Shown piece by piece: positions 1 through 64,000 of a stretch of DNA of 64,000 nucleotides. The notes under the pieces were generated by a model. That model was not told the origin of the DNA. It ran no database searches and was given only the letters and a program-made list of their open reading frames with translations. The position numbers were made by a program, and so were the translations under genes. The stretch is from Candidatus Micrarchaeota archaeon (GTDB lineage Archaea > Micrarchaeota > Micrarchaeia > Micrarchaeales > CABMGC01). Within the stretch, counting starts at the first letter, position 1; every line of letters starts with the position of its first letter. The stretch covers positions 6,113 to 70,112 of the forward strand of contig JAJYYF010000011.1 in the NCBI GenBank assembly GCA_021801225.1, in the 5' to 3' direction.

Positions 1-401
1 TCACAAGCCTCTTCCTTGTTTAGAGAAGGTTTTCCTGTGAATTTTCCAAAGAGTATATGATCATACTCATTTTCAGTGAGACCCTTTTCAACATATGCCT
101 GATAAGGAAAGTTAAAGACCTCATGAAGCTCGCAATCGAATCCCATCTCCTCTTTTAAACGACGATGCGCAGCTTCTAATGTAGACTCTCCGACTCTTTG
201 ATGACTACAGCAAGCATTGGTCCATCTTCCAGGAGTATGATACTTTGTAAGTGCTCTTCTTTGAAGCATTGTTTCGTTATTTTCATTAAAAATAAATACT
301 GAAAATGCTCTATGCCACTTACCACCGTTCTGATGCGCAGCTAACTTCTCCATAGTTCCGATTTGATTATCATCTTTATCTACAAGTATTACTTCTTCCA
401 T
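1..401 (-). CDS. idi: Isopentenyl-diphosphate delta-isomerase, type 1 (Nudix fold); C-terminus runs off the left edge
   Basis: Not in the ORF track because it is truncated. My reverse-strand translation from ATG at 401-399 reads MEEVILVDKDDNQIGTMEKLAAHQNGGKWHRAFSVFIFNENNETMLQRRALTKYHTPGRWTNACCSHQRVGESTLEAAHRRLKEEMG... The HRAFS, PGxWTNxCCSH and RRLxEEMG blocks are the type-1 IDI signature. Confidence 0.8.
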   Translation of the reverse strand, partial: MEEVILVDKDDNQIGTMEKLAAHQNGGKWHRAFSVFIFNENNETMLQRRALTKYHTPGRWTNACCSHQRVGESTLEAAHRRLKEEMGFDCELHEVFNFPYQAYVEKGLTENEYDHILFGKFTGKPSLNKEEAC

Positions 402-538
402 TTCAATACCAATTAAGTAAATTATATTCCAATATAAATATATATCTGTAATTATAAGTATTACTTAACTATAGATATTTATAAAATATTTATATATAAG
501 TCAGATGTCTAACATCAATTAAAGTTTGTGAGTTATTT

Positions 539-1483
539 ATGAAAATACTTTTACAGTTCCCAGAAGGCCTTAAACAAAAGGCTCTAGAACACGCAGTAAT
601 GTTAGAGAAGGAAGGTAATGAGATATTTATCTCTGCTTCCCCAACATTCGGAGCATGCGATCTTGCTATAGATGAGGCTAAGAATATAGGAGCTGAGAAG
701 TTAATACACTTCGGGCATGCCGAGTTTCATAAAGTAGATTTTAATGTTGAGTATATAGATTACAGATACGATGCCCCTATGGATAAATTACCAGAATCAT
801 TGAGGTTTCTTGATAAATTCAAGACCATAGGATTAATGACGACCATTCAACATATACATCAATTAGATGATGTTAAGAAGTTTTATGAAGATAATGGTAA
901 AAAAGTAATTATAGGTAAACCTTATGGTTTTGCAAAGAAAACTGGACAGATACTAGGTTGCGACATTGGAAGCGCAGCAAGTATAGACAGAGAGGTTGAG
1001 GCTTTAGTTTACTTTGGAGGAGGTCTATTCCACCCATTAGGTGCTTTGCTACATACTAAAAAACCATTTCTATTAGTAGAACCTTTTAACAACACAGTAG
1101 AGTTCTTAGATAGGTATAGGGATATCTACGCTAGAAAAAGCAGGGGAAGAGTAATAGCTTCTCTAGATGTTAAGAAGGTAGGTATTCTAGTTAGCACTAA
1201 GAACGGACAGCACAACATGAGCTTAGCAAAGGTGCTTAAGAGCAAGCTAGAAAAGGAGGGCATAAGTACAGGAATACTAGTTGCAAACACATTTGACTTT
1301 GAGTCTATAAACAACATGATGGAGTTCGATGCTTTTGTAAACACAGCTTGCCCTAGAATAGCCGTAGATGATACAGATAGAACTATAAAACCGCTTTTAA
1401 GTGCTAATGAAATAATGGAGGTCATTAAACTAAGAAATGAAAGAAAAGAGCTTAGAAAGATAACCTCAAATCACAACCAATAA
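539..1483 (+). CDS. dph2: Diphthamide synthesis protein Dph2 (2-(3-amino-3-carboxypropyl)histidine synthase)
   Basis: 314 aa. QFPEGL, GACD, LIHFGHA, TTIQHIHQL, GQILGCD, GGGLFHPLG and ACPR blocks are collinear with archaeal Dph2 as I remember it. Confidence 0.8.
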   Translation: MKILLQFPEGLKQKALEHAVMLEKEGNEIFISASPTFGACDLAIDEAKNIGAEKLIHFGHAEFHKVDFNVEYIDYRYDAPMDKLPESLRFLDKFKTIGLMTTIQHIHQLDDVKKFYEDNGKKVIIGKPYGFAKKTGQILGCDIGSAASIDREVEALVYFGGGLFHPLGALLHTKKPFLLVEPFNNTVEFLDRYRDIYARKSRGRVIASLDVKKVGILVSTKNGQHNMSLAKVLKSKLEKEGISTGILVANTFDFESINNMMEFDAFVNTACPRIAVDDTDRTIKPLLSANEIMEVIKLRNERKELRKITSNHNQ

Positions 1484-1500
1484 CTTTGAATTTTTATTTT

Positions 1501-2145
1501 TCAAATCGATTGAGAATAAAACTTAGCTATCTCAGAGATATAAGTTGTATTACTACCTTTTAAACGGAAAAGAGCCCATATATTTCCAGATATCTCTACT
1601 CCACTTGGTAACTTTGGTTTTATCGCAGGGACAGTGACTGTTACCTGCTCACTATTTGATATATTTATTAAGTTTACCGAATCTGTAAGATTTACTATTC
1701 CTTTTTTAGGTGAAGGCGCGGTTGTTTGATTAAGAAGAAATATCTCAACTGATGCCCAGTTAGCGTACTGTGTTTCGCTAAATGTAAATGTAAGATTTCC
1801 CGTAGTACTGGATAAAAACAGGTTTGAACAGGTAAAACCACCGAACGGAGTACATTTTGAGAATGTTACATTTGTTTGAGAGGTATTTTCTTGACAATTA
1901 CCCGGAATAAGAAGCGTTTCGGAGCTTGAACATGAGACAGTTGTATAGTAACCGGTATTGACAGTTGTCGTAGCTATCAAATAACTTGAGTTACCTTTGA
2001 TGGCAGTTAAGTTCGATGCAGTAGTATTACTTTGTTGTGTTGTTGTAGTTACGCTTAATTTCGATAATGTATTTTGTATATAAAAATACATTATAATTAT
2101 GAAAAGAAGAAGTACAAAGTATGTAATTATTGCTTTCTTGTTCAT
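1501..2145 (-). CDS. Membrane-anchored or secreted hypothetical protein rich in N-x-S/T sequons
   Basis: 214 aa. N-terminal hydrophobic anchor (IITYFVLLLFIIIMYFYI) followed by a T/S/N-rich region. Lies directly downstream of the pilin-like gene on the same strand. Confidence 0.5.
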   Translation of the reverse strand: MNKKAIITYFVLLLFIIIMYFYIQNTLSKLSVTTTTQQSNTTASNLTAIKGNSSYLIATTTVNTGYYTTVSCSSSETLLIPGNCQENTSQTNVTFSKCTPFGGFTCSNLFLSSTTGNLTFTFSETQYANWASVEIFLLNQTTAPSPKKGIVNLTDSVNLINISNSEQVTVTVPAIKPKLPSGVEISGNIWALFRLKGSNTTYISEIAKFYSQSI

Positions 2146-2273
2146 TTTATCAGTATGAAATAAGCACTTAAGATATATAAAAATAACTGAATACTAGTAA
2201 TTAAAAAATTAATTAAATATAAAAAGAAGAGGGCTTAATGCCCTCCTAAAAAATTATAAAGTTGCTACTTTGA

Positions 2274-2777
2274 TTATGTTGCCTTTCCTGTAAACGTTCC
2301 GACTTCTGCAAAGTTTGTTGCAGTACCTCCAGAGGATGTTGCGTAGGAAATCCAGATTTGACCTGATATTCCAGTTGCTATTGGTGCAGAGCCAGAAATC
2401 TGCGTTGGTATTGATGCTGAGTATGTAGCTCCAGGAATCATTGATGTAGCTATAGTATTTTGAGGTGGAGCTGAAGGAAATGATCGACTTGATGTGAATG
2501 AAGCTAATTGTGTTGAGTTAAGAAATATGGCATTTACGCTATAATAAGTAGAACCAGAGTTCTGACCTAGTGTGACTAGTATATCTCCTCCATTGTATGT
2601 TGGGCTACTACAAACAAAGCCCGACTGTGCAACACATGTTGTTGGAAGCGTTGACCCATTAAAAATTCCAAGTTCGAAAAGCGCCACTAAAACTATTGCT
2701 ATGATCAATATGGCCCAACCATATGTCATAAGATATTCCATAGCGCTTTGTCCTTTAAATGATTTCATATCTACCAC
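2274..2777 (-). CDS. Archaeal type IV pilin-like protein with class III signal peptide
   Basis: N-terminus MVDMKSFKG|QSAMEYLMTYGWAILIIAIVLVALF: short basic leader, Q at +1, E at +5, then a hydrophobic helix. This is the prepilin-peptidase (PibD/EppA-type) substrate pattern. Confidence 0.75.
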   Translation of the reverse strand: MVDMKSFKGQSAMEYLMTYGWAILIIAIVLVALFELGIFNGSTLPTTCVAQSGFVCSSPTYNGGDILVTLGQNSGSTYYSVNAIFLNSTQLASFTSSRSFPSAPPQNTIATSMIPGATYSASIPTQISGSAPIATGISGQIWISYATSSGGTATNFAEVGTFTGKAT

Positions 2778-2870
2778 TTTAAATACATTGAAAATATAAC
2801 GATAGCAAGATATTTAAATATTACTATTAAATTTGTGTTTTAAAAAAACTGTAAATTATCAAGTATCAAC

Positions 2871-4409
2871 TTAGAGAATAAATAACCATGGTAAAGCTAA
2901 AATTACAAATATTATTATTGTGAGTATTGAGAGATATCGTAATCTTTTTTCATTTTTAATTAAATTTTTATAAACTCTCCAACCATCAAACGAAGGTAAT
3001 GGAAGTAGATTTACTGTGGCAACTAAAAAGTTAAGAGTTAATGATAGAACTATGAATTGATATAAAAATGCTAAGATTGATGCAAATATCCCCTTGTTTT
3101 GTATATAAGATTGTGTTACTAAAACTCCTATTTTACCAGTTGCGTTTGTATGTAATTTGTAAGTTGAGTTGTTTGAAACTATAGTGACAATACTATTTGG
3201 TTTATCATTTGAAGCTACATTAATTAAGGTAGATATGTTGTTAATTGGAACATTATCCCAAGATTTAATTATAGTCCCTGGTATTATAACATTGTAAGCT
3301 GATGAATTTGGAACTACTTGATAAATATAAACACTATTTACGTAGATATGTGAAACTATAAAAAGTAAAAAAATGACTGTCAATATGAAAAATACAAATG
3401 TAAGAAGGAAGTTTGCTGAAACACCAGCTATGAATATATTATTTTGTTTATAAGTTTCTGAGGACATTACTTTTTTTTCATCAGGTTCTACAAAAGCACC
3501 CATTGGAATAACTCCGAAAAGTACAAGACCAACCCTTTTTATTGATATTTTATATATTTTTGAGAGTATACCATGAGAAAACTCATGCACTACTAAAATT
3601 ACAGCTAATGAAAGAATTCCTGCGAATAAAGGTATATCTATTCCTGGAATTATTGGCGCGAGTGCAGGTATTGAGGTTGATAAAGGTGTGTAGTTAGGTG
3701 TTGATGAAGCTATTGAAGAAGCTACTGTAAATACATTAAGTAATGTTGAACCAGATGCTATCAAAAGTTCAGAAAATAAAAATAATGAAAATCCTCCAAA
3801 AAGTGTAATTATAAGAAGTACTAATCCAGTAGTGTTTAAGGTTAAAGAACTTATGAGATTTTGAGAGGATATTACATTTAATGAAGGTAAGTTAGGAAGG
3901 GAAATAAACTGTAAAGACAATAAAAAGTATGGAAGTATTACAAATATTATTGCGAATATTGATAACAGACCAATAACTAAAGCTTTCTTTGATATTCTAT
4001 TTTTAAAAATAAAGTAGGACAGTGCCCCGAAACTGAGAACTAGACCCCACTCAGATAAAAATATCCAAAAGCCTTTTCTCCAGTTAGATAGACACTCTAT
4101 TGTTTTTATCCCCCTAGTTCCGCTTAGTAGGTATATTCCATGATCTCCATCAAAAGCATTTATTCTATTTATTGCAACTCCAGAGATAAATAGAGTTAAT
4201 ATAGCAAAAAGCAATCTAACAGGTATTGAGTAGTTTACGACATAAAATAAGTATAACAACAAAAATGATAATACAAATATTCCTATTGTTAATGCTGTCC
4301 TTTTATTTTTTGAATACATTGGTTTTCTTTTTTGAGTTTGTGAAGATGTACTATTATTTTTAATTTTTTTTACAGTAGAGTTAGGACTCTGAAGATTATT
4401 TTTTACCAT
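2871..4409 (-). CDS. Site-2 protease family (M50) zinc metalloprotease, polytopic membrane protein
   Basis: 512 aa, multiple TM segments. HEFSHG (HExxH) motif and a distal NLLPLPSFDGWRVY (NxxPxxxxDG) motif. Confidence 0.8.
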   Translation of the reverse strand: MVKNNLQSPNSTVKKIKNNSTSSQTQKRKPMYSKNKRTALTIGIFVLSFLLLYLFYVVNYSIPVRLLFAILTLFISGVAINRINAFDGDHGIYLLSGTRGIKTIECLSNWRKGFWIFLSEWGLVLSFGALSYFIFKNRISKKALVIGLLSIFAIIFVILPYFLLSLQFISLPNLPSLNVISSQNLISSLTLNTTGLVLLIITLFGGFSLFLFSELLIASGSTLLNVFTVASSIASSTPNYTPLSTSIPALAPIIPGIDIPLFAGILSLAVILVVHEFSHGILSKIYKISIKRVGLVLFGVIPMGAFVEPDEKKVMSSETYKQNNIFIAGVSANFLLTFVFFILTVIFLLFIVSHIYVNSVYIYQVVPNSSAYNVIIPGTIIKSWDNVPINNISTLINVASNDKPNSIVTIVSNNSTYKLHTNATGKIGVLVTQSYIQNKGIFASILAFLYQFIVLSLTLNFLVATVNLLPLPSFDGWRVYKNLIKNEKRLRYLSILTIIIFVILALPWLFIL

Positions 4410-4470
4410 GAATATGTTTCACTACAAATATATTTATAGATTAACTGCTGATTATAGGCTGGGTCTTTGA

Positions 4471-4929
4471 ATGTATGATTGCGAGATTTGTGGTAAAAAA
4501 ACTGAGTCCTTGTATATAATAGATGTAGAAGGAGCAGAGTTAACTACATGCAGAGCATGTGCAGAAGGAAAAAATGTAATAGAAGTCATGGATGAAAACA
4601 CTAAAAATAAAAAAAATCAAAAAAGAAAAGATGAGGAACAGACAGGAGAGACAACGGAGGTAGTGGAGAATTATGGTTTGATTATTAGAACTGCACGAGA
4701 AAAGATAGGAATTCCTGTCAAGGTTCTAGCTGAAATGATAAATGAAAAAGAGAGTATGTTGAATAGGATAGAACACCAGCGTTTGTTGCCTAGCGATAAA
4801 GTTATAGATAAACTTGAAAAAAATCTTGGAATAAAATTAAAAACAGGTGTTGTTGAAAAAACAAGTAAAGGAAATAAAGATCCTGATTCTCCAATAACAT
4901 TGGGAGATGCTGCCGGTTTTAAGAAATAA
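4471..4929 (+). CDS. Archaeal multiprotein bridging factor 1 (aMBF1): zinc ribbon plus XRE-type HTH
   Basis: N-terminal CEICG...CRAC zinc ribbon, acidic/basic linker, and C-terminal HTH (IRTAREKIGIPVKVLAEMINEKESMLNRIE). Confidence 0.8.
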   Translation: MYDCEICGKKTESLYIIDVEGAELTTCRACAEGKNVIEVMDENTKNKKNQKRKDEEQTGETTEVVENYGLIIRTAREKIGIPVKVLAEMINEKESMLNRIEHQRLLPSDKVIDKLEKNLGIKLKTGVVEKTSKGNKDPDSPITLGDAAGFKK

Positions 4930-5090
4930 AATTTGGTGAGTAAGTAGCAGTTGATATTGGTAAACTTATAAATGAGATAAAAAGAGCTGTTTCGCTTGAT
5001 GAACTTTCAGGCAAGGTAGTTGCAATAGATGCTTACAATACAATATATCAATTTTTATCTATAATAAGACAACCTGATGGAACTCCTTTA

Positions 5091-6002
5091 ATGGACTCTA
5101 AAAATAGAGTAACTAGCCATTTATCAGGATTATTTTATAGGACATTAAATTTAATTGAGAATAACATACAGCCTGTTTATGTTTTTGATGGAATTCCATC
5201 TATTCTTAAACAAAGAACAATCTCAGCTAGAATTAAAAAAAGAGAAGAAGCTTTAGAAGCATGGAACAAAGCTAAAGAGGAAGGCATGATTGACAACGCA
5301 AGAGCTTATGCTGTTGCTAGCACTAGAATAAATAAAGAGATTGTAGAGTCATCTAAAGAACTATTAAAGTATATGGGCATACCTTTCATACAAGCACCAG
5401 GGGAAGGCGAGGCTCAAAGTGCAGTTATGACTAAAACAGGAGTTGCTTATGCATCTGCTTCTCAAGATTATGACTCATTTCTTTTTGGAGCTGTTAATGT
5501 AATTAGAAATCTTACTATTACCGGAAGAAGAAAACTGCCTAGAAAAAATGTATTCATAAATGTAGAGCCAGAGTTATCTCGTACTGAAGATCTTCTTAAA
5601 AAATTTGAGATTAATCAGACTCAATTAATAATGCTGGGTGCATTAATCGGAACTGATTTCAACACAGGAATCGAAAAGGTCGGGCCTAAAACTGCACTTA
5701 AATTAGTTAAGGAAAATCCTACTCAAAAAGAAATAGAAAGAGTAGTGAAAGAAAAATATAAAATTGAGTTTGACGTTCCGCTAGAAGATATAATAAATGT
5801 TTTCAAGGAACCAGATGTGAAAGAGATAACAACTGAAGATTTTGAGGAGTTACTTAAAAAAACAAAACCCGATTCTGAAAGGCTTTTGAGGTTTCTTTCT
5901 GATGAGCATGAGTTCTCACATGAAAGAATAAGTTTAGGGATAAAAAAACTTTTAGAAAGCAGAAATTTAGGAAATCAAAAAGGTATAAATAATTGGATGT
6001 AG
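5091..6002 (+). CDS. fen: Flap endonuclease 1 (FEN-1). Coordinates are the ATG-delimited ORF; homology continues upstream to 4944.
   Basis: SHLSGLFYRTLNLIENNIQPVYVFDG, PGEGEAQ, SQDYDS and GTDFN are FEN-1 motifs. The in-frame upstream codons 4944-5090 encode VAVDIGKLI...GKVVAIDAYNTIYQFLSIIRQPDGTPL, the conserved FEN-1 N-terminus. They have no ATG/GTG/TTG (see findings). Confidence 0.85.
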   Translation: MDSKNRVTSHLSGLFYRTLNLIENNIQPVYVFDGIPSILKQRTISARIKKREEALEAWNKAKEEGMIDNARAYAVASTRINKEIVESSKELLKYMGIPFIQAPGEGEAQSAVMTKTGVAYASASQDYDSFLFGAVNVIRNLTITGRRKLPRKNVFINVEPELSRTEDLLKKFEINQTQLIMLGALIGTDFNTGIEKVGPKTALKLVKENPTQKEIERVVKEKYKIEFDVPLEDIINVFKEPDVKEITTEDFEELLKKTKPDSERLLRFLSDEHEFSHERISLGIKKLLESRNLGNQKGINNWM

Positions 6003-6020
6003 AAAGAAATACTGATTCAT

Positions 6021-6140
6021 ATGCAAAAAACTGTAAAGAAAAAGACAAGAAAAGTTGGTAAGAGATATAGAAAAACAAACTCTATCTCAAAGTTAAAGAA
6101 AAGAAGTAGAAAACTTATGAAGAGGACAAGGGCAAGGTAA
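6021..6140 (+). CDS. Possible 39-aa extremely basic small protein (untracked ORF)
   Basis: ATG 6021 to TAA 6138-6140 gives MQKTVKKKTRKVGKRYRKTNSISKLKKRSRKLMKRTRAR. About half the residues are K/R. Overlaps the 3' end of the opposite-strand ORF by 26 nt. No homology recognised. Confidence 0.25.
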   Translation: MQKTVKKKTRKVGKRYRKTNSISKLKKRSRKLMKRTRAR

Positions 6141-6654
6141 TATCTCTGTAAATTTTATCGTTAAATTCATAAGCAATTGTTTCTGTTTTGATATTTTCTA
6201 TTAAGTACTTAAAAAATAAATCCTTATTTTTAAATGATTTAGGTTCTGTGTTATTTTTAAATAGTAATATTTCGTTTTCATGTTCATAATAAACTACAAT
6301 TGTATTTTTACCATCAGAGTTTAATATGAAAATTTTACTCGTAACACAGCCTAATGCAATTAATGAGCTACATAATAAACTGTAATAATCTAACTCGTCA
6401 CCTATCTCATTTTTGAGAGTTTCAGATGGAGTTTGCCAAAACTGTATTGGCAATGAAGTAATTTTTATTCTTTTTTCTAGATTATTGAATAGATTAATTG
6501 AAGCCTCTTTTATATTTTTTTGTGAGAAGTTTTCAAAAGAAGATTTAATCTCAGAAGATAAAGATATAATATCCTCAAGATCAGGATTTATTAATTTAGG
6601 TAAATCTGGAAGATATAAGCTTTCTACTTGCTCAATATGGTCTTTATAACGCAT
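6115..6654 (-). CDS. Hypothetical protein (possible transglutaminase-like fold lacking the catalytic Cys)
   Basis: 179 aa. The segment TPSETLKNEIGDELDYYSLLCSSLIALG resembles the GxCxDxxxL..ALLRAxG core of transglutaminase-like proteins, but E replaces C. Weak. Confidence 0.45.
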   Translation of the reverse strand: MRYKDHIEQVESLYLPDLPKLINPDLEDIISLSSEIKSSFENFSQKNIKEASINLFNNLEKRIKITSLPIQFWQTPSETLKNEIGDELDYYSLLCSSLIALGCVTSKIFILNSDGKNTIVVYYEHENEILLFKNNTEPKSFKNKDLFFKYLIENIKTETIAYEFNDKIYRDITLPLSSS

Positions 6655-6710
6655 GATAATAGTTAAGTAAAGAGAATTATATCTTTTAAGAAGCTCTTTG
6701 TCTTCTAAAA

Positions 6711-7142
6711 CTAACCTAAAACCACCATTGTTTTTGTATTTACGATTCCTGCTTTGGTGTGTATATAATCTTGTAATATCTCCTTGAAGTGTTGTGTATC
6801 CTTGGCTATGACTTTTATAATAAGATCAGCATCGCTTGTCACCATAAAGCCTTCTCTAACATAGACTATCTCCAATAATTCTTTTAATAAAGTGTCTTGT
6901 GATTTTTTAATATCTCTTAGAATATTTATGTCAACGTTTATTAGTACAAATGCGGTTATTGAAAATCCTGCCTTTTTCCAGTCTATCTCTCCTTTATAAT
7001 GCTTTATGATTTTTTCTTTCTCTAACTTTTTAATTCTAAAGTGTATCGTAGAAATAGGCGTATTTAATTTCTTTGCTAATGTAGTGTATTTTATAAGTCC
7101 TGAATCGATATTTGTTATTATATCCTCATCAAACTCATCCAT
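6711..7142 (-). CDS. Lrp/AsnC family transcriptional regulator
   Basis: 143 aa. N-terminal HTH (YTTLAKKLNTPISTIHFRIKKLEKEKIIK) followed by a RAM-like ligand domain (ITAFVLINVD...). Confidence 0.8.
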   Translation of the reverse strand: MDEFDEDIITNIDSGLIKYTTLAKKLNTPISTIHFRIKKLEKEKIIKHYKGEIDWKKAGFSITAFVLINVDINILRDIKKSQDTLLKELLEIVYVREGFMVTSDADLIIKVIAKDTQHFKEILQDYIHTKAGIVNTKTMVVLG

Positions 7143-7445
7143 AATTGATTTATGAAGGCAATGAATATATGTCTTGCGTAATAATACTAACGCAGATTAC
7201 AAAGTCAAATGTATGAAATTTTTTTTATAAGTAGGCCATTTTACCACATAAGACGACAAATAATATTTTGTATACGTAATACATATTTTTTATTGTAAAA
7301 AATACAACGTAGTATATATATAAGCATTAAAATTTTATAATTATTACATAAAAATAAGAAAAAAGTATATAAATAACTTAATATAATATGATATCAGTTA
7401 TTTCTAGCCTTTATGGTAAAGAGAAATGATTTAGGGGGTTGGGTC

Positions 7446-7472
7446 GCCCAAAAGGTTGGGTACCTTTTGGGC
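7446..7472. other. Perfect 10-bp stem / 7-nt loop hairpin in a locally G+C-enriched intergenic patch
   Basis: GCCCAAAAGG (7446-7455), TTGGGTA, CCTTTTGGGC (7463-7472). GGTTGGGT occurs twice (7437-7444, 7454-7461). Lies upstream of the 7528 ORF. Confidence 0.4.
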
Positions 7473-7527
7473 ATTATATTTAAGGTGGTTGTTTTTGTTT
7501 AATTAGCTGAGGCAATCGCGTTAATAT

Positions 7528-7809
7528 GTGGGGAAGATGAATAGAAAAAATATTGGAAAAAAGATTAGTAGATGTAATGGATATTCTTTATTTTTTATAG
7601 AGCCAAAAATTTTTGGTAATGTTGATTACATAGCTAATGAATTGATAGCATTGAACTCAGTAAAGGAGGTTGGAGTAACAAGTGGAAAGTATGGTTTTCT
7701 TGTTAAGTGTAAACCTTATGATAAAAGAGAAATGGAGGTATTAAAACATATTAAGAAAAAAGTAGGTAATGTTTCAAAATTAGAGTGCCATTATACATAT
7801 ATGAGATGA
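7528..7809 (+). CDS. Small hypothetical protein (possibly a stand-alone Lrp/AsnC-type ligand-binding (RAM) domain)
   Basis: 93 aa with a GTG start (ATG 9 nt downstream). The pattern of alternating beta/alpha segments (YSLFFIE...VKEVGVTSGKYGFLVKC) is RAM-like. Weak. Confidence 0.4.
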   Translation: MGKMNRKNIGKKISRCNGYSLFFIEPKIFGNVDYIANELIALNSVKEVGVTSGKYGFLVKCKPYDKREMEVLKHIKKKVGNVSKLECHYTYMR

Positions 7810-7812
7810 ACT

Positions 7813-8448
7813 TTACTTCAATTTGGAGATTAACTGAGAGTAATTAGAGGTTTTCTTTCCATATTTAGTTAATTTCCTTTTTTTGTTATTTATTATTTTT
7901 TGCATTAATTGTATCTCTCCTGATCTAAGGAACTTGAATATACCTTTATTCTTTTTATTTAACTCACGTGCAATTTGATTAAGTGCTTTTTCTTCTTTAC
8001 TCATTCGTGTATTATATGATCCTACCTTTCTTTCTATTCCTGAGATTAACAGTTCATGATACTTCTTAATTGAACGCAGATCTCTTGCTTTTGCAGTTAA
8101 GCCTATTAGAATTATATCTGTTATTTCAGGGGTAAAGATATTTTGATAGCCAACAGCTAGCTTCTCAATGAATGTAAGATAACTTTTCAACTCAGGAGTT
8201 GTCATGTGTTTTGCATTTGATATAACATTTTGCATACATATTGCTTCATAGTCTAGATTCTTTAAAAGAACCTCCATCTTTGCTACATGTTCATCTAATA
8301 ATTGCAATGAAATTACTGATTTAGGATCAGATGTTTCTAATAATTTACCTCTCCATGTTTCTTTTATAATACGTCTTAATGCAACACCTTCAAATGAACT
8401 TGTTGAAGAAATTTCCTGACGATTATCTTTTGTTTGAATATTTACCAT
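7813..8448 (-). CDS. Hypothetical protein, predicted helical
   Basis: 211-aa intact ORF with a K-rich C-terminus. No motif recognised. Confidence 0.45.
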   Translation of the reverse strand: MVNIQTKDNRQEISSTSSFEGVALRRIIKETWRGKLLETSDPKSVISLQLLDEHVAKMEVLLKNLDYEAICMQNVISNAKHMTTPELKSYLTFIEKLAVGYQNIFTPEITDIILIGLTAKARDLRSIKKYHELLISGIERKVGSYNTRMSKEEKALNQIARELNKKNKGIFKFLRSGEIQLMQKIINNKKRKLTKYGKKTSNYSQLISKLK

Positions 8449-8462
8449 TTACACAACACTTT

Positions 8463-10190
8463 TCATAACGATATAAAACTTGGAACTTCGCCTTTTTTAT
8501 CTAATTTGAAAAAACCTGTTTTTTCAAACTGAACAACTTCTCCTTCAGATAATAACTCAGCATAACTTTCAACGTAACCTTCTTTTATTAGTATACTTTC
8601 GTTATTAAATTCGTCGCCATTAAGCAAATTTCTTACCTCATACAACTTACATTGTAAGAGATTACCGTAATTTACCCATTGAATTTTAGGACCCGTAGAT
8701 GTTTTTTCGGTGTACTTTGCAGTTATAATGTCTTTAGTTATACTTTCAATTGTTACATCAAACAAATCCTTAAATCTCAAATCTCCATTTACAATTAGAT
8801 TATTTGCGTCATATGTATTTATAAAGAATATGTTGCTTAACGTGTAGTTTCTGTAACCTAAATCAGTACTAGGGTGTAACTTCAACTTTACAGATTTTTT
8901 ATTTTCAGGGATTCCTTTTACCTCTACTTTTAGAGGTGAACCGATATAAAAAAGTCTTTTTGAATGTGAATCTAAAAGTTTTTTATTTTCATTTAATAAC
9001 ATGCTTATATCTACTTTGCTTTCACTTTTGTTCATTCCAAACCTAAGCGAAAACTCTTTTATTGCCAAAGGTTTAATACCTCTTCTTCTTAAACCAGCTA
9101 TAGTTACTAGTCTTGGATCATCATAGCCCCATAGATAACCTTGTTTGACTAACTCGTTTATTTTTCTTTTTGATGTTAAATTATCCTTAATTTCTAACCT
9201 GCCTACTGTGTGTATACGTGGTTTTCTTAGATTTAATAAATCTAAAATATAAAAGTAAAGCTCGTCCATTAACTCGAACTCTTTGCTTCGGATAACATCC
9301 GTAATACCTTTTACCGAATCGATTATAGGAGTATTTATTGCATATGTAGGCCATACAGTATATTTATTTCCTTGACGATAGTGATTTGCTATTTTTATTC
9401 TAAAAAGAGTTGGATCCCTCATTACTGTATTCTGCGCTTTTAAGTCATAGTTCAGACGTATTATTATATCATTTTTATTTGTTCCTTTTAACATATCTCT
9501 CCATAAATCCATATTTTCATGGATAGCTTGTTTTTTATGTTTACATGGAACACCATCAAATCTGCTTTTTTTAACTTCATCTGGAGAACAGGTACATGCG
9601 TAGGCCTTTCCCAGTGAGATAAGTTTTTCTGCATTAGAGTAAATTAGCTCTATGTTATCACTTGCATAATACTCCAGATCATACTTTATGCCCAACCAAT
9701 GAAGATCATTTTTAATTGCATCCACATACTCTTGCTTTTCTTTCTCTGGATTTGTATCATCAAAATAAAGAGCAAGTTTGCCATTATAAACATCTGCAAA
9801 CTCTCTTTCAGTGAATACAACTTTAGCATGGCCTATTTGCATATAGCCATTTGGCTCGGGCGGAAATCTTGTCATGAATTTTCCAACTTCTGCGCCTTCA
9901 ATAGTGAAGTTATGTTTTGAACTTTTCTCTGCTTTCTCTTGAGCCTCTTTTTTAAATAAATCTAAAAACTCTGATGCCTCGTGTTCTAACTGTTTTTTAG
10001 ACAGCATGTTTATTTCTAATACCTGCTTGTCTAAGTATTCTGAAAGTGTTTTTATATCTAATTTTAGTTCAGGAAATTTATAGAAGATCTTACTTATTAC
10101 ATTTTCTTTTTTAGCTTTACCATAATCTAATGCATTTTTCAGGAGTAATTTGTGTATCTCTTTTTTTTGTACTTCATTCAACATTATCAA
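8463..10190 (-). CDS. gltX: Glutamyl-tRNA synthetase, archaeal type
   Basis: 575 aa. Class I HIGH-type motif PEPNGYMQIGHAK, a catalytic core collinear with archaeal/eukaryotic GluRS, and a KMSKS-like LTSKRK. Confidence 0.9.
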   Translation of the reverse strand: MIMLNEVQKKEIHKLLLKNALDYGKAKKENVISKIFYKFPELKLDIKTLSEYLDKQVLEINMLSKKQLEHEASEFLDLFKKEAQEKAEKSSKHNFTIEGAEVGKFMTRFPPEPNGYMQIGHAKVVFTEREFADVYNGKLALYFDDTNPEKEKQEYVDAIKNDLHWLGIKYDLEYYASDNIELIYSNAEKLISLGKAYACTCSPDEVKKSRFDGVPCKHKKQAIHENMDLWRDMLKGTNKNDIIIRLNYDLKAQNTVMRDPTLFRIKIANHYRQGNKYTVWPTYAINTPIIDSVKGITDVIRSKEFELMDELYFYILDLLNLRKPRIHTVGRLEIKDNLTSKRKINELVKQGYLWGYDDPRLVTIAGLRRRGIKPLAIKEFSLRFGMNKSESKVDISMLLNENKKLLDSHSKRLFYIGSPLKVEVKGIPENKKSVKLKLHPSTDLGYRNYTLSNIFFINTYDANNLIVNGDLRFKDLFDVTIESITKDIITAKYTEKTSTGPKIQWVNYGNLLQCKLYEVRNLLNGDEFNNESILIKEGYVESYAELLSEGEVVQFEKTGFFKLDKKGEVPSFISL

Positions 10191-10843
10191 CCACTTTTTG
10201 TCGTTATACTAGTTTGATAAACAGTTCCATTTTTATAAACAAGGACTGATATATCGACAGGTACAGTTAAAGAGTTCCTAGGTATAGATACATTTAAGTA
10301 AATTGTTCTAGTAGTGTTTGGAAGCAGTATAGGAAATGTTTGGGGTTTGGTCCCTGCAGTTGAGCTTAATGTAAAGTTCACATATTTTGGAATTGATAAC
10401 TGGGCTTCAGCATTCATATTGACACAGTTTATTTCATTAGATGGAACGGTTGTTTTTAAATAATTGTATAAAGTAATTGGAGTGTATGAACCTAAATCTA
10501 TAGAAAATACATTTTGTGTTGAGTAAAATGTTGAAACTGAGTTGTTGCCCTCTAGTTTTGTTAATATTGTACTAACATTTGTAGATGTAAAGTTATAAGT
10601 AGGATTTTTGCATGTAAGAAATAAGTTAGCCGTTCCTGTATAATTTTCTATTACAGCATTTGAGTAGCTGTTCAAATAAATGGTTTGCGAAACAGGACCC
10701 GTAGTAGATGCATTTTGACTTGACGAACCGTTAGTATTTGTTTGTAATGAGGACAGTACGGCATAAGATGATATGAAAATTGCTCCTATGAAAAGAGAAA
10801 ATATAACTTCAATCTTTTTTTTGTTATCCATTGCATCACACAA
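10187..10843 (-). CDS. Membrane-anchored or secreted hypothetical protein rich in N-x-S/T sequons
   Basis: 218 aa. N-terminal anchor (VIFSLFIGAIFISSYAVL). Its stop overlaps the gltX start by 4 nt. Confidence 0.5.
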   Translation of the reverse strand: MCDAMDNKKKIEVIFSLFIGAIFISSYAVLSSLQTNTNGSSSQNASTTGPVSQTIYLNSYSNAVIENYTGTANLFLTCKNPTYNFTSTNVSTILTKLEGNNSVSTFYSTQNVFSIDLGSYTPITLYNYLKTTVPSNEINCVNMNAEAQLSIPKYVNFTLSSTAGTKPQTFPILLPNTTRTIYLNVSIPRNSLTVPVDISVLVYKNGTVYQTSITTKSG

Positions 10844-10948
10844 ACATTTTAATAATAAAGCTATATAATATATAGGCTAAATTAAAAGGCTTTCTGGAAC
10901 AAGTATGGTTTTGATTGCACTTTAAATTTAGAAAATTAAGGAGATTTT

Positions 10949-11635
10949 ATGGCTTTGAAAGAAGGAGATTTTGTAGAGATAGAGTATAGTATTTGGAGAG
11001 GTTCAGACAATAGTTTAGTATTGACAACTGAGAAAAAACTAGCTGAAGATAACAAAATATATGATAAAGAGTTTGTATACAAACCCAGATTAGTTATAAT
11101 TGGAAAGGATAATATGATAAAAGGAGTTACAGATGCACTTAAAGGAATGAACGTTGGAGAGAATAAAAAGCTTGAGATAACTCCAGAGAATGCTTTTGGG
11201 AATCGTATTCAAGAGTTAGTTCGTGTTTTACCTGTATCTGATTTTAGAAAGAGAGATATGGATCCATATCCTGGAATGCAGATAGAGATAGACGGATCTG
11301 TAGCTACTGTAATGAGTGTAAACTCAGGAAGGGTAATGGTAGATGCTAATCATCCATTAGCAGGAGAAAAGATAACTTGCGATTTAAAGGTATTGAAAAA
11401 ATTGGATAGTACTGAAGAAAAAGCAAAGAGCATACTCAACCAATATGGTTTAACACATGAAAAACTGCAGATAAATAACAAGGAATTGATCATAACTTTC
11501 GGAAGTGAGGTAAAAAAAGATGGAAAATACTTCATAGATAAGTCTTCAGCAGTAGATACAATAATTGCAAATGTTCCTGATGTAGAAAAAGTAGTTATAC
11601 AAGAAGAGTATAAAAAAGACTCTAAACAAAAGTAA
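10949..11635 (+). CDS. FKBP-type peptidyl-prolyl cis-trans isomerase (long archaeal SlyD-like type with insert-in-flap)
   Basis: 228 aa. EGDFVEIEY start, GENKKLEITPENAFG, and VMVDANHPLAGEKITCDLKVL. Confidence 0.85.
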   Translation: MALKEGDFVEIEYSIWRGSDNSLVLTTEKKLAEDNKIYDKEFVYKPRLVIIGKDNMIKGVTDALKGMNVGENKKLEITPENAFGNRIQELVRVLPVSDFRKRDMDPYPGMQIEIDGSVATVMSVNSGRVMVDANHPLAGEKITCDLKVLKKLDSTEEKAKSILNQYGLTHEKLQINNKELIITFGSEVKKDGKYFIDKSSAVDTIIANVPDVEKVVIQEEYKKDSKQK

Positions 11636-11675
11636 TAATTAATAATTAATTTTTGTTTTTTTTATTTTATTTTAA

Positions 11676-11873
11676 TTACTCGTTTATATTTAATGCATAA
11701 GTTCCGTTTACAGTAATACCTAATTTTTTAGCTATATCTGATTTTTCAACATTTAATATAACAACATATCCATTCCATTGCGTGGTCATATTGCTTTGAC
11801 CACAGATAGGACATTTTTCTCCTTGAGATATTATTACTTTGCAGTTACGACATGCTTTTTCCATATAACTCAC
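11676..11873 (-). CDS. spt4: Transcription elongation factor Spt4 (RNA polymerase subunit E'')
   Basis: 65 aa. CRNC...CPIC zinc ribbon followed by W.GYVVILNVEKSDIAKKLGI..GTYAL. Overlaps rpo7 by 4 nt, the conserved archaeal gene pair. Confidence 0.8.
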   Translation of the reverse strand: MSYMEKACRNCKVIISQGEKCPICGQSNMTTQWNGYVVILNVEKSDIAKKLGITVNGTYALNINE

Positions 11874-12463
11874 TTCTTTCCTGGGCGTGGTTTTGTATGT
11901 TTCTTGATTTGTTTTTTATCTTTTGTTTGAGGTTCTTTTAACCACTCTAGTTTACCTAGACCGTCAGGTCTCATTGTCAATGCTATTTTTGTATCTTTTA
12001 TATTGTTCTTAAGACTAATTGTTGATACTTTAGCGTATACCGTATCTCCTTTCTTTAGATTTTTTCCTGAAGTCCTTGATACAAATGCACTTGATTTTCT
12101 ATCATAATTTATGAAGTCGTTTGTTATTTGAGACATGTGAACTAAACCATCAATCGGACCTAATCTTACAAAACAACCGAAGTCTACTAATTCAGATACC
12201 TCCCCAGTAACTACTTCTCCGACATCTAAATTAAATGTAAGTAAATTAAATCGTACATTGTGATGTGTAGAGGGATCTCCTGGAAGAATAAATCCATCGC
12301 TTATATCTTTAACATCAAATAAAGCTAGTATTATGCCCAACTCTTTGTCTATAGTTCTTTCATATTTTGATCTTAATATTTGAGTTGCAGTAGTTTGTAT
12401 ATCCTCCCCAAAATTGCTAGGAGGTATGCTTATGGTATCTTTTATAGTATGTATGTAATACAA
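11870..12463 (-). CDS. rpo7: DNA-directed RNA polymerase subunit Rpo7 (E')
   Basis: 197 aa. N-terminal Rpb7-like domain plus an S1 fold (GEVVTGEVSELVDFGCFVRLGPIDGLVHMSQI). Confidence 0.85.
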   Translation of the reverse strand: MYYIHTIKDTISIPPSNFGEDIQTTATQILRSKYERTIDKELGIILALFDVKDISDGFILPGDPSTHHNVRFNLLTFNLDVGEVVTGEVSELVDFGCFVRLGPIDGLVHMSQITNDFINYDRKSSAFVSRTSGKNLKKGDTVYAKVSTISLKNNIKDTKIALTMRPDGLGKLEWLKEPQTKDKKQIKKHTKPRPGKK

Positions 12464-12525
12464 AATCTCACCTAAGGGTTAAAAATTATATTAATATTTA
12501 AGAGTAAATTAATTTAAGCTTATCG

Positions 12526-12936
12526 TTATCTTAGTTTCCCAGAGTTAGTTATGCTAATTACAGCAACTCCCATTGATTTTAGCTTTTTCCTTAATTTTAT
12601 ATCATTTGTGCATATTATATACTTCCCAGAGCTTGATTCTGAAAGTATCCATGAATCGACATATATATTTGAATCAACAACAGTTATGTTTCTATTTTTA
12701 TTTTTAATAGTATTCAATGCGATGTTTGCTTGAAGCTTTAATTTTTTTGAAGAATTAGAGAATTTCTTTAACTCACGAATAACTCCTTTTGAGATTAGTA
12801 TTTTTAAGTGAGAGTAGTTGTCGTTTTCTAATATTATGTCAAAGATATTTTTATTGTATTTTAAACCGAATAATATTGAACTCGTATCTATAATAAGTTC
12901 TTTGCTTTCCATGCAAAAATATTTATAACAAACCAT
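12526..12936 (-). CDS. PIN-domain protein (Fcf1/Utp24-like), conserved neighbour of rpo7-spt4
   Basis: LIIDTSSILF (N-terminal acidic residue) and CTNDIKLRKKLKSMGVAVI (C-terminal PIN motif). The real start is probably the internal MESKE (about 12912). Confidence 0.7.
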   Translation of the reverse strand: MVCYKYFCMESKELIIDTSSILFGLKYNKNIFDIILENDNYSHLKILISKGVIRELKKFSNSSKKLKLQANIALNTIKNKNRNITVVDSNIYVDSWILSESSSGKYIICTNDIKLRKKLKSMGVAVISITNSGKLR

Positions 12937-12964
12937 AATAAAATACTATCTAAAGGCTTGTTTT

Positions 12965-13369
12965 ATGGAATTAGATATGTATGCAGAGGGTCTTTTACAA
13001 AGTTACGAACATCCTTTAAACAAAGGAAGGATAGAGAAACCTCAGATTGAGAAGCATGAAGAGAACATTTCATGTGGAGATAAGATAACTGTTTATTTAA
13101 AGATAGAAAACAATATAATAAAAGATATTAAGTTTGACGGTACTGGCTGTGTTATATCGATGGGCTCTGCAGAGATACTTCTAAATGAACTAAAGGGCAA
13201 AAATATTGAGGAGCTTGAAAACTTTAAAAAGGAGAATCTTCTTGAAACAATAGGAATCGACCCAGGACCTGTAAGAATGCACTGTGCTACTCTTTCTTTA
13301 AGAGCCGTTAAAAAAGGTATCTTTGAGTACCTTAAAAAAGAACCAGATCAATCTACAAAAGAGTTGTAA
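12965..13369 (+). CDS. IscU/SufU-type Fe-S cluster scaffold (NifU N-terminal domain)
   Basis: 134 aa. The three scaffold cysteines sit in SCGD, GTGCVIS and MHCATL contexts. Confidence 0.8.
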   Translation: MELDMYAEGLLQSYEHPLNKGRIEKPQIEKHEENISCGDKITVYLKIENNIIKDIKFDGTGCVISMGSAEILLNELKGKNIEELENFKKENLLETIGIDPGPVRMHCATLSLRAVKKGIFEYLKKEPDQSTKEL

Positions 13370-13533
13370 ATTGTATATAAAAGTATATCAGATAAAATAT
13401 TTCATCACTAATCAGAAATACCTCGTTTCATCACAGTTATTGTTCGTATTTTAAAAATATATAACTTTCCTTTATAAAAATAGAAAAAAACGCTAATAGT
13501 GGAACATTTTGGAAAGATTATTATATCTTAATT

Positions 13534-15846
13534 TTGAATAAAATATTGGGATATTGGATGGATACTGGGTCTAAACTCAGGCCTAGTTTAGCTTCAGTAG
13601 AAGGCGAAGCTAGAGCTCTAGAAAAAGAGATAAATGGCAATAAGTTATCTGAGAGTTTATCTAAGATAAAACGAGCTTCTGCAATAATCACAACCTTTGC
13701 TTTGACTGCCCTAGGCGCAACAAATATATTTAACAATAGGGTAGATGCTGCTCCGTTTACTAGTTATTATTATACTATTCCTACAGTAAAAAGAGACGAG
13801 ATTAAAGTAAAAAAAGATGATGTAGTCATAGGAGGTAAAGAATTTAAACTCTTTAAAGGAAAGTTGCATTACTTCCCAGAAGGAACTAAAAAAAGACCCT
13901 TTGCAACTCAAGAGATAGGTGTATTGAATAAAGATTACGGAGCACCTTCAGAGGGTTTGACTGCCATAAATGTCACTTTAATTGGAACCGCTAATACTAT
14001 CTGGAGGATGAATACAGCCAATTACGCGAATTATTTACAAAATAATGTAGCTAATTATAAAGGATTAGGGTACTACTGCTTTCAAGTAGGTGTACCTTTA
14101 CCTTTTCAAAAAACACAGTATAACCTTGGAGAGGGATTACTTTATCTTGAAACACCTAAAAAAGTTACATATAAAGAGTTCTTATCTGATATAAACACGC
14201 TTTATAAAATAACTAAAAATAATGCCGAGTTTTTCGGTGATTCTAATAAACAATTCATTAAACAGTTTATTTATGATAATGATTATATTCACGGTATGAT
14301 AAATCCTAGAAACCATATAAGAACTAATTTATCTTATGTTGGTGGTAAAACAGCAAGGTACTTTCTAGCCGGAGCATATACGAACGTGAACTTACCTGGA
14401 TTAAAGGTAATTAAGTTTTCAAAAGATGAAAAAAATCATATTAGAGGCTTATTTAAGTTATATTGTGGAGTTCCATTAAAAAAACAAATAAATTATATAC
14501 CAGGGTATGGTGACGGAACATCTTCTTTTCCATTTAAAGTAACAAACAAAGGCTTAAAGTGGAGAGGCCCAGGTTATTATTACTTCAAAGATGCGAATGG
14601 ATCATTTAGATACTCACAATTTATGATATTTAATAAAGTTTATAGTAAATCTTATTTGAAAAAGATCTATAGTATTTTATATTCTAGAATAAATAAGAAA
14701 AAATTGTTAAATATTGACAATTTTATTTACTCTGGAGTAAAAATAAAAGGTAAATTATTTTTTTATGCTCAGACTCCTATACATTTAAGGGATAGAGTTT
14801 CAGTTGGAATGTATCAGGATGGAAGTATTGAACGTCCATACCTATTCCAAAAGTTTTTCAAAAAAGGAAGGTACTTGATGATGGGGGCATTTATAACACC
14901 CGTAATAAACTCTAAGAAGGATTATGAAAAAATATATACTTTACTTAAAAATAGCAAAAGAGCAAAGACTATTATTAAATGGATAGGTCCAGATAGTTTT
15001 TTTACAGTACCTCCAAATATAATAATGGATTATAAAAATACCTATATGCTAAATTTACCTAATAATACACAGTGGGAAAAAATAGCTAATAGAAACAGAA
15101 AAGAGATGTATCAAGGAGAGATTAGATTAGTCCCAGTTAAAGCTAGAAAACACAATTCGGAGGATATATTTTTAGATCCGTCTACATATAAAAATGTTAA
15201 AAAGAATCAAAACGAAAGTTTAGATAATACTCAAAAACAAGACCCTAAAACAAACAATGTAAATCAAGTTATTGGGATTTATAAACAAGATCCTATATTT
15301 TATAAAAAGATAAATGATATAGAATTTGATACGACAAATGATAATAAATACGCATATCAAAGAACTGGAACGAAGGATAACCCATTTCTAAGCAATGAGG
15401 GACCAAGAGGCATTGGTTATTATCAAATAAGTGGCACTGACTTCATGACATCTATGCCCGTAGATGGTACACAGTTAGAAAAGTGGTTTAGAGCATTACA
15501 TAGAAGAGAGGGTTCTGAGTTTGATCTTTCAAAAAGTCTTTATACTGAACAAGAAAAACCAATTGAAAAAAAAATAAATGGATATGTAGTATATGAATAC
15601 AAAAAACAATATACAGAAAATTTTGGCACAGTTACAGAACCATACTTCTTCAATAGATATGCTGCACCAAATTTTGTTGCTGGAACTCCCTCTTACTTCT
15701 TATTAAGGTATAAAGGCAATAAATATGTAAATGTAAAACCAATTGAAAGCATTGAGGGTTTAGAAAAGTTCTATAGTCAGATAACTGGAAAAAGTTTGGC
15801 TGCAAGATTTAAAACAAGAGATAAAATATATAACTTTAAAGAGTAA
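13534..15846 (+). CDS. Large orphan protein, K/Y/F-rich, single hydrophobic segment near the N-terminus
   Basis: 770-aa intact ORF. Hydrophobic AIITTFALTALGA at about residues 50-62. Three (K/R)GxGYY motifs. Its composition is unlike the N/S/T-rich surface proteins around it. No family recognised. Confidence 0.55.
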   Translation: MNKILGYWMDTGSKLRPSLASVEGEARALEKEINGNKLSESLSKIKRASAIITTFALTALGATNIFNNRVDAAPFTSYYYTIPTVKRDEIKVKKDDVVIGGKEFKLFKGKLHYFPEGTKKRPFATQEIGVLNKDYGAPSEGLTAINVTLIGTANTIWRMNTANYANYLQNNVANYKGLGYYCFQVGVPLPFQKTQYNLGEGLLYLETPKKVTYKEFLSDINTLYKITKNNAEFFGDSNKQFIKQFIYDNDYIHGMINPRNHIRTNLSYVGGKTARYFLAGAYTNVNLPGLKVIKFSKDEKNHIRGLFKLYCGVPLKKQINYIPGYGDGTSSFPFKVTNKGLKWRGPGYYYFKDANGSFRYSQFMIFNKVYSKSYLKKIYSILYSRINKKKLLNIDNFIYSGVKIKGKLFFYAQTPIHLRDRVSVGMYQDGSIERPYLFQKFFKKGRYLMMGAFITPVINSKKDYEKIYTLLKNSKRAKTIIKWIGPDSFFTVPPNIIMDYKNTYMLNLPNNTQWEKIANRNRKEMYQGEIRLVPVKARKHNSEDIFLDPSTYKNVKKNQNESLDNTQKQDPKTNNVNQVIGIYKQDPIFYKKINDIEFDTTNDNKYAYQRTGTKDNPFLSNEGPRGIGYYQISGTDFMTSMPVDGTQLEKWFRALHRREGSEFDLSKSLYTEQEKPIEKKINGYVVYEYKKQYTENFGTVTEPYFFNRYAAPNFVAGTPSYFLLRYKGNKYVNVKPIESIEGLEKFYSQITGKSLAARFKTRDKIYNFKE

Positions 15847-15885
15847 ATTTTTATATTAAATCTACATATTTTGAAAACTCAATAA

Positions 15886-16755
15886 TCAAGAAGAATAAAC
15901 TAATTTTAAAGCCAGATTACCATCATAATAAGTATTTGGAAGTTGAATCGCGATATGGAGTGTTTTTCCTACATTACCAGTAAAGTTTAGTGGTAAGTTC
16001 GGAGTTACATTCTCAACATAAAAACCAGATGTTAAGGATGAGACATTCTCTAATGTAAGATTTATTGGAACCTGAAATGTTCCCGAGTAAGAGAATAAAG
16101 AATTTGAAGGTTTAGTTAAATTTATAGCATAAGTATAATTAAATGGAGTGTTGTCGTTATATGGAACTGCTATTGTTTGAAAACTTCCGGTTAAATAATT
16201 AATATTTGTATTATTGCAAGATTTATAGCAATAACTAATTTCAAAGTTTCTACTTATTGACATCTTTGGAAGTATATTATTATTTTTTAAGATTACAGTA
16301 CAATTAAAATCATTTGAAGGGTTTATAATTAAAGGACCACAACCAGTAAAGTTTTCTGGATTTGGATCAAGTAATTCTATTACGTTATTATTTAGGTATA
16401 ATGATGTGTTTAATGTATTTTTAAAGAATAATGTTAATTTGATACTTGAGGTGTTAATCAAGGAGGTTACTTTATAACACGATATAGATTTTTGATAAAC
16501 AGTATTAAAAAAAGTACAACTTGAGTTTGAGTATTTTGACCAATTAACGTTTTTGAAGTATATAGAGTAAGTGAAGTTTTTAATAGTTAGATAACTTATT
16601 GTAGTTGTCGTACTATTATTTGTAAAGCTAGTTGTGGTTGTAGAGTTTGTTTGTACATTTTTTACTTGATTTTTTAGGTTGGTAAGGTAGAAAATACTAA
16701 CTAATAATATAATTACTATCAGACCTGTTAAAATATAATTTATTTTTATTTTCAT
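15886..16755 (-). CDS. Membrane-anchored or secreted hypothetical protein rich in N-x-S/T sequons
   Basis: 289 aa. N-terminal anchor (ILTGLIVIILLVSIFYL) and a T-rich linker. Immediately downstream of the 707-aa pilin-like gene. Confidence 0.5.
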   Translation of the reverse strand: MKIKINYILTGLIVIILLVSIFYLTNLKNQVKNVQTNSTTTTSFTNNSTTTTISYLTIKNFTYSIYFKNVNWSKYSNSSCTFFNTVYQKSISCYKVTSLINTSSIKLTLFFKNTLNTSLYLNNNVIELLDPNPENFTGCGPLIINPSNDFNCTVILKNNNILPKMSISRNFEISYCYKSCNNTNINYLTGSFQTIAVPYNDNTPFNYTYAINLTKPSNSLFSYSGTFQVPINLTLENVSSLTSGFYVENVTPNLPLNFTGNVGKTLHIAIQLPNTYYDGNLALKLVYSS

Positions 16756-16767
16756 TTGATCACTTAG

Positions 16768-18891
16768 TTATGGAGGTGGAGTAAACTGATATAATGAGTA
16801 AATAGGCATTGTATTTGGAGATGGAGGTTGTGATGACCCACATGAACCGGGAGCATAACCCGGAGGACCACTATCCTGAGCGGGATTTGTAATAGGATAC
16901 TGCGAGTAACCATCAGCAGTTATAGTAAGAGTCACTTGTGATGCTACGACTGTTGCAGTACTTGATGGTGAACAATCATAAGGAGTACTAGTAGTATAAT
17001 AGTTATTATACATAACGGCATCTCCAAGACCAAGACCACCATAATAAGCATAAACTTCGCATTGATCAGGAACAGAACCAGTAAGTGAGGTTCCTATCTG
17101 AAACCAACCGTATTGATCAGTTTGAGTATATGGAAGAGGTGGGTTTGGAGCCTGTGTACCTAATGAATCTTGAATAAAATTACAACTATTATAACTCTGA
17201 ATTTCATTTACCCAGACATATATATTGCCCCATTTTGCAGTTTCAACAACGTTGTTCTTTAAGTCATTTAATATGAAGTTAGAATTACTACCAGAGTAAG
17301 AACCTGTGCCTGAACCACTCCAACCAGTAAATGGTATTGCTTCGTTACCATTTATGCACCAAAATGTATAAGGATCTGGAGTATTTTGAAAACTTGAAAA
17401 TGATGTGCCACTTGAAGTATAACCATTTGTTTGAGTTGTTGATAGGTAATTTGAAGAAAATGTGCCAAATCCGTACTCGTTATTTTCTGCTGAGAGGGTT
17501 CCTTGACTTACCTCTCCGCCATTATAATTAGCACCGTATGGAGTTGACACTGCATTTGCAGAACCAGAATATGGACCACACCAATACCACCCATAAGGTG
17601 CTGTATTTTGATAAGTAACTGTAGGATCTTGTCTTGTATAAAATGCTACTGCTAATGTATCTAAACCACCATAAGAGCCTGGAAGTGTAAATGAGGTAAC
17701 TGTATTTGAAGTTGAAGGGCCAGCTGGTGGATTCGACTGGGAAGTACTAAAGCCCCATCCTTCAAAAATAAAGTTTGTGCCTCCAGCTGCAGAACATGTT
17801 GATTGAGCTGATACGGATTGTGGAATTACGGTAGCTGGTGAAGCAAAGAAATCAATAAAAGGATTCTTTTCTGCTGGAGAGGCAGGACCTATATTTACAC
17901 ATGAAGCAACTGCCTTTGAGTATTGAGCATTAAAACCGCCACCTAAAGGAGCATAATTAGTAAAGGTAGTACCGGTTCCAGCATCAGACGAAGGATCTGC
18001 CAAAGCCCCAGCACCTACCCAGTAATTACTAGTAGAAGTTGTTGGTAGTGTTGATTGTGATATTGATGTTAATGGAGTGGTTGTTGAAGTAGTTGTTGAT
18101 GTTGTTGATGTAGTGGTTGAGGAAGTAGTTGATTGGGTTGTTGGAGTTGTTGTTGGAGTTGTTGTTGGATTTGTGGTCGGTGTTGTTGTCGGTGTTGTAG
18201 ATTGAGTTGTTGTGGTTGTTGTTGATGTCGTGGTTGAGGTTGATGTAGTGGTTGAGGTTGATGATTGGGTTGTTGGTTGAGTCGATGGTGATGTTTGAGG
18301 AGTACCTCCACCGGGTGGAGTTATTATTTGTGGGATTCCGGTAGGAGGTATTACTATTATTGATTCTTCAATAAGTATATTTGCTGGATATGCATAACTT
18401 ACTGAAGAACCTGAAGTAGATAATTTAGTCAATACTGGATTGTTTTTACAATTTACACTTACACATTCAGAGTAATTAAAAAAGAATTGAGGTTCTAGCT
18501 GGGAACCGGTATTTGGAAAGAAGTTAGCTAGAAATGCAGTGCAGGTTACCTTTCCACCTTGAGCTATACTAGATGGAGTACAGATACCAGACGCAATGTT
18601 TGAAGCAGCACTTAGCTTTACAAAAAATGATGGATTATTATTAAAATAGATAGGTTTTCCAATATTATTAGTAAATGCTATTATTGCTGTTGAACCGAGA
18701 GTATTAGTACTTATTATTAATTGATAACATGGAAAACCACTGGAAATATAACAATAAGAAGGACTAAATGTGCTTGATGAAGTTGATGAGGTAAGTATAA
18801 AATAAACTGAAATCACTATAGCTATGAGTATTATTGCCCAAGAATATGTTACTAAATACTCCATTGCCGACTGAAGTTTCATAACTTTCAT
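16768..18891 (-). CDS. Very large pilin-like surface protein: class III signal peptide, Thr/Pro-rich stalk, and a G/S/Y/W-rich C-terminal region
   Basis: N-terminus MKVMKLQSAMEYLVTYSWAIILIAIV, the same QSAMEYL core as the 167-aa pilin. About 80 aa of T/S/P repeats. The C-terminal ~430 aa carry FxGW motifs (FIFEGWG, PFTGWSG) and paired cysteines. Confidence 0.7.
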   Translation of the reverse strand: MKVMKLQSAMEYLVTYSWAIILIAIVISVYFILTSSTSSSTFSPSYCYISSGFPCYQLIISTNTLGSTAIIAFTNNIGKPIYFNNNPSFFVKLSAASNIASGICTPSSIAQGGKVTCTAFLANFFPNTGSQLEPQFFFNYSECVSVNCKNNPVLTKLSTSGSSVSYAYPANILIEESIIVIPPTGIPQIITPPGGGTPQTSPSTQPTTQSSTSTTTSTSTTTSTTTTTTQSTTPTTTPTTNPTTTPTTTPTTQSTTSSTTTSTTSTTTSTTTPLTSISQSTLPTTSTSNYWVGAGALADPSSDAGTGTTFTNYAPLGGGFNAQYSKAVASCVNIGPASPAEKNPFIDFFASPATVIPQSVSAQSTCSAAGGTNFIFEGWGFSTSQSNPPAGPSTSNTVTSFTLPGSYGGLDTLAVAFYTRQDPTVTYQNTAPYGWYWCGPYSGSANAVSTPYGANYNGGEVSQGTLSAENNEYGFGTFSSNYLSTTQTNGYTSSGTSFSSFQNTPDPYTFWCINGNEAIPFTGWSGSGTGSYSGSNSNFILNDLKNNVVETAKWGNIYVWVNEIQSYNSCNFIQDSLGTQAPNPPLPYTQTDQYGWFQIGTSLTGSVPDQCEVYAYYGGLGLGDAVMYNNYYTTSTPYDCSPSSTATVVASQVTLTITADGYSQYPITNPAQDSGPPGYAPGSCGSSQPPSPNTMPIYSLYQFTPPP
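18060..18300. repeat. Low-complexity coding repeat (Thr/Ser/Pro stalk of the 707-aa protein)
   Basis: Reiterated GTTGTTG/GTGGTTG/GGAGTTG units on the + strand, translating on the - strand to TTTSTSTTTSTTTTTTQSTTPTTTPTTNPTTTPTTTPTTQ. Confidence 0.8.
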
Positions 18892-18970
18892 TTGAACGCT
18901 TAAATATAAAAATATATGTTTTGTAGTTAATAAATTAATTTAAAATAGAAATAATACCTAAAATAAAGTT

Positions 18971-19043
18971 TAGCCCCTACCGGATTCGAACCGATGTTCG
19001 TGGGTCCAAAGCCCACTGTCCTTGGCCACTAGACGAAAGGGCT
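18971..19043 (-). tRNA. tRNA-Gln (anticodon UUG), no intron
   Basis: Hand-folded, 73 nt. Acceptor AGCCCTT/AGGGGCT (A1-U72, as typical for archaeal tRNA-Gln); D arm GTCT-AGTGGCCAA-GGAC; anticodon arm GTGGG-CTTTGGA-CCCAC; T arm ATCGG-TTCGAAT-CCGGT. Confidence 0.9.
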
Positions 19044-19089
19044 AGGTTATTCTTAATTATATGTATAATTTAATATTTAAATATTAAGT

Positions 19090-20406
19090 TTAGTAAGACC
19101 TTGCAAAGTAAACAGTTATTTCTGAAGGTTTGTTACAATAAATACAGTTGCCTTTTTTACTTTCTTTGAATGGTATTGCTCTTGATGTTGCAGTAGTATC
19201 TGCTTTTATCTTTTCTTCGCATTCTGGACTTCCACACCATAAAACCTTAACAAAGCCTTTTGCTACCTTTTCCTTAAACTCGTCATAATTTTTCGCAGTG
19301 AATATTAATGAGGACATTAGCTCTTTATTTTTTTTAAAGATATTTTTTTGTATTTTTTTAAGCAAGGTTTTACAAATTTTTAATACCTCTTCTTGTTTTA
19401 CAGTTATCTTTTCTCCTGTATCTCTCCTAACAATTACAACATTATTTTCTTTTAAATCTCTTGGACCTATCTCAATTCTTATTGGGACTCCTTTTAACTC
19501 CCAATAATTAAATTTATATCCAGGGGATCTTCCTTCTCTATCATCAAATTTTGTAGTTATATCTTTTTTATTTAGCAGTTTAGATAATTTTGAAGCGACC
19601 TCGGATACATTTGCTTTATCTTCTTCAGAATAAAATATAGGCACTATTACTGCTTGTATCGGAGCTATTTTAGGAGGAAGCATTAAACCTTTATCATCAC
19701 TATTCAACATTATTAGAGCGCCTAAGAGTCTTGTAGATATGCCCCATGAAGTAGTGTGTACATTTTTATTATTGCCATCTTTATCGGCATAGCTAACATC
19801 AAAATGCCTTGAGAAGTTTTCTCCTAGATAATGAGAGGTTCCTGATTGAAGTGCCTTCCCATCTGGCATTATTGCTTCTATTGTTGTAGTATAAACTGCT
19901 CCGGCAAATTTTTCTGATTCTGTTTTAGTCCCTAGTATTACGGGGATTGCTAAATACTTTTCAGCAAGCTCTTTATAGAACTCTAATGCCATAATTACCT
20001 CTTTTTCTGCTTCTTCTTTAGTTGCGTGAGCGGTATGACCTTCTTGCCATAAGAACTCGCTGGATCTCAAGAAAGGCCTAGTTGCTTTTATCTCAGCCCT
20101 AGCAACATTGCACCACTGATTTAATAACATAGGTAAATCTCTCCAGCTTCGTATCCACTTTGACATGAAGTGATAAACCATAGTTTCTGAAGTAGGTCGA
20201 ATAGCTACTTTTTCGCCTAGTTCTCTGTCGCCGCTTTTCGTTACCCAGAAAAGTTCTGGAGCAAAGCCCTTGAGGTGTTCTGACTCTTTTAAAAAGAAGC
20301 TTTCTGGAATAAATAATGGAAAGTATGCATTTAAGTGGTTTGTTTCTTTAATCATATGATTAAATTTTTCCTGTATGTTTTCCCATATTGAGTACATGTA
20401 AGGCAT
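19090..20406 (-). CDS. proS: Prolyl-tRNA synthetase, archaeal/eukaryotic type. Coordinates are the ATG-delimited ORF; homology continues upstream.
   Basis: 438 aa with a class II core and the C-terminal zinc-binding domain ending in Y. The upstream in-frame codons (to 20583) encode ...GITVKKSENLSEWYTQIVTKAELADYGPVQGTVAI, the conserved ProRS N-terminus. They have no ATG/GTG/TTG (see findings). Confidence 0.85.
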   Translation of the reverse strand: MPYMYSIWENIQEKFNHMIKETNHLNAYFPLFIPESFFLKESEHLKGFAPELFWVTKSGDRELGEKVAIRPTSETMVYHFMSKWIRSWRDLPMLLNQWCNVARAEIKATRPFLRSSEFLWQEGHTAHATKEEAEKEVIMALEFYKELAEKYLAIPVILGTKTESEKFAGAVYTTTIEAIMPDGKALQSGTSHYLGENFSRHFDVSYADKDGNNKNVHTTSWGISTRLLGALIMLNSDDKGLMLPPKIAPIQAVIVPIFYSEEDKANVSEVASKLSKLLNKKDITTKFDDREGRSPGYKFNYWELKGVPIRIEIGPRDLKENNVVIVRRDTGEKITVKQEEVLKICKTLLKKIQKNIFKKNKELMSSLIFTAKNYDEFKEKVAKGFVKVLWCGSPECEEKIKADTTATSRAIPFKESKKGNCIYCNKPSEITVYFARSY

Positions 20407-20616
20407 TATTGCTACCGTACCTTGTACAGGCCCATAATCCGCAAGTTCAGCTTTGGTTACAATTTGTGTATACCATTCTGAAAGATTTTCACTTTTTTTT
20501 ACAGTTATTCCTTTCTCATCTTCTGATTTTTTAAAGTCCAGATAAACACCTATTATATCATAGAATAATGAATTAATTAGTATTTATATTTATTCTATAT
20601 GTAGTTTATGGGTAAT

Positions 20617-21213
20617 TTACAGTTTATATTTATATAAAGCAATGTCTAATTTTCTCCTATTTTTAAAATGGATTCCTATTAGACCGGCTTTATTTGCACC
20701 TTTTATATTTTCTATTTTATCATCAATAAAAATTGCTTCTTTTTGTTTTAATTTCAGTTTTTTCATTACTTTTTTATATATCAATAAATCAGGTTTTCTT
20801 GATCTTAAATAACAAGAAGTAAATCTAAAATCAAATAAATTCATATCGAGTATTTTCATTGTAAAGGAGTATCTGGATTTGTCTATATTCGATAAAAATG
20901 CTATAGTATAATCTTTATGAAGGATGTTTATCAACTCAATTATATCATAATTGAACTTCACTGTTTCCTTGTAAAATTTTAACCAATTTACCTTTTCTTT
21001 GTTTACGTGAAGATCCTTTGATATTATCTTTTCAAATTGTTTTAAAGTTATCCTCCCACTTTCTAAATCAGGAAGTGTCTTTTGTTCAATTATTTTTTTA
21101 ACTTTAGAGTACTTAATTTTACTTACTTTTACTAGGTACTTGTAATAATTAGTGTTATCGTAGTTTATTACAACGCCGCCCAAATCAAATATGATTGCTT
21201 TTATCATTGTCAT
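20617..21213 (-). CDS. HAD-superfamily hydrolase (subfamily IA-like)
   Basis: IIFDLGGVV (motif I DxD-type), LSN (motif II) and FIDDKIENIKGANKAG (motifs III/IV). Confidence 0.75.
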   Translation of the reverse strand: MTMIKAIIFDLGGVVINYDNTNYYKYLVKVSKIKYSKVKKIIEQKTLPDLESGRITLKQFEKIISKDLHVNKEKVNWLKFYKETVKFNYDIIELINILHKDYTIAFLSNIDKSRYSFTMKILDMNLFDFRFTSCYLRSRKPDLLIYKKVMKKLKLKQKEAIFIDDKIENIKGANKAGLIGIHFKNRRKLDIALYKYKL

Positions 21214-21267
21214 TAAATCAACAAAAGGAATATTAATATACTTGCATAGAAAAATATAATATTACTA

Positions 21268-21405
21268 GGGGTTGTGGCGTAATTTGGCAGCGCGGCAGGC
21301 TCCAGATGTTTAAAAAATCTTTGAGCTATAAGCTGTGATGAAGATCTGGAAATTTGAAAAATATGAAGTAACCTGCACGTCCGGGTTCAAATCCCGGCAA
21401 CCCCA
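21268..21405 (+). tRNA. tRNA-Trp (anticodon CCA) with a ~65-nt intron at the canonical 37/38 position
   Basis: Hand-folded. Acceptor GGGGTTG/CAACCCC; D arm GCGT-AATTTGGCA-GCGC; anticodon stem GCAGG (21295-21299) / CCTGC (21372-21376); loop CTCCAGA with CCA at 21302-21304; T arm CCGGG-TTCAAAT-CCCGG. Intron about 21306-21370; mature length 73. Confidence 0.85.
21335..21357 (+). ncRNA. C/D-box-like guide module inside the tRNA-Trp intron
   Basis: GUGAUGA (21335-21341), a 12-nt spacer AGAUCUGGAAAU, then UUGA (21354-21357). The spacer's AUCUGGA pairs with 21301-21307 (UCCAGAU), placing C34 opposite the 5th nt upstream of the D-like box. Confidence 0.45.
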
Positions 21406-21421
21406 AAACCAATTTAAATTT

Positions 21422-22069
21422 TTATTTGGTTTTTGATCTTGATTTTTTATTTGAGTTTAAAGTACGTTTACGCTTAGATTGTTTTATTTTGCTTTGAAAC
21501 TTTGGTTTTTTAACTTTTTTAATTATAAAGTAATATAACAATCCCAAAATAATTATTATTGCCAATATAATTAGTACTATGTATATTATAGGCAGTCCTA
21601 CTGGTTTTAATGCAGTTACTCCTACTATCTTAGCAACGCCCTGTTGTAGAATAGCTCCGCTTCCAGATATAGTATTATTTGATAGTTCTATTGCTTGTAG
21701 TATGCCGCTCCAATGCATTCCAGGTTTATTTTTATTTGATGGCATATACACAGTAACATTTAATGTTAACTGACCGCCAGAAGGGATTGTACCATTCATT
21801 TGTGAAATAGAAAATGTTGGAGTAGTTGAGTTAGGTATAGTATTTAGTGTAGGTAGTATTATTTTAAAACTTAAAGGTTTAGAGCCACCGTTTATTAATG
21901 TAAAAGGTAATGAAGCACTCCCACCTATACTTGCATTGAAATTTAACTGCCCTGCAACTTCTCCGAATTGAGCATAATTAAGATTAATAAAAAGAAAGGA
22001 AAGAAGAGAAAAAATAAAAAATAAACTAATTAAATGGATACGATTAAAGTTCATATGACCATTTAGCAA
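21422..22069 (-). CDS. Secreted single beta-sandwich-like domain protein with a C-terminal TM anchor and K-rich tail (last gene of the surface operon)
   Basis: 215 aa. Signal-like N-terminus. The domain shows the pattern GGSASLPFTLINGGSKPLSFKIILP...GGQLTLNVTVYMP, then TM PIIYIVLIILAIIIILGLLYYFII and a KKVKKPKFQSKIKQSKRKR tail. Its start overlaps the upstream gene's stop by 7 nt. Confidence 0.55.
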   Translation of the reverse strand: MLNGHMNFNRIHLISLFFIFSLLSFLFINLNYAQFGEVAGQLNFNASIGGSASLPFTLINGGSKPLSFKIILPTLNTIPNSTTPTFSISQMNGTIPSGGQLTLNVTVYMPSNKNKPGMHWSGILQAIELSNNTISGSGAILQQGVAKIVGVTALKPVGLPIIYIVLIILAIIIILGLLYYFIIKKVKKPKFQSKIKQSKRKRTLNSNKKSRSKTK

Positions 22070-22578
22070 GAGTTTTCAAATGTTATTGTTTGAGTGTATG
22101 TACCAGGAGTTGTTCCGCCAGGAACTTCCAATCCGAAGTACACTGTATTTGATGTAGAAGGTGATAAAACTGTTGGTGCAGGTATTTGTATAGCTGTATC
22201 TACTAATGAAGTTGTTAAAGAAACACCTAAGTATGAAGACTGTGACAAACCATTATAATTTGTTTGGCCTACGGCAAATGTATTTGAACCTGAAGCCCAA
22301 GTAGTACCTTCTAAAAGAATATTTGCAGCTACATTTCCGCCATTATCAGTATCTGTTACTAAAACGTTTGTATCATATGCGGAAGTTGGTGCCATATTTC
22401 CAAATGTTATTGAGTTAGGAGAGATTCCTATAAAACAAGCTGATGAAACCACTACATTTGCATTGACGTTTGAGCTTCCTGATGAAGGGTATATGAGTGG
22501 AAATGATAAATAACTCATAACTCCTATTACTCCAAAGAAAATGCCTAATAACAAACTTAAATTCTTTTTTTGCAACAT
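22063..22578 (-). CDS. Small secreted protein consisting of the Cys-bracketed module shared with the 1510-aa adhesin (candidate filament subunit)
   Basis: 171 aa. Signal peptide, then ...NVNANVVVSSACFIGISPNSITFG...NTVYFGLEVPGGTTPGTYTQTITFENSC. It ends with the same FGLxVPGGTxxGTYxQxITFENSC as the giant protein. Confidence 0.6.
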   Translation of the reverse strand: MLQKKNLSLLLGIFFGVIGVMSYLSFPLIYPSSGSSNVNANVVVSSACFIGISPNSITFGNMAPTSAYDTNVLVTDTDNGGNVAANILLEGTTWASGSNTFAVGQTNYNGLSQSSYLGVSLTTSLVDTAIQIPAPTVLSPSTSNTVYFGLEVPGGTTPGTYTQTITFENSC

Positions 22579-22701
22579 ATTAATACCAAGTAAATATCAA
22601 ACTAAAACATTTATATAGTTATCTGTAATTATTTGAACCGCCAAAGATAAAACTTTATTTTGTTCAGATTAAAACTAAATTTATTAAAGCTAAATTTTTA
22701 T

Positions 22702-25700
22702 TTAACATGAGTTCTCAAAGGTTATGATTTGTTGATATGTCCCAGAGTTAGTACCACCTGGAACTCTCAGACCGAAGTATATTGAGTTGCTTCCAGTAGA
22801 AGGTATGCTAATCAAGGTATTTGATAAAACAGATGTAAGTTTTGATGCAGTAGAAAATGCAATGTTGTTTGTTGCTGCCCATGTAGTATTACTCACACCA
22901 AACTGTGTAGGTCCAATCCAATTTCCTCCAAAAATATACATGTATGCGCCAGTATTCCCAGTATTTGTATCGATTATAGAGTTTATAGTGTTTATACTTG
23001 AAGAGGGATTTAAAGTACCAAAAGTTATTGAGTTTTGATTTAATGATATAGTACAAGTAGATTGTGAGGATACAGGAAAAACACTTCCCTGAAAAACGTA
23101 AGGCATAACTCCATTAGGAGGATATGCTCGTATAATTAACCCATTCATATACTGGGTTGAGGTACCACTTCCAGCGTCTCCTACAAATCCAAGATAATCT
23201 CCTTTGTTTGTTACACTATAATTATTAGAAGGATTTTTTCCTATTTCAGTTCCATAAGTTCCAGGAGTGGTCGATAAGAACAGTTGAGCATTACCATTAG
23301 TTATTGTTAGACCCATTAGTAGCCATTCATTTGACCATGTTCCTGTGTCAGGAGGTGCATACCACAATATCCATGATGCTGAAGGAGCAATACCGTACCA
23401 TCCAGCACCATTTCCAACCCTAGCAATTTGACCTGCTCCTGTAGAGTTTGCTAAAAAGAATAAATCATCCAAATTTTGCGTATACGTATAATACTCTATT
23501 ATTGAGTTTTCAGATTGATTATTTGCAATAGTATAAAGATAATCGCCATTAGCGCCATTCGCATAAAATGCATTTAGACCAAATGGAGAACCAGAAGGAG
23601 CTGAGGTAGTATCACCAGCAGTACCTGCAACTGTCCAACCGTTTAATGAGCCTCCGTTAAAATAATTGTTAAAAACATAATTACCATTATCATACTGTGC
23701 ATATGTTGAAGTTGCTGTTGGAAACTCTCCTATGCCGTTAATACCGCCGTTAGAAAGTAAGTTTAATGTATTACTTCCAAAACCAATATATAGAGGATAA
23801 ATAGAGTTTGATGATATACCATAGGGTAGTTTTACCCATATAGTGAGGTTACCTGTATTATTATTCTCTATCCATGAAGGAATAACATCGCCACTAATGT
23901 TAAATATCTCGAAATTAGCATCGTTTCCATTATACTGAAGATAATTTTTATAAGTGCTTTCATTTATGCTAATTAATTGCTGAAAAGCACCCTGTACCGA
24001 AGCAGTTTGATTATTAAGAATACATAAAGGTGCATAAAATAATGTATTATAAGGTGTACTGCTAGGTGTATTAACTACACATACATCTTGTTTAACGCTG
24101 TTTGATAAATAATTGCCGTTTCCAGAACTTGATAATGTAATATTGTATAAATTATTACCAGTAGGAGGATAAAAATCATAAATATTATTAGAGTTTGAAC
24201 TTGATACAGATGAACCATCTATATATAAAACAGATTGAATCTGATTCCCAGGTGTTGAAATTGAATAATTAATTGGGAAGTAACTTCCACTGTTCAATAT
24301 TACTTTGGGTAAATTTAATTTTAAAGAAGGGTATGCCTGTATTACATCCAATAATGTATTTGTACTTACTCCGGAGGTTATATCATTTACAGATATAGTG
24401 TAACTTCCAGGAGATATGCAGTCGCTAATAGATGGAGTCGCTCCACATATGGTGTATGTTACTACATTTGCAGTAGGACCAGCAAGTAAAACTCCGTCAT
24501 TAAATAACTCCAACATATCTTGACTTTTTGGGCTTATTCCGTTAATTATATCTGAACTTCCATATGCAACCGGATTATTTTGTATTTGGATTACAGGCAT
24601 ACTTGAAGATTGAGGAGTGCCGAATGATGCAGAAGGCATAACACCATTTGGAGGATAGTTACGTATTATAAAGCCATTCCAATATGTTATATGAGATGAA
24701 CCTAAACCGTCGCCTACTAATCCAATATAATCACCATTATTTTTTATAGAAAATTGAGATGTTGCAAGAGTACCTAATGTTGAGATATAATTTGAAACAC
24801 TACCAATATACGCATTTGCAGTAGTACTTGATATAACAACATCGTATTTATACCAAATATTTTCTGAAGTATCTATTCCGGGAGATGGAGCCGCCCACGA
24901 TGTCCAGGAACTGGTTGTTGCAATTCCAGAATAATCACCACCGCCTCTGCCGTCAAGTCTTGCCATCTGTCCTGAACCAGCAGAGTTTGTAAGAAAAAAG
25001 AGGTTACCAAGACCAGTAGTGTATACATCAAAAGTTATGATAGAATTTTGAGACAGACCACTTATAGGTAAGTACATATAATCACCGTTTGCAGAGTTCG
25101 CATATAACGCGTTTGGACTAGAATAATAACTTCCTGATGGAGCCGTTTTTTCTCCAGCAGTACCGTGGATTGTCCAACCAGATGAAGAACTTGGATTTAC
25201 GTTGTAATATGTAAATACAGTTGATCCATCATCATACTCGGCATAAATTGGACTTAGTTGTGGTGCCTCCCCGATATCAACATTATTAAATAAATTCTGT
25301 GAAGTTAATGAAAAACCCATGTATATTGTAATACCATTATCTGGCATAATAGTATTGGAAAGTTTTAACCAGTAAATAGTGTTTGTAGAGGTGTAAAAAT
25401 AAATTGAGTTTGTTGGATTATTTAATAAGTTATTGCTTGTACTGCCTTCCATCCAGCTCGGAATTATGCTTCCATTATAATAAAAAAATTCTATGTTACT
25501 CAGATTTTTAGACTCGTAACTTTTAAATTCTAAACTGTTTACTGGAAGCATATATTGAAAAGGTACAGGAGTAGGTTCATTTTGCAAATTAGATAAAGTG
25601 ATTGGTACATAAGAGAGTATTCCAGACGGTATTACTATCAAGGTAGGATCTACGGAAGAGTAATTATTATTTCCATAAGTATCAAAAGTAATGATAGCAT

Positions 25701-27234
25701 TAGTTGTATAGGGCAAGTTATAAAGAAAAGTTTTATTTACCGAGTTATAATTGCCACTCCCTGTAACTGTTGTTCCATTGTTAAATTTTATAGAATATGA
25801 AAACTCTGCATAATTATTATTACCAAGAACACTTTTTAAAGATATAGATAAGTTGTAATTTTTTTTATTTTCTAATACTGGAACATAAATTTTACCAGTT
25901 GAGTTTGTTTTATTAAATGATACTCCATCAACTGCTATAGACATATTAGGAGCAGCCTTTACAACTGAAATATTGTAATATGAAACAGTAGATTGATTAT
26001 TGTAAGTGAGTAGATTTATACTCTTCCCAGCAGGAATAAATTTTCCATCTTGTTTTATTAAACCATAACTCAGATTGAATGTTTGATTATATTGAGTTAT
26101 AGGAATCCTTTTTGTTTTTATATAATTTTTGAAATTTAAAAGTTGTTGATTGCTTAAAGATGTAAGATTATTGATAATTGAATAATTTAGATATATGCTA
26201 CTATTACTCGATGTATTTATGCTATTTATAGAAGTATTATAATTTGTATTAAGATTTTGATTTGATAATTTAGGGTTTATTTCGCTTTTTATATTTGCGA
26301 TATCTGCTGTCGAGTTTAGAGATTCTTTAATTTTTGAAGAAATTAATAATGGTTTAATAAATACTCCCTTGGACATGTTGAAATTATTAAATAATGGGAT
26401 TATTATTTTTGAGATGTTGCTCGAGCTAGAAAATGTTGAGTTAGATATGGAATAATTATACTGAATAGCCATTGCAGTTATGTTTTTTACTTTTATAGAG
26501 TTGTTTTTATTAGTGATATTTGTATTTTTATTGAGTAACGAGATATTTAATAATGAAAAATTAATAGTTGTATTATAAGCATATGATAAATTTTCTTCGT
26601 TTTTATTTGGAAAGTATAAAATATTTCCATCTGTAATATTTTTTATTATAAAGGTATTATTTGTTCCAGAATACTTAAAGATTATTAGATTTGAATTAGA
26701 AGATTTTTCTATTCCGCCATATGATAAATTCCAACTCGTATTGAGGGGTAAGCCTTTCTCATAAAACTCAATAATCTTCAATACTGTATAATTTATTAAT
26801 ATTTTGTTTGAAGAGTTAAATTTGCTTATATTTATATCTTTTATTGAAGGAATAAAGACTTCGTTTCCATAAGATATATTAGAAATAAGTAATATGTTAC
26901 TATAATTTTGCTCATTATTTTGAATAGATATGGAGTTTGGAGTAATAGAATTAAATGCATCTGAAAAATTATTTATATATACACTCCATGATATATTTTT
27001 TGGTAAGCCATTTTCTATAATGCTAATATTTTTGTAATTTGTTTTTGTATATGATGTGTTTATTAGAGTAGTATTAACCTGAGAGTAGGATTGATTAGAA
27101 ATAATTGAGTTACTTATAAAATTATTAGAGTTTATTGTGTTATTAGAAATAACAGTATTTGAAACATTTGCTAATGTTAAAAGTAATAATACTGGAGGTA
27201 ATAGAATAATAAATAAACCAGAGTAACGAAACAT
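22702..27234 (-). CDS. Giant secreted adhesin-like protein (1510 aa)
   Basis: Signal peptide (LFIILLPPVLLLLTLA). The N-terminal region carries two E(N/K)GLPxNxSW beta-sandwich-type repeats. Two ~320-aa duplicated units carry patterns I associate with DUF2341 (NIEFFYYNGSIIPSWMEG / NFEIFNISGDVIPSWIEN ...IWVKL) followed by concanavalin/LamG-like regions; each unit ends in IIR(N/A)YPPNGVMP. The C-terminal module matches the 171-aa protein. Confidence 0.7.
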   Translation of the reverse strand: MFRYSGLFIILLPPVLLLLTLANVSNTVISNNTINSNNFISNSIISNQSYSQVNTTLINTSYTKTNYKNISIIENGLPKNISWSVYINNFSDAFNSITPNSISIQNNEQNYSNILLISNISYGNEVFIPSIKDINISKFNSSNKILINYTVLKIIEFYEKGLPLNTSWNLSYGGIEKSSNSNLIIFKYSGTNNTFIIKNITDGNILYFPNKNEENLSYAYNTTINFSLLNISLLNKNTNITNKNNSIKVKNITAMAIQYNYSISNSTFSSSSNISKIIIPLFNNFNMSKGVFIKPLLISSKIKESLNSTADIANIKSEINPKLSNQNLNTNYNTSINSINTSSNSSIYLNYSIINNLTSLSNQQLLNFKNYIKTKRIPITQYNQTFNLSYGLIKQDGKFIPAGKSINLLTYNNQSTVSYYNISVVKAAPNMSIAVDGVSFNKTNSTGKIYVPVLENKKNYNLSISLKSVLGNNNYAEFSYSIKFNNGTTVTGSGNYNSVNKTFLYNLPYTTNAIITFDTYGNNNYSSVDPTLIVIPSGILSYVPITLSNLQNEPTPVPFQYMLPVNSLEFKSYESKNLSNIEFFYYNGSIIPSWMEGSTSNNLLNNPTNSIYFYTSTNTIYWLKLSNTIMPDNGITIYMGFSLTSQNLFNNVDIGEAPQLSPIYAEYDDGSTVFTYYNVNPSSSSGWTIHGTAGEKTAPSGSYYSSPNALYANSANGDYMYLPISGLSQNSIITFDVYTTGLGNLFFLTNSAGSGQMARLDGRGGGDYSGIATTSSWTSWAAPSPGIDTSENIWYKYDVVISSTTANAYIGSVSNYISTLGTLATSQFSIKNNGDYIGLVGDGLGSSHITYWNGFIIRNYPPNGVMPSASFGTPQSSSMPVIQIQNNPVAYGSSDIINGISPKSQDMLELFNDGVLLAGPTANVVTYTICGATPSISDCISPGSYTISVNDITSGVSTNTLLDVIQAYPSLKLNLPKVILNSGSYFPINYSISTPGNQIQSVLYIDGSSVSSSNSNNIYDFYPPTGNNLYNITLSSSGNGNYLSNSVKQDVCVVNTPSSTPYNTLFYAPLCILNNQTASVQGAFQQLISINESTYKNYLQYNGNDANFEIFNISGDVIPSWIENNNTGNLTIWVKLPYGISSNSIYPLYIGFGSNTLNLLSNGGINGIGEFPTATSTYAQYDNGNYVFNNYFNGGSLNGWTVAGTAGDTTSAPSGSPFGLNAFYANGANGDYLYTIANNQSENSIIEYYTYTQNLDDLFFLANSTGAGQIARVGNGAGWYGIAPSASWILWYAPPDTGTWSNEWLLMGLTITNGNAQLFLSTTPGTYGTEIGKNPSNNYSVTNKGDYLGFVGDAGSGTSTQYMNGLIIRAYPPNGVMPYVFQGSVFPVSSQSTCTISLNQNSITFGTLNPSSSINTINSIIDTNTGNTGAYMYIFGGNWIGPTQFGVSNTTWAATNNIAFSTASKLTSVLSNTLISIPSTGSNSIYFGLRVPGGTNSGTYQQIITFENSC
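23090..24040 (-). repeat. Intragenic duplicated unit 2 (DUF2341/LamG-like) of the 1510-aa protein
   Basis: Protein-level repeat: FEIFNISGDVIPSWIENNNTGNLTIWVKLP...GWTVAGTAGDTTSAPSG...GDYLGFVGDAGSG...LIIRAYPPNGVMP. It parallels unit 1 residue block by residue block. Confidence 0.7.
24620..25612 (-). repeat. Intragenic duplicated unit 1 (DUF2341/LamG-like) of the 1510-aa protein
   Basis: IEFFYYNGSIIPSWMEG...IYWLKLS...GWTIHGTAGEKTAPSG...GDYIGLVGDGLGS...FIIRNYPPNGVMP. Confidence 0.7.
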
Positions 27235-27270
27235 TCAATCAATTACATTTGAATAAAAAATATAAAATAC

Positions 27271-28047
27271 TTATCTTTCTTTTTTAAATAAGCCAATTAT
27301 AAATGAGATAATACCTCTTTTGTAGTAATTTTGAGTGTTTGTTGATTTTGATGGGAAAAAGTTCGCTGTTTCAAGTATTGCTTTTGAAAATAAAGAACGT
27401 TTCTCTAAAAGAATTGCTGGTATATGCATAGCTATACTTTTTGGTACAACCTCTGACTCAGGCAAAACGCCTAATGCCTTTGAACCAAACATCTCCTCTA
27501 TCTCCTTTACATGAATCTCATATCGTTTGTTTTTAACTCTGTTTATAACCATATTTGATTTAAGTCCGAATTTTTTGTAGTTATTTGATAGCCTTACACA
27601 ACTTGTACAGGAGCTTAATTCTGGAGTAGTGATTATAATACCTTCATCACACATAGATGAAAACTCTGGAACTAGATAACCAGGAGCTGTATCAAATATT
27701 ATATAATCGTATCTTGACTTTTTGAGCTCATTTATAAATTTTTGTATTTGGAGTATGGATGGCTCTTTCTGATGACCAACAATACTTCCAGGAATTACTT
27801 TTAACCCTGTAGGAATGTGTGGTACCTCAACATCGCTGATTTTTGCATTTTTGAGTAGTATATCAGAAACTCCTAGATTTTGATTTTCTATACCTAAATG
27901 AAAACCGACACTTGGATTTGCAATATCAAAATCCACTAATAATACAGTATTGCCCATTTCTTGAAGAGATGTTGCTAAATTTACAGAAAATGTGGTCTTA
28001 CCTACACCTCCTTTTTGGGATGATACTTTTATTAGATATGGAGTCAT
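27271..28047 (-). CDS. MinD/ParA-family P-loop ATPase embedded in the surface operon
   Basis: 258 aa. Deviant Walker A SQKGGVGKTT, Walker B IIFDTAPG, and a C-terminal amphipathic segment GIISFIIGLFKKER. Its start codon directly abuts the stop of the upstream 682-aa gene. Confidence 0.85.
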   Translation of the reverse strand: MTPYLIKVSSQKGGVGKTTFSVNLATSLQEMGNTVLLVDFDIANPSVGFHLGIENQNLGVSDILLKNAKISDVEVPHIPTGLKVIPGSIVGHQKEPSILQIQKFINELKKSRYDYIIFDTAPGYLVPEFSSMCDEGIIITTPELSSCTSCVRLSNNYKKFGLKSNMVINRVKNKRYEIHVKEIEEMFGSKALGVLPESEVVPKSIAMHIPAILLEKRSLFSKAILETANFFPSKSTNTQNYYKRGIISFIIGLFKKER

Positions 28048-30096
28048 TTAATCACTATTTTTATCATAACTTCGTTCAACTTGATCCTTTATTCTTCTAA
28101 GTTCTTGACTTCTTTCTTTATTATATCTTGATTTATTCATCTTTACAACTAAATAGATTATTAATAAGGATAAAAATAATAAAGTAACGCTTATATAGGT
28201 CATTTTGGAGTTAATCAGATATTCAAATGGAGAGACACTGGAGTTTGTAGTGTTTTGAGTGTTTTTACTAGGCAACTGAGTAGTGTTTACCTTATTTGTA
28301 ACTAGTATAGGTATAGAATAAGAATAATTAACGTTTGTGCTTTTTATTAAAAGGGATATTAACATTGTTCCGGTGCTTGAGTTAGTTGAAATGTTAAAAT
28401 TAGTATAAAACAATTTATTTGGGGATACATTAAATGTTTGTATTGGATTTTGTATGCTTAAAGACCCATAGTTAGATAACATGAATGATACCTTATTATC
28501 AGTAACCCCAGTATACAAGGAGGTTATGGTTATGTGATTAGTTGAGTTAACATAAAATGTAGGTATATTTATTTTTAATATGTCAAGATTACTTTGAGTA
28601 TTTAAATTTGACTGAACAGCAAATATATTCTGTGTATTTTGTAAAAATGATTGATCAGATATATTTTTTATTTGATAATATGCGTAGGTGCTTTGGCCTT
28701 TTTGTAGATAGGGAATATACCAGTTTATATCGTAATATCCCTCAGAAGTGGTTAGATTATTTTGAACACCGTAAGCTGAGATCTGGGAGATGTTTTTTGC
28801 TGATGATAAAGGAAGTTTTGTGATTAAAGTTATGTTAGATAGTGATTTATTCAAAGGTGCAGAGATATAAATTGTACCGAATGCATCTGCAGTGTTATTT
28901 GTTAATATTACCTGTGAGTTTATAATAGGTTTTAATTGTGTATTATTATAGATATTTAAGGTTACAAACTCTTCTTGAGTCTCGGTCGTACCGTTTAATA
29001 TATGAGTAGTTATGTTTATAGGTATTGTATAAAAACCTGGTGATGCGGTATTATTGCCGATAAAATTCAATGATATTGAAAGAGAAGAGTCAGGGTTTAT
29101 ATAAATATTTTTTGATGAAAAAGAGATAATTTTTGAAAATTTCTCTGGTACTGACATATTTAAAATCTCTGGAACAGACCCAGTATTAAATATTTTTAAT
29201 GATGATGTGGTCTCTGTTCCTTGTCCAGTAGAGACGTATATTGGAATGTTTAGTATTGAAAGCTGTGGGAATGAGGTTATAAAGGTTTTATGTTGTGGAG
29301 GACTTGGAGAGGATGTACTATACTGATTTTGTATTACATTATAAAATATTTTTTTTTCTGAGTAGCCTTTAATATTTGGATATTCTGAAGTATTGAATAG
29401 TATTAATGCAGTTACATTATATCTTCCTGGAATAGACGTTAAATTTTCAGGTTCTATTATTGTAATATTTTTACTTTCTCCTGGAGACAGACCTGTTTCG
29501 TTATATTTAGTATTAATTGAAACTGGACCTGAAATTGAGAAGTTTATAGTTATTTCATTTGAAGCAAGATTTCCAGTGTTTGATAGGTTTATATTAAAAA
29601 CTATTTGTGAGTTTATGTTTGTTTGATTTGGAATAGCTACAAAATTAGATACTGCAATGTTAGCCGGCAATATCAACGAAAGTGATTTTTTACTTGTATT
29701 GTAAAAATTTTCTCCGGAAAATGAAAGATTGATTATAGAGTTAACTGGAAAGGAAGATGTATTTAGTGTTATTATAGAGTTGTATTCATTTTTTAAATTA
29801 GATAAAGTTATAGATTTTTGATACAATATTGAATTTGAGTTCTTAGGAGTTACGTTCACATAACCAGAGATACTTCCTATGTTACAGCTATATTGTGAAG
29901 TTATAGAGTAACTAAGGGATATTTGAGAGTATTTTATATATATTGGAAGGGAGTTTAACACTAATTTAAAAGGACATATTACATTTACATTTGCCGATAA
30001 AGAACTACTTGAAAATGATAATGGAAGCAATAAATACAATAAAATTAATGTAAGACTAAATGTAGTAATAATTAATCTTTTGGGCTCTTTATACAA
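28048..30096 (-). CDS. Secreted multi-domain protein (CARDB/NEW3-like beta-sandwich repeats) with a C-terminal TM anchor and charged cytoplasmic tail
   Basis: 682 aa with a signal peptide. Repeats have the form ...VFNINLSNTGNLASNEITINFSISGP...GESKNITI...PGRYNVTALI and ...LKIFNTGSVPEILNMSVP...PGFYTIPINIT. C-terminal TM VTLLFLSLLIIYLVV, then KMNKSRYNKERSQELRRIKDQ. Confidence 0.6.
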   Translation of the reverse strand: MYKEPKRLIITTFSLTLILLYLLLPLSFSSSSLSANVNVICPFKLVLNSLPIYIKYSQISLSYSITSQYSCNIGSISGYVNVTPKNSNSILYQKSITLSNLKNEYNSIITLNTSSFPVNSIINLSFSGENFYNTSKKSLSLILPANIAVSNFVAIPNQTNINSQIVFNINLSNTGNLASNEITINFSISGPVSINTKYNETGLSPGESKNITIIEPENLTSIPGRYNVTALILFNTSEYPNIKGYSEKKIFYNVIQNQYSTSSPSPPQHKTFITSFPQLSILNIPIYVSTGQGTETTSSLKIFNTGSVPEILNMSVPEKFSKIISFSSKNIYINPDSSLSISLNFIGNNTASPGFYTIPINITTHILNGTTETQEEFVTLNIYNNTQLKPIINSQVILTNNTADAFGTIYISAPLNKSLSNITLITKLPLSSAKNISQISAYGVQNNLTTSEGYYDINWYIPYLQKGQSTYAYYQIKNISDQSFLQNTQNIFAVQSNLNTQSNLDILKINIPTFYVNSTNHITITSLYTGVTDNKVSFMLSNYGSLSIQNPIQTFNVSPNKLFYTNFNISTNSSTGTMLISLLIKSTNVNYSYSIPILVTNKVNTTQLPSKNTQNTTNSSVSPFEYLINSKMTYISVTLLFLSLLIIYLVVKMNKSRYNKERSQELRRIKDQVERSYDKNSD

Positions 30097-30189
30097 ACAA
30101 TAACCAATAGTTATAGAAAAGAAAAATATAAATTATATCCTAATTTAACAATTAAAAAAATTAAAAGTTTAAAATAAATATTGAATAAC

Positions 30190-30816
30190 TTATATTTTAA
30201 GTGATATGAACTTTTGGTATTTTTCATTAGCTTTTTTCCAATCTATATTTGCAATAAGCGAGTTTAAGTAAGATGCCCTGTCAGGACCATATTTATGATA
30301 GTAAGCATGCTCAAAGATATCTACCGCTATAATAGGTATTGAACCGGCTATACCACCTTGATTGTGAAAATCATACATTACACACCTTAACTTACCGTCA
30401 CTTAAAAGATCATATACTAAAACAGCCCAACCTCTTCCTGACTTACCAACTGCTGTGAACTCAGATTTGAAGTTCTCTATAGAGCCAAAATCTTCTTTTA
30501 ATTTTTTTATTATAGGCAATGATTCATCAATGCTTCCGTCTCCACCCATAGTTGCCCAGTATACCTCATGAAGTATCTGACCATTTGCATTCCATGTTTC
30601 TTCTAATTTTAATGAACGTACTTGACTGTAATTTACATTTGCTTTTGATAAATCGACATTGCTTAACTCTTTTTCTATCTCGTTTCTTTTATTTACATAA
30701 CCTGCGTAGTGTGTATCGTGGTGCCATTTGTAAGTTTCTTGATCCATCAAAGTACTTACACTTTCATATGATACTGGCATATCTATAATCTTATGTTTAG
30801 CTTCTTTATTACTCAT
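30190..30816 (-). CDS. sod: Fe/Mn superoxide dismutase
   Basis: 208 aa. HHDTHYAGYVN, WNANGQILHEVYW and AVDIFEHAYYHKYGPDRASY contain the four metal ligands (H, H, D, H). Confidence 0.9.
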   Translation of the reverse strand: MSNKEAKHKIIDMPVSYESVSTLMDQETYKWHHDTHYAGYVNKRNEIEKELSNVDLSKANVNYSQVRSLKLEETWNANGQILHEVYWATMGGDGSIDESLPIIKKLKEDFGSIENFKSEFTAVGKSGRGWAVLVYDLLSDGKLRCVMYDFHNQGGIAGSIPIIAVDIFEHAYYHKYGPDRASYLNSLIANIDWKKANEKYQKFISLKI

Positions 30817-30929
30817 TTAATCACAAAGTTAATACACTGAATAAAATTAAATAAGTATATAAAAATTTAGTTAATTAAAGTAAAAATAGAAAAAATAAAG
30901 AAAAGAAAAAGAAAATCTTAATTATATGT

Positions 30930-31448
30930 TTATGCTTTTTTTGGCTTCTTCATCAAAAGATATGCAGCTACTATTATAATGATTATTACAATTATTGCCA
31001 CAACTGTACCTAGATTGTTTGAGCCTGAAGATGTAGAAGCACTTGTGTTTTCTGACGCAGATGTATTTGAAGATGAATTTGTATTTGATTTTGTTGGTAA
31101 TGTATTGCTTGATGTACTATTATTTGTTTTTGTAGTGTTAGATGTTGTTTTGCTTGATATTGTGTTGCTTGATGTACTATTATTTGTTTTTGTAACGTTA
31201 GATGTTGTAGATGTTGTGTTGTTTGATATAGTGTTGCTTGAAATGGTATTGCTTGATATGGTGTTCGATGTAGTAGTGTTTGTAGTTGTTACATGAGTTG
31301 TTGATGTCGAGTTTGTAGAGTTAGTTATTGGCGGTATTACAAAGAATGAAAGACCGACTGGATTAAATCCTGATGCTCCGACAAATGCAAATGATGTGAA
31401 GATCAACAACATTGCAACTATTATCTTATTTTCTAGTTTATTTCTCAT
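30930..31448 (-). CDS. S/T/N-rich repeat surface protein with a C-terminal TM anchor
   Basis: 172 aa. Signal-like N-terminus, reiterated SNTIS / TKTNNSTSSNT units, and C-terminal VVAIIVIIIIIVAAYLLM followed by KKPKKA. Confidence 0.55.
   Translation of the reverse strand: MRNKLENKIIVAMLLIFTSFAFVGASGFNPVGLSFFVIPPITNSTNSTSTTHVTTTNTTTSNTISSNTISSNTISNNTTSTTSNVTKTNNSTSSNTISSKTTSNTTKTNNSTSSNTLPTKSNTNSSSNTSASENTSASTSSGSNNLGTVVAIIVIIIIIVAAYLLMKKPKKA
31101..31265. repeat. Coding tandem repeat (two ~60-bp units plus 15-bp sub-repeats)
   Basis: 31101-31148 versus 31161-31208 are identical at 45 of 48 positions by eye. This is followed by reiterated TTGCTTGA(T/A)AT units encoding SNTIS. Confidence 0.8.
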
Positions 31449-31502
31449 TTATATCACATTTATTTTAGAATAGTATTAAGTAAGATATCAATAAAAAGGT
31501 TG

Positions 31503-32951
31503 CTATGAAGCTACTACAGTGCCTGATGCTGAGGCGCCCTCCTCTCCACCTACCTTTATTGTATAATTACTACCTGGTGAAACTTGAGCTGATATAGCGC
31601 TATTTTGATCTCCAAATATTATAGCCCCATTAAATTGTAGCGTTTCTGTTGCACCTGGCTGTATGGTATAACCCATATTTTCGAAATCAGCATATGCTCT
31701 AGGAAGTGTTAGATTTCCATTCTCGGATATTAAAAAGTTCAGAACCTTGAATTTTACTAAATTAATTCCTAGGTGTTCTTCTATGCTTAATGAATTGTCA
31801 AAAGTGTTGTTCAGTCCTCCTTTTGATGAGATTGAAGAATTTTGCTTTTCTGAAACAGAGGTTTCATTTATTTTTGTTGTGCCATTTGAGCTATCGCTTG
31901 ATCCCATATTTGAGTTATCTTTTGAGTTTGATTTATTTACACTTATAGATAAGCTAGAGTTTACTACTAAATTTGAGTTTGAACTTGGAGGTGATGGAGG
32001 AGCATTTGTTTGTACATTTAACTTTCCAGTAATACTTGCTTTTGATGATATGTTTATATTAGAGATATTAACTCCTTCTTTTCCATCTATTGAGCTGTTT
32101 ATCTGTATTATAGGAGTTTGATTTATTGAGATCCTTGAATTTATATTACCATAAAGTAGAATATGGTTAATTACAACACTTTGATTTCCATTATTTTTGA
32201 GTGTAACTGAAAAGGATGTAGATGCATTATTTTGTGATAAAGATGATGAAAGTATTGTTAGATTAGGTACTGAGTTTTCTAGATTTGCACGATCTGAAGA
32301 GTTAAGCTTAAACCTTGCGCCTATTGTCAAGTTATGAGGATTTGAACTTACTGAATTGCTGCCTATAATTACTGCTTTTAAAGAAGGTACAAGTACGAAT
32401 AAAGTAGAGTTCGATGTCATTATTGTGGCAATAGTTGGCGATAAATCTAATAATACACTTGAGTTTGATGTGGCTTTAGCGCTTGAATGAATATTTGTAG
32501 ATATCTGTCCACTAGGTACTGTAACCGAATAGTTGGTGTTGTTGATTTCTATAGAAGCGGAGGTTACATTGAATTTTATCTGATTTATAGTTGCATTAAC
32601 TGGAACATAAACATTGCCTATAACTTGTGTAAGATTAATTATTGACATAAGATTTATCTGGCCGTTACCACTTCCATAAACCCATGAGGATGAACCGTTA
32701 GCGTTGTTTACTTTGATTGCTAATGAAGAATATGAGATAAGTATTGCTTGTGTGCCATTTGGTGCATGTGGAGGATCAGTTAATTGAATTGGCATAATTA
32801 CAGTATTAGAAGATACAAAAGATGAGGATTGTGTTGAGTTTTTATTCGTATTTACAGGTAAAGAGTTGACTCCAGAAGTATAAGTAAGTACTATATAAAG
32901 CACAGCTATTATCAATATTGCTACTATTATATATGAAAAATTTTTATTCAT
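31503..32951 (-). CDS. Secreted or membrane-anchored hypothetical protein (N-terminal region DUF4382-like)
   Basis: 482 aa. N-terminal anchor. PIQLTDPPHAPNGTQAILISYSSLAIKV resembles the LTDAP start of DUF4382 as I recall it. S/N-rich middle region. Confidence 0.45.
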   Translation of the reverse strand: MNKNFSYIIVAILIIAVLYIVLTYTSGVNSLPVNTNKNSTQSSSFVSSNTVIMPIQLTDPPHAPNGTQAILISYSSLAIKVNNANGSSSWVYGSGNGQINLMSIINLTQVIGNVYVPVNATINQIKFNVTSASIEINNTNYSVTVPSGQISTNIHSSAKATSNSSVLLDLSPTIATIMTSNSTLFVLVPSLKAVIIGSNSVSSNPHNLTIGARFKLNSSDRANLENSVPNLTILSSSLSQNNASTSFSVTLKNNGNQSVVINHILLYGNINSRISINQTPIIQINSSIDGKEGVNISNINISSKASITGKLNVQTNAPPSPPSSNSNLVVNSSLSISVNKSNSKDNSNMGSSDSSNGTTKINETSVSEKQNSSISSKGGLNNTFDNSLSIEEHLGINLVKFKVLNFLISENGNLTLPRAYADFENMGYTIQPGATETLQFNGAIIFGDQNSAISAQVSPGSNYTIKVGGEEGASASGTVVAS

Positions 32952-33037
32952 TAAAGCACCTTATTTTATGAAAACGTAAATATATAAAAAGGTATTGCAA
33001 AAATTTGGTATAAACGTAAGGATAATTATAATTTATT

Positions 33038-33143
33038 TGCCGTTGGTCGGATTTGAACCGACGACATTTCGGTGTCTGAATTACTCAAACTTTTCATAAG
33101 TTTGTCTTCAGCCGAACGCTCTCCCGGACTGAGCTACAACGGC
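33038..33143 (-). tRNA. tRNA-Phe (anticodon GAA) with a 32-nt intron at 37/38
   Basis: Hand-folded. Acceptor GCCGTTG/CAACGGC; D arm GCTC-AGTCCGGGA-GAGC; anticodon stem TTCGG/CCGAA; loop CTGAAGA; T arm GTCGG-TTCAAAT-CCGAC. The intron (about 33105-33074) has a CAAACTT/AAGTTTG hairpin, and TTCAG pairs with the anticodon loop (relaxed BHB). Confidence 0.85.
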
Positions 33144-33214
33144 ACGATTAAAGATCATTTATCTAATTAAATAATTTTGTTTAAATAATATAAAGATATA
33201 CTTATAAATATTAT

Positions 33215-34777
33215 ATGGAGAGGAATGAGCCCTTGGATGAATTTGATGAGCTTAAAGCGTTTATTAATTTAGGAGATATCACTGTAAGGACTTATCAGAA
33301 GAGTATTATAGACTCAATAAAAAGAAATGGAAATACACTTGTTGTGTTACCAACAGGATTAGGAAAAACAATGATTGGAATAATAATTATTGCAGAAAGT
33401 CTAAGTAAAAATAAAAAAGGTATTTTTCTTGCTCCTACAAAGCCATTAGCAGAACAACATTACGATAATTTCAAAAAGATTTTTAATTTAAATGAAAGTG
33501 AGTTAGCTTTAATAATAGGCTCTGTCCAAAAGAAAAAACGTTCTGAGATAGAGAAAAATGCAAAAGTTATTGTAGCTACTCCACAAACAATTGCTAATGA
33601 TTTAAAAGATGCTGTTTTTTCAATGGATAATGTAGGAGTTGTAATTTTTGATGAATGTCACAAAGCTGTAGGAAAGTATGCTTATACATATATTGCCAAT
33701 GAATGCAACATAAGAGATATTAGGATTTTGGGTCTTACTGCATCACCCGGAAGTAAAAAAGAGAGAGTTAATGCAATAGTTGAATCACTAAATATCAAAA
33801 ATATTGAAGCTCGAGTAACGACTGATCCGGATGTTGCAATGTATGTGAAGCAAAAACATCTGCATAATGTTTTTGTAGATAAAACAGATACAATAAAACG
33901 GATAGGAAATTTAATGGCACCAGAAGCAGAAAACACTTTGAGAACATTGAACAAGATGGGTTTTCTAAGATTTAAAAGATTTGATAGAATACCAAAAGGT
34001 ATTCTAATAGATGCAGGGAATCAGATAAGTAGAATAAAGGCTTCTAATTATAGAATGGGCGCGATGTTTAGTTATGTGAAGTTGTTGAATTTATCGCATG
34101 CGTATGAGTTATTGACCACGGAAGGGATATATCCATTTTTGGTTTATATGAGAAATATGCAAAATAAAGAGAATAAAAGCAGAGGTGTTGAAAGTTTATT
34201 AGCTAATAAAAATATACAAAATGCAGTTACAGAAGCTGAAGCCGCTTTGAAGAGAGGAGAGGAACACGGAAAAATTATTGCTTTGATAGATATAATAATA
34301 CATTATAGAAAAAGAAGCATAATTATTTTTGCGCAATATCGATCAACAATAAAGATGATTGTTGAGTATTTAACAAATAATGATATACCTGCAAAGGCAT
34401 TTGTAGGTAAGAAAGAGGGGATTACTCAAGAAATGCAGAAAAATATAATACAAGATTTCAGAAATAGGGTTTTTGATGTGTTAGTTGCCAGTTCAATAGC
34501 TGAAGAGGGATTAGATATACCCACAGTTGATGCAGTAATCTTCTATGAACCCATACCTAGTGAGATAAGAAATATACAGAGAAAGGGAAGAACTGGTAGA
34601 TTCAAGGATGGTGATATTTATATTTTAGTAGCGAGAGATACAAAGGATGAGGTTTATACATATATATCATTACAAAGGGAAAAGAAGATGATGGATGTAG
34701 TTAGAAAGATAAACACTGAGTTAGCAAAAAAGGTCAAGGTACCGAAAGGACAAAGTCTATTGGGTGCAGTTAAATGA
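33215..34777 (+). CDS. hef: Hef/FANCM-type SF2 helicase (helicase domains only, no ERCC4 nuclease domain)
   Basis: 520 aa. TYQKSI, LPTGLGKT (motif I), FDECH (motif II), LTASPG (motif III) and QRKGRTGR (motif VI). Confidence 0.8.
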   Translation: MERNEPLDEFDELKAFINLGDITVRTYQKSIIDSIKRNGNTLVVLPTGLGKTMIGIIIIAESLSKNKKGIFLAPTKPLAEQHYDNFKKIFNLNESELALIIGSVQKKKRSEIEKNAKVIVATPQTIANDLKDAVFSMDNVGVVIFDECHKAVGKYAYTYIANECNIRDIRILGLTASPGSKKERVNAIVESLNIKNIEARVTTDPDVAMYVKQKHLHNVFVDKTDTIKRIGNLMAPEAENTLRTLNKMGFLRFKRFDRIPKGILIDAGNQISRIKASNYRMGAMFSYVKLLNLSHAYELLTTEGIYPFLVYMRNMQNKENKSRGVESLLANKNIQNAVTEAEAALKRGEEHGKIIALIDIIIHYRKRSIIIFAQYRSTIKMIVEYLTNNDIPAKAFVGKKEGITQEMQKNIIQDFRNRVFDVLVASSIAEEGLDIPTVDAVIFYEPIPSEIRNIQRKGRTGRFKDGDIYILVARDTKDEVYTYISLQREKKMMDVVRKINTELAKKVKVPKGQSLLGAVK

Positions 34778-36051
34778 TAAATGTAACGTATCTTTTCTTG
34801 ATATTTTCAGGTATTGTTTTCCTAGGATATATACTTAATGAATTATTTTACAGAATCAAGATACTAATCACACTGCCGTTGATGATAATAGGTATATTGA
34901 TAGGGCCAATATTTCATTTAATAGTGCCACAAGGAAGTGCTACACTTTTAGATTTAGCGGCATTAGTAAGTTCTATTGCTATTGCATTTATACTTTTTGA
35001 TGTCGGATTAAGGATTAATATAGATGAATTGGAGTTATTTAAAGCAACTAGATTCTTCTTGCCTTTAGCAATAGCTACAGGAATAGTACTAGGGATAGTA
35101 ATTGGGCTTTTGACAGGATGGAATCCGATACTATCATTCATAATAGGATTTTCATTAGCTGGACCAAGCTCCGCTGTTTTTCCAACATTAAGCAGAATTG
35201 CAAAGATAAACCCTAGATTAAATAACATACTTGTTTTTGAAAGTGTTGCTTCTGACTCAGTGCAACTTATAATACCTTTAATACTTATTAGTCTTTTACA
35301 GACCGGTTCTTTTTCTTTTAGCTCAATAGCAACAAGTATATTTTACTTCTTTATTCTATCTAGTATTTTAGGAGTAATATCTGCTTTTGTATGGACATTT
35401 CTTTTACAGACATTCCATGAGTATAGTAAAGAGTATTCTTGGATGTTAACTATTACATTAGTTATAGCAAATTATGGAGTTGCGAGCATATTGGGACTTA
35501 ATGGAGCCGTAACTGTATTTGTATTTGCAATAATATTTTCTAATTTACCGAGATTATTTAATAGCTTTGATAAGTACTTTTACAATGTTAAACCAGAATT
35601 TAATCATATAATGGAGTATCAGAAAGAGATTACATTTTTTATAAGCACATTCTTTTTTGTATATATAGGAGCTATACTTAGTTTCAATACAGGATCACTT
35701 TCATTATTGTATATAATTATTATAAGCATAATACTGAGCTTCGTAATAGTAGTAATGAGGATGACCTCAATACCTGTTCTACAAGAATTTTTTGTAAATA
35801 AAGATAAGAAAAGTAGTGAACGTATACTTTCAACTTTTGATGTTGCAAGAGGTTTATCGCCAATAATTATAGGTCTTTTACTTATTGACACACCAATACC
35901 AATACCTATTGATATTGAGGCCGTTCTTGGTTTAATATTTATGACTGTATTTATAACAAATGTAATCGAATCCTTGGGTATATTTTTCTATGCAGGAGCA
36001 GCTAATAGAGAGAAAAAAGATATGCAAGAAAATGCAGTAGTAAATGCTTGA
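34774..36051 (+). CDS. Cation:proton antiporter family membrane protein
   Basis: 425 aa, about 11-12 TM segments. ILFDVGLRIN is a typical Na+/H+ exchanger block. Overlaps the hef stop by 4 nt. Confidence 0.7.
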   Translation: MINVTYLFLIFSGIVFLGYILNELFYRIKILITLPLMIIGILIGPIFHLIVPQGSATLLDLAALVSSIAIAFILFDVGLRINIDELELFKATRFFLPLAIATGIVLGIVIGLLTGWNPILSFIIGFSLAGPSSAVFPTLSRIAKINPRLNNILVFESVASDSVQLIIPLILISLLQTGSFSFSSIATSIFYFFILSSILGVISAFVWTFLLQTFHEYSKEYSWMLTITLVIANYGVASILGLNGAVTVFVFAIIFSNLPRLFNSFDKYFYNVKPEFNHIMEYQKEITFFISTFFFVYIGAILSFNTGSLSLLYIIIISIILSFVIVVMRMTSIPVLQEFFVNKDKKSSERILSTFDVARGLSPIIIGLLLIDTPIPIPIDIEAVLGLIFMTVFITNVIESLGIFFYAGAANREKKDMQENAVVNA

Positions 36052-36068
36052 ATATTATTTAGCATTAT

Positions 36069-36551
36069 TTATTTAGTATTATTAATAGTTAGTTTTGTTT
36101 CTCTTCTGTAAAGGTATATTGATAGTACTAGAAGTATTACAACTATTATATGTACAGAGGTGCAATACTCGCAGATATTTCCAACCATATACTCTGCATA
36201 AAGAAAGTATATGACAAATGATAACCCTACTGTATTTACAAAGATCTTTGCGAATGGATCTTTTATCAAAAATAAAACGCCTAATTCTATTAAAAAGAAT
36301 GCAACACCAAAATCAGAAACAGGTATTCCAAAAATAAATCCATATGGACTATTTATGACGTTATTACAGTTTATCAGACCAGATGTGGAACAGAATAAAG
36401 GAACGCCTAAAAAATGATAAATAGATAAATAAATAGATACAATTAAACCTATTATTGATAAAAGTACCATTACTCCTTTTATGCTCTTTAACTTTATATT
36501 TTGCAAAATCATGATAATCTTTCTATTTGTTTTACATAACTTTGTGAACAT
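36069..36551 (-). CDS. Vitamin K epoxide reductase (VKOR) family membrane oxidoreductase
   Basis: Loop cysteines in [27 protein letters not shown] and an active-site CEYC in a TM helix. The likely real start is the internal ATG at 36512-36510, which forms an ATGA overlap with the upstream gene's stop. Confidence 0.7.
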
Positions 36552-37318
36552 ACGTTGCTTGGTGTGTTGTTATCCATTTGACATATCTTAGTAGTTATGA
36601 GATTAGCAGAACCTATTATTGATTGTGCCTGAACCGTAGAGCCATTGTGTAAAAGGTTAGCTACTGCAGACCAGTTATAACTATCCAATACAGAAAGTGG
36701 ATCATAAGTTGCACCGACTAAAACACTTTTATTGCCAAATAGTACAAAAGGTATACTTCCGCGACTATCATACTGTGCCATTAAATTATATTCAGATGTA
36801 TTTGGAGTTTGTAATGTTGCATAACCACCTCCTGAAGGTTGATTTGTTGTTTGTTCAACACTTACAAATGAAATGTAATTACTTGTGTAAGTTGAGTTGT
36901 AAAATGTAAAGGTTGGTGTCGAAGGTGGGTAATCAGTAGCTGAAGATGTCATAAAATGTAAATTTGAAAATGTTCCAAAACGTGATAATGCTATTACCAA
37001 TGCCCATCTTTCTGCAGCACAAAATGGACAGTACTCTGCTCCCATGTAAAGTACCTCTGGCTTGTTGTTTAATGTTAATAAATTACCATTAATATTTGAA
37101 ATCACACTGTAAGAAGCTGTGCCTATTCCTATATTATTACTTAATGATGCAGAGATATTAAGCTCTGAAAGTAATGATGATGGAACTAATACATTATCAA
37201 AACTAACTCTGCTCTGTGAAGGTGATGGTCTGCTGAATAAAAACAAAATTGCAAGGACAATTACAACAACTCCCGCTAAACCTGCCCAAACTAACTCATT
37301 TGCCATAATAATTACCAA
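36509..37318 (-). CDS. Secreted thioredoxin-fold protein (DUF929-like) with a CPFC motif
   Basis: 269 aa. N-terminal TM/signal. [27 protein letters not shown] matches the DUF929 signature as I remember it. Confidence 0.65.
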
Positions 37319-37371
37319 ATAATAAATAGAATTACAAGATAACCTATTTATTACTTTTGCGTATTTAAGGT

Positions 37372-38778
37372 TTACTCTAACTGCTTCTTTATTTTTTCTA
37401 TAATTAATTTTATATACGCTTTTTTATCTGTAGACTCGTATAATTTTATACTAGCTGCTGAGGAGTGTCCTCCGCCTGAATCAACATCTTCTGAATTACC
37501 TTTGAACTCTTCAATTATTTTTAATATTTGTACTTTTTCAGATAGTTCTTTAGGAATACGAAATGAGATATAAACTCCAAAATGGAGTATTAGAATTGAG
37601 TTCCTTGATTCTTCCATCAATACATCAAGTAACTTTGATGAAAACCTTCCTGGAAGAGGATACTTACTTTCTTTGTTTTTTACATTAGAAAAATCACAGA
37701 CATAGATTATTGTTTCATTTACTTTATATTTTTTAATATTATTCTTTGCTTTTTCTATAGCCTCTTCCATCTTCATTTTTGCAGTATTTATAAATGATAA
37801 ATACTTCTCTTTGTCAGTTATTATATTATAAAGTTCATAAGGTGTTATGTTTTTAGAGTTATAACTTCCAAGTGCAGATGGATCGCTAGTTGCCATATCT
37901 AAAAATAAAGCAAGATCATTTCCAGGTTTTTTAGGATCTGCATACTTGCTGTAATCGCCTATGAAAGAAGCATTAATTATTTCAGCACTAATTTTGCCAG
38001 AAATAACATACCCAAATAAAGAGGATAGAAAACCAGCAGTGATTTCTGAGTCAAAGCCAAGACTCCATGGATTTAGATAACCATTAAAATTTTCTCCAAA
38101 AAAACCTTTTTCGATAGGATGATGATCCAACCAGATTACATCGAATGTTTCAGTTATTTTTTCTGCGCCTTTATTACTTTGTATTGATGTTCCAAAATCA
38201 GTTATGTATAATAATGGTTTCTCAATAGTCATGAAATAATTTTCTAAATTTTTGTCAAAGATTGCATCCCCTAATTCATAAATTACATTTTTTTGCATCA
38301 GCCAGGTTATATTTGGTTTAATCTGAATATTAAATTTTGAGAGTATTTCTAAAATTGAGAGATAAACAGAATAAGCACCAGTAGAACCATCTGCATCGTT
38401 ATGATAGCGTATTATTATAGGAGCTCCAAAAAATAATTTTAATAAAAATGTCTTTGCGTGCTTTTTCATAAAAGGAGTTAATTTTCTGATTCCTTGATTG
38501 AGTTCATCTATATCAGAAACATAATCTGGCCTGTCTAGTTCTTTATCTATTATTAAGTTTATATTTTCTTTTAGTGTAGATAAAACTTTGTTTGATGATT
38601 TTTTAGATTCAGTGATCTTATCCTCTGTATCAATCTTTACAAAATTACCTAATGGTATATCCTCTTTTAATATAATTTCCTCTAAAATAAGAGTATCTTT
38701 TTTTAAAGAAATTAGTGTGTACTTTTTAGAATTACCTAAAATTTTAATACTTGTTATTATTCCTTCCATTTGTATCAA
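37372..38778 (-). CDS. DHH/DHHA1 phosphoesterase, RecJ/Cdc45(GAN)-like
   Basis: 468 aa. HNDADGSTG (motifs I/II), WLDHHP (DHH) and GGGHSSAAS (DHHA1 GGGH). Confidence 0.75.
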
Positions 38779-39968
38779 CTTGATGAAATATTATTTGTTA
38801 ATGTTTGATAACAAGCATTATTTTGAGTAGCATTTAATATATAAGAGCAGTACTTTGTTTGATTTAAAGTTTTTGCAAGAAGATAATAGCATTGATATGC
38901 ATAAGTGGTGTTTGAAGGACAATAACTAACATTTTCAGAACTGACTGCATGTATTATTGAAACTGTATAGTTACAGGTTGATGGATTTGAACCTGAAAGG
39001 GCACTGTAATTTAAGCAAGTGTCAAATATTGAAGAATAATTGAATTTTTTTGAAAATTGTTTTGATATATTTAATTGAGATACATTAAGATTAGAGGTAT
39101 TTGCAGTTGTATTTTTGTTTGTTGAATAATAAGATGAAGAAGAACATAACGAGTATAGTGTTTGATTTTTAATAGCGTTGCAGTAAGAAGAGTTTTCAGA
39201 AGCAAAAGAAACAGTAATATAACACATATCTTTTGGGCTATAAGAAATGTTTTGTAATGATTGTATATAACTCAAAGGAGATACAAAAAATATGCTTGAG
39301 TTATAACTCGATGTTAACGATAAAACTCCAGAGTATGATAAAATTTCATTAGAGAATGTGTTGTTTTTTACAACGCTCATTGAGTTACAATAAGATGTGG
39401 TTTTAAATTTATATGCTAAGGACAAATTTAATGATGAATAACATAGAAGTTTTTCTGAGGAGTTACTTATGTAATTACATAAAGAGGAGTTATTGTCCAA
39501 TATTGCTAAATTAGTTGTACATAAAGTATTGTTATTCTCATTAAGTTGTGAACATAAAGAGATATTATTGGTTTTTGTTGAAACATAATCAATACAACTT
39601 TGTAAGTATTCACTGCCTGAGTTAGAACATAAAGTACCGTTTAATGTGTTTTCTGCTATATAAAAATAACATTGATTTCCAAGATTTGCAGGTAATTGTT
39701 TACATAGATAAGGAGCACTTTGATTTTCTGCTAAATTCATAATGCATGAATCTTTATATGAAGAGATTAGTATACCTGAACAACTACTATTGGTTACATT
39801 ATTGTTTGAGTAGGATATAGGATGTACAAAAATAGAATAGATAATTATTGCTATAAATAAAAGAATAACTATTATAAAGTAGGGTCCCAGAGACCTATGT
39901 TTTTCTATAAAATTTTCTAATGAAAAAATATTGAAGGATTTATTAACTTTATTTTTGTTGTCCAACAA
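38775..39968 (-). CDS. Secreted Cys-rich repeat protein
   Basis: 397 aa. N-terminal anchor. About 30 cysteines in reiterated C-x(8-12)-(L/Y)C spacing (DSCIMNLAENQSAPYLC, NQCYFYIAENTLNGTLC, ...). Overlaps the upstream gene by 4 nt. Confidence 0.5.
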   Translation of the reverse strand: MLDNKNKVNKSFNIFSLENFIEKHRSLGPYFIIVILLFIAIIIYSIFVHPISYSNNNVTNSSCSGILISSYKDSCIMNLAENQSAPYLCKQLPANLGNQCYFYIAENTLNGTLCSNSGSEYLQSCIDYVSTKTNNISLCSQLNENNNTLCTTNLAILDNNSSLCNYISNSSEKLLCYSSLNLSLAYKFKTTSYCNSMSVVKNNTFSNEILSYSGVLSLTSSYNSSIFFVSPLSYIQSLQNISYSPKDMCYITVSFASENSSYCNAIKNQTLYSLCSSSSYYSTNKNTTANTSNLNVSQLNISKQFSKKFNYSSIFDTCLNYSALSGSNPSTCNYTVSIIHAVSSENVSYCPSNTTYAYQCYYLLAKTLNQTKYCSYILNATQNNACYQTLTNNISSS

Positions 39969-40039
39969 AAAATTACCTAATACATTTATCCGTAGGTTAT
40001 ATTTATATTCTTTCCTTACTAACTTTAAATGGTGTTCTT

Positions 40040-40819
40040 TTGGATAAAAGACTTGTGATAATAGGAGTTATATTATTAATAATTAGTTTCTTTATAGCAG
40101 GTTCGGTAGTCGGACCGAGTATAACCTCAAATATAAATTACAACAATACGCAGATAAATACAATAATAGTAAAACCAAATACAACAGTTACAGGCACTGT
40201 ACAGATGTATAACTCGAGTTTCTTTGTTTTAAGTTATACTTCTTCAGTTCCAATAGATTTTTACTTTTTAAATCAAACAGGTAAAGGGATATTTAACTCT
40301 TTTAATACATTAAAAAATAACTCAATAAATTCTACGCAGTTAAAATCACTGGAAGGAAATGGCCTTTATCTATTTATATATAATGGAACAAAAGGGACAA
40401 CATATCCATATAGTTCAAATTTGTCAGTATATGGTTACCAGAAACCAAGTTATTTTTACAACGGCAGTTTATTGGGACCTAGTACAGCGCAGTATAAAAA
40501 TGGTACTTATTTCTTAGAGTTTGAAAATAAAAACAGCAGCTATGCAAATGTTACTTATAAATATAATGAGTATCCACTTAGTTCCATAAATCAAAGTAGC
40601 TATTATGGAAACATTTTTGTTCCTGGAAGTCTTGCTTCATCAATAATGTTTATTTTAGGGATAATACTAATTGTTTTTGGAGTATTAAGGAAAAATTACT
40701 CTAAAACAGAGATTCAAAACTATGAAACAAAGGTTAATGAAATCTACAAAGGTATTAATAAAAAATCTAATAAAATGACTAAAAATAAAAAAAGTAATAA
40801 GAAAAAAGTTAGAAAGTAA
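40040..40819 (+). CDS. Bitopic surface protein (N- and C-terminal TM segments, K-rich tail)
   Basis: 259 aa with a TTG start. N-x-S/T-rich ectodomain, C-terminal TM SIMFILGIILIVFGVL, and a KKSNKKKVRK tail. Confidence 0.5.
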   Translation: MDKRLVIIGVILLIISFFIAGSVVGPSITSNINYNNTQINTIIVKPNTTVTGTVQMYNSSFFVLSYTSSVPIDFYFLNQTGKGIFNSFNTLKNNSINSTQLKSLEGNGLYLFIYNGTKGTTYPYSSNLSVYGYQKPSYFYNGSLLGPSTAQYKNGTYFLEFENKNSSYANVTYKYNEYPLSSINQSSYYGNIFVPGSLASSIMFILGIILIVFGVLRKNYSKTEIQNYETKVNEIYKGINKKSNKMTKNKKSNKKKVRK

Positions 40820-40937
40820 TCAATACGCATATAATTTGTTATGAGGGTATATCTCATATTTAGAGAAATTAGTTTTATGCTTCCAAATAACTAAAAATAT
40901 AACAAGTAATAAAGAACTTATTACATATAATATAAAC

Positions 40938-41636
40938 ATGGATAGTTTACAGGAGAGAATTGCAGGGGAGATAGCATTATCTGACACTCCTGGAAGCACA
41001 ATGAAAAAGTGGAGAGAGTTGTTCGGGATATCGCAGGTTGAGCTAGCACATTATCTTAAAATTTCTACATCAACAATAAGTGATTATGAAGGAAATAGAA
41101 GAGCAAGCCCAGGAGTAGGAATAATAAAGAGATTTATCCAGGCTTTAGTAACAATAGATAACCAAAGAGGCGGAGAGGTAATAAGAAATCTAGAAAAGTT
41201 CAGCAAAGGAATTAAAAATAATGATGAGGGATCTTTTTACTTTATTCATGATTTTTCTGCTCCAATAACAGGTACAGACATAGTAAGATTAATTGATGCG
41301 AAGGTAGTCACTAATCCAAATTACCTAGATTCAATGAAGTTATTTGGTTATACCTTATTAGATAGTCTAAGAGTCATACTTGAGATTTCGCCTTCAGAGT
41401 ACCCTAGATTGTTTGGAGCTACAAATGAACGTGCGTTTATCTTTGATCAGGTAAGTACTGGAAGGTCACCAATGGTAGTTGTACGAGTAGCACCAATAAA
41501 ACCTAAATTGGTAGTAATACAAAATCTCGATACAGTAGATAAGTTAGCGATTAAAATTTCACAAATAGAAAAAATACCGTTGCTTACTACAAAACTAAAC
41601 GCTGAAGAAATTAAAATGAGATTAAATAATATTTAA
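40938..41636 (+). CDS. Archaeal HTH (XRE-type) transcriptional regulator with a C-terminal uncharacterised domain
   Basis: MKKWRELFGISQVELAHYLKISTSTISDYEGNRRASPG is an XRE HTH. The architecture resembles the conserved archaeal COG1395-type regulators. Confidence 0.7.
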   Translation: MDSLQERIAGEIALSDTPGSTMKKWRELFGISQVELAHYLKISTSTISDYEGNRRASPGVGIIKRFIQALVTIDNQRGGEVIRNLEKFSKGIKNNDEGSFYFIHDFSAPITGTDIVRLIDAKVVTNPNYLDSMKLFGYTLLDSLRVILEISPSEYPRLFGATNERAFIFDQVSTGRSPMVVVRVAPIKPKLVVIQNLDTVDKLAIKISQIEKIPLLTTKLNAEEIKMRLNNI

Positions 41637-41667
41637 ATTTTTTAACATGAAATTTTTAGTTTTTATT

Positions 41668-42444
41668 TTATTTGTCGTTAATTTCAAATTTATTTAAAAG
41701 AAGTAAGTTGAAACCGTTATCTGTTATCTCAAAAGGAACACCAGAATACATATGTTCTGTTCCTCTCATCTTGATTATTTCTATAGTAGGAACTCTGTTT
41801 TCTGAGTTATTTCCAGTAAAAAATAAAGATATAAAACCATCATAAATATATGATTCTGGTTGATAAAAAACATTTGGTTTTTCGTAGTTATTTTCCTCTA
41901 TAAGTAATAAAGATGTTATATTATTTCTTTTTAAAACTGAGGATAAACTTATTGATAAAGATCTATAGTCTAACAACTCAGGGATAAATAATCTTATCAC
42001 AGAGATTGAGTCAATAACTATTCTTTTTGCTTCATGTGATCGTATCATTGACTCTATTTCAGATATGAAGCTACCAAATGTATATGCATTTCCATCTCTG
42101 TTTCTTTGTATATATTGTTTTGTATCTTGTGAGTCTAAGATGGTTATTTTTCCTTTTTCTATGAACGAATCTATATTGGTAAAGGAACTAAAAGCAGATT
42201 TCGCATTCTGGACTATATCTTCATTGTCTTCTTCAAAAGAAAATAGAATACCGTTTTCGCCTTTTTCTGCTCCTCTATAAAGAAACTCAAAACCTAGTAA
42301 TGTTTTACCGACACCAGGACCTCCTTGAAGTATTATTTGGTTACCTGAAGGTACTCCGCCTTTCAACATTAGATCAAGACCAGGTATACCGGTAGGTTTT
42401 TTAATTCTCATTATAGACACGATTGCAAACGCGCTACATAACAA
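41668..42444 (-). CDS. KaiC/RecA-superfamily ATPase
   Basis: TGIPGLDLMLKGGVPSGNQIILQGGPGVGKT (Walker A) and RIVIDSIS (Walker B). The likely start is the internal MRIKKP. Confidence 0.75.
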   Translation of the reverse strand: MLCSAFAIVSIMRIKKPTGIPGLDLMLKGGVPSGNQIILQGGPGVGKTLLGFEFLYRGAEKGENGILFSFEEDNEDIVQNAKSAFSSFTNIDSFIEKGKITILDSQDTKQYIQRNRDGNAYTFGSFISEIESMIRSHEAKRIVIDSISVIRLFIPELLDYRSLSISLSSVLKRNNITSLLLIEENNYEKPNVFYQPESYIYDGFISLFFTGNNSENRVPTIEIIKMRGTEHMYSGVPFEITDNGFNLLLLNKFEINDK

Positions 42445-42549
42445 TAGGTAAATACATTTTTATATGTTCTTACTTTTGATTAGTATAAAAATAAAATAGA
42501 TATGTTATTTAAAGTATTTTAATCAATGAATTAATAATAATGTGATTCC

Positions 42550-43257
42550 ATGACAGAATTATTTAACTCAGCAATGGGAGTTATAGAAAAAAACATTGTA
42601 AATTTTTTAATAATGATTGTAGCTTTCTTGGTAATATCATTAGTAGTAGCTGGAGTATTTTCAGTTATAATCAACTTGATTTTTGTAGGTTTTTTAAGTT
42701 ATTTAATTAATGGAATAGAGTTTGCAGTGGTATTAGTAATCCTTGCATGGTATATAGCATCTTTAGCTGAAATATCTAAAGAAATGATAAATAATAATTC
42801 AATTGATTATGTAAAATCTATTAAGACCGGATTAAACAATATTAAAAAGAACTCCTCTGCTTTGATTGTAATAGCTGCTTTGGGATTTGTTGGAGGTTTT
42901 ATAGTCCAGTCTGTTTTTGGATATGGATTTATTAATCCTTATAATTTTGGAGGCAGCGTAATAGAAGGTATTTTTTATGCCCTTGCAGTAGGAATTGCAT
43001 TATCAGAGTTTGTAGGGAAAAGCAATGGACTTAATTTTACAAAGTTATTTGATAAGATAAATAGAGTTTCTCCTAATTCAGGAATAACTCTTTATATAAT
43101 TACTATAATTTCAATAATACCAGGAATAGTAATATTGCAATTTTTATTAGTTGGTTTGCCAGTAGTAATAATAGTTCTATTTAATTCTGGAACACATACA
43201 AATACAACTACTCATAAAAAAGAAACTGAAAATAAAAATAATAAGACGCAAAAATGA
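42550..43257 (+). CDS. Polytopic membrane protein, unknown function
   Basis: 235 aa, about 5-6 TM segments, with a T/N/K-rich tail. Confidence 0.5.
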   Translation: MTELFNSAMGVIEKNIVNFLIMIVAFLVISLVVAGVFSVIINLIFVGFLSYLINGIEFAVVLVILAWYIASLAEISKEMINNNSIDYVKSIKTGLNNIKKNSSALIVIAALGFVGGFIVQSVFGYGFINPYNFGGSVIEGIFYALAVGIALSEFVGKSNGLNFTKLFDKINRVSPNSGITLYIITIISIIPGIVILQFLLVGLPVVIIVLFNSGTHTNTTTHKKETENKNNKTQK

Positions 43258-43263
43258 GTTTTC

Positions 43264-44325
43264 ATGGAATACAAATTAAGATGTCTTACTTGCAATAAAG
43301 TTTATGAGAGCACTTATGATTCGCAGCTATGTGATAAGTGTCATGGAGTCTTGGAGGTAGAGTATAACTTTATAAGTGAGTCTTTCATTAACATACCTGA
43401 TTCATTTTGGGGTTACTCTAATATTTTACCTGACTCTAAATCGTATAAGAAATACTCAGTAGGTTTAACTAAGTTATTAAGAAGTAATTTAAATGAAAAC
43501 TTATTTTTTAAACTTGAATTTCAAAATCCGACAGGTTCATTTAAGGATCGGGGTTCAGTAATTGAGCTAGCCAAAGCAAATGATTATGGGTATAAAAGAG
43601 TAGTTTGTGCTTCAACAGGCAATATGGCTTACTCAATAGCATATTATGCAAAACTTTATGGAATAAAGGCAACTGTTTATGTAAGCAAAGATGCAAATAA
43701 AGACAAGCTTTATAACATAGGTAAAACTAGCAATGCTACAATAGTCAAGGTAAACGGGGATTTTACTGCAGCGCAGAAGCTTGCTGAAAAACATGCTTTC
43801 AGGAAAAGAGAGTTTCTTACAGGAGATTATTGTTATAGAAAAGAGGGACAAAAAACAATAATATATGAGATATTAGCACAGTTAAGGAACACCAGAAATA
43901 TAATAGTTCCGATAGGAAATGCCACTTTGTTTTCAGGTATGTTAAAGTCATTAAAAGAAATTAAGGATAACTATCCAAAAACCCATTTACCAAAAATAAT
44001 TGGTGTACAGTCTGCTGTTTGTAAGCCGTTGTATGAAGCGTATAAAAAAGAATCAATAATTAGGTATGAAAAACCAAAGACAAAGGCAGATGCAATTGCA
44101 GTAGGATATCCAACATTTGGACCACAAGCTTTGAAGTATATGAAAGATTTGGACTCAACAATAGTAACAGTGACTGAAACTGAGATGAAGAATGAACAAA
44201 AAAGATTCTATGATAATTATGGTTTAATAGTAGAGTTAGCAAGTGTTGCACCTGTTGCAGCTTATAAAAAACTTAAGTTACAGAATAGTGAAACAGTTGC
44301 GGTTATAACAGGTAAGAATGTTTAA
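43264..44325 (+). CDS. thrC: Threonine synthase-like PLP enzyme with an N-terminal zinc ribbon
   Basis: CLTC...CDKCHG ribbon, NPTGSFKDRGS (PLP lysine) and ASTGN. Confidence 0.7.
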   Translation: MEYKLRCLTCNKVYESTYDSQLCDKCHGVLEVEYNFISESFINIPDSFWGYSNILPDSKSYKKYSVGLTKLLRSNLNENLFFKLEFQNPTGSFKDRGSVIELAKANDYGYKRVVCASTGNMAYSIAYYAKLYGIKATVYVSKDANKDKLYNIGKTSNATIVKVNGDFTAAQKLAEKHAFRKREFLTGDYCYRKEGQKTIIYEILAQLRNTRNIIVPIGNATLFSGMLKSLKEIKDNYPKTHLPKIIGVQSAVCKPLYEAYKKESIIRYEKPKTKADAIAVGYPTFGPQALKYMKDLDSTIVTVTETEMKNEQKRFYDNYGLIVELASVAPVAAYKKLKLQNSETVAVITGKNV

Positions 44326-44774
44326 ACTGCCTTTTTAATCTTTTCAGCTGTTTTTATTAACTCTTCTACAGATTTTTGAGGACCTAACTGAGTTGTTATA
44401 TATCCAGGATATTTTTCAAAGTATACTTTATCTTTTGAGTCTATTTCTTCAAAAGTTTCAGTTAAACCATGTATTGGATATAACTTAACATGTAAGTGAT
44501 TTATCCCTAAACCTTCAGTTACCATGGCTGTTCTTTTTACGTCTAAACCTTTGTCCAAAAGTTTGCCAATCTTTTTAGCAGTTAAAAGTATCTCTATATA
44601 TTCTGAATCTTTAAGATCAAAGGCATATGAATCTAAATGTTTTTTTGGTATGACAATACTCATTCCTTCAGTATTAGGATTTATGTCAAGAACTGCCAAA
44701 TGATTTTCATCCTCATATATTTTTACAGAAGGAATTTCTCCAGATATTATCTTACAAAATATGCAATTTTCCAT
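44322..44774 (-). CDS. HIT-family (histidine triad) nucleotide hydrolase
   Basis: CIFCKII start and the histidine triad NHLHVKLYP. Confidence 0.8.
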   Translation of the reverse strand: MENCIFCKIISGEIPSVKIYEDENHLAVLDINPNTEGMSIVIPKKHLDSYAFDLKDSEYIEILLTAKKIGKLLDKGLDVKRTAMVTEGLGINHLHVKLYPIHGLTETFEEIDSKDKVYFEKYPGYITTQLGPQKSVEELIKTAEKIKKAV

Positions 44775-44839
44775 TAGCTCACAATTATATAATATTAAAT
44801 AGTATATTATAAATTAAGTTTTAATGAATATGTGTTCTT

Positions 44840-45286
44840 ATGCGATTATGGTCACTCAAATTATCATATTTAGATACAATGGGATTACTTGCAGTATGGA
44901 GAGAAGGATTATTAGCAAAAAAGGTACTAGAAGGTAAAACTAAAGGTTATAAAAATCATCCGCAGTTGGAGCGATTTAAAGCATTAGATGATCCATTAAT
45001 TGGAATTAATACATACTTAAATCAGGTTTATTTAGAGTCTCTTTCGAGGGATTATGCGTTTTCTAAAGATAAAGTAAATCCTTCTCTAATAGATAAAAAT
45101 GTAAAAATACCATTAAATGATAAACAGTTAAGTTATGAGTTTGAGTTATTAAAAACAAAACTTAAAATTAGAGATAATAAAAGTTATCAAAAGATAAAAG
45201 ATATAGAAATACCGGAACATGTCTCTATTTTTTCAATAAGAAAAGGCCCAATAGAAAATTGGGAAAAAATTAAAAAACTTAATTAA
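44840..45286 (+). CDS. Pyrimidine-dimer DNA glycosylase (T4 endonuclease V-like) family protein
   Basis: MRLWSLKLSYLDTMGLLAVWREGLLAKKVLEGKTKGYKNHPQLERF matches the family N-terminus as I recall it. Confidence 0.6.
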   Translation: MRLWSLKLSYLDTMGLLAVWREGLLAKKVLEGKTKGYKNHPQLERFKALDDPLIGINTYLNQVYLESLSRDYAFSKDKVNPSLIDKNVKIPLNDKQLSYEFELLKTKLKIRDNKSYQKIKDIEIPEHVSIFSIRKGPIENWEKIKKLN

Positions 45287-47984
45287 TAACAGTTACATTG
45301 TGAGATTTAATGTAATCTGGATTGCTGACATTTACTGCTACTTTCGCACCCATTATTGTTGTATTGTATAATGAAAATCCTTTTCCAGAGTCAATTATTG
45401 GATATGTAAAGCCAACGAGATAACAGTTTGATATTGTTACTCCAGTAGTATTTATGTTAGCAAATGTTCCTCCATTTGTTGCATATATTGTATGACCACG
45501 GCAGTTTATCACTGTGTTGTTTGTTATTTTTCCATTTTCATTGTTTATAACATAACAAGTATTTCCATAAGAGTAAACCATATCGCTTTGGAAGCTAACA
45601 AATCCAGAGTTTGCAAAATTAAAGCAGGATTCGGTAGAATCAGGATTGATTGAAACTAACCAAGGACAACCTGATTTTTTAATACCAGTGTTTATGTTCA
45701 TTTTATTAGAAATTAGATTTTCTCCTGCTCCGCAATAATAATCTTGTTGGAAGTTGCTTAGCGCTTTATTTCCAGATACATTGTCATTTGATGAATTAGA
45801 AATACTGAAACCATAAACAGGATTACTGTTTCCAACATTTCCTACTACTTTACTTTCGGTAACATTATTCAATGCAAAACCAGTTGCATTGAAAAGACCG
45901 CTGCTTGCAACATCATTTTCAATTGAGATCTGTTTTCCATTTGTTATTGAAATTCCATATAATCTAAATGCGGATATCTTTACATTTCCAATTGAGCTAT
46001 CAGTTACATTTTTATAAACTGATCCTTGTGATACTTCAGATATTGTAGTATTTTGTAGATCTAGATTATTGAGATTTGATGCGTAAATTCCGTAATCATA
46101 ACTTTGAATTTGACAGTCTGAAATACTAACATTGCTGTTGCCATTATCAATTATACCATATCCATTATTTGTCCCGCTAATCAATTTATTATTACAATTT
46201 AATTTTACATCTGGAGCTTTTATTGATATACAACTTCCACTTGATGTTAAGTTTTGATTTATTTGGTATGTTCCAGGAATTGATATTGTTTGACATAATG
46301 TTATTGGGATAGTTTGAAGTGGGGGTGGAAGTTGTTTAGTACAAGTATTAAATGCGAATTGACACTCAGTACTTACGCAACTTGAGTTATAAATACTAGC
46401 AACTGATGAAGAGTTGTAGGTACTAGCTGGACAGTATATATCTCCTGCAAGATTATTTTTAGTATTAATTTTATTGTAAACATTTGAGTTACCTTTGTCT
46501 AAATATTGGCCATATAGATTACCAGATGTTGTTACATTTTGTATAACAAAGCCTATGCTTTGATTTTCATAAACTCCGAATTGATTATTGTTTGATATAG
46601 AGTTGCTCAACAAACCAGAGGTAGAGTTCTTAATATAAACACCGTAATTACCTTGAGTTGCGGTTATATTGAATAAGTTCGTGTTTATAGAGCCATTTAC
46701 AAATAAACCATATGTATTGTATTTAAGATCACAGTTTTCTACAGTTGTATTGTAAAGATCTTTTAAGTATATTCCATAATAAGAACTGACTATTGTTTTA
46801 CCGTTACAATTAAGTTTAACATTAGGCGCAGTTATTGTTATGCAAGGATAACTAGATGCACCTTTAGTATAATCACTTAAGTTGAGATTTTGCAAAATTG
46901 TGTAAGTACCATAGCTATCTATTGCACCACAAGTGTTAATGTCCTTTGATAACTTTACATTTTCTATACTATAATAATTATTTGAGCTACAAGTTGCAAA
47001 GTTACAGAGTTGATTATTTTGACATGTTGTTTTTGAGAAGTTATTTGTGTTCTTTGTATTAGCATTTGAACCACAGATCAAATCAGTAGGATTTTGCAAA
47101 AATGTATCTCCATAAAAGTTATTGCCAGTACTGTTTACATACAAGCCATAATATGCATTATTTATAAATGAAGTTCCAGAGAACAAATTACTTGTTCCAC
47201 TGTTGATATTAACGCCTCCGGAATTACTTTGAGAACCATATATTGTATTGTTTATTATTTTATTGTGAGAAGAGTTGTTCAAAAACATGTTAGATAATGT
47301 AGAATTTGATAAATACAAATCAGTTAAGTTGTTGTTATTTGAGTTCTTTAAATACAAGGAGTAAGAAAATCTTGAAACATTAAGCTTATTTATTGAAACA
47401 TTTGAAACTCCGGAAAGTAATATCCCATAAGTGAATGGTGCAACATCTATGTATGGACCACTTCCTTTTAAGTGATAGTTGTTTCCATTTATTATGACAT
47501 CACTTGAAAGTACTTCTATACAGCTTCCACTTTTAATTGATGTAGTTATATTACCAGTTACTGTGTAAATACCAGGTTGATTTATTACAGTACATGAGCT
47601 TAAATCCTTTGATTGAAAACTAGCAACTGTTGTCGTAGAGTTCGATGAAGTTTGAGTTGTTGTAGTGGATTGATTTGAAGTAATTGAGTGTAAATAAGGG
47701 AAAGAAAATACAAACGCAACAAGTATTATCCCTATTATTGGTATAATATAAAATTTTTTTCGTATTTTTTTATTATTGTTTTGTTGTGGTTGTTGTGCTT
47801 GAGTTTTATTATTAGCATTGTTATTTTTATTTGGATTATTATTAGTAGGAGCAACAGTAGAAGTGGTAATATTGCCTGAGTCACTAACATTGTTATTACC
47901 CGTATTATTACTATTATTAAACTGAGATTTATTTTGGTTATTAATAGTTGATTTTTGATTACTATTTGTGGGATTGTCTGCCAT
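45279..47984 (-). CDS. Surface protein with right-handed parallel beta-helix repeats, an N/Q-rich N-terminal tail and a signal anchor
   Basis: 901 aa. About 75 aa of N/Q/T low complexity, TM IIPIIGIILVAFVF, then repeated units of the NosD/PbH1 type (CxxIxxxGxYxLxxNL...CIxIxAPxVxLNCNG, seen twice) with many cysteines. Confidence 0.6.
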   Translation of the reverse strand: MADNPTNSNQKSTINNQNKSQFNNSNNTGNNNVSDSGNITTSTVAPTNNNPNKNNNANNKTQAQQPQQNNNKKIRKKFYIIPIIGIILVAFVFSFPYLHSITSNQSTTTTQTSSNSTTTVASFQSKDLSSCTVINQPGIYTVTGNITTSIKSGSCIEVLSSDVIINGNNYHLKGSGPYIDVAPFTYGILLSGVSNVSINKLNVSRFSYSLYLKNSNNNNLTDLYLSNSTLSNMFLNNSSHNKIINNTIYGSQSNSGGVNINSGTSNLFSGTSFINNAYYGLYVNSTGNNFYGDTFLQNPTDLICGSNANTKNTNNFSKTTCQNNQLCNFATCSSNNYYSIENVKLSKDINTCGAIDSYGTYTILQNLNLSDYTKGASSYPCITITAPNVKLNCNGKTIVSSYYGIYLKDLYNTTVENCDLKYNTYGLFVNGSINTNLFNITATQGNYGVYIKNSTSGLLSNSISNNNQFGVYENQSIGFVIQNVTTSGNLYGQYLDKGNSNVYNKINTKNNLAGDIYCPASTYNSSSVASIYNSSCVSTECQFAFNTCTKQLPPPLQTIPITLCQTISIPGTYQINQNLTSSGSCISIKAPDVKLNCNNKLISGTNNGYGIIDNGNSNVSISDCQIQSYDYGIYASNLNNLDLQNTTISEVSQGSVYKNVTDSSIGNVKISAFRLYGISITNGKQISIENDVASSGLFNATGFALNNVTESKVVGNVGNSNPVYGFSISNSSNDNVSGNKALSNFQQDYYCGAGENLISNKMNINTGIKKSGCPWLVSINPDSTESCFNFANSGFVSFQSDMVYSYGNTCYVINNENGKITNNTVINCRGHTIYATNGGTFANINTTGVTISNCYLVGFTYPIIDSGKGFSLYNTTIMGAKVAVNVSNPDYIKSHNVTVIN

Positions 47985-48080
47985 AAAACTACCGATATTT
48001 CAAAGATTATTTATATTGTATAATTTAAATATGTTTATATATGAAAGCAATAATTATATTCTAGGAGATAAACGATAAAT

Positions 48081-48191
48081 GCTCCGGTAGCTCAGTAGTA
48101 GAGCGCTTGTCTCGTAAAAACTTTTAATAAAAGTTTTATAAAAAATAATCGAGAGAACAAGAGGTCGAGGGTGCGATTCCCTCTCGGGGCT
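48081..48191 (+). tRNA. tRNA-Thr (anticodon CGU) with a 39-nt intron at 37/38; serves as the integration target
   Basis: Hand-folded. Acceptor GCTCCGG/TCGGGGC; D arm GCTC-AGTAGTA-GAGC; anticodon stem CTTGT/ACAAG; loop CTCGTAA; T arm GAGGG-TGCGATT-CCCTC. The intron (about 48117-48155) gives a clean BHB: CTCG/CGAG 4-bp helix plus an AAAACTTTT/AAAGTTTT hairpin. Confidence 0.8.
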
Positions 48192-48194
48192 AAT
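48179..48194 (+). repeat. attL core (direct repeat CCCTCTCGGGGCTAAT)
   Basis: Covers the T-stem 3' strand, the acceptor 3' strand, the discriminator and 3 nt beyond. Identical copy at 58324-58339. Confidence 0.8.
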
Positions 48195-48258
48195 AACTTA
48201 TTGTAGTAATACCCCCTTCAGTAAAGGTTTAAATATCTTTACTTTTATATACTTAACG

Positions 48259-49512
48259 GTGCTTTCAATGTCGAGTGAAACCGCTTTTACGAAGAAGAAG
48301 CAGAGAGGCATGAAGCCTCTTGAAGTTATTATTGGAAGGAAACAGCAGATGATATTAGATGGGTTCTATGCCTACCTCAAGGCTAATGGTAGAGGAGAGA
48401 GGACAATGTTCAGGCATGTTTACTGCCAGAGGAGGTGGCTTACCTATGCTGGTGAAGACTTTGATTATGAAACAGCCACTAAACAGCAGATTGAGAGCAT
48501 AGTGGGTAAGGTAAGGTCTGATAGTAAATTAGCTCCAGCGACAAAGAATAAGATACTGATAAGCATAAAACTGCTCTATAAGTGGCTTCTCGGTGATGGA
48601 GAAGAGTATCCCAAGCAGGTTAGATGGATTAAGGCTAATATTGGTAAGGAAAAGAAGATTACATCAGCAGAGATTTTAACGGAGAATGAAGTTATTAAGA
48701 TGATTAAAAGCACAAAAAAGGCTAATCTTAGAGATCGTGTAATAATTGCTTTGCTTTGGGATACTGGAATGAGGATAGGAGAGTTGCAGAACCTACGGAT
48801 AAGGGATATTGATATAACTTCTGACCAGAATGGTGTTTCACATGTTACAATCCCATTAGAAGGAAAGACAGGAACAAGGCAAGTACCTATCTTTATGTCA
48901 GTGCCTTACATCCTTGATTATCTGCAAGAGATGGGTGATATGGGTAGAGATGCTTATTTACTCAATTATTATGAAGGCAGATGGGCAGATATGAAGATGA
49001 AAGGAGTGCTTGATGGTAATGCAATCCGTAAAATGTTAAGGGTAACAGCCAAACGTGCTGGTATAGAAAAGAGAATATATCCTCACTTATTTAGGCATTC
49101 TCGTGCAACTTACTACGCCAATAGGATGACTGAACAGCAATTAAAATCCTTCTTTGGCTGGACTCCGACTTCAGGCATGGCAGGACATTATACACATCTA
49201 TCAGGTAGGGACATTGATTCTGCTGTTGCTAAAGCTAACAATCAGGAAGTAGAAGAGAAGATTGCTCCTGCCCTTGTCAATAAGGTTTGCCAAAGATGCC
49301 ACACAAAAAACGCAATAACCGCAATATACTGTAATGTATGTACTTTGCCTCTTGACATAAGCCAATTAGAAAAGGTTAGACAAGAACAACAGAAAGAATT
49401 AGCTCGTAGTTTGGTATTAGAGATTACACAAAATCCTGATGCTTTGAAGAATTTATTGGGGAATGTAAAGTTAAGTAAGGCAGATAAAAAGCGACTTCTT
49501 GAAACATTGTAA
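48259..49512 (+). CDS. Tyrosine recombinase/integrase with a C-terminal zinc ribbon
   Basis: 417 aa. TGMRIGELQNLRIRDI (Arg I), HLFRHSRATY (HxxR), GHYTHL (catalytic Tyr region) and CQRCH...CNVC. Confidence 0.85.
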   Translation: MLSMSSETAFTKKKQRGMKPLEVIIGRKQQMILDGFYAYLKANGRGERTMFRHVYCQRRWLTYAGEDFDYETATKQQIESIVGKVRSDSKLAPATKNKILISIKLLYKWLLGDGEEYPKQVRWIKANIGKEKKITSAEILTENEVIKMIKSTKKANLRDRVIIALLWDTGMRIGELQNLRIRDIDITSDQNGVSHVTIPLEGKTGTRQVPIFMSVPYILDYLQEMGDMGRDAYLLNYYEGRWADMKMKGVLDGNAIRKMLRVTAKRAGIEKRIYPHLFRHSRATYYANRMTEQQLKSFFGWTPTSGMAGHYTHLSGRDIDSAVAKANNQEVEEKIAPALVNKVCQRCHTKNAITAIYCNVCTLPLDISQLEKVRQEQQKELARSLVLEITQNPDALKNLLGNVKLSKADKKRLLETL

Positions 49513-49557
49513 TCATAACCCATAAATGCTTTAAAGACACTATAATTTAGTGATTTT

Positions 49558-50010
49558 ATGACGACAAATACAAAACAGATAGCGGAGCAGAGGAAAAGAG
49601 TACCTACAGAGAGTGAGTTAAACAAGATGATGGGCTGGAAACCTAAACTGCCAGAGTTTCCTGAGAATATACAGATAGCAGTACATAGTGCGAAAAATTT
49701 TGCTACCAATATGATTGGATACTCCAAGCTACTTCGTATTGGTGAATATGGTAAACTAAGTAAAAAGCAGAGGGATACACTGGGAATTGTAGTCGAAGAA
49801 GGAGATTATTTGATAGCAAGTCTAACAGAACTGTCCGATTTGGTGTATAAATATAAGAGGCAAAATAAAAATAAAGAGATAAAGGAGCACATGATAGACA
49901 TAGGCATTATCTGTGAATGGTTCTTGAGGTATGAAAAGTTATCAAAGAAGGAGAAAGATATGATGAGGTCTATAAAGAAAAATGCTGATGATGCAAGGAA
50001 GTTGATATGA
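49558..50010 (+). CDS. Element-encoded hypothetical protein
   Basis: 150-aa intact ORF 45 nt after int. Helical. Only a faint resemblance to a HisKA-like dimerisation helix pair (HSAKNFATNMIGYSKLL...LTELSDL). Confidence 0.4.
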   Translation: MTTNTKQIAEQRKRVPTESELNKMMGWKPKLPEFPENIQIAVHSAKNFATNMIGYSKLLRIGEYGKLSKKQRDTLGIVVEEGDYLIASLTELSDLVYKYKRQNKNKEIKEHMIDIGIICEWFLRYEKLSKKEKDMMRSIKKNADDARKLI

Positions 50011-50259
50011 TGACAAAAATAACCACTATTTTACTCAGTATTATAGACAAGACCTCTTATTTTACAGAGAGTAAAAACCAAAATCTTTGGTCTAGACACT
50101 TATTTCTTGAAGGGTATAAATGTCGGGTTGAGATATGATAACACGTTTTAGCCCCATTTGCAAGCGTCCTAAGAGGGTATCCAGAGCCTCAAAAGAGGTC
50201 TTCCAAGCCTGAGAGGATACCTCAAACAGTTATAGAAGGGGTTAAAGGGGGGATTAAGC

Positions 50260-50526
50260 CTATATCTTCTCTAGCTTCTTAACGATCTCCTTTCCCTTCT
50301 TTGAGATTATGTAGGCATTCATGTATCTCCTCTCAGTCTTAAGAGGTACAATCTCAATAAGTCCATACTTTAGTAGTCTTGATAGCTTAGAGGATAAAGT
50401 CATCTCACTTCTCACATACTTCTTAAGCTCCACAAATCGCTTAGGCTCATTTTCTAAGGCATGAAGTATATCCAAGACATAAGGTTGTAGGACTATTCTT
50501 ATTATGTCCAGCTTACTCTCTACCAT
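50260..50526 (-). CDS. Winged-helix transcriptional regulator (small, ArsR/HxlR-like)
   Basis: 88 aa. ILHALENEPKRFVELKKYVRSEMTLSSKLSRLLKYGLIE is a wHTH pattern. Confidence 0.6.
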   Translation of the reverse strand: MVESKLDIIRIVLQPYVLDILHALENEPKRFVELKKYVRSEMTLSSKLSRLLKYGLIEIVPLKTERRYMNAYIISKKGKEIVKKLEKI

Positions 50527-50660
50527 AATAGTTTGATAGGAAATACTTATATTCTACTTATTGGAACTAGGAGTAAGCTATTGATAACTGGAGTATGCTC
50601 TTTAGCCATATAGCAAGTAATAAAATACTTAGTGTGTTAGACATAGTTAGAGGTTTATAG

Positions 50661-51167
50661 GTGGCAGGAGATGCAGCAGAGGATATTGTAAATGTTTGGT
50701 TAAATGAAAAAGGTTACTTTACTAGACGAAACATAAAAGTTGGTAGAAAAGAGATAGATTTATTAGGCATCAATAAGGAAGGTAAAGGAGTCCATGCTGA
50801 AGTTACAGTTTCAATAAATCCTTTTACCAAAAACATAGCTAAAGAAAGAAAACAGACAAGAGATTTTTATACAAAAAAATTCAAGGACAAAGAAATTACA
50901 GACAAAATTCATGAATTACTCGGACGACATAAGAAATATCAAAAATGGATCATTCTTGGTATCAAAGAAAGTAAAAGAAAGACTGAGAAGGAGAAGAAGA
51001 AGAATAGAGAAAAATGGAGAAAAGTTTGGAAAAATCGAGGTAAAGTTAAGGAAGTTCGTTTTATGGATGAGGTATTAGAAGAGATAGATTTCAAAGAAGT
51101 ACCACAGGATTATGCGAGTAACTTTATTATGATACTTAAGAAATATGATAAGAAGGCTACTACTTGA
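50661..51167 (+). CDS. Putative PD-(D/E)xK-fold nuclease (Hjc/YraN-like core) with a K/E-rich C-terminal extension
   Basis: 168 aa with a GTG start. GDAAEDIVNVWLNEKGYFTRRNIKVGRKEIDLLGI...VHAEVTVS follows the G..aE..v..yL...G......g..EIDli....VEVK layout. Confidence 0.45.
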   Translation: MAGDAAEDIVNVWLNEKGYFTRRNIKVGRKEIDLLGINKEGKGVHAEVTVSINPFTKNIAKERKQTRDFYTKKFKDKEITDKIHELLGRHKKYQKWIILGIKESKRKTEKEKKKNREKWRKVWKNRGKVKEVRFMDEVLEEIDFKEVPQDYASNFIMILKKYDKKATT

Positions 51168-51852
51168 CTAACTCTATCAATCCATCAAGCCTACTGCAAT
51201 CTTTACAGCCATCTACTCCATCAGGTATCTTTACACTAGAGTATATCTTCTCAGCTTTCTCAAGCAGCTTTTCAACCTCAGCAGTATCTTTCTTTATCTT
51301 GTGTATTTTAGGCAAGAAAGGCATCTCAAAACCCCCATCAGTAGTATGCTTGCTGGATAACTCATCAAATCTCTCCTTATATGGAGGCTCAAAATAGATT
51401 AAGAAAAGGTCTTTTACTGGCTTATTGCCCATAGCTTCTGAAATGTAAGCATATCCATTAAGCTGGATTTGGTATATTGGCATGAACTCTCCTTGACTTC
51501 CTGTATATTTGGCGGTCTTATAATCGGCTATAACGAAGCTATCGTCAGGTCTCTGAAAAAGCAGGTCTGGGATGCCTGTAAGCATCATGTCTCCTTTTAC
51601 CACCTTAAACTCAGAAGGCTTGATGCTTACGATTCTCCTTACCTCTCCTATCTCTTCTAGCCATGCTGGTAGCTCTCCATTCCTCTCAAAGTATTTCTCA
51701 ACAATATGTTTAGTATAGGTGTCAATAGAGGAGAAAATGCCGGGAAAACCCATCTGATAAGGGAGGCCTTTGGCGTGCCTCTCTATCCAGAAGCATCTAG
51801 GACAGAAGCTAGACTCTTTAAGCCATCCTAAGTCCTTTGCTGAGATACGCAT
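51160..51852 (-). CDS. Cas4/RecB-like PD-(D/E)xK nuclease with flanking Cys pairs
   Basis: 230 aa. GIPDLLF...FVIADYKTAKY (D...D/ExK), QLNGYAYI (QxxxY), CPRC near the N-terminus and CKDC near the C-terminus. Its 3' end overlaps the convergent 168-aa gene by 8 nt. Confidence 0.7.
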   Translation of the reverse strand: MRISAKDLGWLKESSFCPRCFWIERHAKGLPYQMGFPGIFSSIDTYTKHIVEKYFERNGELPAWLEEIGEVRRIVSIKPSEFKVVKGDMMLTGIPDLLFQRPDDSFVIADYKTAKYTGSQGEFMPIYQIQLNGYAYISEAMGNKPVKDLFLIYFEPPYKERFDELSSKHTTDGGFEMPFLPKIHKIKKDTAEVEKLLEKAEKIYSSVKIPDGVDGCKDCSRLDGLIELVK

Positions 51853-51972
51853 ATAAACAAAGTTAATCTAGGCACTAAGATATATAAAATTGTAGGAACA
51901 TATACAGTACACAAAATGCGTAAGGCAACGCTATACAAATAGCCAACTATTTCTGGGTGGAATTTATAAGAT

Positions 51973-52974
51973 TTGCGGTTCTATCTGTTAGCGTATGCTT
52001 TAAATAGTTTAGAATGGTGTTTATTTATGGGAAAACAAGTGGTTGATACATCAATGTCAAACTTAACACATCAATTCACAAATCTTGCAGGAAAAGATGG
52101 TGTGACTATGAAAGATATATTATTGCAAAGTATAAAAAATACAAAAAAGGAATTAATTGGGAATAATAATGGATATCATTTTTTGATAACTGGCAATTCT
52201 ACTGACATATTAAAAAAACTGCCAGATGATAGCATAGATTTGATAGTTACAGATCCGCCCTATAACAAAGGCTTGGATTACGGTTCGTATTATAATGATA
52301 ATAAAGCATGGAAAGACTATTTTGTAGAAATGAAAATGTGGCTAATCGAAGCCAATCGAGTTCTTAGAAAAACAGGCACATTGTATCTAATAAGCTATCC
52401 TGAGATTAATGCTCGCCTATTGCCATTTATAGAAGATGAATTAGCTCTTAAATTTAGGAGATGGATTACATGGCATTATCCAACAAATATAGGGCATTCA
52501 AAGAAAAATTTTACAAGAAGTCAGAGATCAATATTATTTTTCACCAAAAGTAATAACTATGTATTCAACGAGGAAAACATAATTCAACCTTACAAGAACC
52601 CAACAGTTGCTAAAATAAAGGAAAGAATTAGGCTTGGATCGAAAGGTAGGCATTCCTATGATCTATTAAATCTTTTAGATATGATTGAGCTAAATAAAGA
52701 TATGATAGATGTTATAGATATAAATTTATTAAAAAACGTGTCTAAAGATAGATTCAATAAAAAACACCCTTGTCAATTACCTTTGTCTCTTTTAAGAATA
52801 TTAGTTAAAGTGAGTAGCAATAAAAATGATGTTTTATTAGATCCATTTGCAGGAACATTTACTCTTTCTGCAGTTGCAAAAGAACTGGGAAGAAATTCTA
52901 TAGGGATAGACTTAAATCCTCAGTATGTTAAATTAGGATTGAAGCGACTGAAAACAAACCAGGTACTTCTATGA
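51973..52974 (+). CDS. DNA amino-methyltransferase (N6-adenine or N4-cytosine), beta-class motif order
   Basis: LIVTDPPYNKG (motif IV) precedes LDPFAGTFT (motif I). The likely real start is the ATG at about 52027 (MGKQVV). Confidence 0.85.
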   Translation: MRFYLLAYALNSLEWCLFMGKQVVDTSMSNLTHQFTNLAGKDGVTMKDILLQSIKNTKKELIGNNNGYHFLITGNSTDILKKLPDDSIDLIVTDPPYNKGLDYGSYYNDNKAWKDYFVEMKMWLIEANRVLRKTGTLYLISYPEINARLLPFIEDELALKFRRWITWHYPTNIGHSKKNFTRSQRSILFFTKSNNYVFNEENIIQPYKNPTVAKIKERIRLGSKGRHSYDLLNLLDMIELNKDMIDVIDINLLKNVSKDRFNKKHPCQLPLSLLRILVKVSSNKNDVLLDPFAGTFTLSAVAKELGRNSIGIDLNPQYVKLGLKRLKTNQVLL

Positions 52975-53144
52975 ACACAATTAAAGAATACATAACAAAT
53001 AGCAAGGAGCTTACTCAGAAGGAGAAATCTCTAATTCAAAAAATGTATGAGAATACACTTATACATGAAAGTGATGCTGATCTGGAAAGTATATTAGACC
53101 AACTTCTAGAAAAAAATATTAAGGAAGATGATAGTAATGAGTAG
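52971..53144 (+). CDS. Untracked 57-aa ORF bridging the methyltransferase and the ATPase
   Basis: MNTIKEYITNSKELTQKEKSLIQKMYENTLIHESDADLESILDQLLEKNIKEDDSNE. Its ATG overlaps the MTase TGA (ATGA), and its end overlaps the ATPase start by 17 nt. Confidence 0.4.
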   Translation: MNTIKEYITNSKELTQKEKSLIQKMYENTLIHESDADLESILDQLLEKNIKEDDSNE

Positions 53145-55038
53145 AGAAATTGTGGCAATGGAAATTAAAAATTTCAGGCCATTTCACGATGTAAAATTAG
53201 AATTTAAAGAGGGAAAGAAAAACAAGTTAATTTCATTTGTTGGAACTAATAGATTTGGAAAATCAAATTTACTTAATGCAATATTGTGGTGTTTATATGG
53301 AGATGAAGCAATAAAATATAGTGCAGATTCAGATAAGCACGTTCTCAAAAATGAACGTTATGTAAATGAAAGGACAGAAGTATCTTTAACGTTTAATGAT
53401 AGTCATATAGTGAAAAGAGCTGAAAATAGTTTTACTGTTCTTAAAAAGGAATCAGGAAATAAATACCAGAGTGTTGATAGCCCAGAGATCTATATAAGAA
53501 ATAATCTTCTACCACAAGATATTAGCAAGTTCTTTTTGTTTAAAGGCGAATTTCTTGATTCGTTTTTTGAAAAACAAAACGGGCAAGCACTTAAAGAAAC
53601 AATCCTTAATGTATCTGGTATAGACACTTTAGAAAGAATGAGTAAAACGCTAGAGGATCTTAAAGAAAGATACAGACAGGACATTTCAAAAGTTGATAGA
53701 AATAATCAAGATTTAGAATACTTACAAAAACAGATAGATATCTATTCACAAAGTACTGCTGTATTAGATTCAGATATTAAGCGTATTGATGGTATCCTAA
53801 CCTATGACACTCAACGATTAAATGAAATAGCTAAACAATTGAGAAGTAGAAATATTGATAAGATAACAGAGATTATTGAGCAAGAACAAATGTATAAGAA
53901 AGATGTAGAAAGTCTGAATGACGATATAAAAGAACTTCGAAATAAGATATTTATAAGATTTTTTGGGGAACTATCTCCATGGTTTATATATAATGCAAAT
54001 AAGAAGTTTAAGAAGCACTTACAGCATTTAGTTGAAACAGGAAGAATCCCATTACCCGCAGAACCTAATTTAATTGAGAAAATATTTGAGGACAACAGAT
54101 GTATCTGTGGTTGTAAAATGAACTCAGCTATGAAAGCACAATTAACTAACCTGCTAAAAAAACTAAAAGAAGACAGTCCCAAAGCCAACCAACTACATAG
54201 AATTAATGTACTTTTATCTGTTGATACTTCTAAGTTTAATAATGCAAATAAAGAGCTTAAGAAGTTACTAAGTGACAAAACTGAGAAGGAGAAAAGAATA
54301 AAAGAAGTAAATGAAAAATTAAAAGTTGCCTCTGAAAGTATAAAAGGTCTAAATAAAGCAGATGTAACTAAGCTACAGGCTGAAAAGGAAACTTTAAATG
54401 AAGATATTGGAAAACAAAATGCATTAAGAGATCAGAAAATTAGTGATTTGACCAGAGCAAAGGATATGAAGGCTAAATTTGAATCTGATTTTAGTAAGAT
54501 GGCTACTAAGTCGTCAAAAAGTAAATCTTTAGCAGAAAAACTTCAAAGAGTAGTGCTGTTAAATGAAAAGATGATTAAACTAATAAGTGAAATATCTGAA
54601 GATATATTAAGAAAGTTAAATAATAATACTCAAAAATACTTCAAAGACATCTTCTGGAATAACTACAAGTACATGAATTATAATGTCAAAATAGATAAAG
54701 AATTTAATGTTACTCTCATGTCGCCTGAAGGGAATAATATGTTAGCTTTAGCTTCGACAGGAGAAACTAAAGTTCTAGCATTATCATTTATGTCAGCCCT
54801 ATCTGCTTATTATGGTTTTGATTTCCCTTTGATTATTGATGCCCCATTTTCTGCACTTGATCCAGATGTTATTTTAAAGGTTTTAGAGGCATTAAAAGAA
54901 CTATCTAAAGATAGTCAGATATTGGTATTGACAACTCGTCATGATGTAAATGTAATGCGGGAGCTAAAGAAAGTATCCTTAGATAACTTTATGTTAGATA
55001 AAGATGCTAAGGATAATACTATAATTAAAAAGATATGA
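53128..55038 (+). CDS. SMC/DndD-like ABC-type ATPase with a long coiled coil and a central Cys cluster
   Basis: 636 aa. IKNFRPF...GTNRFGKSNLLNAILWCLYG (Walker A), FLFKGEFLDSFF, about 400 aa of K/E/L-rich heptad-like sequence, CICGC at residues 325-329, STGETKVLALSFMSAL (signature-like) and PLIIDAPFSALD (Walker B). Confidence 0.75.
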   Translation: MIVMSREIVAMEIKNFRPFHDVKLEFKEGKKNKLISFVGTNRFGKSNLLNAILWCLYGDEAIKYSADSDKHVLKNERYVNERTEVSLTFNDSHIVKRAENSFTVLKKESGNKYQSVDSPEIYIRNNLLPQDISKFFLFKGEFLDSFFEKQNGQALKETILNVSGIDTLERMSKTLEDLKERYRQDISKVDRNNQDLEYLQKQIDIYSQSTAVLDSDIKRIDGILTYDTQRLNEIAKQLRSRNIDKITEIIEQEQMYKKDVESLNDDIKELRNKIFIRFFGELSPWFIYNANKKFKKHLQHLVETGRIPLPAEPNLIEKIFEDNRCICGCKMNSAMKAQLTNLLKKLKEDSPKANQLHRINVLLSVDTSKFNNANKELKKLLSDKTEKEKRIKEVNEKLKVASESIKGLNKADVTKLQAEKETLNEDIGKQNALRDQKISDLTRAKDMKAKFESDFSKMATKSSKSKSLAEKLQRVVLLNEKMIKLISEISEDILRKLNNNTQKYFKDIFWNNYKYMNYNVKIDKEFNVTLMSPEGNNMLALASTGETKVLALSFMSALSAYYGFDFPLIIDAPFSALDPDVILKVLEALKELSKDSQILVLTTRHDVNVMRELKKVSLDNFMLDKDAKDNTIIKKI

Positions 55039-55042
55039 TTTT

Positions 55043-55444
55043 ATGGAACTTGATAAGCCACCTAGAGATATAACAGTATCTGAAGGAGATAGAGAGAAAT
55101 ACTCATGGCTGAGCACAAAATTTAATTTAGAAGTAAAGCAGATATTTTTGCTAGCAGTTAAAGTTGGGTTTTTTTATGGTCTAAGAGACAAAGTAAAAAA
55201 TCACAGATCAATTGCTCAATTTTCAACTTTTTCAGATGATGATATTAAAGATATGATCACTATAGCTTATGCAGAATTAGAGAGTGATAGTGCGATATTC
55301 GATGGTAAAAAAGTTGTTGGAATATGTGAAGAATATGCTACTGGCGGAATTTCAAAGTTATACAAACAATTTGCAGGAGCAAATAAAGAGGATGTGAAAA
55401 TAATTGAAGATATGGTAGACGAATTAGCAAATGAAGTTAAGTAA
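55043..55444 (+). CDS. 133-aa partner protein of the ATPase (unknown; possibly a dnd-associated small-protein family)
   Basis: Starts 4 nt after the ATPase stop. IFLLAVKVGFFYG...ICEEYATGGISKL resembles a small protein family I recall near dnd/DndD-like genes. Unverified. Confidence 0.45.
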   Translation: MELDKPPRDITVSEGDREKYSWLSTKFNLEVKQIFLLAVKVGFFYGLRDKVKNHRSIAQFSTFSDDDIKDMITIAYAELESDSAIFDGKKVVGICEEYATGGISKLYKQFAGANKEDVKIIEDMVDELANEVK

Positions 55445-55445
55445 T

Positions 55446-57581
55446 TTACTTAAGTAGGTTATAAACATCACTTATATTGTAAAAACTAATGAGTTTTTGT
55501 AAATTATCATCACGAAAAATATCTCTTTTATTACTTGAATATTTTACAAATTCAAATGCTCTATTCAGTTCTTTTTTAAGAAGCTTTTGTTCTATCTCAA
55601 AAATACTAGCTTCTTTCTTTATTGCTGATAAACTAGCTACTGTAACAAAATCAAATATTTCAGCAACTTTAGTATCATCTGTTTTCCTAAGAACTCGTCC
55701 TCGTCTTTGTATATATTCTCTTGGATTAGCAGAACTCGCTAAAATTATTGCATTTTTTGCTTCTTTTATGTTTATCCCTTCATCCAGAACCTTTATTGAA
55801 AGTAGAATGTCAATATTCCCACTTCTAAAATCTTTAAGTATCTTGATCCTTTCTTCTCTACTTTCTTCACCTGTGATCTGAGAGTGAATAAATCTTAGGT
55901 CGTCTAATATCTCTTTGACGTCATTAAGTTGGTTCTTATCTATACAAAAGATAAGAGTATATTTTAACTTCTTTTCTTGATTTAGTAAATTAAGTACCTC
56001 TCTTAGACGATCTAGTTTATTCTCTGACGACTTTGTTATTTTTGACCTTTCAGTTAGAAGAAGTTTCAAGTAATCTTCATCCTCTTTACTTCTAAGGTAA
56101 TGAGATTTTTTATTTAACTTCTTAGTCAATTTTATATATTCATCAAACTCTATTGATGATAATTCTGTCAGTTTTATATAATAATTATAAGGGCATAGTA
56201 CATTGTCTTTTATCGCATCTCCTATACTATATCTAAAGACAATATTACCAAAAAATTCTTTTATAGCGTCCGTACCGCCAGCGTCAAATAATCTATCTGG
56301 AGTTGCACTTAAACCCAACCTATAGCTAAATAGTGTTTTTATTGATTCGTCCTTTAATATATCCTTACCTGTTTCGGATCCGAATGTGTGAACTTCATCA
56401 GCAATAACTAGTGCATTAGTTACTTTATAATTTTTAATATATTCAATCATATTAGCTAAACTATCGTACGTGCTGACTAAGACTATCCTTTTTGATCTGC
56501 CCTTTTTATGCTCATGCAATAAATTTTCAATATTTTTTCTCCATTGCTCCTTACTGCTTACTGACAAAAGATCGTCATAATCTTCATATGACTTTACATC
56601 GCTTATCCACTGGTCGCAAATCTCTTGTGTAGGTGCTAATATAACAGCAGTGCCAACTTTCGCTATATCAAAAAATGTATGAAGTGCCTTTAGCCCTACC
56701 CAAGTTTTACCTGTCCCTGTAGCCATTTCTATTATACCATTGAACTTTGCCTGACTCCAATTCTCTATAGACTTTTCTTGATATTTTCTTAGATTTAATT
56801 CGGCTTTTTGAATTATCTTAGATCCAACTTGTCTAGTTTCTACATTCCCTTCTAAAACATCAAAGTTTATCTCTTGCGAATCTTCCGGAGCTAATTTTAT
56901 AATTTTGGTTTTAATAGCTTCGTCCAATGCTACTACTGAAACTTTATCATATTTGTTCTCCCATAATCTAAAGAAATGTTCATTATCTGTATCAAAATAT
57001 TTCTTTTCTCTAGAATCCCATGCTTTAAAAACCTTAAATTCTTCTATATTGTGTAACCAACCTGCACCTGTTTCATTTATAGATCCACTAAAGGAGATAG
57101 CATTACCTTCAGTATCTTTTACTATACCTACCTTCTGATGAAATAATGCAGAAAACTCTTTGCCAGATTCTTTCTTAGGAAAGGCGACTTTTATCTCTAA
57201 AAGGTTATTTGCTAACATCCAAGCGAATGCTTTTATTGACTCCTTAATAAACAAGCTCTCAATTTTTTCATACTCGGCTAGGAGTTTATCAACTTCGTTC
57301 ATAATCAAATCAGGATACATTATAGCTTGTTCTGCTGCAGATATGTCTTCATTTTTAACAAAACAACCAGTTATTAGTTTTATTTTACCATCACTTTTAA
57401 TTAGTTCACTTACACCCTTCGCAGCTACGGCAAAAGAATCTGAAGAGAAGAAGCCAGTTATTCTGTAATACTCCTTGGCCACAGATAGAGTAGGTACATA
57501 GAATTCTTGTAAAACATTACTGTCCTCAGAAGAATATGCTGTTTTAAGAGATATATCTTTTAAAGATTTTGAAATAACCAT
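55446..57581 (-). CDS. Fusion of a PLD-family (single HKD) nuclease domain and an SF2 (ResIII/DEAD-like) helicase
   Basis: 711 aa. YRITGFFSS, HQKVGIVKD...FSGSINETGAGW (HxK..D...GSxN), MATGTGKT (motif I), VIADEVH (motif II), LSATP (motif III) and QRRGRVLR (motif VI). Confidence 0.8.
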   Translation of the reverse strand: MVISKSLKDISLKTAYSSEDSNVLQEFYVPTLSVAKEYYRITGFFSSDSFAVAAKGVSELIKSDGKIKLITGCFVKNEDISAAEQAIMYPDLIMNEVDKLLAEYEKIESLFIKESIKAFAWMLANNLLEIKVAFPKKESGKEFSALFHQKVGIVKDTEGNAISFSGSINETGAGWLHNIEEFKVFKAWDSREKKYFDTDNEHFFRLWENKYDKVSVVALDEAIKTKIIKLAPEDSQEINFDVLEGNVETRQVGSKIIQKAELNLRKYQEKSIENWSQAKFNGIIEMATGTGKTWVGLKALHTFFDIAKVGTAVILAPTQEICDQWISDVKSYEDYDDLLSVSSKEQWRKNIENLLHEHKKGRSKRIVLVSTYDSLANMIEYIKNYKVTNALVIADEVHTFGSETGKDILKDESIKTLFSYRLGLSATPDRLFDAGGTDAIKEFFGNIVFRYSIGDAIKDNVLCPYNYYIKLTELSSIEFDEYIKLTKKLNKKSHYLRSKEDEDYLKLLLTERSKITKSSENKLDRLREVLNLLNQEKKLKYTLIFCIDKNQLNDVKEILDDLRFIHSQITGEESREERIKILKDFRSGNIDILLSIKVLDEGINIKEAKNAIILASSANPREYIQRRGRVLRKTDDTKVAEIFDFVTVASLSAIKKEASIFEIEQKLLKKELNRAFEFVKYSSNKRDIFRDDNLQKLISFYNISDVYNLLK

Positions 57582-57632
57582 ATTAGTCCTCCATAATAAG
57601 ATAGGACTGAGAATCTTTAAATAATCGTCCGT

Positions 57633-58250
57633 TTAGGCAACAGTCGGCTTACTCTCTGGCTTTATTAGGGTATCAGAAGAGGGGGTTTGATTTGACCACC
57701 TAACAAACTTATTACACTCATCACGTATTGGTTTAATGTCGCCATTATGCACTTTTCCATTCTCTAGGCGAATGCCACAGCCACAATTAACAGGGTGCCT
57801 GCCTCCTATCTTACCTTGTGCCTTTGCTCTTTTAAGTCCAAGCATAGTCCTTTCATGGATTATATCCCTTTCAAAATTAGCCAGTAGTGCTAGGATATTA
57901 GCCATAAACCTGCCCATTGAAGTGCTTAAATCAATTCCTTCCTGTATAGAGAATAGGCTCTTGCCGTTTTTATTAAATTCTTCAAGTTCAAGGATCAGTT
58001 CGGATAAATTCCTGCCCCATCTATCAAGTTTCCATACTGCAACACCATCAATTTCGCCAAGCCTTAACTTCTTTAGGACTTCCTCTTTTCGAGGCCTTGT
58101 ATCCTTACTACTTACCTCATCAACATATTCTCCTTCAATTTCTACACCTGCCTTCTTTGACCATTCACGCAGGGCTATAAGCTGGTTCTCAGGGTTCTGT
58201 TCTAATGCCTTTGAAACTCTGGCATATAAAGCGACTCGCATGTAATCCAC
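57633..58250 (-). CDS. Serine recombinase (resolvase/invertase catalytic domain) with a Cys-containing C-terminal tail
   Basis: MRVALYARVSKALEQNPENQ (catalytic Ser), VWKLDRWGRN, and the E-helix ERTMLGLKRAKAQGK. The C-terminus NCGCG...C has no obvious HTH. Confidence 0.85.
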   Translation of the reverse strand: MDYMRVALYARVSKALEQNPENQLIALREWSKKAGVEIEGEYVDEVSSKDTRPRKEEVLKKLRLGEIDGVAVWKLDRWGRNLSELILELEEFNKNGKSLFSIQEGIDLSTSMGRFMANILALLANFERDIIHERTMLGLKRAKAQGKIGGRHPVNCGCGIRLENGKVHNGDIKPIRDECNKFVRWSNQTPSSDTLIKPESKPTVA

Positions 58251-58323
58251 TCAGTGTTATGTTCAAGACTTCTTGTAAAACCGATGTCAAAAACAGAGGC
58301 AAAGGTAACCGCTACTACGACTG

Positions 58324-58339
58324 CCCTCTCGGGGCTAAT
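58324..58339 (+). repeat. attR core (direct repeat CCCTCTCGGGGCTAAT)
   Basis: Identical to 48179-48194. The flanking bases differ on both sides. Confidence 0.8.
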
Positions 58340-58348
58340 TTAATAAAA

Positions 58349-58690
58349 TCAAATATTTACTTCGTTTATTTTTCTTATTGTTATAGGACCTGCTTTCATT
58401 TTGTAAGAAGGAGATTGTTTTGCTATCTCAATTGCTTCGTCCATATCGTTAGCAGTTATAATCATATATCCACCAAAATCGATTTTTTGTGGTTGGTAAT
58501 CTTCAACGCCAGTTTCAGTTAACATCTTCCCTTCCCATGAAACAGGATTTGCAGATACAAAAGTACCTTTTGCTTCTAACGGATATATATAATCACGCCA
58601 TGGCTTAGTCCCATTCTCAATTTGTTCAGGAGTAGGGTTATTAGGCATCTCCATCTTTTCATTATACATCAAAAATAAATATTTAGGCAT
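58349..58690 (-). CDS. YCII-related domain protein
   Basis: 113 aa. MPKYLFLMY start and GGYMIITANDMDEAIEIAKQSP, typical of YciI-like proteins. Confidence 0.55.
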   Translation of the reverse strand: MPKYLFLMYNEKMEMPNNPTPEQIENGTKPWRDYIYPLEAKGTFVSANPVSWEGKMLTETGVEDYQPQKIDFGGYMIITANDMDEAIEIAKQSPSYKMKAGPITIRKINEVNI

Positions 58691-58791
58691 GAAAATAATA
58701 ACCCTTATAAATTTAATAGATTGGTATGTAAATTCTTAGTGGATGTGTAAAACTTATAGTTCTTTTGAAATAATATTAATATGAGGTCAAT

Positions 58792-59262
58792 ATGAAGGTA
58801 TTATTTGTTTGTCGTTCTAATGCAGAAAGAAGTCAGGTTGCACAACTTTTATTTAATAAAACTTCAAAGAAAAATAATGCAAATAGTGCAGGTTTAGCAT
58901 TAGTGGATTTTGAAAAAGGACTAGCGCCAGGTAGGATAATGACAGAACTTATGCTTAGTCAGGGTTACAATGATTTTACAAAACAACATAGAAAACAATT
59001 AACTGAAGAAATGGCAAACGGCTCTGATAAAGTAATAGTAATTATGACAAGAGGACAAATTAGAGCTCTGTTGCCCCAATTTGTTAAAAAATCGGATAAA
59101 GTAGTTTACTGGGATAGGGTAAAAGACCCTAAAAATGATAAAGACAGAATAACGGCAAGAAATAAAATTAAAAAATTGGTAAACGCTCTTGTTAAAAATC
59201 TTGATAAAAAAATAAAAGTATACTTATTTTTGCAAAATATAAATATTTATATCTATAAATAA
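58792..59262 (+). CDS. Low-molecular-weight phosphotyrosine phosphatase / ArsC-like protein
   Basis: VLFVCRSNAERS matches the CX5R(S/T) P-loop. Confidence 0.7.
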   Translation: MKVLFVCRSNAERSQVAQLLFNKTSKKNNANSAGLALVDFEKGLAPGRIMTELMLSQGYNDFTKQHRKQLTEEMANGSDKVIVIMTRGQIRALLPQFVKKSDKVVYWDRVKDPKNDKDRITARNKIKKLVNALVKNLDKKIKVYLFLQNINIYIYK

Positions 59263-59291
59263 TAAGTAATAATGAAAGTTCTGGTAGTTAT

Positions 59292-59588
59292 ATGGTAAAG
59301 ATAAATGATGTTATTGAATCGCTTAAAAAAACAGTAGATCCAGAGATAGGATTAAACATAGTTGACCTTGGATTAATTTATGGAATAAATGTTACACAAC
59401 AAAATGATCTTGATATAAAAATAACTATGACAAGTCCTATGTGTCCCGTAACAAGCATAATACTTGCAGACGTACAGTTAAGAGCTGAGAGTATCGAAGG
59501 AATAGGAAAGGTAAATATAGACCTTGTTTGGGATCCCGCTTGGTCTCCTGAAATGATAACAGAAGAAGCAAGATTAGGTTTGCAATAA
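59292..59588 (+). CDS. DUF59/MIP18-family Fe-S assembly protein (SufT/PaaD-like)
   Basis: 98 aa. VDPEIGLNIVDLGLIY and MTSPMCPV. Confidence 0.75.
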   Translation: MVKINDVIESLKKTVDPEIGLNIVDLGLIYGINVTQQNDLDIKITMTSPMCPVTSIILADVQLRAESIEGIGKVNIDLVWDPAWSPEMITEEARLGLQ

Positions 59589-59628
59589 GTAAAATAAGAA
59601 TAAATTAAAAAAATAAATTAATTAATAA

Positions 59629-60189
59629 TCAAGAAAGTATTGATTCGTCGCATCTTTTGTATTTTTGTATTTCTGATTCAGTAAACCAAACAGTAATTTC
59701 TCTGTTTGCTGCTTCTTTATTTTCAGATACGTGAACTATATTTCTTATAGGTCTTTTTCCGGAGTCAGCTGCTCCGTATGTGTCATTTGAAAGAGATCCC
59801 CTAATTGTTGAAGGATCTGCTTTTCTAGGCTCTGTTGCACCCGCAAGCTTTCTTGCTACATCATTAGCAGCATTGCCTTCAAGAACCATTGCAACTATTG
59901 GACTTCGAGTTAATTCTTTGATTAAATGAGAACGTATTCTCATACCTATATCAATATCTTTTTCAGTTACAGGAAGTCCTTTCTCAATGTTTGATTGGTT
60001 TGCTTTTTTACCAACACTTATGAGCCATTCTTGATCCTCTGCATAATGAGTACCTGCTTGCTTTTCATTAGCTAGTATCATCTTTAATGCGACTACCTTA
60101 AGTCCTGCTCCTTCAAAACGAGATATGACCTTTCCTATCAAAGCTCTTTCTACTCCGTCTGGTTTTATTAAAACTAGTGCTCTTTCCAT
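59629..60189 (-). CDS. ndk: Nucleoside diphosphate kinase (with an internal insertion)
   Basis: ERALVLIKPDGV, GTIRGS-like TIRGSL and NIVHVSE (active-site His). At 186 aa it is longer than the usual ~150 aa. Confidence 0.85.
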   Translation of the reverse strand: MERALVLIKPDGVERALIGKVISRFEGAGLKVVALKMILANEKQAGTHYAEDQEWLISVGKKANQSNIEKGLPVTEKDIDIGMRIRSHLIKELTRSPIVAMVLEGNAANDVARKLAGATEPRKADPSTIRGSLSNDTYGAADSGKRPIRNIVHVSENKEAANREITVWFTESEIQKYKRCDESILS

Positions 60190-60258
60190 TATTTCACCAA
60201 GAGATTATTATTTATATTTTTATTCGGTAAATTATATAAGCATATTCTTGATGAGTTC

Positions 60259-62031
60259 ATGATAAGACAACCTATAATAGTAGTAATGGGTCACGTAGAC
60301 CATGGTAAAACCTCTCTTTTAGATAGAATAAGGAATACTGCAATAACAAATAAAGAAGCTGGAGGAATTACACAACATATAGGAGCTAGTGAGGTGCCAA
60401 TAGATGTTATTAAAAAGAGTTCAGGCGAGTTATTCAAAAAGATGAACATTGGTCTTACAATACCTGGTTTGTTGTTTATAGACACACCTGGACACGAAGC
60501 CTTTACAAACTTAAGAAAGCGCGGTGGTTCTGTGGCTGATCTTGCAATACTAGTTGTTGATGTTACTAAAAGTTTTGAACCTCAGACATATGAAGCGCTT
60601 GAGATACTTAAAGAGTATAAGACTCCATTTATAATTGCTGCGAATAAAGTCGATTTGATAACAGGTTGGAGAAATCAAAATACAGAAAGCATAACTTCAT
60701 CTCTTGAAAAGCAAAACAGAAATGTTACTGAAGATTTAGAAGCAAGGATTTATGGATTAATTGGAAAGTTAAGCGAGCTTGGCTTCAATGCAGAAAGATT
60801 CGATAGAGTCAAAGATTTTAAGAAGGAGTTAGTGATAATACCGCTTAGTGCTAAAACAGGCGAAGGCATTGCGGAGCTTCTTATGTATACGACAGGATTG
60901 GCTCAGCGCTTTCTTGAGATGCGCTTGAATATAGAGGTTAACGGAGCCGGAGTTGGAAGTATACTTGAAAGAAAAGAAGAGAAGGGATTAGGCTCGACAA
61001 TAGATGTAATACTTTATAATGGAACATTAAAAGTAAATGATACTATTGCTTTTGCAACTGAGGCCGGAATAAAAACTTCTAAGATAAAGGCTCTGCTAAA
61101 GCCTAAACCTCTTCAGGAGCTTCGCGAGTCCTCAAGTAAGTTTTATAATGTAAACTCAGTAAGTGCTGCTTCTGGGATAAAAATAAGCGGAAGCGGACTT
61201 GAAGAAGCACTTCCAGGATCTCTTGTTATATCAACTGAAAAAGAAGGATATGAAGATGACTTAAAATCTGAGATGCAAGAAGTATTTAAGGTAGAAAAAG
61301 AAGGTGTGATACTCAAGGCAGATTCAATAGGAGGTATTGAAGCTATATCAAAACTTCTTGAAGGAATAAATGTAAAGATCAGTAAAAAGGAGATAGGAAA
61401 GGTAAATAAAAGAGATATACATAATGCCTTTTCAATGCGTGCAGCTCAACCTGATTACGCAGTTATTCTTGCTTTTAACGTTGATGTTGAAGAAGAAGCT
61501 GAAGAGGAAGCATACGCAACAGGAATAAACATAATAAAAGGACAGATAATTTACAGAATAATAGATGAGTACAGAGAGTGGTTGGAAAAAGAAAAGAAAA
61601 AAGGTAAAGAGCTTCTTGAAAAAGCGCTTACATTCCCAGGAAGTATATATTTGTTGCCAAATCATTGTTTTAGAGTTTCACACCCTGCTGTTTTTGGAGC
61701 TGATGTTAAGAGAGGTAGAATAAAGCCAGGAGCGCAGTTAATTAATGAGTTGGGGGATATTGTCGGTAGAATTAAGGAGATACAGAATAATGGAGCAAGC
61801 ATTCAAGAGGCAAAGGCAGGGGATAGTGTAGCAATTTCAGTCGAAGGTGCAACTTACGGAAGACAAATAAACCAAAATGACACATTGTATGTTTTTCTAA
61901 ATGACGATGAAGTACGCGCATTAAAATATAAGTTCAACAATCTTTTGAATGATGATGAAATGGATCTGCTTAATGAATTAATAAAAGTAAAGGAAAAGAG
62001 AAAGGACAAACAAAATAATGATACGTCATAA
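60259..62031 (+). CDS. infB: Translation initiation factor aIF5B (IF-2 homologue)
   Basis: 590 aa. RQPIIVVMGHVDHGKTSLLD (G1), DTPGHEAF (G3) and NKVD (G4), followed by domains II-IV. Confidence 0.9.
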   Translation: MIRQPIIVVMGHVDHGKTSLLDRIRNTAITNKEAGGITQHIGASEVPIDVIKKSSGELFKKMNIGLTIPGLLFIDTPGHEAFTNLRKRGGSVADLAILVVDVTKSFEPQTYEALEILKEYKTPFIIAANKVDLITGWRNQNTESITSSLEKQNRNVTEDLEARIYGLIGKLSELGFNAERFDRVKDFKKELVIIPLSAKTGEGIAELLMYTTGLAQRFLEMRLNIEVNGAGVGSILERKEEKGLGSTIDVILYNGTLKVNDTIAFATEAGIKTSKIKALLKPKPLQELRESSSKFYNVNSVSAASGIKISGSGLEEALPGSLVISTEKEGYEDDLKSEMQEVFKVEKEGVILKADSIGGIEAISKLLEGINVKISKKEIGKVNKRDIHNAFSMRAAQPDYAVILAFNVDVEEEAEEEAYATGINIIKGQIIYRIIDEYREWLEKEKKKGKELLEKALTFPGSIYLLPNHCFRVSHPAVFGADVKRGRIKPGAQLINELGDIVGRIKEIQNNGASIQEAKAGDSVAISVEGATYGRQINQNDTLYVFLNDDEVRALKYKFNNLLNDDEMDLLNELIKVKEKRKDKQNNDTS

Positions 62032-62144
62032 AAGATATAACTTTACACGACATGAGTAATTATTTATTAATTTAATAATCTTCAAAAAGTTATACAGATT
62101 TTTGATTATAAAAAAGTTTAAGTTATGGTTATTTTAAAATAAGA

Positions 62145-62215
62145 TGGAGGTACAGAGAATCGAACTCTGGCTTGCAGAATGTCAATCTGCCGTCCTGCCA
62201 CTAGACGATACCTCC
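62145..62215 (-). tRNA. tRNA-Val (anticodon GAC), no intron
   Basis: Hand-folded, 71 nt. Acceptor GGAGGTA/TACCTCC; D arm GTCT-AGTGGCA-GGAC; anticodon arm GCAGA-TTGACAT-TCTGC; T arm CAGAG-TTCGATT-CTCTG. Its 5' end lies 1 nt after the rnz stop codon. Confidence 0.85.
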
Positions 62216-62216
62216 A

Positions 62217-63107
62217 TTATAAAGTTACTTTATAACCATCCTTTCCAATCACAGTATTTTCGAATACCGCTTTTGCTTCATTTATTAATTCGTAATCATC
62301 TTTATATCTTGCGCTGAAATGTGTAAGTATAAGTTGCTTGACTTTTGCCTTTTTTGCAAGCTCTGCGGCTTCAGAAACTGTAGAATGTTTTCTTGATTTT
62401 GCTAGTTCTAAATACTTTGATGTATATGAAGATTCATGTATAAGTATATCTGCGTTTTTAGAATTTTTAAGTGTTTCTGCACAAGGTCGCGTATCAGAGG
62501 AGTATACTATTTTTCTTCCAATTTTTTTGAATGACACTTGTTTAAGTAAGATTTTTTTGTTGTTTATTATTATATGATTTTTTAGTTCAAGATGTTTAAA
62601 CATCTCTCCTTTTATCCCTAATTTTTTGCACATCTTTAAATCAAACTTTACCTTGTCATTTTCCTTAAATACAAAACCAAAAGTTTCTACAGTATGATTC
62701 AATTTAAATGAAGATATAGTATAGTCCTTTCCTTTAAAGATAACGCCTCTTTGTATTGGAAGTATTTTTATTGGGTAGTTAATTATTGCTTTGTCAAATT
62801 TTATAAGAGAAACTACTGCTTTTTCATAGCCTTTTGGTATAAATATTTTGAGTTCTTCAGTCCTATTATTAAGAGCAAGTGTACGAACAAGACCTGCAAC
62901 TCCTATTACATGATCACCATGTATATGACTAAGGAATATTGCACGTATTTTATGCGGAGATAGACCAAACTTTAAAAGCTGCATTTGAGTACCTTCCCCA
63001 CAATCAAATAGAAATGAATCGCCTTCGTAAGATAAATACAAAGAAGGCAACGCTCTTGTTTTTGTAGGTGCAGAGCCCGCAGTCCCTAAAAGAGTTATTT
63101 CGAACAT
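62217..63107 (-). CDS. rnz: Ribonuclease Z (tRNA 3' endonuclease, metallo-beta-lactamase fold)
   Basis: 296 aa. LGTAGSAPT and SHIHGDHVIG (HxHxDH). The C-terminal THFS histidine motif is also present. Confidence 0.85.
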   Translation of the reverse strand: MFEITLLGTAGSAPTKTRALPSLYLSYEGDSFLFDCGEGTQMQLLKFGLSPHKIRAIFLSHIHGDHVIGVAGLVRTLALNNRTEELKIFIPKGYEKAVVSLIKFDKAIINYPIKILPIQRGVIFKGKDYTISSFKLNHTVETFGFVFKENDKVKFDLKMCKKLGIKGEMFKHLELKNHIIINNKKILLKQVSFKKIGRKIVYSSDTRPCAETLKNSKNADILIHESSYTSKYLELAKSRKHSTVSEAAELAKKAKVKQLILTHFSARYKDDYELINEAKAVFENTVIGKDGYKVTL

Positions 63108-64000
63108 TTAATCATCTATTTCAATTGTGAATGTTTTATTTTTTAAATCTAATTTTGTAATTTTTATTTCAGGGAACTTCCTTTTAAACTCTTCTAAAGT
63201 TATACGTTTATTTTCATTTAAGAAGTTTATTGCTTCGTTTATTTGATACATTCTTTCCATTAAAATTTTACCTATTTTTGAGTATTTTTTTGAATCTTCA
63301 AATAATGATACTGCAAGATGTTCTTGTTTTGAGATGTTTATTTTTAATTCATTTATCTTTTGTTGTTTTGAGTCATCTTTTATATAAGATCTTTCTGAAA
63401 AATAAATGTAGTCTAAAGCCTCGCTTATACCTTCAAACTCCTTCTTTTCTAGTCCAGAATACTTTAAAATTTCACACAGAGAGTAATTTATTACTTTTCC
63501 ATTTTCAAAATATACACGTGGTTTTTCGTTCTTTAGTCTTTCAGAAAATAGTTTTAATTGATTGATTATAGCTTGCTTATCTTTTTCTGATAGTGAGTTA
63601 TTTTTAGGGTCTATATTTGCTCTTTTCAGTATATCCTCAACATACAAAGGACCTAGATTAACTGATTTGGAAAGTCTAGAAACTGCTTTTTCAGTATCTT
63701 CAATTGAAAATATAGATGTACCTAACGCTATTGCCTCTTCTAATGAATGTGAGTCATTTTTAGGAAGTATATATATGTTGTTTGGACGTATGGTCCTATC
63801 TGAAAAATCAAGTGATTTATAGCATATTTCTATGTTATTTGTTTCGTTTACAAGAATTATATTTCCTTTTCCTAACATCTCTATTGTTAAAAGATATTTT
63901 TCTTTTCCTACACTGAACTGAAGTATTCTATCATAATTTATCTGAGAGATTGAGTTGACTATTCTATTTTCAAGCCTTTTTCTAAGACCCATTACAAAGT
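63108..64000 (-). CDS. NFACT-family (FbpA/RqcH-Rqc2-like) protein; the N-terminus runs off the right edge and the protein appears short
   Basis: RILQFSVGKEKYLLTIEMLGKGNIILVNETNNI is the NFACT-N pattern, followed by an HhH-like region and a coiled-coil segment. The ORF stops at 63108, directly abutting the rnz start, without an obvious NFACT-R/C region. Confidence 0.6.
   Translation of the reverse strand, partial: FVMGLRKRLENRIVNSISQINYDRILQFSVGKEKYLLTIEMLGKGNIILVNETNNIEICYKSLDFSDRTIRPNNIYILPKNDSHSLEEAIALGTSIFSIEDTEKAVSRLSKSVNLGPLYVEDILKRANIDPKNNSLSEKDKQAIINQLKLFSERLKNEKPRVYFENGKVINYSLCEILKYSGLEKKEFEGISEALDYIYFSERSYIKDDSKQQKINELKINISKQEHLAVSLFEDSKKYSKIGKILMERMYQINEAINFLNENKRITLEEFKRKFPEIKITKLDLKNKTFTIEIDD

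Follow-up and report, generated by a model that had tools for sequence, protein, structure and literature searches.

The window, the 64,000-nucleotide stretch of DNA that we analysed, comes from the genome of a member of the Micrarchaeota (DPANN), a tiny symbiotic archaeon. Positions 21422-30096 hold five tightly coupled open reading frames, all on the minus strand, as is every feature given below. ORF calling yields, in order, gene A, 682 aa from a TTG start (28048-30096); gene B, a MinD/ParA-type ATPase of 258 aa (27271-28047); gene C, a large secreted protein of 1510 aa (22702-27234); gene D, a small subunit of 171 aa (22063-22578); and gene E, 215 aa from a TTG start (21422-22069). Judging by its homologues, E likely starts at an ATG at 22054 (Met6) rather than at the TTG. 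A and MinD abut at 28048/28047, gaps of 36 nt and 123 nt follow between MinD and C and between C and D, and D and E overlap by 7 nt if E begins at its TTG or lie 8 nt apart if it begins at the ATG. These coordinates bear out an earlier reading, made from the sequence alone, of five co-oriented genes with an abutting junction at 28047/28048 and an overlap at 22063-22069. The C-D spacer also contains the element TATATAAA (22610..22617), read from the sequence ~35 nt before the start codon of D; it is possibly an internal archaeal promoter for D-E, inferred from sequence alone, and in a genome of ~70% A+T such an element is weak evidence.

The arrangement recurs in 33 genome loci, and this recurrence shows that it is more than chance; the cluster is syntenic in ~17 distinct Micrarchaeota loci. 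The conserved order is A, MinD, an optional large protein, a small or tandem module protein, and E. Homologues of A (660-683 aa) lie directly upstream of MinD in ~17 loci; the two genes abut or overlap in ~16/17 distinct loci, across 25-45% sequence identity. In almost every locus E comes directly after the final module gene, and in L002 D-E pairs have been duplicated together. Some loci carry tandem and triple D genes, five have A-MinD-D-E without the large protein (L013, L014, L021, L024, L025), cluster 1 of strain A_DKE (L029) has A-MinD-C-E without a small D, and one lacks MinD (L023). A distant locus (L037) has the same four core genes rearranged as D-E-D-A-MinD, its first D lacking the strand described below. 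The flanking genes are unrelated and differ between the genomes carrying the cluster. The sequence-only reading had proposed a comparison of gene order in related archaea, and the order is indeed conserved across Micrarchaeota.

Protein D consists of a Sec/SPase I-type signal peptide (residues ~1-31), which is the sole hydrophobic feature called from hydropathy, an N-terminal strand, and a pilin-like module (45-171). The module is shared with C: BLASTP aligns D with the C-terminal module of C at 39% identity over ~150 aa (E 2e-21), and residues 1388-1510 of C (22705..23073) match positions 46-173 of the HMM of the D family (E 6e-40), which has 652 representatives. The module of C retains both conserved cysteines and lacks the N-terminal donor-like strand. 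The earlier claim that D carries the C-terminal module of C therefore held, but the claim that D is the module only failed, as the conserved strand is also present. SPase I-type sites occur in 55/59 D members and class III motifs in 5/59, and no PilB/PilC-type genes lie in the window, in agreement with the earlier view that class III signal peptides and such genes are missing. The conserved cysteines of D are Cys48 and the C-terminal Cys171; across modules both are present in 243, neither in 11, and only one in 1. Given that the cysteines are kept or lost together, an intramolecular staple is indicated, and Cys48-Cys171 likely form a disulfide, inferred from this co-occurrence.

D has no sequence-level match to any pilin family, and searching its sequence against solved structures, Sulfolobus threads included, gave no match. 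The sequence-only reading had suggested structure prediction followed by Foldseek for the 171-aa module. An AF2 model of D (pLDDT 91, pTM 0.74) matches chaperone-usher pilins best in the PDB, with FimG (5.5e-4) and CsuA/B (5.8e-4) at the top; further matches are FimA (TM 0.54), CfaB, PapA, Caf1, PapE, PapH, AbpA (1.3e-2), CanA, and TasA (2.7e-2). Most of the 50 hits shown are donor-strand filament subunits, and the rest are ~11 GH123-type glycosidases and 2 other beta-sandwich domains; the thread structure of Saci_0406 is not among the 50. These scores are modest (best E 5.5e-4, TM 0.38-0.54, identity 12-18%), and Ig-like folds match promiscuously.

The N-terminal extension of D, in the family alignment, contains the stretch SNVNANVVV (residues 36-44; 22447..22473). 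The family motif, SNVxAxVxV, has an alternating hydrophobic pattern in which V38, A40 and V42 are near-invariant. Of 98 single-module proteins, 87% carry it at a score above the threshold; the figure is 2% for the 81 modules that terminate large proteins and 0.2% for random 14-mers. In tandem proteins the motif also precedes the second module, and in large proteins with two modules it is found only before the second, i.e. after the first. This distribution among single, tandem and large proteins shows that the motif belongs to the preceding module, not to its own. Residues 36-44 are thus a candidate donor strand; this role is inferred, since neither a groove nor strand insertion has been seen directly. 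A first, shallow AF2 model of D had this strand folded back against the module that it precedes. The earlier assignment of the 171-aa protein as shaft and the 1510-aa protein as tip is supported by a strand that is on the small subunit and missing from the module of the large protein, following the logic of FimA and FimH.

C, the proposed tip subunit, comprises a signal peptide (1-26), an N/S/I-rich region (27-541) with ~47 N-glycosylation sequons, 330-aa repeats (542-868 and 1067-1379) that are 40% identical (E 3e-62), and the C-terminal module; hydropathy calls no TM helix. Its N-terminal parts have no Pfam, NCBIfam or PDB-profile match. The sequence-only reading called C an adhesin; no homology supports this, and an adhesin function, like adhesion to a host, is inferred only. 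An unrelated linker strand could stand in structurally for the motif that large proteins lack.

By hydropathy, protein A has a signal peptide, a TM helix (631-655) and a charged tail of 27 aa; a donor-strand-like motif and then ~600 aa of Ig-like domains lie between the signal peptide and the helix. Its earlier description as a secreted protein with a C-terminal TM and a charged cytoplasmic tail held. PSSM scoring and hhalign locate at its mature N-terminus SLSANVNVIC (residues 32-41; 29974..30003), the motif that also forms the N-terminal strand of D. The motif directly follows the signal peptide in 14/14 members of the A family, with PSSM scores of 4.8-24.5 compared to control N-termini at 5.9 (q95) and 9.6 (q99; n=335). 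Aligning the D and A profiles with hhalign recovers exactly the motif stretch (E 1.6e-3), though the similarity rests on 23 columns only, with an hhalign probability of 16%. A is otherwise unrelated to D. Because of this motif at its mature N-terminus, A is a candidate for a membrane anchor or terminator subunit, a role that is inferred. The multiple CARDB/NEW3-like domains once ascribed to A are only weakly supported: CARDB matches A at E 0.004, below Pfam's cut-off, and among homologues CARDB is found in 5/14 and NPCBM_assoc in 2/14; Cep192_D3/D4 also matched. The cytoplasmic tail (residues 657-682; 28051..28128) has the conserved pattern Y..R..EL.R..ERIKR in an alignment of 14 homologues. 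It is a candidate MinD-binding site by inference only.

E was described earlier as a single beta-sandwich with a TM and a K-rich tail; this holds, and the domain can now be assigned to the ASH/PapD-like type. Behind a signal peptide and a conserved mature N-terminus (QFGEVAG) lie the beta-sandwich (34-158), a TM helix, and a K-rich tail of 32 aa (21425-21520, from hydropathy); the conserved last strand, GAILQQGVAKIVGV (21617-21658), includes the invariant Lys147. Against PDB sequences, the E profile matches Hydin (3.2e-10), CFAP65 (3.9e-9) and the ASH domain of OCRL (3.2e-3), and Pfam matches among E members are Cep192_D6 (13/19), Ig_CFAP65_4th (10/19), OCRL-like_ASH (10/19) and MSP (2/19). 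For the E of the window itself, every ASH-type Pfam match is below the curated cut-off; cut-offs for the homologues were not reported. PDB entry 6fvi names the CEP192 domain 'ASH / PapD-like', and E, which has a single domain, matched neither PapD_N nor PapD_C in Pfam. This ASH/PapD-like domain makes E a candidate membrane-tethered chaperone or assembly factor, a role that is again inferred. The earlier idea that the two TM-anchored beta-sandwich proteins are anchor or chaperone-like factors is supported and refined, with A the candidate anchor and E the candidate chaperone.

Protein B is a MinD/ParA ATPase, as first proposed: it matches AAA_31 (Pfam, 2e-21), CbiA and ParA, and TIGR01969 minD_arch at 134.8 bits, below the 201.75 cut-off. 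At the sequence level its ATPase motif is intact, with the deviant Walker A motif SSQKGGVGKTT (27991-28023), and it has a membrane-binding helix, the C-terminal amphipathic RGIISFIIGLFKKER (27274-27318). Both motifs are conserved in 16 cluster-linked homologues. Hydropathy finds no hydrophobic segment in MinD.

On balance we favour, with moderate confidence, the reading of the cluster as an usher-less, donor-strand-complemented surface fibre or tether of Micrarchaeota; strand insertion and polymerisation are inferred. All extracellular parts would be exported via Sec and cleaved by signal peptidase I, and the chain would run from the membrane through A and D(n) to C, a polarity that is also inferred, as is fibre length. 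D would be the repeating subunit, placing its free N-terminal strand (SNVxAxVxV) into the module of a neighbouring subunit. C has the same module and no donor strand, so it could receive a strand but not donate one and would be placed distally, bearing large, heavily glycosylated N-terminal domains. The mature N-terminal strand of A would fill the groove of the last subunit, and its Ig stalk and TM helix would tie the fibre to the membrane. Such an arrangement, A-D(n)-C, would leave no groove empty and no strand unused. E, translated together with D, may cap each module after its export until a strand is exchanged, in place of both the soluble chaperone and the usher of bacteria. The membrane-binding MinD, encoded beside A, may cluster or position A via its tail; that MinD positions the apparatus through cytoplasmic tails was already proposed and remains inference. 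The earlier inference as a whole is supported in every computationally testable part.

A possible alternative is a donor-strand tether for surface display rather than a long pilus, in which A, its strand inserted into the module of C or of another module-bearing protein, carries a single large surface protein on a stalk, and D is an optional spacer present in one or a few copies. Such a device would serve as a general anchor for diverse exoproteins in cells without a wall-anchoring sortase system. In its favour, the module terminates over 80 different large proteins, whose N-terminal parts vary and include Spherulin4, Flg_new_2 and the 330-aa repeats; the A_DKE cluster lacking a small D fits, and tandem and triple D genes point to short spacers of defined length. 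In contrast, the five loci that have D and no large protein indicate that D does more than space C, the fold matches of D are polymerising pilins, and, as weak evidence, a separate D-E promoter would permit an excess of D.

Less plausibly, the module could be an Ig-like domain complete in itself, with the S-layer, glycans or E as its binding partner, serving as a C-terminal cell-surface retention or sorting domain without strand exchange; small D proteins would be free copies of it, and the N-terminal motif would be a tag for processing or recognition. Large proteins always carry the module at their extreme C-terminus, the second most frequent fold match is to the N-terminal beta-sandwich of GH123 glycosidases, and the groove has not been observed directly. 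C-terminal domains of the T9SS and other sorting domains also lie at the extreme C-terminus. This view, however, does not explain why the motif is missing from 98% of large-protein modules and present between tandem modules and on A; a pure N-terminal tag would not recur internally. In addition, no T9SS C-terminal domain or S-layer-homology structure appears in the 50 Foldseek hits shown, and the known S-layer protein of the group (Micr_00292, PF05123) is another gene (bioRxiv 10.1101/2021.04.28.441871). It is very unlikely that the genes are unrelated neighbours, with MinD serving to divide the cell or to position the chromosome and the genes for surface proteins merely lying nearby. The usual cargo of MinD/ParA is division, DNA or motility (PMC11588486), and one locus has no MinD; against this stand the near-constant A-MinD junction, the continued linkage of A-MinD to D and E under rearranged order, and the differing flanks.

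Among the known systems closest to the favoured fibre or tether are bacterial chaperone-usher pili (type 1/Fim, P/Pap, archaic Csu, Caf1). They provide the best structural matches for D and share with the cluster an alternating-hydrophobic N-terminal extension on the subunit, a large FimH/PapG-style tip whose C-terminal pilin module lacks the extension, and a gene for a beta-sandwich of the PapD-like superfamily adjoining the subunit gene. Unlike those systems, the cluster shows no homology in sequence to fimbrial Pfam families of any kind, lacks an usher as well as an outer membrane, and has an archaeon as its host; E is a single domain, membrane-anchored with a polybasic tail, whereas PapD/FimC are soluble and two-domain; the module disulfide links the module start to the C-terminal residue; and the cluster further includes A, a subunit anchored in the membrane, and a MinD ATPase. 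The haloarchaeal Tafi, or Tat-dependent bundling pili (TafA/E, TafC, TafF, TafD; PMC12337348), are likewise usher-less archaeal strand-donation pili, with a locus proposed to encode tip and membrane-anchor proteins beside the pilin (PMC12337348). Tafi pilins, however, are TasA-like, often Tat-exported, and need a dedicated SipW-type peptidase (TafD/TafG), all missing from the cluster; Tafi loci lack MinD and a PapD-like protein, and the pili are believed to assemble without a chaperone. TadZ/CpaE and other MinD/ParA ATPases position surface machines, and here too a deviant-Walker-A MinD-type ATPase lies within a pilus-type locus; Tad pili, however, belong to the type IV filaments and have motors of the PilB/PilC type, which are missing here.

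TasA/TapA fibres of Bacillus and AbpA bundling pili of Pyrobaculum (PMC9245690) are also donor-strand fibres. TapA contributes a donor strand and attaches the fibres to the cell (PMC9715654), matching the role proposed for A. In contrast, AbpA and TasA are weaker fold matches to D than the chaperone-usher pilins, the cluster has no SipW-type peptidase, and A is integral to the membrane and bears a long stalk of Ig domains. Sulfolobus threads (Saci_0406, with Saci_0405 as cap; PMC9715654) are Sec-exported, glycosylated, donor-strand-complemented archaeal filaments in which the gene for the proposed cap adjoins that for the major subunit. The thread cluster, however, lacks MinD or a recognisable chaperone, and threads have isopeptide bonds where D is inferred to have an intramolecular disulfide. 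The assembly factors of threads are unknown (PMC9715654); if real, the Micrarchaeota system would supply the missing assembly factors for strand-swapping archaeal surface fibres.

We found no published description of such a system in the literature searched; the five genes of the operon resemble a set of components for a strand-swapping surface fibre that has not been described. Thin filaments have been seen by cryo-ET at host contact sites, which the authors attributed to the host and not to the Micrarchaeon (PMC8975820). In Ca. Micrarchaeum harzensis the pseudoperiplasm measures 20-25 nm across (bioRxiv 10.1101/2021.04.28.441871). An Ig domain typically spans 4-5 nm, and on that figure the width roughly matches the expected length of the Ig-like stalk of A.

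The five genes on the minus strand are called exactly as the sequence-only reading had described them: A (28048-30096), a membrane protein of 682 aa; B (27271-28047), a MinD/ParA ATPase of 258 aa; C (22702-27234), a large secreted protein of 1510 aa; D (22063-22578), a small subunit of 171 aa; and E (21422-22069), a membrane-tethered beta-sandwich protein of 215 aa. A and B abut, and D and E share a 7-nt overlap; the E homologues suggest an alternative ATG start at 22054, which would leave a spacing of 8 nt between D and E. Hydropathy analysis reveals an N-terminal signal sequence, a C-terminal transmembrane helix, and a charged tail in both A and E, only a signal sequence in C and D, and no signal sequence in B. 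The neighboring genes are unrelated: a superoxide dismutase lies upstream and a convergent intron-containing tRNA, followed by a HAD hydrolase, lies downstream.

A module of about 125 aa is common to D and the C-terminal end of C (39% identity, E 2e-21); we found no matching sequence family for it in Pfam, NCBIfam, or the PDB. Searching D together with 59 relatives likewise yielded no Pfam or NCBIfam family, only one weak match to Mfa_like_1 (0.005). With no such match and no sequence relative in the PDB, membership in a fimbrial protein family by sequence is not met. An AlphaFold (AF2) model from a 13-sequence alignment was poor (pLDDT 65), and a model from a 59-sequence alignment was confident (pLDDT 91, pTM 0.74). 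When we compared D with the PDB using Foldseek, the 50 matches shown were mainly subunits of donor-strand-complemented filaments, with FimG (5.5e-4) and CsuA/B (5.8e-4) scoring best, joined by FimF, FimA (TM up to 0.54), CfaB, PapA, Caf1, PapE, PapH, and HdaB; E values for FimG, CsuA/B, FimA, PapA, and Caf1 range from 5.5e-4 to 1e-1. Beyond these, the list includes the archaeal bundling pilin AbpA (1.3e-2), the cannula protein CanA, and TasA, and the largest group outside the pilins, about 11 of the 50, consists of N-terminal beta-sandwiches of GH123 glycosidases. These scores are modest, and Ig-like folds match promiscuously; even so, the make-up of the list obtained with the predicted structure is unlike that of a generic Ig domain. 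This was the comparison proposed by the sequence-only reading: chaperone-usher pilins come out best, AbpA and TasA are weaker, and the thread subunit Saci_0406 is absent from the 50 matches shown, just as the module has no sequence match to any PDB chain. An acceptor groove in D, as left by an Ig-like pilin fold lacking its last strand, is inferred from these fold matches alone.

The first cysteine of the module and the cysteine at its C-terminus are both present in 243 modules and both absent from 11, mostly the first modules of tandem proteins; a single module has only one. Since the two covary, we infer an intramolecular disulfide linking the start of the module to its last residue. We rejected intermolecular disulfides of the Ena type: both cysteines are kept or lost together within a single module, and the module of C keeps both even though it has no N-terminal strand.

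The small subunits begin, after an SPase I-type cleavage site, with a strand of alternating hydrophobic residues, SNVxAxVxV (residues 36-44 of D), and the first conserved cysteine follows 3-4 residues past it. The small-x-small site of SPase I is found in 55 of 59 family members, and the hydrophobic segment is not conserved. A type IV pilin was rejected; the class III (FlaFind-type) motif is matched by only 5 of the 59, and no T2SSE or T2SSF domain (PilB/FlaI, PilC/FlaJ) occurs in any large ORF of the 64-kb window. The earlier claim that class III signal peptides and PilB/PilC are lacking thus largely held.

To follow the strand across the family, we scored a position matrix of the SNVxAxVxV stretch upstream of every module. 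Among single-module proteins, 87% lie above threshold (n = 98, median 18.5), compared with 2% of the terminal modules of large single-module proteins (n = 81, median -7.7) and 0.2% of random 14-mers (n = 2000, median -15.1). Tandem proteins carry the motif ahead of both modules, with 7-15 residues from the end of module 1 to the second motif, and in both of the large two-module proteins it is absent from the first module and present at the second. The match of C to the family HMM begins only at position 46 and so leaves the motif out. Modules can thus lack the motif, and it turns up wherever another module precedes it, as it should if the strand complements the module in front. This is not what we would expect if the strand were simply the module's own first strand. 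In chaperone-usher pili, FimH and FimA follow such a logic, and pilins have been engineered to complement themselves; the motif distribution fits both. It also meets the chaperone-usher criterion of an alternating-hydrophobic N-terminal extension that is absent from the pilin domain of the tip adhesin. The use of SNVxAxVxV as a donor strand nonetheless remains an inference. The assignment of the 171-aa protein to the shaft and the 1510-aa protein to the tip, as first proposed, agrees with these figures for small subunits and large proteins.

The same strand is found in A. All 14 homologues of A align over their full length, and all 14 carry [ST]xx[ST]ANVxVxCPF at the mature N-terminus. Scored with the matrix derived from D, 11 of the 14 exceed the 99th percentile of 335 control N-termini, and hhalign of the D and A profiles aligns exactly the motif stretch (E 1.6e-3, 23 columns, probability 16%). 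Since only the motif aligned and A has a conserved cysteine pair of its own (Cys41-Cys70), the idea that the N-terminal domain of A is a divergent pilin module was rejected. Because the motif is shared but the domain behind it is not the pilin module, A is a different protein with the same strand at a free N-terminus. Ig-like domains spanning about 600 residues come after the motif, followed by a transmembrane helix and a cytoplasmic tail with the conserved pattern Y..R..EL.R..ERIKR. The Ig-like matches of the A family are weak (CARDB in 5 of 14, plus Cep192_D3/D4 and NPCBM_assoc), and a homologue search with the A profile gave only 8 close relatives and no wider context. From its sequence, A looks like the expected membrane anchor or terminator subunit. 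Its ectodomain may be of a length to fit the pseudoperiplasm of Ca. M. harzensis, 20-25 nm (bioRxiv 10.1101/2021.04.28.441871), but this link is inferred only.

We favor, as slightly more likely than not, a donor-strand fiber or tether, with the insertion of strands between subunits inferred and not seen directly. A chain running from the membrane through A and D(n) to C would leave no empty groove and no unused strand. A variant in which the proteins form only a short display tether is possible but well behind the donor-strand fiber; small D is missing from cluster 1 of Ca. Micrarchaeum sp. A_DKE, and tandem D genes occur elsewhere. Slightly further down, and in our view unlikely, is a retention domain that exchanges no strand; it leaves unexplained the distribution of the motif ahead of modules and its recurrence in A. 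The donor-strand reading agrees with the overall interpretation offered by the sequence-only reading (a shaft, a tip adhesin, anchor or chaperone-like factors, and MinD), which is supported and sharpened by sequence, fold, and synteny.

E is the sole protein of the cluster with a chaperone-type fold. Its 19 homologues, found only in Micrarchaeota, share the mature N-terminus QLGEVAG, one beta-sandwich with a conserved last strand, GAVIxxGVAK, that includes an invariant lysine (Lys147 in E), a transmembrane helix, and a polybasic tail of 10-90 residues. Against PDB sequences, the E profile matches Hydin (3.2e-10, summed over many repeats), CFAP65 (3.9e-9), and the ASH domain of OCRL (3.2e-3). 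In Pfam, Cep192_D6 matches 13 of the 19 members (best E 1.9e-5), and other matches include Ig_CFAP65_4th, OCRL-like_ASH, HYDIN_VesB_CFA65-like_Ig, ASH, and MSP; for the window's own E, every ASH-type match falls below the Pfam cut-off, and cut-offs for the homologues were not reported. By profile similarity to ASH-type Ig-like domains, the family meets the criterion for the PapD-like/ASH/MSP superfamily. Domains of the ASH/MSP type are grouped with the pilus chaperone fold, and PDB entry 6fvi is titled 'ASH / PapD-like domain of CEP192'. E has no PapD_N or PapD_C match in Pfam, and because it is also a single domain with a membrane anchor, it falls outside the PapD/FimC chaperone family. Its gene lies directly after the last module gene in nearly all loci and has been duplicated along with D in L002. 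The donor G1 strand of PapD has an invariant lysine to which the C-terminal carboxylate of the subunit is anchored; by analogy, Lys147 of E and the invariant C-terminal residue of D may form a parallel contact.

B matches AAA_31, CbiA, and ParA, and it meets the MinD/ParA criterion of KGGxGK[ST], a Walker B motif, and an amphipathic membrane-targeting helix. SSQKGGVGKTT, DTAPG (Walker B), and GIISFIIGLFKK are conserved in 16 homologues, and the cluster-linked MinDs retain the deviant Walker A, Walker B, and amphipathic C-terminal helix. Because its TIGR01969 score (134.8 bits) is under the cut-off of 201.75, B is a divergent MinD-like protein rather than the equivalog. Such MinDs are probably membrane-binding, ATP-dependent dimers. 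MinD adjoins A in about 16 of 17 distinct loci, and it is conceivable that it positions or clusters A through the tail of A, a role we infer. This route follows the earlier proposal that MinD acts through cytoplasmic tails; it remains no more than a possibility.

In C, the signal peptide is followed by a 515-aa N/S/I-rich region with about 47 N-glycosylation sequons. C also contains two 330-aa repeats (40% identity, E 3e-62), with 47 further copies in other proteins that bear the module; the repeat profile matches nothing in Pfam or the PDB, and a lectin-like (DUF2341/LamG-like) identity is unsupported. Calling C an adhesin is thus a sensible guess rather than a finding. Spherulin4 or Flg_new_2 domains occur in other large members of the family, and because these domains vary, the distal 'cargo' appears interchangeable. 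Separately, repeat 2 (residues 1051-1376; 23107-24084, minus strand) weakly matches PDB 9rwu/9rwv (E 0.0017), a 210-aa 'Pilus assembly protein' for which we found no describing paper; this single-sequence match vanishes with the repeat profile, and we discarded it.

Among 1.84 billion representative proteins, a profile search recovered 652 members of the module family. They have one of three architectures: the module may stand alone, occur in tandem, or form the very C-terminus of a large protein (500-3400 aa), its invariable place in such proteins. When one genome per species was scanned for the pattern, 33 loci proved to encode the module, almost all of them in Candidatus Micrarchaeota, Micrarchaeia or Mancarchaeum, which marks the window as part of a Micrarchaeota (DPANN) genome; the complete A_DKE genome has two clusters, 14 kb apart. 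To survey synteny, we used the five proteins as queries against the ORFs called in all 38 loci fetched. The usual order starts with A (about 660-683 aa) and MinD (about 256-273 aa), continues in some loci with a large protein that ends in the module, and closes with D, as a single module (165-195 aa) or a tandem (about 325 aa), and E (about 190-250 aa). Flanking genes vary from genome to genome, which argues that the cluster is inherited as a unit. The conservation of gene order, which the earlier reading had asked for in related archaea, is therefore seen in Micrarchaeota, with the large protein optional and variants present. The large protein is missing from five loci; one locus (L023) has no MinD, another (L034) has three D genes followed by one E, and a third (L002) has two D-E pairs in succession. 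In a distant groundwater lineage, the same four families are reordered: D without the strand, E, D with the strand, A, and MinD (L037).

Several loci merit separate mention. The two pairs in L002 (8623-11100) encode 194 aa + 240 aa and then 183 aa + 183 aa, and each subunit may have its own cognate E. Locus L001 and A_DKE cluster 1 (L029) give identical search scores for A, MinD, and a 1786-aa large protein; they differ in that only L001 encodes a small subunit (176 aa) after the large protein and before E, so that the shaft gene seems to be polymorphic for presence or absence. In L004 (11205-20504), a protein of at least 3348 aa starts directly downstream of E and runs off the fetched stretch, and one family member of 3421 aa (P0081) has two modules at its end, so that giant tip proteins may be encoded beside some clusters. 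In a Micrarchaeota MAG (L017), the MinD frame continues without a stop across the spacer into the small-subunit gene (461-aa ORF, 5743-7128). Because the subunit's own start and signal peptide are intact, we rejected this apparent fusion as read-through, apparently due to a lost stop codon or sequencing error.

In its functioning, the system most resembles chaperone-usher pili, yet it fails the tests of membership. Those pili have an usher and a soluble two-domain chaperone (PapD/FimC), whereas the cluster has neither, nor any sequence homology; no usher-like protein occurs in the cluster or among window ORFs of at least 397 aa, and E is a single beta-sandwich with a transmembrane anchor. For fibers of the TasA/Tafi/ABP kind, the fold matches (TasA and AbpA) are weaker. 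Tafi pili, which are thought to be chaperone-free, share with the cluster a proposed tip and membrane anchor (PMC12337348), but differ in their TasA-like pilin and dependence on a SipW-type peptidase; no SipW/TafD-type signal peptidase is found among the five genes or their immediate neighbors. Threads, whose subunits are linked by isopeptide bonds, have a proposed cap and no known assembly factor (PMC9715654), and cannulae polymerize without a chaperone (bioRxiv 10.1101/2024.12.30.630787). MinD and a PapD-like partner are found together in the Micrarchaeota cluster and, on our account, in none of chaperone-usher pili, Tafi, threads, or cannulae. An S-layer identity was rejected, as the S-layer protein of Ca. 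Micrarchaeum harzensis is Micr_00292 (S_layer_N), encoded far from both clusters.

The proposed filament is of a known kind, but its set of assembly and anchoring partners is undescribed. Among the known archaeal donor-strand filaments (threads, bundling pili, cannulae, and Tafi), assembly and anchoring are in each case unknown or assumed to be spontaneous. The cluster offers a compact, conserved, and testable parts list: a subunit, a tip, a donor-strand anchor, a PapD-like membrane protein, and MinD. The lineage also has a cultivated representative with a complete genome and two cluster copies, Ca. Micrarchaeum harzensis A_DKE. Our full-text literature search found no paper tying Micrarchaeota or DPANN to donor-strand pili and no mention of the A_DKE cluster genes, Micr_00916 to Micr_00921. 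How Micrarchaeota, as obligate ectosymbionts of Thermoplasmatales, attach at the molecular level is not known; a fiber with exchangeable, heavily glycosylated tip proteins could plausibly serve as the attachment organelle. In cryo-ET of the A_DKE co-culture, thin filaments are visible at the sites of contact with the host; the authors assigned these filaments to the host (PMC8975820).

A bolder reading is that Micrarchaeota have their own donor-strand fiber pathway, with a tethered chaperone, an anchor, MinD, and tip glycoproteins; taken jointly, these claims are tentative and more apt to fail than to hold. Under this reading, a membrane-tethered PapD-like chaperone would stand in for the soluble chaperone and usher, a membrane-anchored subunit with a donor strand would terminate and anchor the fiber, MinD would place it, perhaps where the cell touches its Thermoplasmatales host, and interchangeable large glycoproteins would be displayed at its tip. 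If true, it would give archaeal donor-strand filaments their first defined assembly machinery, one that either arose independently or is very distantly related to the bacterial chaperone-usher principle. That logic (a tip protein without the extension, shaft subunits with it, and a PapD-type partner) would then not be confined to the Gram-negative outer membrane.

The surroundings of the cluster, with a window G+C of about 30%, yielded some further observations. The tRNA gene (21268-21405, plus strand), convergent to E and immediately downstream of it, has a 69-nt insertion in the anticodon loop (Rfam tRNA, 50 bits, E 5e-10) and is absent from the ARAGORN output; reading the loop by eye hints at anticodon CCA (tRNA-Trp). 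Two genes upstream of the cluster, a mucin-like surface protein of 172 aa (30930-31448, minus strand) carries a long repetitive region rich in Ser, Thr, and Asn (SNTISSNTISSNTISNNTTS...) between its signal peptide and a C-terminal transmembrane helix. Three large ORFs nearby, of 770 aa (13534-15846, plus strand), 707 aa (16768-18891, minus strand), and 482 aa (31503-32951, minus strand), have no Pfam match at E <= 1e-3. A 901-aa protein (45279-47984, minus strand) with a right-handed beta-helix/NosD-like region (PF13229, 4.5e-12) is perhaps another surface protein. A phage-integrase-family gene (48259-49512, plus strand; PF00589, 9e-19) lies where G+C is raised, 0.365-0.37 over 48000-52000 versus about 0.30 elsewhere, and this region may be an integrated element.

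Follow-up and report, generated by a model that had tools for sequence, protein, structure and literature searches.

A conserved Micrarchaeota gene cassette with a shared pilin-like C-terminal module looks like a strand-swapping attachment fiber or stalk

The gene cassette and the module shared by two of its proteins

The window analyzed is a stretch of 64,000 nucleotides of a Candidatus Micrarchaeota archaeon (contig JAJYYF010000011.1), and all positions refer to it. The genes and features of the cassette are listed in Table 1. The 171-aa small subunit opens with a Sec-type signal peptide (about aa 1-33), which is followed by an N-terminal extension and, at aa 48-171, by a module of about 125 aa that is also present at the C-terminus of the 1510-aa protein. 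This sharing had been claimed in an earlier note on the range 22063-23094, i.e., the small gene plus the module portion of the large one, and the homology was established here by BLASTP (residues 19-171 vs. 1375-1510, 39% identity over 154 columns, E=2e-21) and by a family HMM that located the module at residues 1387-1510 of the large protein (E=2e-47). As the note had also described, both copies are bracketed by cysteines, one opening the first strand (C48 and C1394, respectively) and the other forming the last residue of the protein (..ITFENSC), so that Cys171 of the small subunit, like Cys1510 of the large protein, ends the chain.

Table 1. Positions of the cassette genes and of the features within them.
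Feature	Position	Strand	Basis or remark
210-aa Ig-TM protein	21422..22054	-	Profile and Pfam matches to ASH/HYDIN/MSP-type domains
171-aa small subunit (pilin-like)	22063..22578	-	ORF; AF2 and Foldseek matches to chaperone-usher pilins
Candidate donor strand of 171-aa subunit, SNVNANVVVSSA	22438..22476	-	aa 35-47, directly before Cys48
TATA-box-like element CTATATAAAT	22609..22618	-	Read from sequence
1510-aa secreted giant protein	22702..27234	-	ORF; C-terminus is the module
Module at C-terminus of 1510-aa protein	22705..23076	-	aa 1387-1510, Cys1394 ... Cys1510
MinD/ParA-family P-loop ATPase, 258 aa	27271..28047	-	Pfam AAA_31 (2e-21), CbiA, ParA
682-aa protein	28048..30096	-	ORF; candidate membrane anchor
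Donor-strand-like motif of 682-aa protein, SSSLSANVNVIC	29974..30009	-	aa 30-41, mature N-terminus

A large module-ending protein followed by a small protein with one or two modules was found in 33 genome loci, a pairing that is far beyond chance. The family survey revealed a C-terminal Cys in all module-bearing proteins, whose lengths ranged from about 500 to 3421 aa, and the module reached the last residue in every large protein listed. A PGF-CTERM/archaeosortase-type or lipobox-like signal (motif, hydrophobic helix and basic tail) was considered for this C-terminus and rejected, given that it is a 125-aa folded beta domain without a TM segment. N-glycosylation sequons were about 5-fold depleted in the module (50 observed vs. 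241 expected in 68 modules). In the 1510-aa protein, 44 of the 58 sequons fall within the Asn-rich N-terminal 500 aa or so, and two DUF2341-like or lectin-like regions occupy the middle; the N-terminal parts of the large proteins are highly variable from locus to locus. The adhesin and pilin genes are separated by a gap of 123 nt. Within it, some 36 nt ahead of the start codon of the pilin gene, lies the TATA-like element, from which the small subunit might be transcribed independently.

Predicted fold, cysteine pair and candidate donor strand

AlphaFold models were obtained with pLDDT values of 90 and 83; in the AF2 model of the 171-aa protein the value was 90.3 overall and about 98 in the module. 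The top PDB matches of the single module in Foldseek were FimG (6e-4) and CsuA/B (1.3e-3, TM 0.39/0.48), followed by FimA (TMt up to 0.56), CfaB, PapA, Caf1 and the pilin domain of PapG. Archaeal cannulae, TasA and bundling pili ranked below these chaperone-usher pilins, with weak matches only (9h8b, 1.5e-2; 8aur, 1.8e-2; 7ueg, 1.9e-2). For the tandem relative P0034, the best PDB match was the engineered in-cis donor-strand CfaB-CfaB fusion 3f84 (E=2e-7, TM 0.46/0.47) and the next was the CsuE tip adhesin (7e-7). Scores were modest (TM 0.38-0.56), and the N-terminal beta-sandwich of GH123 glycoside hydrolases fell within the same range as the pilins. At this moderate level the predicted fold is of the pilin Ig-like type, and the module is best explained as an incomplete Ig-like, pilin-type domain; strand pairings were inferred from DSSP strings and Foldseek matches, and the open groove was not seen directly.

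Start and end cysteines were both present in 159 modules and both absent in 18 (Fisher p ~5e-25), the latter all being first modules of tandem proteins. Because the two positions covary, a disulfide within the module is favoured and a sorting tag disfavoured, and the pattern argues for a putative bond between the start Cys and the C-terminal Cys of one module. The terminal disulfide staple suggested in the earlier note thus gains support, which is computational only. In tandem proteins with four cysteines, the "terminal" Cys of the first module lies inside the chain. The outcome that would have refuted the note, namely no pilin fold and a generic tag, did not occur.

Small subunits carry the consensus NV.ANV.V...C, with hydrophobic fractions of 0.93, 0.82, 0.94 and 0.95 at alternate positions (n=142). 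This alternating-hydrophobic strand is confined to small subunits and to the linkers of tandem proteins, and no such motif was present before the module Cys of large proteins (n=53). The segment was modelled as coil in the 171-aa monomer, as was the free N-terminal copy in P0034, whereas the linker copy of P0034 (QTTVTANVIV, 176-185) formed a 10-residue strand right after the last strand of module 1. That last strand was lengthened (158-168), compared with only 6 residues in uncomplemented modules, and the motif adopted beta-strand form in the models only where another module precedes it. The idea that the NVNANVVV stretch could act as a donor strand was strengthened by its conservation in small subunits and tandem linkers only, by its alignment to the CsuA/B donor strand and by the tandem model; the exchange itself is inferred. 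A donor strand on the polymerizing subunits and none on the tip adhesin is likewise supported at the level of sequence and model only. The module of the 1510-aa protein, judged by its sequence, is acceptor-only and without an upstream donor-strand motif. Given that the module is present and the donor strand absent, this protein could only accept a strand, and as an acceptor-only protein it would stand at the distal end like FimH and CsuE. We consider it a candidate tip adhesin.

The resemblance to the spore-coat-U/Csu pattern described in the earlier note held as a likeness, albeit not as formal family membership. No match to Pfam SCPU (PF05229) was found for the 171-aa protein; sub-threshold matches occurred in 20 of 68 family members, none of which reached the gathering score of 22.4 bits (best P0096, 20.9 bits, E=5e-4). 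An HMM-HMM comparison of the kind proposed as a check in the note gave an hhalign score of 31.3 for the module against a CsuA/B alignment, with a maximum of 18.6 for 100 column shuffles and 11.0 for the reversed profile. The probability was 41-72% (P=3e-5 to 3e-4) over 33 confident columns only, and the CsuA/B alignment was shallow (Neff 3.3). In these columns the N-terminal extension, Cys and FG were paired with the donor strand, Cys and FG of CsuA/B, and a relaxed alignment was colinear to both C-termini. The A-strand Cys aligns with that of CsuA/B, yet its putative partner is the C-terminal residue and not an internal B-strand Cys, as in the C41-C88 disulfide of the CsuA/B precursor.

Neighboring genes and distribution of the cassette

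The gene for the 210-aa protein begins 8 nt past the pilin stop codon, and genes of this type adjoin a pilin gene in about 26 loci, also in distant lineages. In the protein, the signal peptide is followed by a mature N-terminus that is conserved (QFGEVAG) and by a single Ig domain of the ASH/HYDIN/MSP type (PapD-like superfamily); a TM helix then leads to a poly-basic tail in the cytoplasm. Its profile matched CFAP65/HYDIN (E=3e-9) and the OCRL ASH domain (E=6.6e-3), and Pfam Cep192_D6, Ig_CFAP65, OCRL-ASH, HYDIN_VesB and Motile_Sperm were each matched by 2 to 12 of the 17 family members. We regard it as a candidate for an assembly factor or chaperone tethered to the membrane. No matches to PapD_N, PapD_C or Usher were found among the cassette proteins. 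The MinD-like ATPase, whose gene abuts the upstream gene, ends in an amphipathic helix (GIISFIIGLFKK) and scored 134.8 bits, below cut-off, against the NCBIfam archaeal MinD model; its gene is kept in about 16 Micrarchaeota loci and missing from the distant ones.

Behind its signal peptide, the 682-aa protein has a pilin-like motif at the N-terminus and then a beta-rich, CARDB-like ectodomain of about 600 aa that is glycosylated (32 sequons); a TM helix at the C-terminal end is followed by a charged tail in the cytoplasm. A motif PSSM trained solely on pilin N-terminal extensions reached at least 12.5 bits in 13 of 17 members of this family, always just past the signal peptide, and in 15 of 3678 other ORFs (Fisher p=2e-26); hhalign gave a local match of this N-terminus to the pilin motif (39% identity, E=1e-3). 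The protein is a candidate membrane anchor or chain terminator.

The set of five genes, encoding the anchor, the MinD-like ATPase, the variable giant adhesin, the pilin and the ASH/PapD-like Ig-TM protein, is kept across Micrarchaeota, and in distant lineages the adhesin, the Ig-TM protein, the pilin and a protein with an N-terminal donor-like motif recur. DsbA-like genes lie next to the core set in one distant locus. The modules of the small genes vary discretely by lineage: some have a single module, others a tandem pair, and L033 has three separate genes. In the cassette of A_DKE (L028), the adhesin is directly followed by the Ig-TM protein, without a small subunit, and other cassettes have no large protein (L012, L013, L020, L022-L024); consequently, not every part is required in cis. 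In TEM, fibrous connections to the host have been seen in the cultured Micrarchaeon ARM-1 (PMC8784108), whose genome encodes the tandem homologue P0055. No fiber has so far been tied to the cassette genes.

A proposed assembly, its alternatives and its relatives

All evidence for the apparatus is computational. On it, we favour with moderate confidence a chain that runs from a membrane anchor through one or more pilins to a tip adhesin, joined by donor-strand complementation, and the cassette looks like a so far undescribed strand-swapping fiber or stalk for attachment to other cells. The module would string surface proteins together as follows. Once its signal peptide is cleaved, the small subunit would expose a free N-terminal beta strand (S-N-V-N-A-N-V-V-V) ahead of its module; this strand would insert beside the last (F) strand of the preceding protein's module and complete its fold, the bond from start Cys to C-terminal Cys presumably clamping the end of the acceptor groove. 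The 1510-aa protein would cap the distal end, with its variable, heavily glycosylated N-terminal part contacting the host. With its donor motif, the 682-aa anchor most likely fills the groove of the final subunit, and its TM helix would hold the chain in the membrane. The polarity of the chain is inferred, as are its length (fiber or short stalk) and the roles of two partners: the 210-aa Ig protein probably handles subunits prior to assembly, and the MinD-like ATPase probably acts through cytoplasmic tails to position or regulate the apparatus.

The same parts could also dock at fixed stoichiometry, one adhesin with one or two adaptor modules and the 682-aa anchor, into a short stalk without any homopolymer. 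The discrete module number of the small genes, the A_DKE adhesin gene that adjoins the Ig-TM gene directly and the lack of a fiber linked to these genes would fit such a stalk. We nevertheless regard it as unlikely: the small subunit combines a donor strand with an acceptor module of the same family and nothing visible blocks self-addition, cassettes free of the large protein occur, a TATA-like element of its own seems to precede the small gene, and fibrous structures are seen in ARM-1. It is still less likely that the module is a generic Ig-like or carbohydrate-binding beta-sandwich that exchanges no strand, with the small proteins as free-standing paralogues and the pilin likeness due to the common Ig fold. 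Local sub-threshold matches to the GH123 N-terminal beta-sandwich in 20 of 68 members, NPCBM_assoc or DUF11 matches in others and the GH123 structures in Foldseek, where TM-scores were below or near 0.5, speak for this explanation, which however does not account for the occurrence of the alternating-hydrophobic strand only where a partner module is expected, for the same strand on the membrane-anchored 682-aa protein, for the strictly C-terminal position of the module or for the ranking of donor-strand pilins and in-cis fusions above ordinary Ig domains.

Two further readings carry little weight. Parts of an S-layer, or of its anchoring, with a SlaA/SlaB-like canopy of the large protein held by the small and membrane partners, are suggested by an operon that combines single-pass membrane proteins with a large secreted protein that is glycosylated and with its small partner, and we judge this very improbable. 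The A_DKE S-layer protein, SLP_Mh, is a different and its most abundant protein (Micr_00292, PF05123; bioRxiv 10.1101/2021.04.28.441871), no match to the S-layer families PF05123/PF05124 was found among cassette proteins, and the large proteins, unlike those of a lattice, vary extremely in both sequence and length. We give almost no credence to a C-terminal sorting or anchoring tag, with the terminal Cys serving for lipid attachment or sortase-like recognition. Despite the fact that the module is always Cys-ended and at the extreme C-terminus, it is a confidently folded domain without a TM segment, its terminal Cys covaries with the N-terminal one and is internal in module 1 of the four-Cys tandems, and no sortase or archaeosortase gene was found in the cassette.

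Compared with known systems, the donor-strand chain proposed here is close in its parts to the archaic (sigma or Csu-type) chaperone-usher pili of Acinetobacter baumannii. The major pilin CsuA/B also has the signal peptide, alternating-hydrophobic donor strand, first-strand Cys, FG motif and a G-x-Y-x-x-T-[ILV] last strand ending at the protein C-terminus, and CsuE, like the 1510-aa protein, is a tip protein with an acceptor-only pilin domain at its C-terminus. In contrast, the cassette belongs to an archaeon without an outer membrane and lacks the usher and the two-domain CsuC/PapD chaperone of the Csu operon, having instead the single-domain ASH-like Ig-TM protein, the TM-anchored donor-strand protein and the MinD-like ATPase. 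In the class 5 (alternate chaperone-usher) fimbriae CFA/I, engineered fusions of the major pilin CfaB (3f84/3f85) resemble the natural two-module relatives in that domain 1 is completed by the strand behind it, which then continues into the second domain; the CFA/I fusion is artificial, and CfaB has no detectable sequence relation to the module.

Among archaeal systems, the Sulfolobus acidocaldarius thread (Saci_0406) is built from a Sec-exported, type-I-pilin-like subunit by head-to-tail donor-strand complementation without an usher, and a neighboring gene has been proposed as its cap (PMC9715654). The module system shares its Sec export, pilin likeness and absence of an usher. However, threads are heavily N-glycosylated, unlike the sequon-depleted module, and lack the Cys bracket, a giant adhesin carrying a pilin domain at its C-terminus, and partners of the Ig-TM or MinD type; no thread structure was among the best 50 Foldseek matches of the single or tandem model. 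Pyrodictium cannulae (CanA), TasA fibers and bundling pili (AbpA) are also chaperone-free donor-strand polymers of beta-sandwich subunits, with an operon content different from that of the cassette. None of 68 family members matched Pfam TasA/camelysin/Peptidase_M73, and the cassette contains no SipW-type peptidase gene.

To our knowledge, host recognition and attachment in DPANN archaea are unresolved, and Micrarchaeota genes have not yet been linked to any attachment organelle. The cassette supplies candidates, namely a hypervariable adhesin, a polymerizing or adaptor subunit, a membrane anchor and an assembly factor, which are accessible in two cultured systems, A_DKE (Micr_00920 and its neighbors) and ARM-1 (ARM1_0672). 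Archaeal threads, cannulae and bundling pili are currently held to be convergent with bacterial chaperone-usher pili and chaperone-free. The subunit described here bears sequence-level traces of the SCPU family, and its most conserved neighbor is a PapD-superfamily Ig protein, so that homology and chaperone dependence become directly testable. Only tentatively, and with more doubt than belief, we raise the possibility that these proteins are true SCPU homologues forming an usher-less relative of the archaic pathway, a host-holding organelle with assembly by a membrane-tethered PapD-superfamily Ig protein, a giant-adhesin cap and a donor-strand TM anchor. If so, the link between bacterial chaperone-usher pili and archaeal donor-strand fibers would be one of descent or transfer, not of convergence. 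The reading of an usher-less pathway would extend to other DPANN lineages with the same core genes.

A Cys-bracketed module at the C-terminus of small and large proteins

An earlier note, made from sequence alone, had proposed that a 171-aa protein and a 1510-aa protein encoded in the AT-rich window (GC ~30%) share a C-terminal module. This was confirmed, at the positions given in the note, by BLASTP, in which the 171-aa protein and the 136 C-terminal residues of the 1510-aa protein aligned over 154 columns with 39% identity (E=2e-21). In both copies the first strand opens with a Cys (C48 and C1394, respectively), and Cys is the last residue of both proteins. Every near-identical or related contig carried the label Micrarchaeota, among them the complete genome of Ca. 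Micrarchaeum sp. A_DKE.

Coordinates of the features discussed (positions in the window unless stated otherwise)
Feature	Position	Strand
171-aa ORF (small subunit)	22063-22578	minus
Module of the small subunit	22066-22476	
TATA-box-like element	22609-22618	minus
1510-aa ORF (adhesin candidate)	22702-27234	minus
DUF2341-like region of the adhesin	23644-23925	minus
First 500 aa of the adhesin	25735-27234	
C-terminus of the MinD-like ATPase	27271-27330	minus
682-aa protein (candidate anchor)	28051-30096	
901-aa protein	45279-47984	minus
Distant locus L040 (ENA ERZ27254763 contig)	3225-10061 of that contig	

A word-indexed search retrieved 14 relatives of the module and a profile search 112, and scanning 1.84 billion cluster representatives exhaustively with an HMM yielded 1530 matches at E<=1e-3, 569 of them at E<=1e-10. 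Family members are either proteins of ~170 aa with a single module, natural tandems of two modules (~315-340 aa) or large proteins of ~500 to 3421 aa whose very last residues are always the module. One distant member bears the JGI name 'spore coat protein U-like'. In three distant single-module proteins (P0118, P0120 and P0122), a Cys-rich insert resembling DUF7107 or the EB module replaces the usual donor strand between signal peptide and module.

In the non-redundant set of modules, the start and end Cys were both present in 159 and both absent in 18 (Fisher p ~5e-25), and each of these 18 was the first module of a tandem protein. Two apparent exceptions look like artefacts, one stemming from a wrongly estimated position on a truncated contig, the other being P0058, whose sequence was not inspected. 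Such covariation fits a disulfide formed inside one module, in keeping with the terminal staple that had been suggested. Head-to-tail disulfides between subunits, which would leave unpaired Cys in tandems, do not fit the pattern. Where a tandem has four Cys, module 1 ends on a Cys that lies inside the protein and so is not a C-terminal processing signal.

N-x-S/T sequons were about 5-fold depleted in the modules (50 observed vs 241 expected in 68 sequences), the mature small subunit of the window having none where about 3.7 were expected. By contrast with this family, the Sulfolobus thread subunit is heavily glycosylated. The adhesin candidate contains 58 sequons, 44 of them in its first 500 residues, and the 682-aa protein 32. 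Pfam and NCBIfam searches with the 1510-aa protein and five other large module proteins returned only DUF2341, below threshold, and one InlB B-repeat. The DUF2341-like region of the adhesin (residues about 1104-1197) matched weakly (E ~2e-3) PDB 9rwu/9rwv, deposited as 'Pilus assembly protein', a match that is not interpretable.

Predicted fold and relation to SCPU/Csu pilins

The AlphaFold2 model of the 171-aa protein, built on a 68-sequence alignment, is a beta-sandwich with a mean pLDDT of 90.3 (~98 over residues 41-171) in which residues 34-48 do not form a strand. Foldseek searches of the PDB with this model placed donor-strand pilins on top, namely FimG (6e-4) and CsuA/B (1.3e-3), followed by FimA, CfaB, PapA, Caf1 and the PapG pilin domain, with archaeal cannulae, TasA and bundling pili below them at ~2e-2; the N-terminal sandwich of GH123 scored in the same range. 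Since TM-scores were moderate (0.38-0.56), we restrict the claim to a predicted pilin-like Ig fold and do not claim identity. Searching PDB sequences with the family profile gave only chance-level matches (LCI peptide, GH123).

A likeness to the SCPU/Csu sequence pattern had also been proposed. SCPU was not matched in a Pfam search with the 171-aa protein; among 68 family members it appeared below threshold in 20 (best 20.9 bits vs a cut-off of 22.4), and DUF4402 was matched by 5. Because a single CsuA/B sequence compared with the family profile gave nothing useful, a CsuA/B family alignment was built from the sequence confirmed against PDB 7zl4; it remained shallow, the word-based search having returned mostly Acinetobacter orthologues. 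With this alignment, hhalign gave probabilities of 41-72% (P=3e-5 to 3e-4) and paired SNVNANVVVSSAC...FG of the family with the CsuA/B donor strand AVTGQVDVKLNISTGC...FG; when relaxed, the alignment ran colinearly from the signal peptide to both C-termini. The score of 31.3 exceeded the maximum of 100 column-shuffled controls (18.6), a reversed control (11.0) and an unrelated family (19.0). As judged from these profile comparisons, the resemblance appears real and lies above background, but formal SCPU membership is not reached and the disulfide differs, CsuA/B having C41-C88 whereas the presumed partner in the module family is the end Cys.

Putative donor-type strands and alternative readings

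The ten residues before the start Cys of 142 small subunits showed the consensus NV-ANV-V, alternate positions of which were hydrophobic at frequencies of 0.93, 0.82, 0.94 and 0.95, with low values at the positions between. This motif is kept in the linker before module 2 of tandems and is absent in 53 large proteins. For P0034, a natural tandem modelled with AlphaFold (pLDDT 82.9), DSSP assigned the linker motif QTTVTANVIV (176-185) to a 10-residue strand, seven residues past the end of module 1. The closing strand of module 1 reaches 11 residues (158-168), as against 6 in module 2 and in the single-module model, and the free N-terminal copy of the motif is a low-confidence coil. The best PDB match of the P0034 model was 3f84, an engineered in-cis donor-strand CfaB-CfaB fusion (E=2e-7, TM 0.46/0.47), and the second was the two-domain tip adhesin CsuE (7e-7). 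From the DSSP strings, without coordinates, we infer that the strand of module n+1 may pair with the last strand of module n. The suggestion that the N-terminal stretch acts as a donor strand is thus supported by motif conservation and by the modelled tandem strand, while the pairing itself remains an inference. Donor-strand-like motifs (NTVVANVIVTD) also occur inside a few large proteins, just upstream of the C-terminal module at loci L031 (~residue 1485 of a 1635-aa protein) and L026, and at L027 within a 1984-aa ORF without a detected module; these copies may reflect self-complementation or a degenerate extra module.

The mature N-termini of the ~680-aa family (SSSLSANVNVICPF in the window copy) stood out when 3789 ORFs from all loci were scanned with a position matrix for which pilin N-terminal strands had been the sole training set. 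Scores of at least 12.5 bits were obtained for 13 of its 17 members, always directly past the signal peptide, vs 15 of 3678 other ORFs (p=2e-26). A local match of this N-terminus to the pilin strand was also obtained by hhalign. Both matches point to a putative donor-type strand on the membrane-anchored ~680-aa protein, itself no module protein.

Reading the module as a generic Ig domain leaves unexplained both the strand motif and its presence on the anchor. A generic C-terminal sorting or anchoring tag, which the earlier note had named as part of what would refute its proposal, is excluded by the fold and the Cys data. TasA-like (Foldseek ~2e-2) and thread-like families were more distant by every test run, and a type IV pilin was rejected on direct reading of the signal peptide, which lacks a [KR]-[GA] cleavage motif ahead of its hydrophobic stretch. 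An S-layer role is unlikely, since A_DKE has another protein, which bears PF05123, for its S-layer (bioRxiv 10.1101/2021.04.28.441871). That protein is of ~101 kDa and was described with a copper-binding-protein-like region, for which reason the 901-aa ORF of the window, with NosD/right-handed beta-helix repeats, might be its homologue; PF05123 was not matched in this ORF at E<=1e-3.

A conserved cassette and a proposed fibre or stalk

A conserved cassette was found across about 33 genome loci. It comprises the ~680-aa protein (signal peptide, beta-rich ectodomain, C-terminal TM helix and charged tail), a MinD/ParA-type ATPase gene abutting it, a large variable protein that has the module at its end and whose gene in some cases lies in another part of the genome, and either one small-module gene, two in tandem or three. 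The last component is an Ig-TM protein of 190-260 aa; it has a single Ig domain and a TM helix besides its signal peptide, its conserved mature N-terminus (QLGEVAG) and its poly-basic tail. This Ig domain matches ASH/HYDIN/CFAP65/OCRL-ASH/MSP-type models, which we take to belong to the same Pfam clan as PapD_N; by hhalign the Ig-TM protein is not related to the pilin module (probability 1.4%). The ATPase is missing in the distant lineages L038 (labelled Nanoarchaeota), L039 and L040, which retain the adhesin, the pilin, a clear Ig-TM homologue (E=6e-18 to 5e-9) and a further protein with a donor-like N-terminus.

At L040, the Ig-TM homologue, pilin P0121 and a small protein with the donor-like N-terminus are flanked by two DsbA-like thioredoxin genes and a DUF2341 protein. 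The contig also has an ECF sigma-70 gene and a BlaR/BlaI-like pair, which casts doubt on its 'archaeon' label and raises the possibility that bacteria, too, have the family. A_DKE (NZ_CP060530) has two cassettes about 14 kb apart (L028 and L035), one of them complete, with pilin Micr_00920, the other with a 1792-aa adhesin followed directly by the Ig-TM gene, without a small subunit. Adhesin and pilin cassette lie on separate contigs in several MAGs (L012/L030; L009/L025), and a 2.6-kb contig labelled Methanothrix sp. (L017, JAVYSI010000089) with the typical Micrarchaeota order of adhesin, pilin and Ig-TM genes is probably mis-binned. In the window, the ATPase ends in an amphipathic stretch (GIISFIIGLFKKER) resembling the MinD membrane-targeting helix, and the 123-nt gap between the adhesin and pilin genes holds a TATA-box-like CTATATAAAT, ~36 nt ahead of the pilin start codon, which suggests a separate, perhaps stronger promoter for the small subunit.

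Module homology, covarying Cys, the spread of the strand motif, the gene cassette and a predicted pilin-like fold are shown by the data; the assembly proposed here is inferred. In it, the adhesin would only accept a strand and would be distal. Small subunits would be joined in series because each both donates and accepts a strand, and the last strand would come from the 682-aa protein, anchoring the chain. The disulfide would clamp the end of the groove, and a requirement for a free carboxylate, by analogy with chaperone-usher subunits, may be why acceptor modules are strictly C-terminal. The Ig-TM protein could be a tethered chaperone or assembly factor, and the ATPase could position the apparatus; the product may be either a long fibre or a short stalk.

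Full-text literature searches gave no prior account tying DPANN archaea to donor-strand fibres or SCPU. The kind is already known, since archaea have donor-strand fibres: threads (PMC9715654), cannulae, bundling pili and tafi. What is new is the family as such, the giant adhesin that ends in a pilin-like domain, the putative terminal disulfide, the TM anchor with its predicted donor strand, the conserved PapD-superfamily Ig-TM partner and the MinD-like ATPase. In support of the proposed assembly, a tandem homologue (P0055) is encoded by the cultured Micrarchaeon ARM-1, which shows fibrous links to its host (PMC8784108).

Follow-up and report, generated by a model that had tools for sequence, protein, structure and literature searches.

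A probable cryptic integrated element of 10,145 bp at the tRNA-Thr(CGU) 3' end in a Candidatus Micrarchaeota archaeon

Two copies of a 16-bp sequence, one of which closes a tRNA gene, raise the question of whether the DNA between them is a mobile element and, if so, which enzyme placed it there. The locus lies in a stretch of 64,000 nucleotides from a Candidatus Micrarchaeota archaeon (GenBank assembly GCA_021801225.1, contig JAJYYF010000011.1, positions 6,113 to 70,112 of the forward strand), referred to below as the window. The element was judged to be real, recently mobile and another case of a known element type. That it is a cryptic integrated element of this DPANN archaeon, 10,145 bp in length and put into the 3' end of tRNA-Thr(CGU) by its own integrase, is assigned a probability of about 0.88.

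Integration target, core sequence and base composition

The host gene that serves as integration target, tRNA-Thr(CGU), was located at 48081..48191 on the plus strand with Rfam model RF00005 (51.1 bits). The alignment contains a 41-nt insertion past the anticodon CGU, which corresponds to an archaeal intron of about 39 nt at approximately 48117-48155. ARAGORN, run on the window, reported no tRNA at 48081-48191 because of this intron; the gene was resolved by Rfam. The core sequence CCCTCTCGGGGCTAAT was found on the plus strand at 48179-48194 (attL) and at 58324-58339 (attR), and a search allowing up to two mismatches returned no third copy in the window. The attL core consists of the final 13 nt of the tRNA and 3 nt beyond (T-stem 3' strand, 48179-83; acceptor 3' strand, 48184-90; discriminator, 48191; plus 3 nt) and rebuilds the 3' end of the tRNA gene. 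The perfect repeat, the unrelated bases on either side of its two copies, the tRNA parts covered by the first copy and the identity of the target had all been anticipated in the original prediction, and each was borne out by these searches and by the flank sequences. Two matches to the 16-mer were obtained in 0 of 100 shuffles, and 7e-7 extra copies are predicted from base composition. The AT-rich window holds 12 exact direct repeats of at least 16 nt, among which CCCTCTCGGGGCTAAT (62% G+C) is the sole G+C-rich long-range pair.

Measured core to core, the element spans 10,145 bp. At 48.2 kb the G+C content rises from 29% to 40%, at 58.4 kb it falls from 40% to 30%, and the hand counts that had been reported for three 60-nt lines agree with computed values of 48%, 47% and 23%. 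With host DNA as reference (30.4 ± 1.7% in 3.8-kb windows, maximum 36.2%), atypical G+C content is limited to 48195-51999 (37.1%) and 57601-58323 (41.2%). A break in composition had been expected at both ends of the element; the computed profile does show a discontinuity at both cores, but it affects the backbone modules alone. The 5.6-kb cargo between them (52000-57600) has 30.4% G+C, equal to the host. Composition alone would thus leave the cargo unmarked as foreign.

Integrase, backbone genes and cargo

The tyrosine integrase gene is located at 48259..49512 on the plus strand (Pfam Phage_integrase, PF00589, 9e-19) and encodes 417 aa from GTG 48259 or 414 aa from ATG 48268, its start lying 65 or 74 nt past the core, respectively; the predicted distance of 65 nt inside attL is correct for the GTG start. 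An XerA-like catalytic domain holding the complete R-K-H-R-H/W-Y set is followed by a C-terminal CxxC...CxxC zinc ribbon. In 18 members of the family, the residues R169, K200, H273, R276, W298 and Y308 are invariant, as are the zinc-ribbon residues C341, C344, C355 and C358. The closest PDB entries are XerA structures (4a8e, 5hxy). Assignment as XerA was made dependent on a score above the cutoff of NCBIfam model XerA_Arch (NF040815), a length of about 290 aa and a chromosomal dif context. The protein scored 93.7 bits (1.3e-26) against an equivalog cutoff of 220 and, judged by its sequence, is a relative of XerA but not XerA itself, in view of this low score, its 414-417 aa, the extra zinc ribbon and its location on a dispensable element. 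A candidate archaeal TATA box, TTTAAATA, is present at 48228..48235 on the plus strand, its centre lying some 27 nt before GTG 48259. A TATA-like motif is kept at the matching position in an alignment of five family loci, and TTTAAATA probably acts as the promoter of a leaderless integrase mRNA.

Nine family loci were examined, and in each of them the integrase gene lies 62-180 nt past a tRNA 3' end and in the same orientation; locus L024, with an integrase of 71% identity, is located at the same CCCTCTCGGGGCT. Annotated members of the family belong mainly to Micrarchaeota and Marsarchaeota. Relatives of the integrase were not found in IMG/VR, and no other complete element with tRNA-derived repeats at its two ends was found within the available flanks of loci L025-L033. 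With attP located outside the int gene, int stays intact after integration, and the full-length ORF retained here in the integrated state is of the 'classical' and not of the SSV-type 'suicidal' kind. A circular form in which position 58323 is joined through the core to position 48195 (predicted attP, ...CGCTACTACGACTG-CCCTCTCGGGGCTAAT-AACTTATTGTAG...) would recombine with attB inside the 16-bp identity, and excision would follow from the reverse of this reaction.

The remaining contents (recombinases, nucleases, a small winged-helix regulator and a defence-like cassette) were recovered by family searches as had been claimed. Downstream of the integrase gene, the backbone encodes a hypothetical 150-aa protein (hyp150; 49558..50010, plus strand), which gave no family match, only a sub-threshold match to HisKA, and no close homologue in a database of 5.8 billion proteins; the one homologue found is a copy with 60% identity in locus L025. 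It is followed by a 43-aa ORF (50007..50138, plus strand), which is called in public annotations and gave no match in family searches. An 88-aa winged-helix, HxlR/MsvR-like DNA-binding protein is encoded at 50260..50526 on the minus strand (Pfam HxlR, 8.2e-5; L025 copy 97% identical); it may serve as a regulator or set directionality. Two nuclease genes follow. The first (50661..51167, plus strand; L025 copy 65% identical) encodes a 168-aa PD-(D/E)XK-fold protein of the NucS/YraN-like fold class, with 316 remote relatives, members of which weakly match UPF0102, Mrr_cat, NERD and MTES_1575; D33 and E47 are invariant. Its AF2 model (pLDDT 89) was compared by Foldseek, and the top matches were NucS/EndoMS, SduA, SfsA and restriction enzymes (best E value 1.9e-3). 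The second (51160..51852, minus strand) encodes a 230-aa Cas4/RecB-like PD-(D/E)XK nuclease (Pfam PDDEXK_1, 1.6e-9; PADLOC Cas4, 5.6e-8) with PD..DYK and QxxxY motifs and four cysteines (C17, C20, C216 and C219), and its L025 copy is 96% identical.

This gene content bears on a further reading, namely that the element is a provirus, a virus satellite or an integrative plasmid of an unrecognised type, the functions of which are hidden in unknown proteins or which depends on a helper for transfer. Several genes (hyp150, the 43-aa ORF and the nucleases) might conceal replication or packaging functions, Cas4-like nucleases and winged-helix proteins occur widely in viruses and plasmids of archaea (PHROG matches), and many of the cryptic integrated elements known from archaea are suspected plasmids or viruses of novel kinds (PMC6563490). 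On the other hand, searches with Pfam, PHROGs and NCBIfam returned neither virion genes (capsid, portal, terminase or others) nor genes for Rep, a primase, a helicase-replicase or a conjugation ATPase, and no relative was found in IMG/VR. The provirus or plasmid reading is considered rather unlikely; it refines the explanation by a cryptic integrated element and does not exclude it.

The cargo begins with a beta-class N6/N4 DNA methyltransferase gene at 52027..52974 on the plus strand (Pfam N6_N4_Mtase, 9.7e-46; PADLOC MTase_II, 5e-55; DPPY at aa 76). Next to it, a 57-aa acidic protein that gave no model match occupies, by position and size, the place of PbeB (52971..53144, plus strand); its gene overlaps the start of PbeC, and PbeB has been described as a small protein under rapid evolution (PMC10853773). 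PbeC itself (53137..55038, plus strand) is a DndD-like CxC-type ABC ATPase (PADLOC PbeC, 3.1e-66; TIGR03185 DndD, 1.1e-28) that contains a Walker A motif; its CxC zinc hook is CICGC, placed centrally at aa 325 of 636. Directly downstream, a 133-aa protein stands in the position of PbeD, the DndE cognate (55043..55444, plus strand), with weak matches to TIGR04062 dnd_assoc_4 (E value 0.0014) and to PF27807 (precomputed and marked as weak) and no PADLOC match. PbeA is encoded on the opposite strand (55446..57581, minus strand) as a fusion of an HKD (PLD-family) nuclease with an SF2 helicase; it matches PADLOC PbeA at 5.6e-198 over residues 6-686, TIGR04095 with 358 bits, Pfam ResIII and Helicase_C, and weakly PLDc_2, and it carries an HKD-like HQK..D..GSIN motif, GTGKT and DEVH. 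The phosphorothioation genes for DndA, DndC and DndE were found neither in the element nor elsewhere in the window, and the N6_N4 methyltransferase gene adjoins instead. These matches support identification of the defence-like cassette as a methyltransferase-linked Pbe system, PbeB and PbeD being assigned by position or weak matches. A methyltransferase has been found near 155 of 320 solitary PbeAC pairs, C5 and N4-cytosine methylases having been reported, on computational grounds only (PMC6459918 / PMC10853773).

The element is thus built of modules: a backbone of higher G+C content (int, hyp150, winged-helix, two nuclease and resolvase genes) brackets a cargo slot of host-like G+C content, here filled by an m6A-type methyltransferase and PbeB-C-D together with the convergent PbeA. 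By analogy with DndCDEA-PbeABCD and with published predictions, methylation would mark the host DNA, and unmarked invaders would be restricted by an ABC-ATPase/DndE scanner that has an HKD-helicase as its effector, a benefit to the host that would explain the persistence of the element.

Occupied and empty alleles

The search for an empty attB in relatives and metagenomes yielded three independent assemblies with a single-core site. Two of these, L005 (ENA ERZ27237177, k141_555611) and L006 (JGI 3300039716, Ga0438459_0034914), align to window positions 58611..58324 and from 48194 downwards with a 16-nt overlap and 99.9-100% identity; in both, the tRNA-Thr gene and a single core are followed immediately by the flank that starts at 58340. 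The third, L021, is found in a Ca. Micrarchaeota MAG (JAJZMZ01, JAJZMZ010000020.1). Its tRNA is identical to the tRNA-Thr of the window, and its flanks are 99.8% (left) and 88% (right) identical. Occupied copies were recovered from at least five other assemblies (NCBI GCA_027340785.1, ENA ERZ27237183, ENA ERZ27237285 and several SRA runs among them), and JGI 3300039716 contains both attB (L006) and attL (L010) contigs. The occupied and the empty host alleles differ by exactly the element and one 16-bp core. Relatives carrying the same 10 kb in the same place without the repeats, which would have spoken against the original prediction, were not encountered. The break points of Logan contigs fall exactly on 48194 and 58324 (L002, for example, ends at 58324), which fits the behaviour of a de Bruijn graph when both alleles are present. 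No SNP was found in the element across all copies; the flanks do carry SNPs, and the absence of SNPs over 10 kb despite differing flanks argues for a recent arrival.

These alleles could instead stem from an old immobile island, the empty sites being chance deletions by slippage or homologous recombination between the 16-bp repeats. This would agree with the search for the attP junction, which gave 0 matches in JGI metagenome contigs (right arm and core) and 0 in IMG/VR (core and left arm), and with the result that transfer genes were not recognised by the family searches. It is, however, very improbable given the intact integrase, the lack of SNPs across samples with differing flanks, the repeat, which coincides exactly with a tRNA 3' end next to an integrase as in nine of nine family loci, and the foreign composition of the backbone. 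A further observation against it comes from L019, where the same right arm of the element is joined to another sequence. The foreign flank in L019, 127 nt long, gave 0 matches in JGI metagenomes, IMG/VR or any fetched locus, contains no long ORF, and forms a junction that is left unexplained by a simple attB/attL/attR picture.

Under the explanation by tyrosine integration, the second recombinase of the element may resolve multimers. It is a 202-aa small serine recombinase encoded at 57633..58241 on the minus strand (Pfam Resolvase, 3.2e-37), with a resolvase/invertase catalytic domain in which YARVS (Ser10) is present. Its C-terminal 50 aa contain CGCG...C, and a search for an HTH domain there found none; the closest PDB entries are a Gin-type invertase and gamma-delta resolvase. 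A search of the element for internal repeats that could be res, inversion or arm sites gave only AT-rich matches of the kind expected by chance. Movement of the element or its cargo by this enzyme instead of the tyrosine integrase is suggested by the position of the gene, which abuts attR (58241 and 58324), by its conservation at the same end in L025, and by six Logan contigs that end at 58309, in the upstream region of the gene, a break that the simple att picture does not explain. (A SNP at 58310 was ruled out as the cause, since no copy differs there.) Yet the protein is of the resolvase/invertase type and not a large serine integrase, and the position of the 16-bp identity, in a tRNA 3' end with a tyrosine integrase next to it, is classic for tyrosine recombinases (PMC8371274). 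In addition, the L025 copy (74% identical) has neither a start codon nor an intact C-terminus, and in seven other family loci the tRNA and integrase are arranged likewise but no resolvase is present. The resolvase was rejected as mover of the element, a role that is hardly credible for it.

An assembly or binning artefact is of negligible probability: the data are all metagenomic assemblies and the unequal flank identities of L021 (99.8% vs 88%) could reflect a chimeric contig, but the same junctions were obtained from MEGAHIT (ENA), JGI, Logan (k=31) and NCBI MAGs, and a 16-nt repeat is too short to collapse k=31 or k=141 graphs.

Relation to known elements and significance

The element resembles those of archaeal 'classical' integrases (type II, pNOB8/SNJ2/XerA-like; PMC8371274) in that int is intact after integration, attB is a tRNA 3' end that is rebuilt, and a short direct repeat forms the boundary. 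For the catalytic domain the nearest protein is archaeal XerA, from which the enzyme differs by its invariant C-terminal four-Cys zinc ribbon and a basic tail. The 2021 review of archaeal integrases (PMC8371274) mentions neither of the two lineages in which the family is mainly annotated, and the terms 'DPANN', 'Micrarchaeota' and 'zinc' do not occur in it. As in the cryptic integrated elements of Thaumarchaeota (Krupovic et al. 2019, PMC6563490), an island bounded by an integrase, mostly below 20 kb, is inserted at a tRNA gene (intron-containing ones included) and carries restriction-modification or defence cargo without recognisable virion or conjugation genes and, in many cases, also without a replication protein that can be recognised. 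Differences are the DPANN host, the integrase family, the second (serine) recombinase, and a defined backbone, common to at least one other element (L025), that brackets swappable cargo. The cassette is comparable to DndCDEA-PbeABCD of Haloterrigena jeotgali (Xiong et al. 2019, PMC6459918), classified as a CxC-ABC ATPase/DndE-anchored system by the Aravind laboratory (PMC10853773), with strong matches of PbeA and PbeC and small B and D genes flanking PbeC in the order B-C-D. Unlike in H. jeotgali, dndCDEA is not adjacent, an N6/N4 methyltransferase gene (DPPY) taking its place, pbeA is convergent to pbeBCD, and the cassette rides on a mobile element. With tRNA-integrated defence islands and integrative mobilisable elements of bacteria the element shares the tyrosine integrase at a tRNA 3' end, a constant backbone, variable defence cargo and presence or absence among close strains; the archaeal host and the lack of recognisable relaxase or oriT-type mobilisation genes set it apart.

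L025 shares the backbone at 60-97% amino acid identity, its integrase is 45% identical, its tRNA target differs, and an MmeI-type restriction-modification system stands in place of the methylase-Pbe cargo. The conserved block ends at 51999, the exact start of the host-like-G+C cargo, and at the matching end L025 retains the start-less, C-terminally truncated serine recombinase copy. It is tentatively suggested that the element belongs to a family of modular 'defence carriers' among the Micrarchaeota, with a backbone, one cargo slot and independent integrase/att swaps, and spreading now; we hold this to be possible but somewhat doubtful. The constant part would consist of the zinc-ribbon integrase, the winged-helix protein, two PD-(D/E)XK nucleases and the serine recombinase, and whole defence systems would be exchanged in the slot between the Cas4-like nuclease and resolvase genes. 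The integrase/att module would be swapped separately, whereby other tRNAs are targeted, and the element would be spreading through a population in nature, a second site or host perhaps having been reached as well (L019 junction). The serine recombinase might take part in the exchange of cargo or sites, which could account for the break at 58309. If this reading is true, immunity of the restriction-modification type would be supplied to a lineage that reportedly has little restriction-modification and CRISPR (PMC12988326).

The kind of element is well known; the host group, Micrarchaeota (tiny symbiotic archaea), is little studied. To our knowledge, very little has been described of the mobile elements in DPANN archaea, organisms that are hard to grow or manipulate. 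An exactly delimited and apparently intact 10-kb element, with known attB, attL and attR sequences and both alleles coexisting in nature, is a substrate for in vitro work on a DPANN integrase and might serve as an integration vector in co-cultures with Micrarchaeota. It also provides a natural case of a methyltransferase-coupled Pbe system, a pairing so far predicted computationally, and the comparison with L025, in which a common backbone carries other cargo, shows complete defence systems moving between reduced genomes.

Direct repeat, target tRNA and empty sites

The 16-bp core repeat CCCTCTCGGGGCTAAT was found in exactly two copies in the window, at 48179–48194 and 58324–58339, both on the + strand, and no further copy was obtained when up to two mismatches were allowed. 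Two core matches were returned by none of 100 dinucleotide-preserving shuffles of the window. The window is AT-rich and holds 12 exact repeats of at least 16 nt, so such a length is not rare; the core is the sole G+C-rich (62%) long-range pair among the 12, with 7e-7 extra copies expected from base composition. The left copy is embedded as ...GCGATT, core, AACTTATTG and the right copy as ...CGACTG, core, TTAATAAAA, as the original prediction had it: two copies of the repeat with unrelated bases beside them. No exact repeat in the window is longer than a 30-nt direct repeat, TTGCTTGATGTACTATTATTTGTTTTTGTA (31105–31134 and 31165–31194, 60 nt apart).

The Rfam tRNA model matched at 48081–48191 (+, 51.1 bits, anticodon CGU) with a 41-nt insertion after the anticodon in the Rfam alignment. 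This corresponds to an archaeal intron, roughly 39 nt long, in the canonical 37/38 position. No tRNA was reported there by ARAGORN in default mode; long introns were found with Rfam in three of the five window tRNA genes (21268–21405 (+), 33038–33143 (−) and 48081–48191 (+)), all three being absent from the default ARAGORN output. The tRNA ends at 48191, and the repeat therefore comprises the T-stem 3' strand, the acceptor 3' strand, the discriminator and three more bases, the same parts that had been assigned to it by eye.

Contigs from other assemblies were retrieved by exact-protein look-up of the two host genes flanking the repeats and were then mapped to the window. In two of them, L005 (ENA ERZ27237177) and L006 (JGI 3300039716), positions 1–288 correspond to window 58611..58324 (100% identity) and position 273 to the end corresponds to window 48194 downwards (99.9% identity), the two alignments sharing precisely the 16 nt of the core. 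Both contigs represent attB, with tRNA-Thr, a single core and then directly the flank with the YCII gene. A third empty site, L021 (a Candidatus Micrarchaeota MAG, JAJZMZ010000020.1, by which the host lineage is identified), was located by using the tRNA 3' end to scan a single genome per species. The search for an empty attB in relatives or metagenomes, proposed as a check on an integrated element of ~10.2 kb, was thus positive in three contigs with a single core; the integrated-element interpretation is supported, and the finding is real.

Occupied alleles were present in NCBI GCA_027340785.1, ENA ERZ27237183 and ERZ27237285, and several SRA runs, and one sample (JGI 3300039716) contained both forms, attB (L006) and attL (L010). 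Logan k=31 contigs ended exactly at 48194 (L003) and 58324 (L002); a de Bruijn graph branches there when both alleles are present. No contig of the circular form (attP) was found in JGI metagenome contigs or IMG/VR. The element (48195–58323) showed 0 differences in 10 kb across all copies (L001, L011, L012, L013 and others, from different samples), and the host flank next to it carried as many as 11 SNPs over 3.7 kb, mostly in the aIF2/IF5B gene (60259–62031). This pattern fits recent arrival or spread, an argument that is suggestive only because the local background diversity is low. In L021, the left flank (46674–48194) is 99.8% identical to the window and the right flank (58324–61914) 88%, the switch being located exactly at the att site; it is either a boundary of between-strain recombination or the product of a chimeric MAG contig.

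Further junctions and composition

Junctions outside the attB/attL/attR picture were also recovered. Contig L019 (ENA ERZ27237177 k141_1125076; L019:1–140) carries the right arm and, up to window 58336, the initial 13 nt of the core, followed by 127 nt of non-coding DNA (36% G+C, TTCTCACTCATAGTAATGAACC...) that had no match in JGI metagenomes, IMG/VR or the other retrieved loci; it lacks the attR flank or attP arm that would be expected, and its source sample also contains the empty site L005. This contig could derive from a copy of the element in a second host or site, or from a tandem neighbour element. A second host or site is possible because the last 30 nt of tRNA-Thr are common to unrelated DPANN genomes, being identical at L022:3866–3895 and L023:4879–4908 (a Woesearchaeota MAG and a bin labelled Methanosarcinales, whose copies of the tRNA have different 5' halves and introns). 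Distant DPANN-like genomes thus offer the attB core as well.

Position 58309, 15 nt short of the core, is the end point of six Logan contigs (L013–L018), which come from six SRA runs. One of them, L013, spans 48165–58309, a length of 10,145 nt that equals the distance from core to core. A mixture of attB, attL and attR was rejected as the origin of this break at 58309/58310, since it predicts an end at 58353, as was a SNP, since none accounts for the break. Another sequence in the samples of those six runs must share 30 nt at the break.

Along the window, the G+C content jumps from 29% to 40% at 48.2 kb and drops back from 40% to 30% at 58.4 kb. Values of 37.1%, 30.4% and 41.2% were obtained for the left backbone (48195–51999), the cargo (52000–57600) and the right backbone (57601–58323), respectively, with 30.4±1.7% (maximum 36.2%) for 3.8-kb host windows. 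The left backbone exceeds every host window of equal size, and only there does the tetranucleotide distance lie 2.7–3.9 sd over the host mean. The composition of the element is a mosaic, with the discontinuity confined to the backbone. The earlier hand counts of G+C were right, and the composition break expected from them does occur at both ends, but it does not extend to the whole element, since the cargo has the G+C content of the host.

Tetranucleotide usage deviates most strongly at 16.5–18.5 kb of the window (G+C up to 39%), a stretch with a 707-aa ORF that contains short GTTGTTGGAGTT-type tandem repeats near 18100–18260 and adjoins tRNA-Gln (18970–19044). This ORF is one of three large ORFs (770, 289 and 707 aa) at 13534–18891, none of which matched Pfam; no integrase is found near them.

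Integrase, backbone genes and related loci

The tyrosine integrase lies directly inside attL (start GTG 48259 or ATG 48268, end 49512; Pfam 9e-19). A TTTAAATA box at 48228–48235, centred about 27 nt upstream of the GTG, keeps its position in relatives, which suggests that the transcript may be leaderless. The nearest relative is archaeal XerA, with a score far under the XerA equivalog cutoff; the integrase is not XerA. An alignment of 18 family members shows no variation at R169, K200, H273, R276, W298 and Y308, nor at four C-terminal cysteines (CxxC...CxxC) that XerA lacks. The family comprises 1261 members at E≤1e-5, the named ones being from Micrarchaeota and Marsarchaeota.

The remaining backbone encodes a 150-aa protein (hyp150), a 43-aa ORF, an 88-aa HxlR-like winged-helix protein, a 168-aa protein and a 230-aa Cas4/RecB-like nuclease (PD..DYK and QxxxY motifs, four cysteines). 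A small serine recombinase of 202 aa is also encoded, 82 nt from attR in the right part of the backbone; its catalytic domain is intact, and its C-terminus is atypical. The 168-aa protein was an orphan at first look; 316 remote relatives were found, with invariant D33 and E47 and with weak matches of family members to UPF0102, Mrr_cat and NERD. Its confident structural model (pLDDT 89) has an alpha-beta-beta-beta-alpha-beta core with NucS/EndoMS, Shedu SduA, SfsA and restriction enzymes as best PDB neighbours (best E 1.9e-3), and the protein is assigned to the PD-(D/E)XK class by fold only. No replication, conjugation or virion genes were recognised in the element with Pfam, PHROGs and NCBIfam; by its recognisable genes, the element is not a provirus.

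The tRNA-then-integrase layout was seen at nine of nine family loci. In L024, an integrase of 71% identity directly follows a tRNA 3' end with the same CCCTCTCGGGGCT, and the arm of this locus is similar; the integrase starts 62–75 nt past the tRNA in L026, L027, L029, L030 and L032/L033, and in L025 the tRNA 3' end is at the contig start, 150 nt upstream of the integrase. The adjoining genes are MmeI-type R-M (L025, L027, L029), type I R-M (L026), an AAA_14 ATPase (L030), or a Dam-like MTase with Cas1-Cas2-Cas4 and a Cas12f-like gene (L032/L033). In the last pair (L032:9856–17147, JGI 3300039716; L033:2864–10155, GCA_027363715.1), a family integrase of 41% identity, 75 nt past the tRNA, is followed by the Dam-like MTase, Cas1, Cas2, Cas4 and a 610-aa Cas12f/TnpB-like gene. 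The arrangement resembles a compact type V CRISPR-Cas locus carried by an integrase-linked island, in another Micrarchaeota-like genome of the same environment.

Among the relatives examined, the backbone is common to L025 only (protein identities: wHTH 97%, Cas4-like nuclease 96%, resolvase 74%, 168-aa protein 65%, hyp150 60%; 86% nucleotide identity over window 50110–51999). L025 differs in its integrase (only 45% identical), tRNA target and cargo. The conserved block stops at 51999, the exact start of the cargo of host-like G+C, which suggests a cargo slot between the nuclease and resolvase genes, a lead rather than a rule because the evidence is two elements. In the resolvase homologue of L025 (L025:10679–11143), a TAG-preceded ACG replaces the ATG and about 50 C-terminal aa are missing, so the resolvase is dispensable for maintaining the integrated state. 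The gene is apparently decaying while adjoining backbone genes remain 96–97% identical to those of the window.

Methyltransferase-linked Pbe cargo and relation to known elements

The cargo comprises a beta-class N6/N4 DNA methyltransferase (DPPY motif), a 57-aa acidic protein in the PbeB position, PbeC (PADLOC 3.1e-66; DndD-like, central CICGC zinc hook), a 133-aa protein in the PbeD position with weak dnd_assoc_4 similarity only and, on the opposite strand, PbeA (PADLOC 5.6e-198; HKD-like motif, helicase motifs I and II). The PbeA and PbeC matches place it in the Pbe family, and the gene set is predicted to be PbeABCD. Restriction of a haloarchaeal virus by PbeABCD with DndCDEA phosphorothioation has been demonstrated experimentally (PMC6459918), and PbeABCD was later described anew as the CxC-ABC ATPase/DndE-anchored system (PMC10853773). 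Methylase-linked versions were noted computationally in both papers, none being experimentally tested (PMC6459918, PMC10853773). No dnd genes were found beside the cassette or throughout the window; unlike PT-dependent Dnd-Pbe systems, to which it does not belong, the element has a methyltransferase where the dnd genes would be. As a working analogy, the cargo may act as an R-M-like system in which methylation would be the self mark.

The element behaves like classical archaeal tRNA-integrating elements (PMC8371274), belongs by content to the 'cryptic integrated element' class (PMC6563490) and, like many bacterial and archaeal islands, carries defence cargo. It is distinguished by its DPANN host, by an integrase from a zinc-ribbon family, by two recombinases of different classes on a single element, by the methylase-coupled Pbe cassette and by population data that directly show its presence and absence. 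R-M and CRISPR systems are reported to be under-represented in DPANN (PMC12988326), and mobile carriers of such systems are therefore of some interest.
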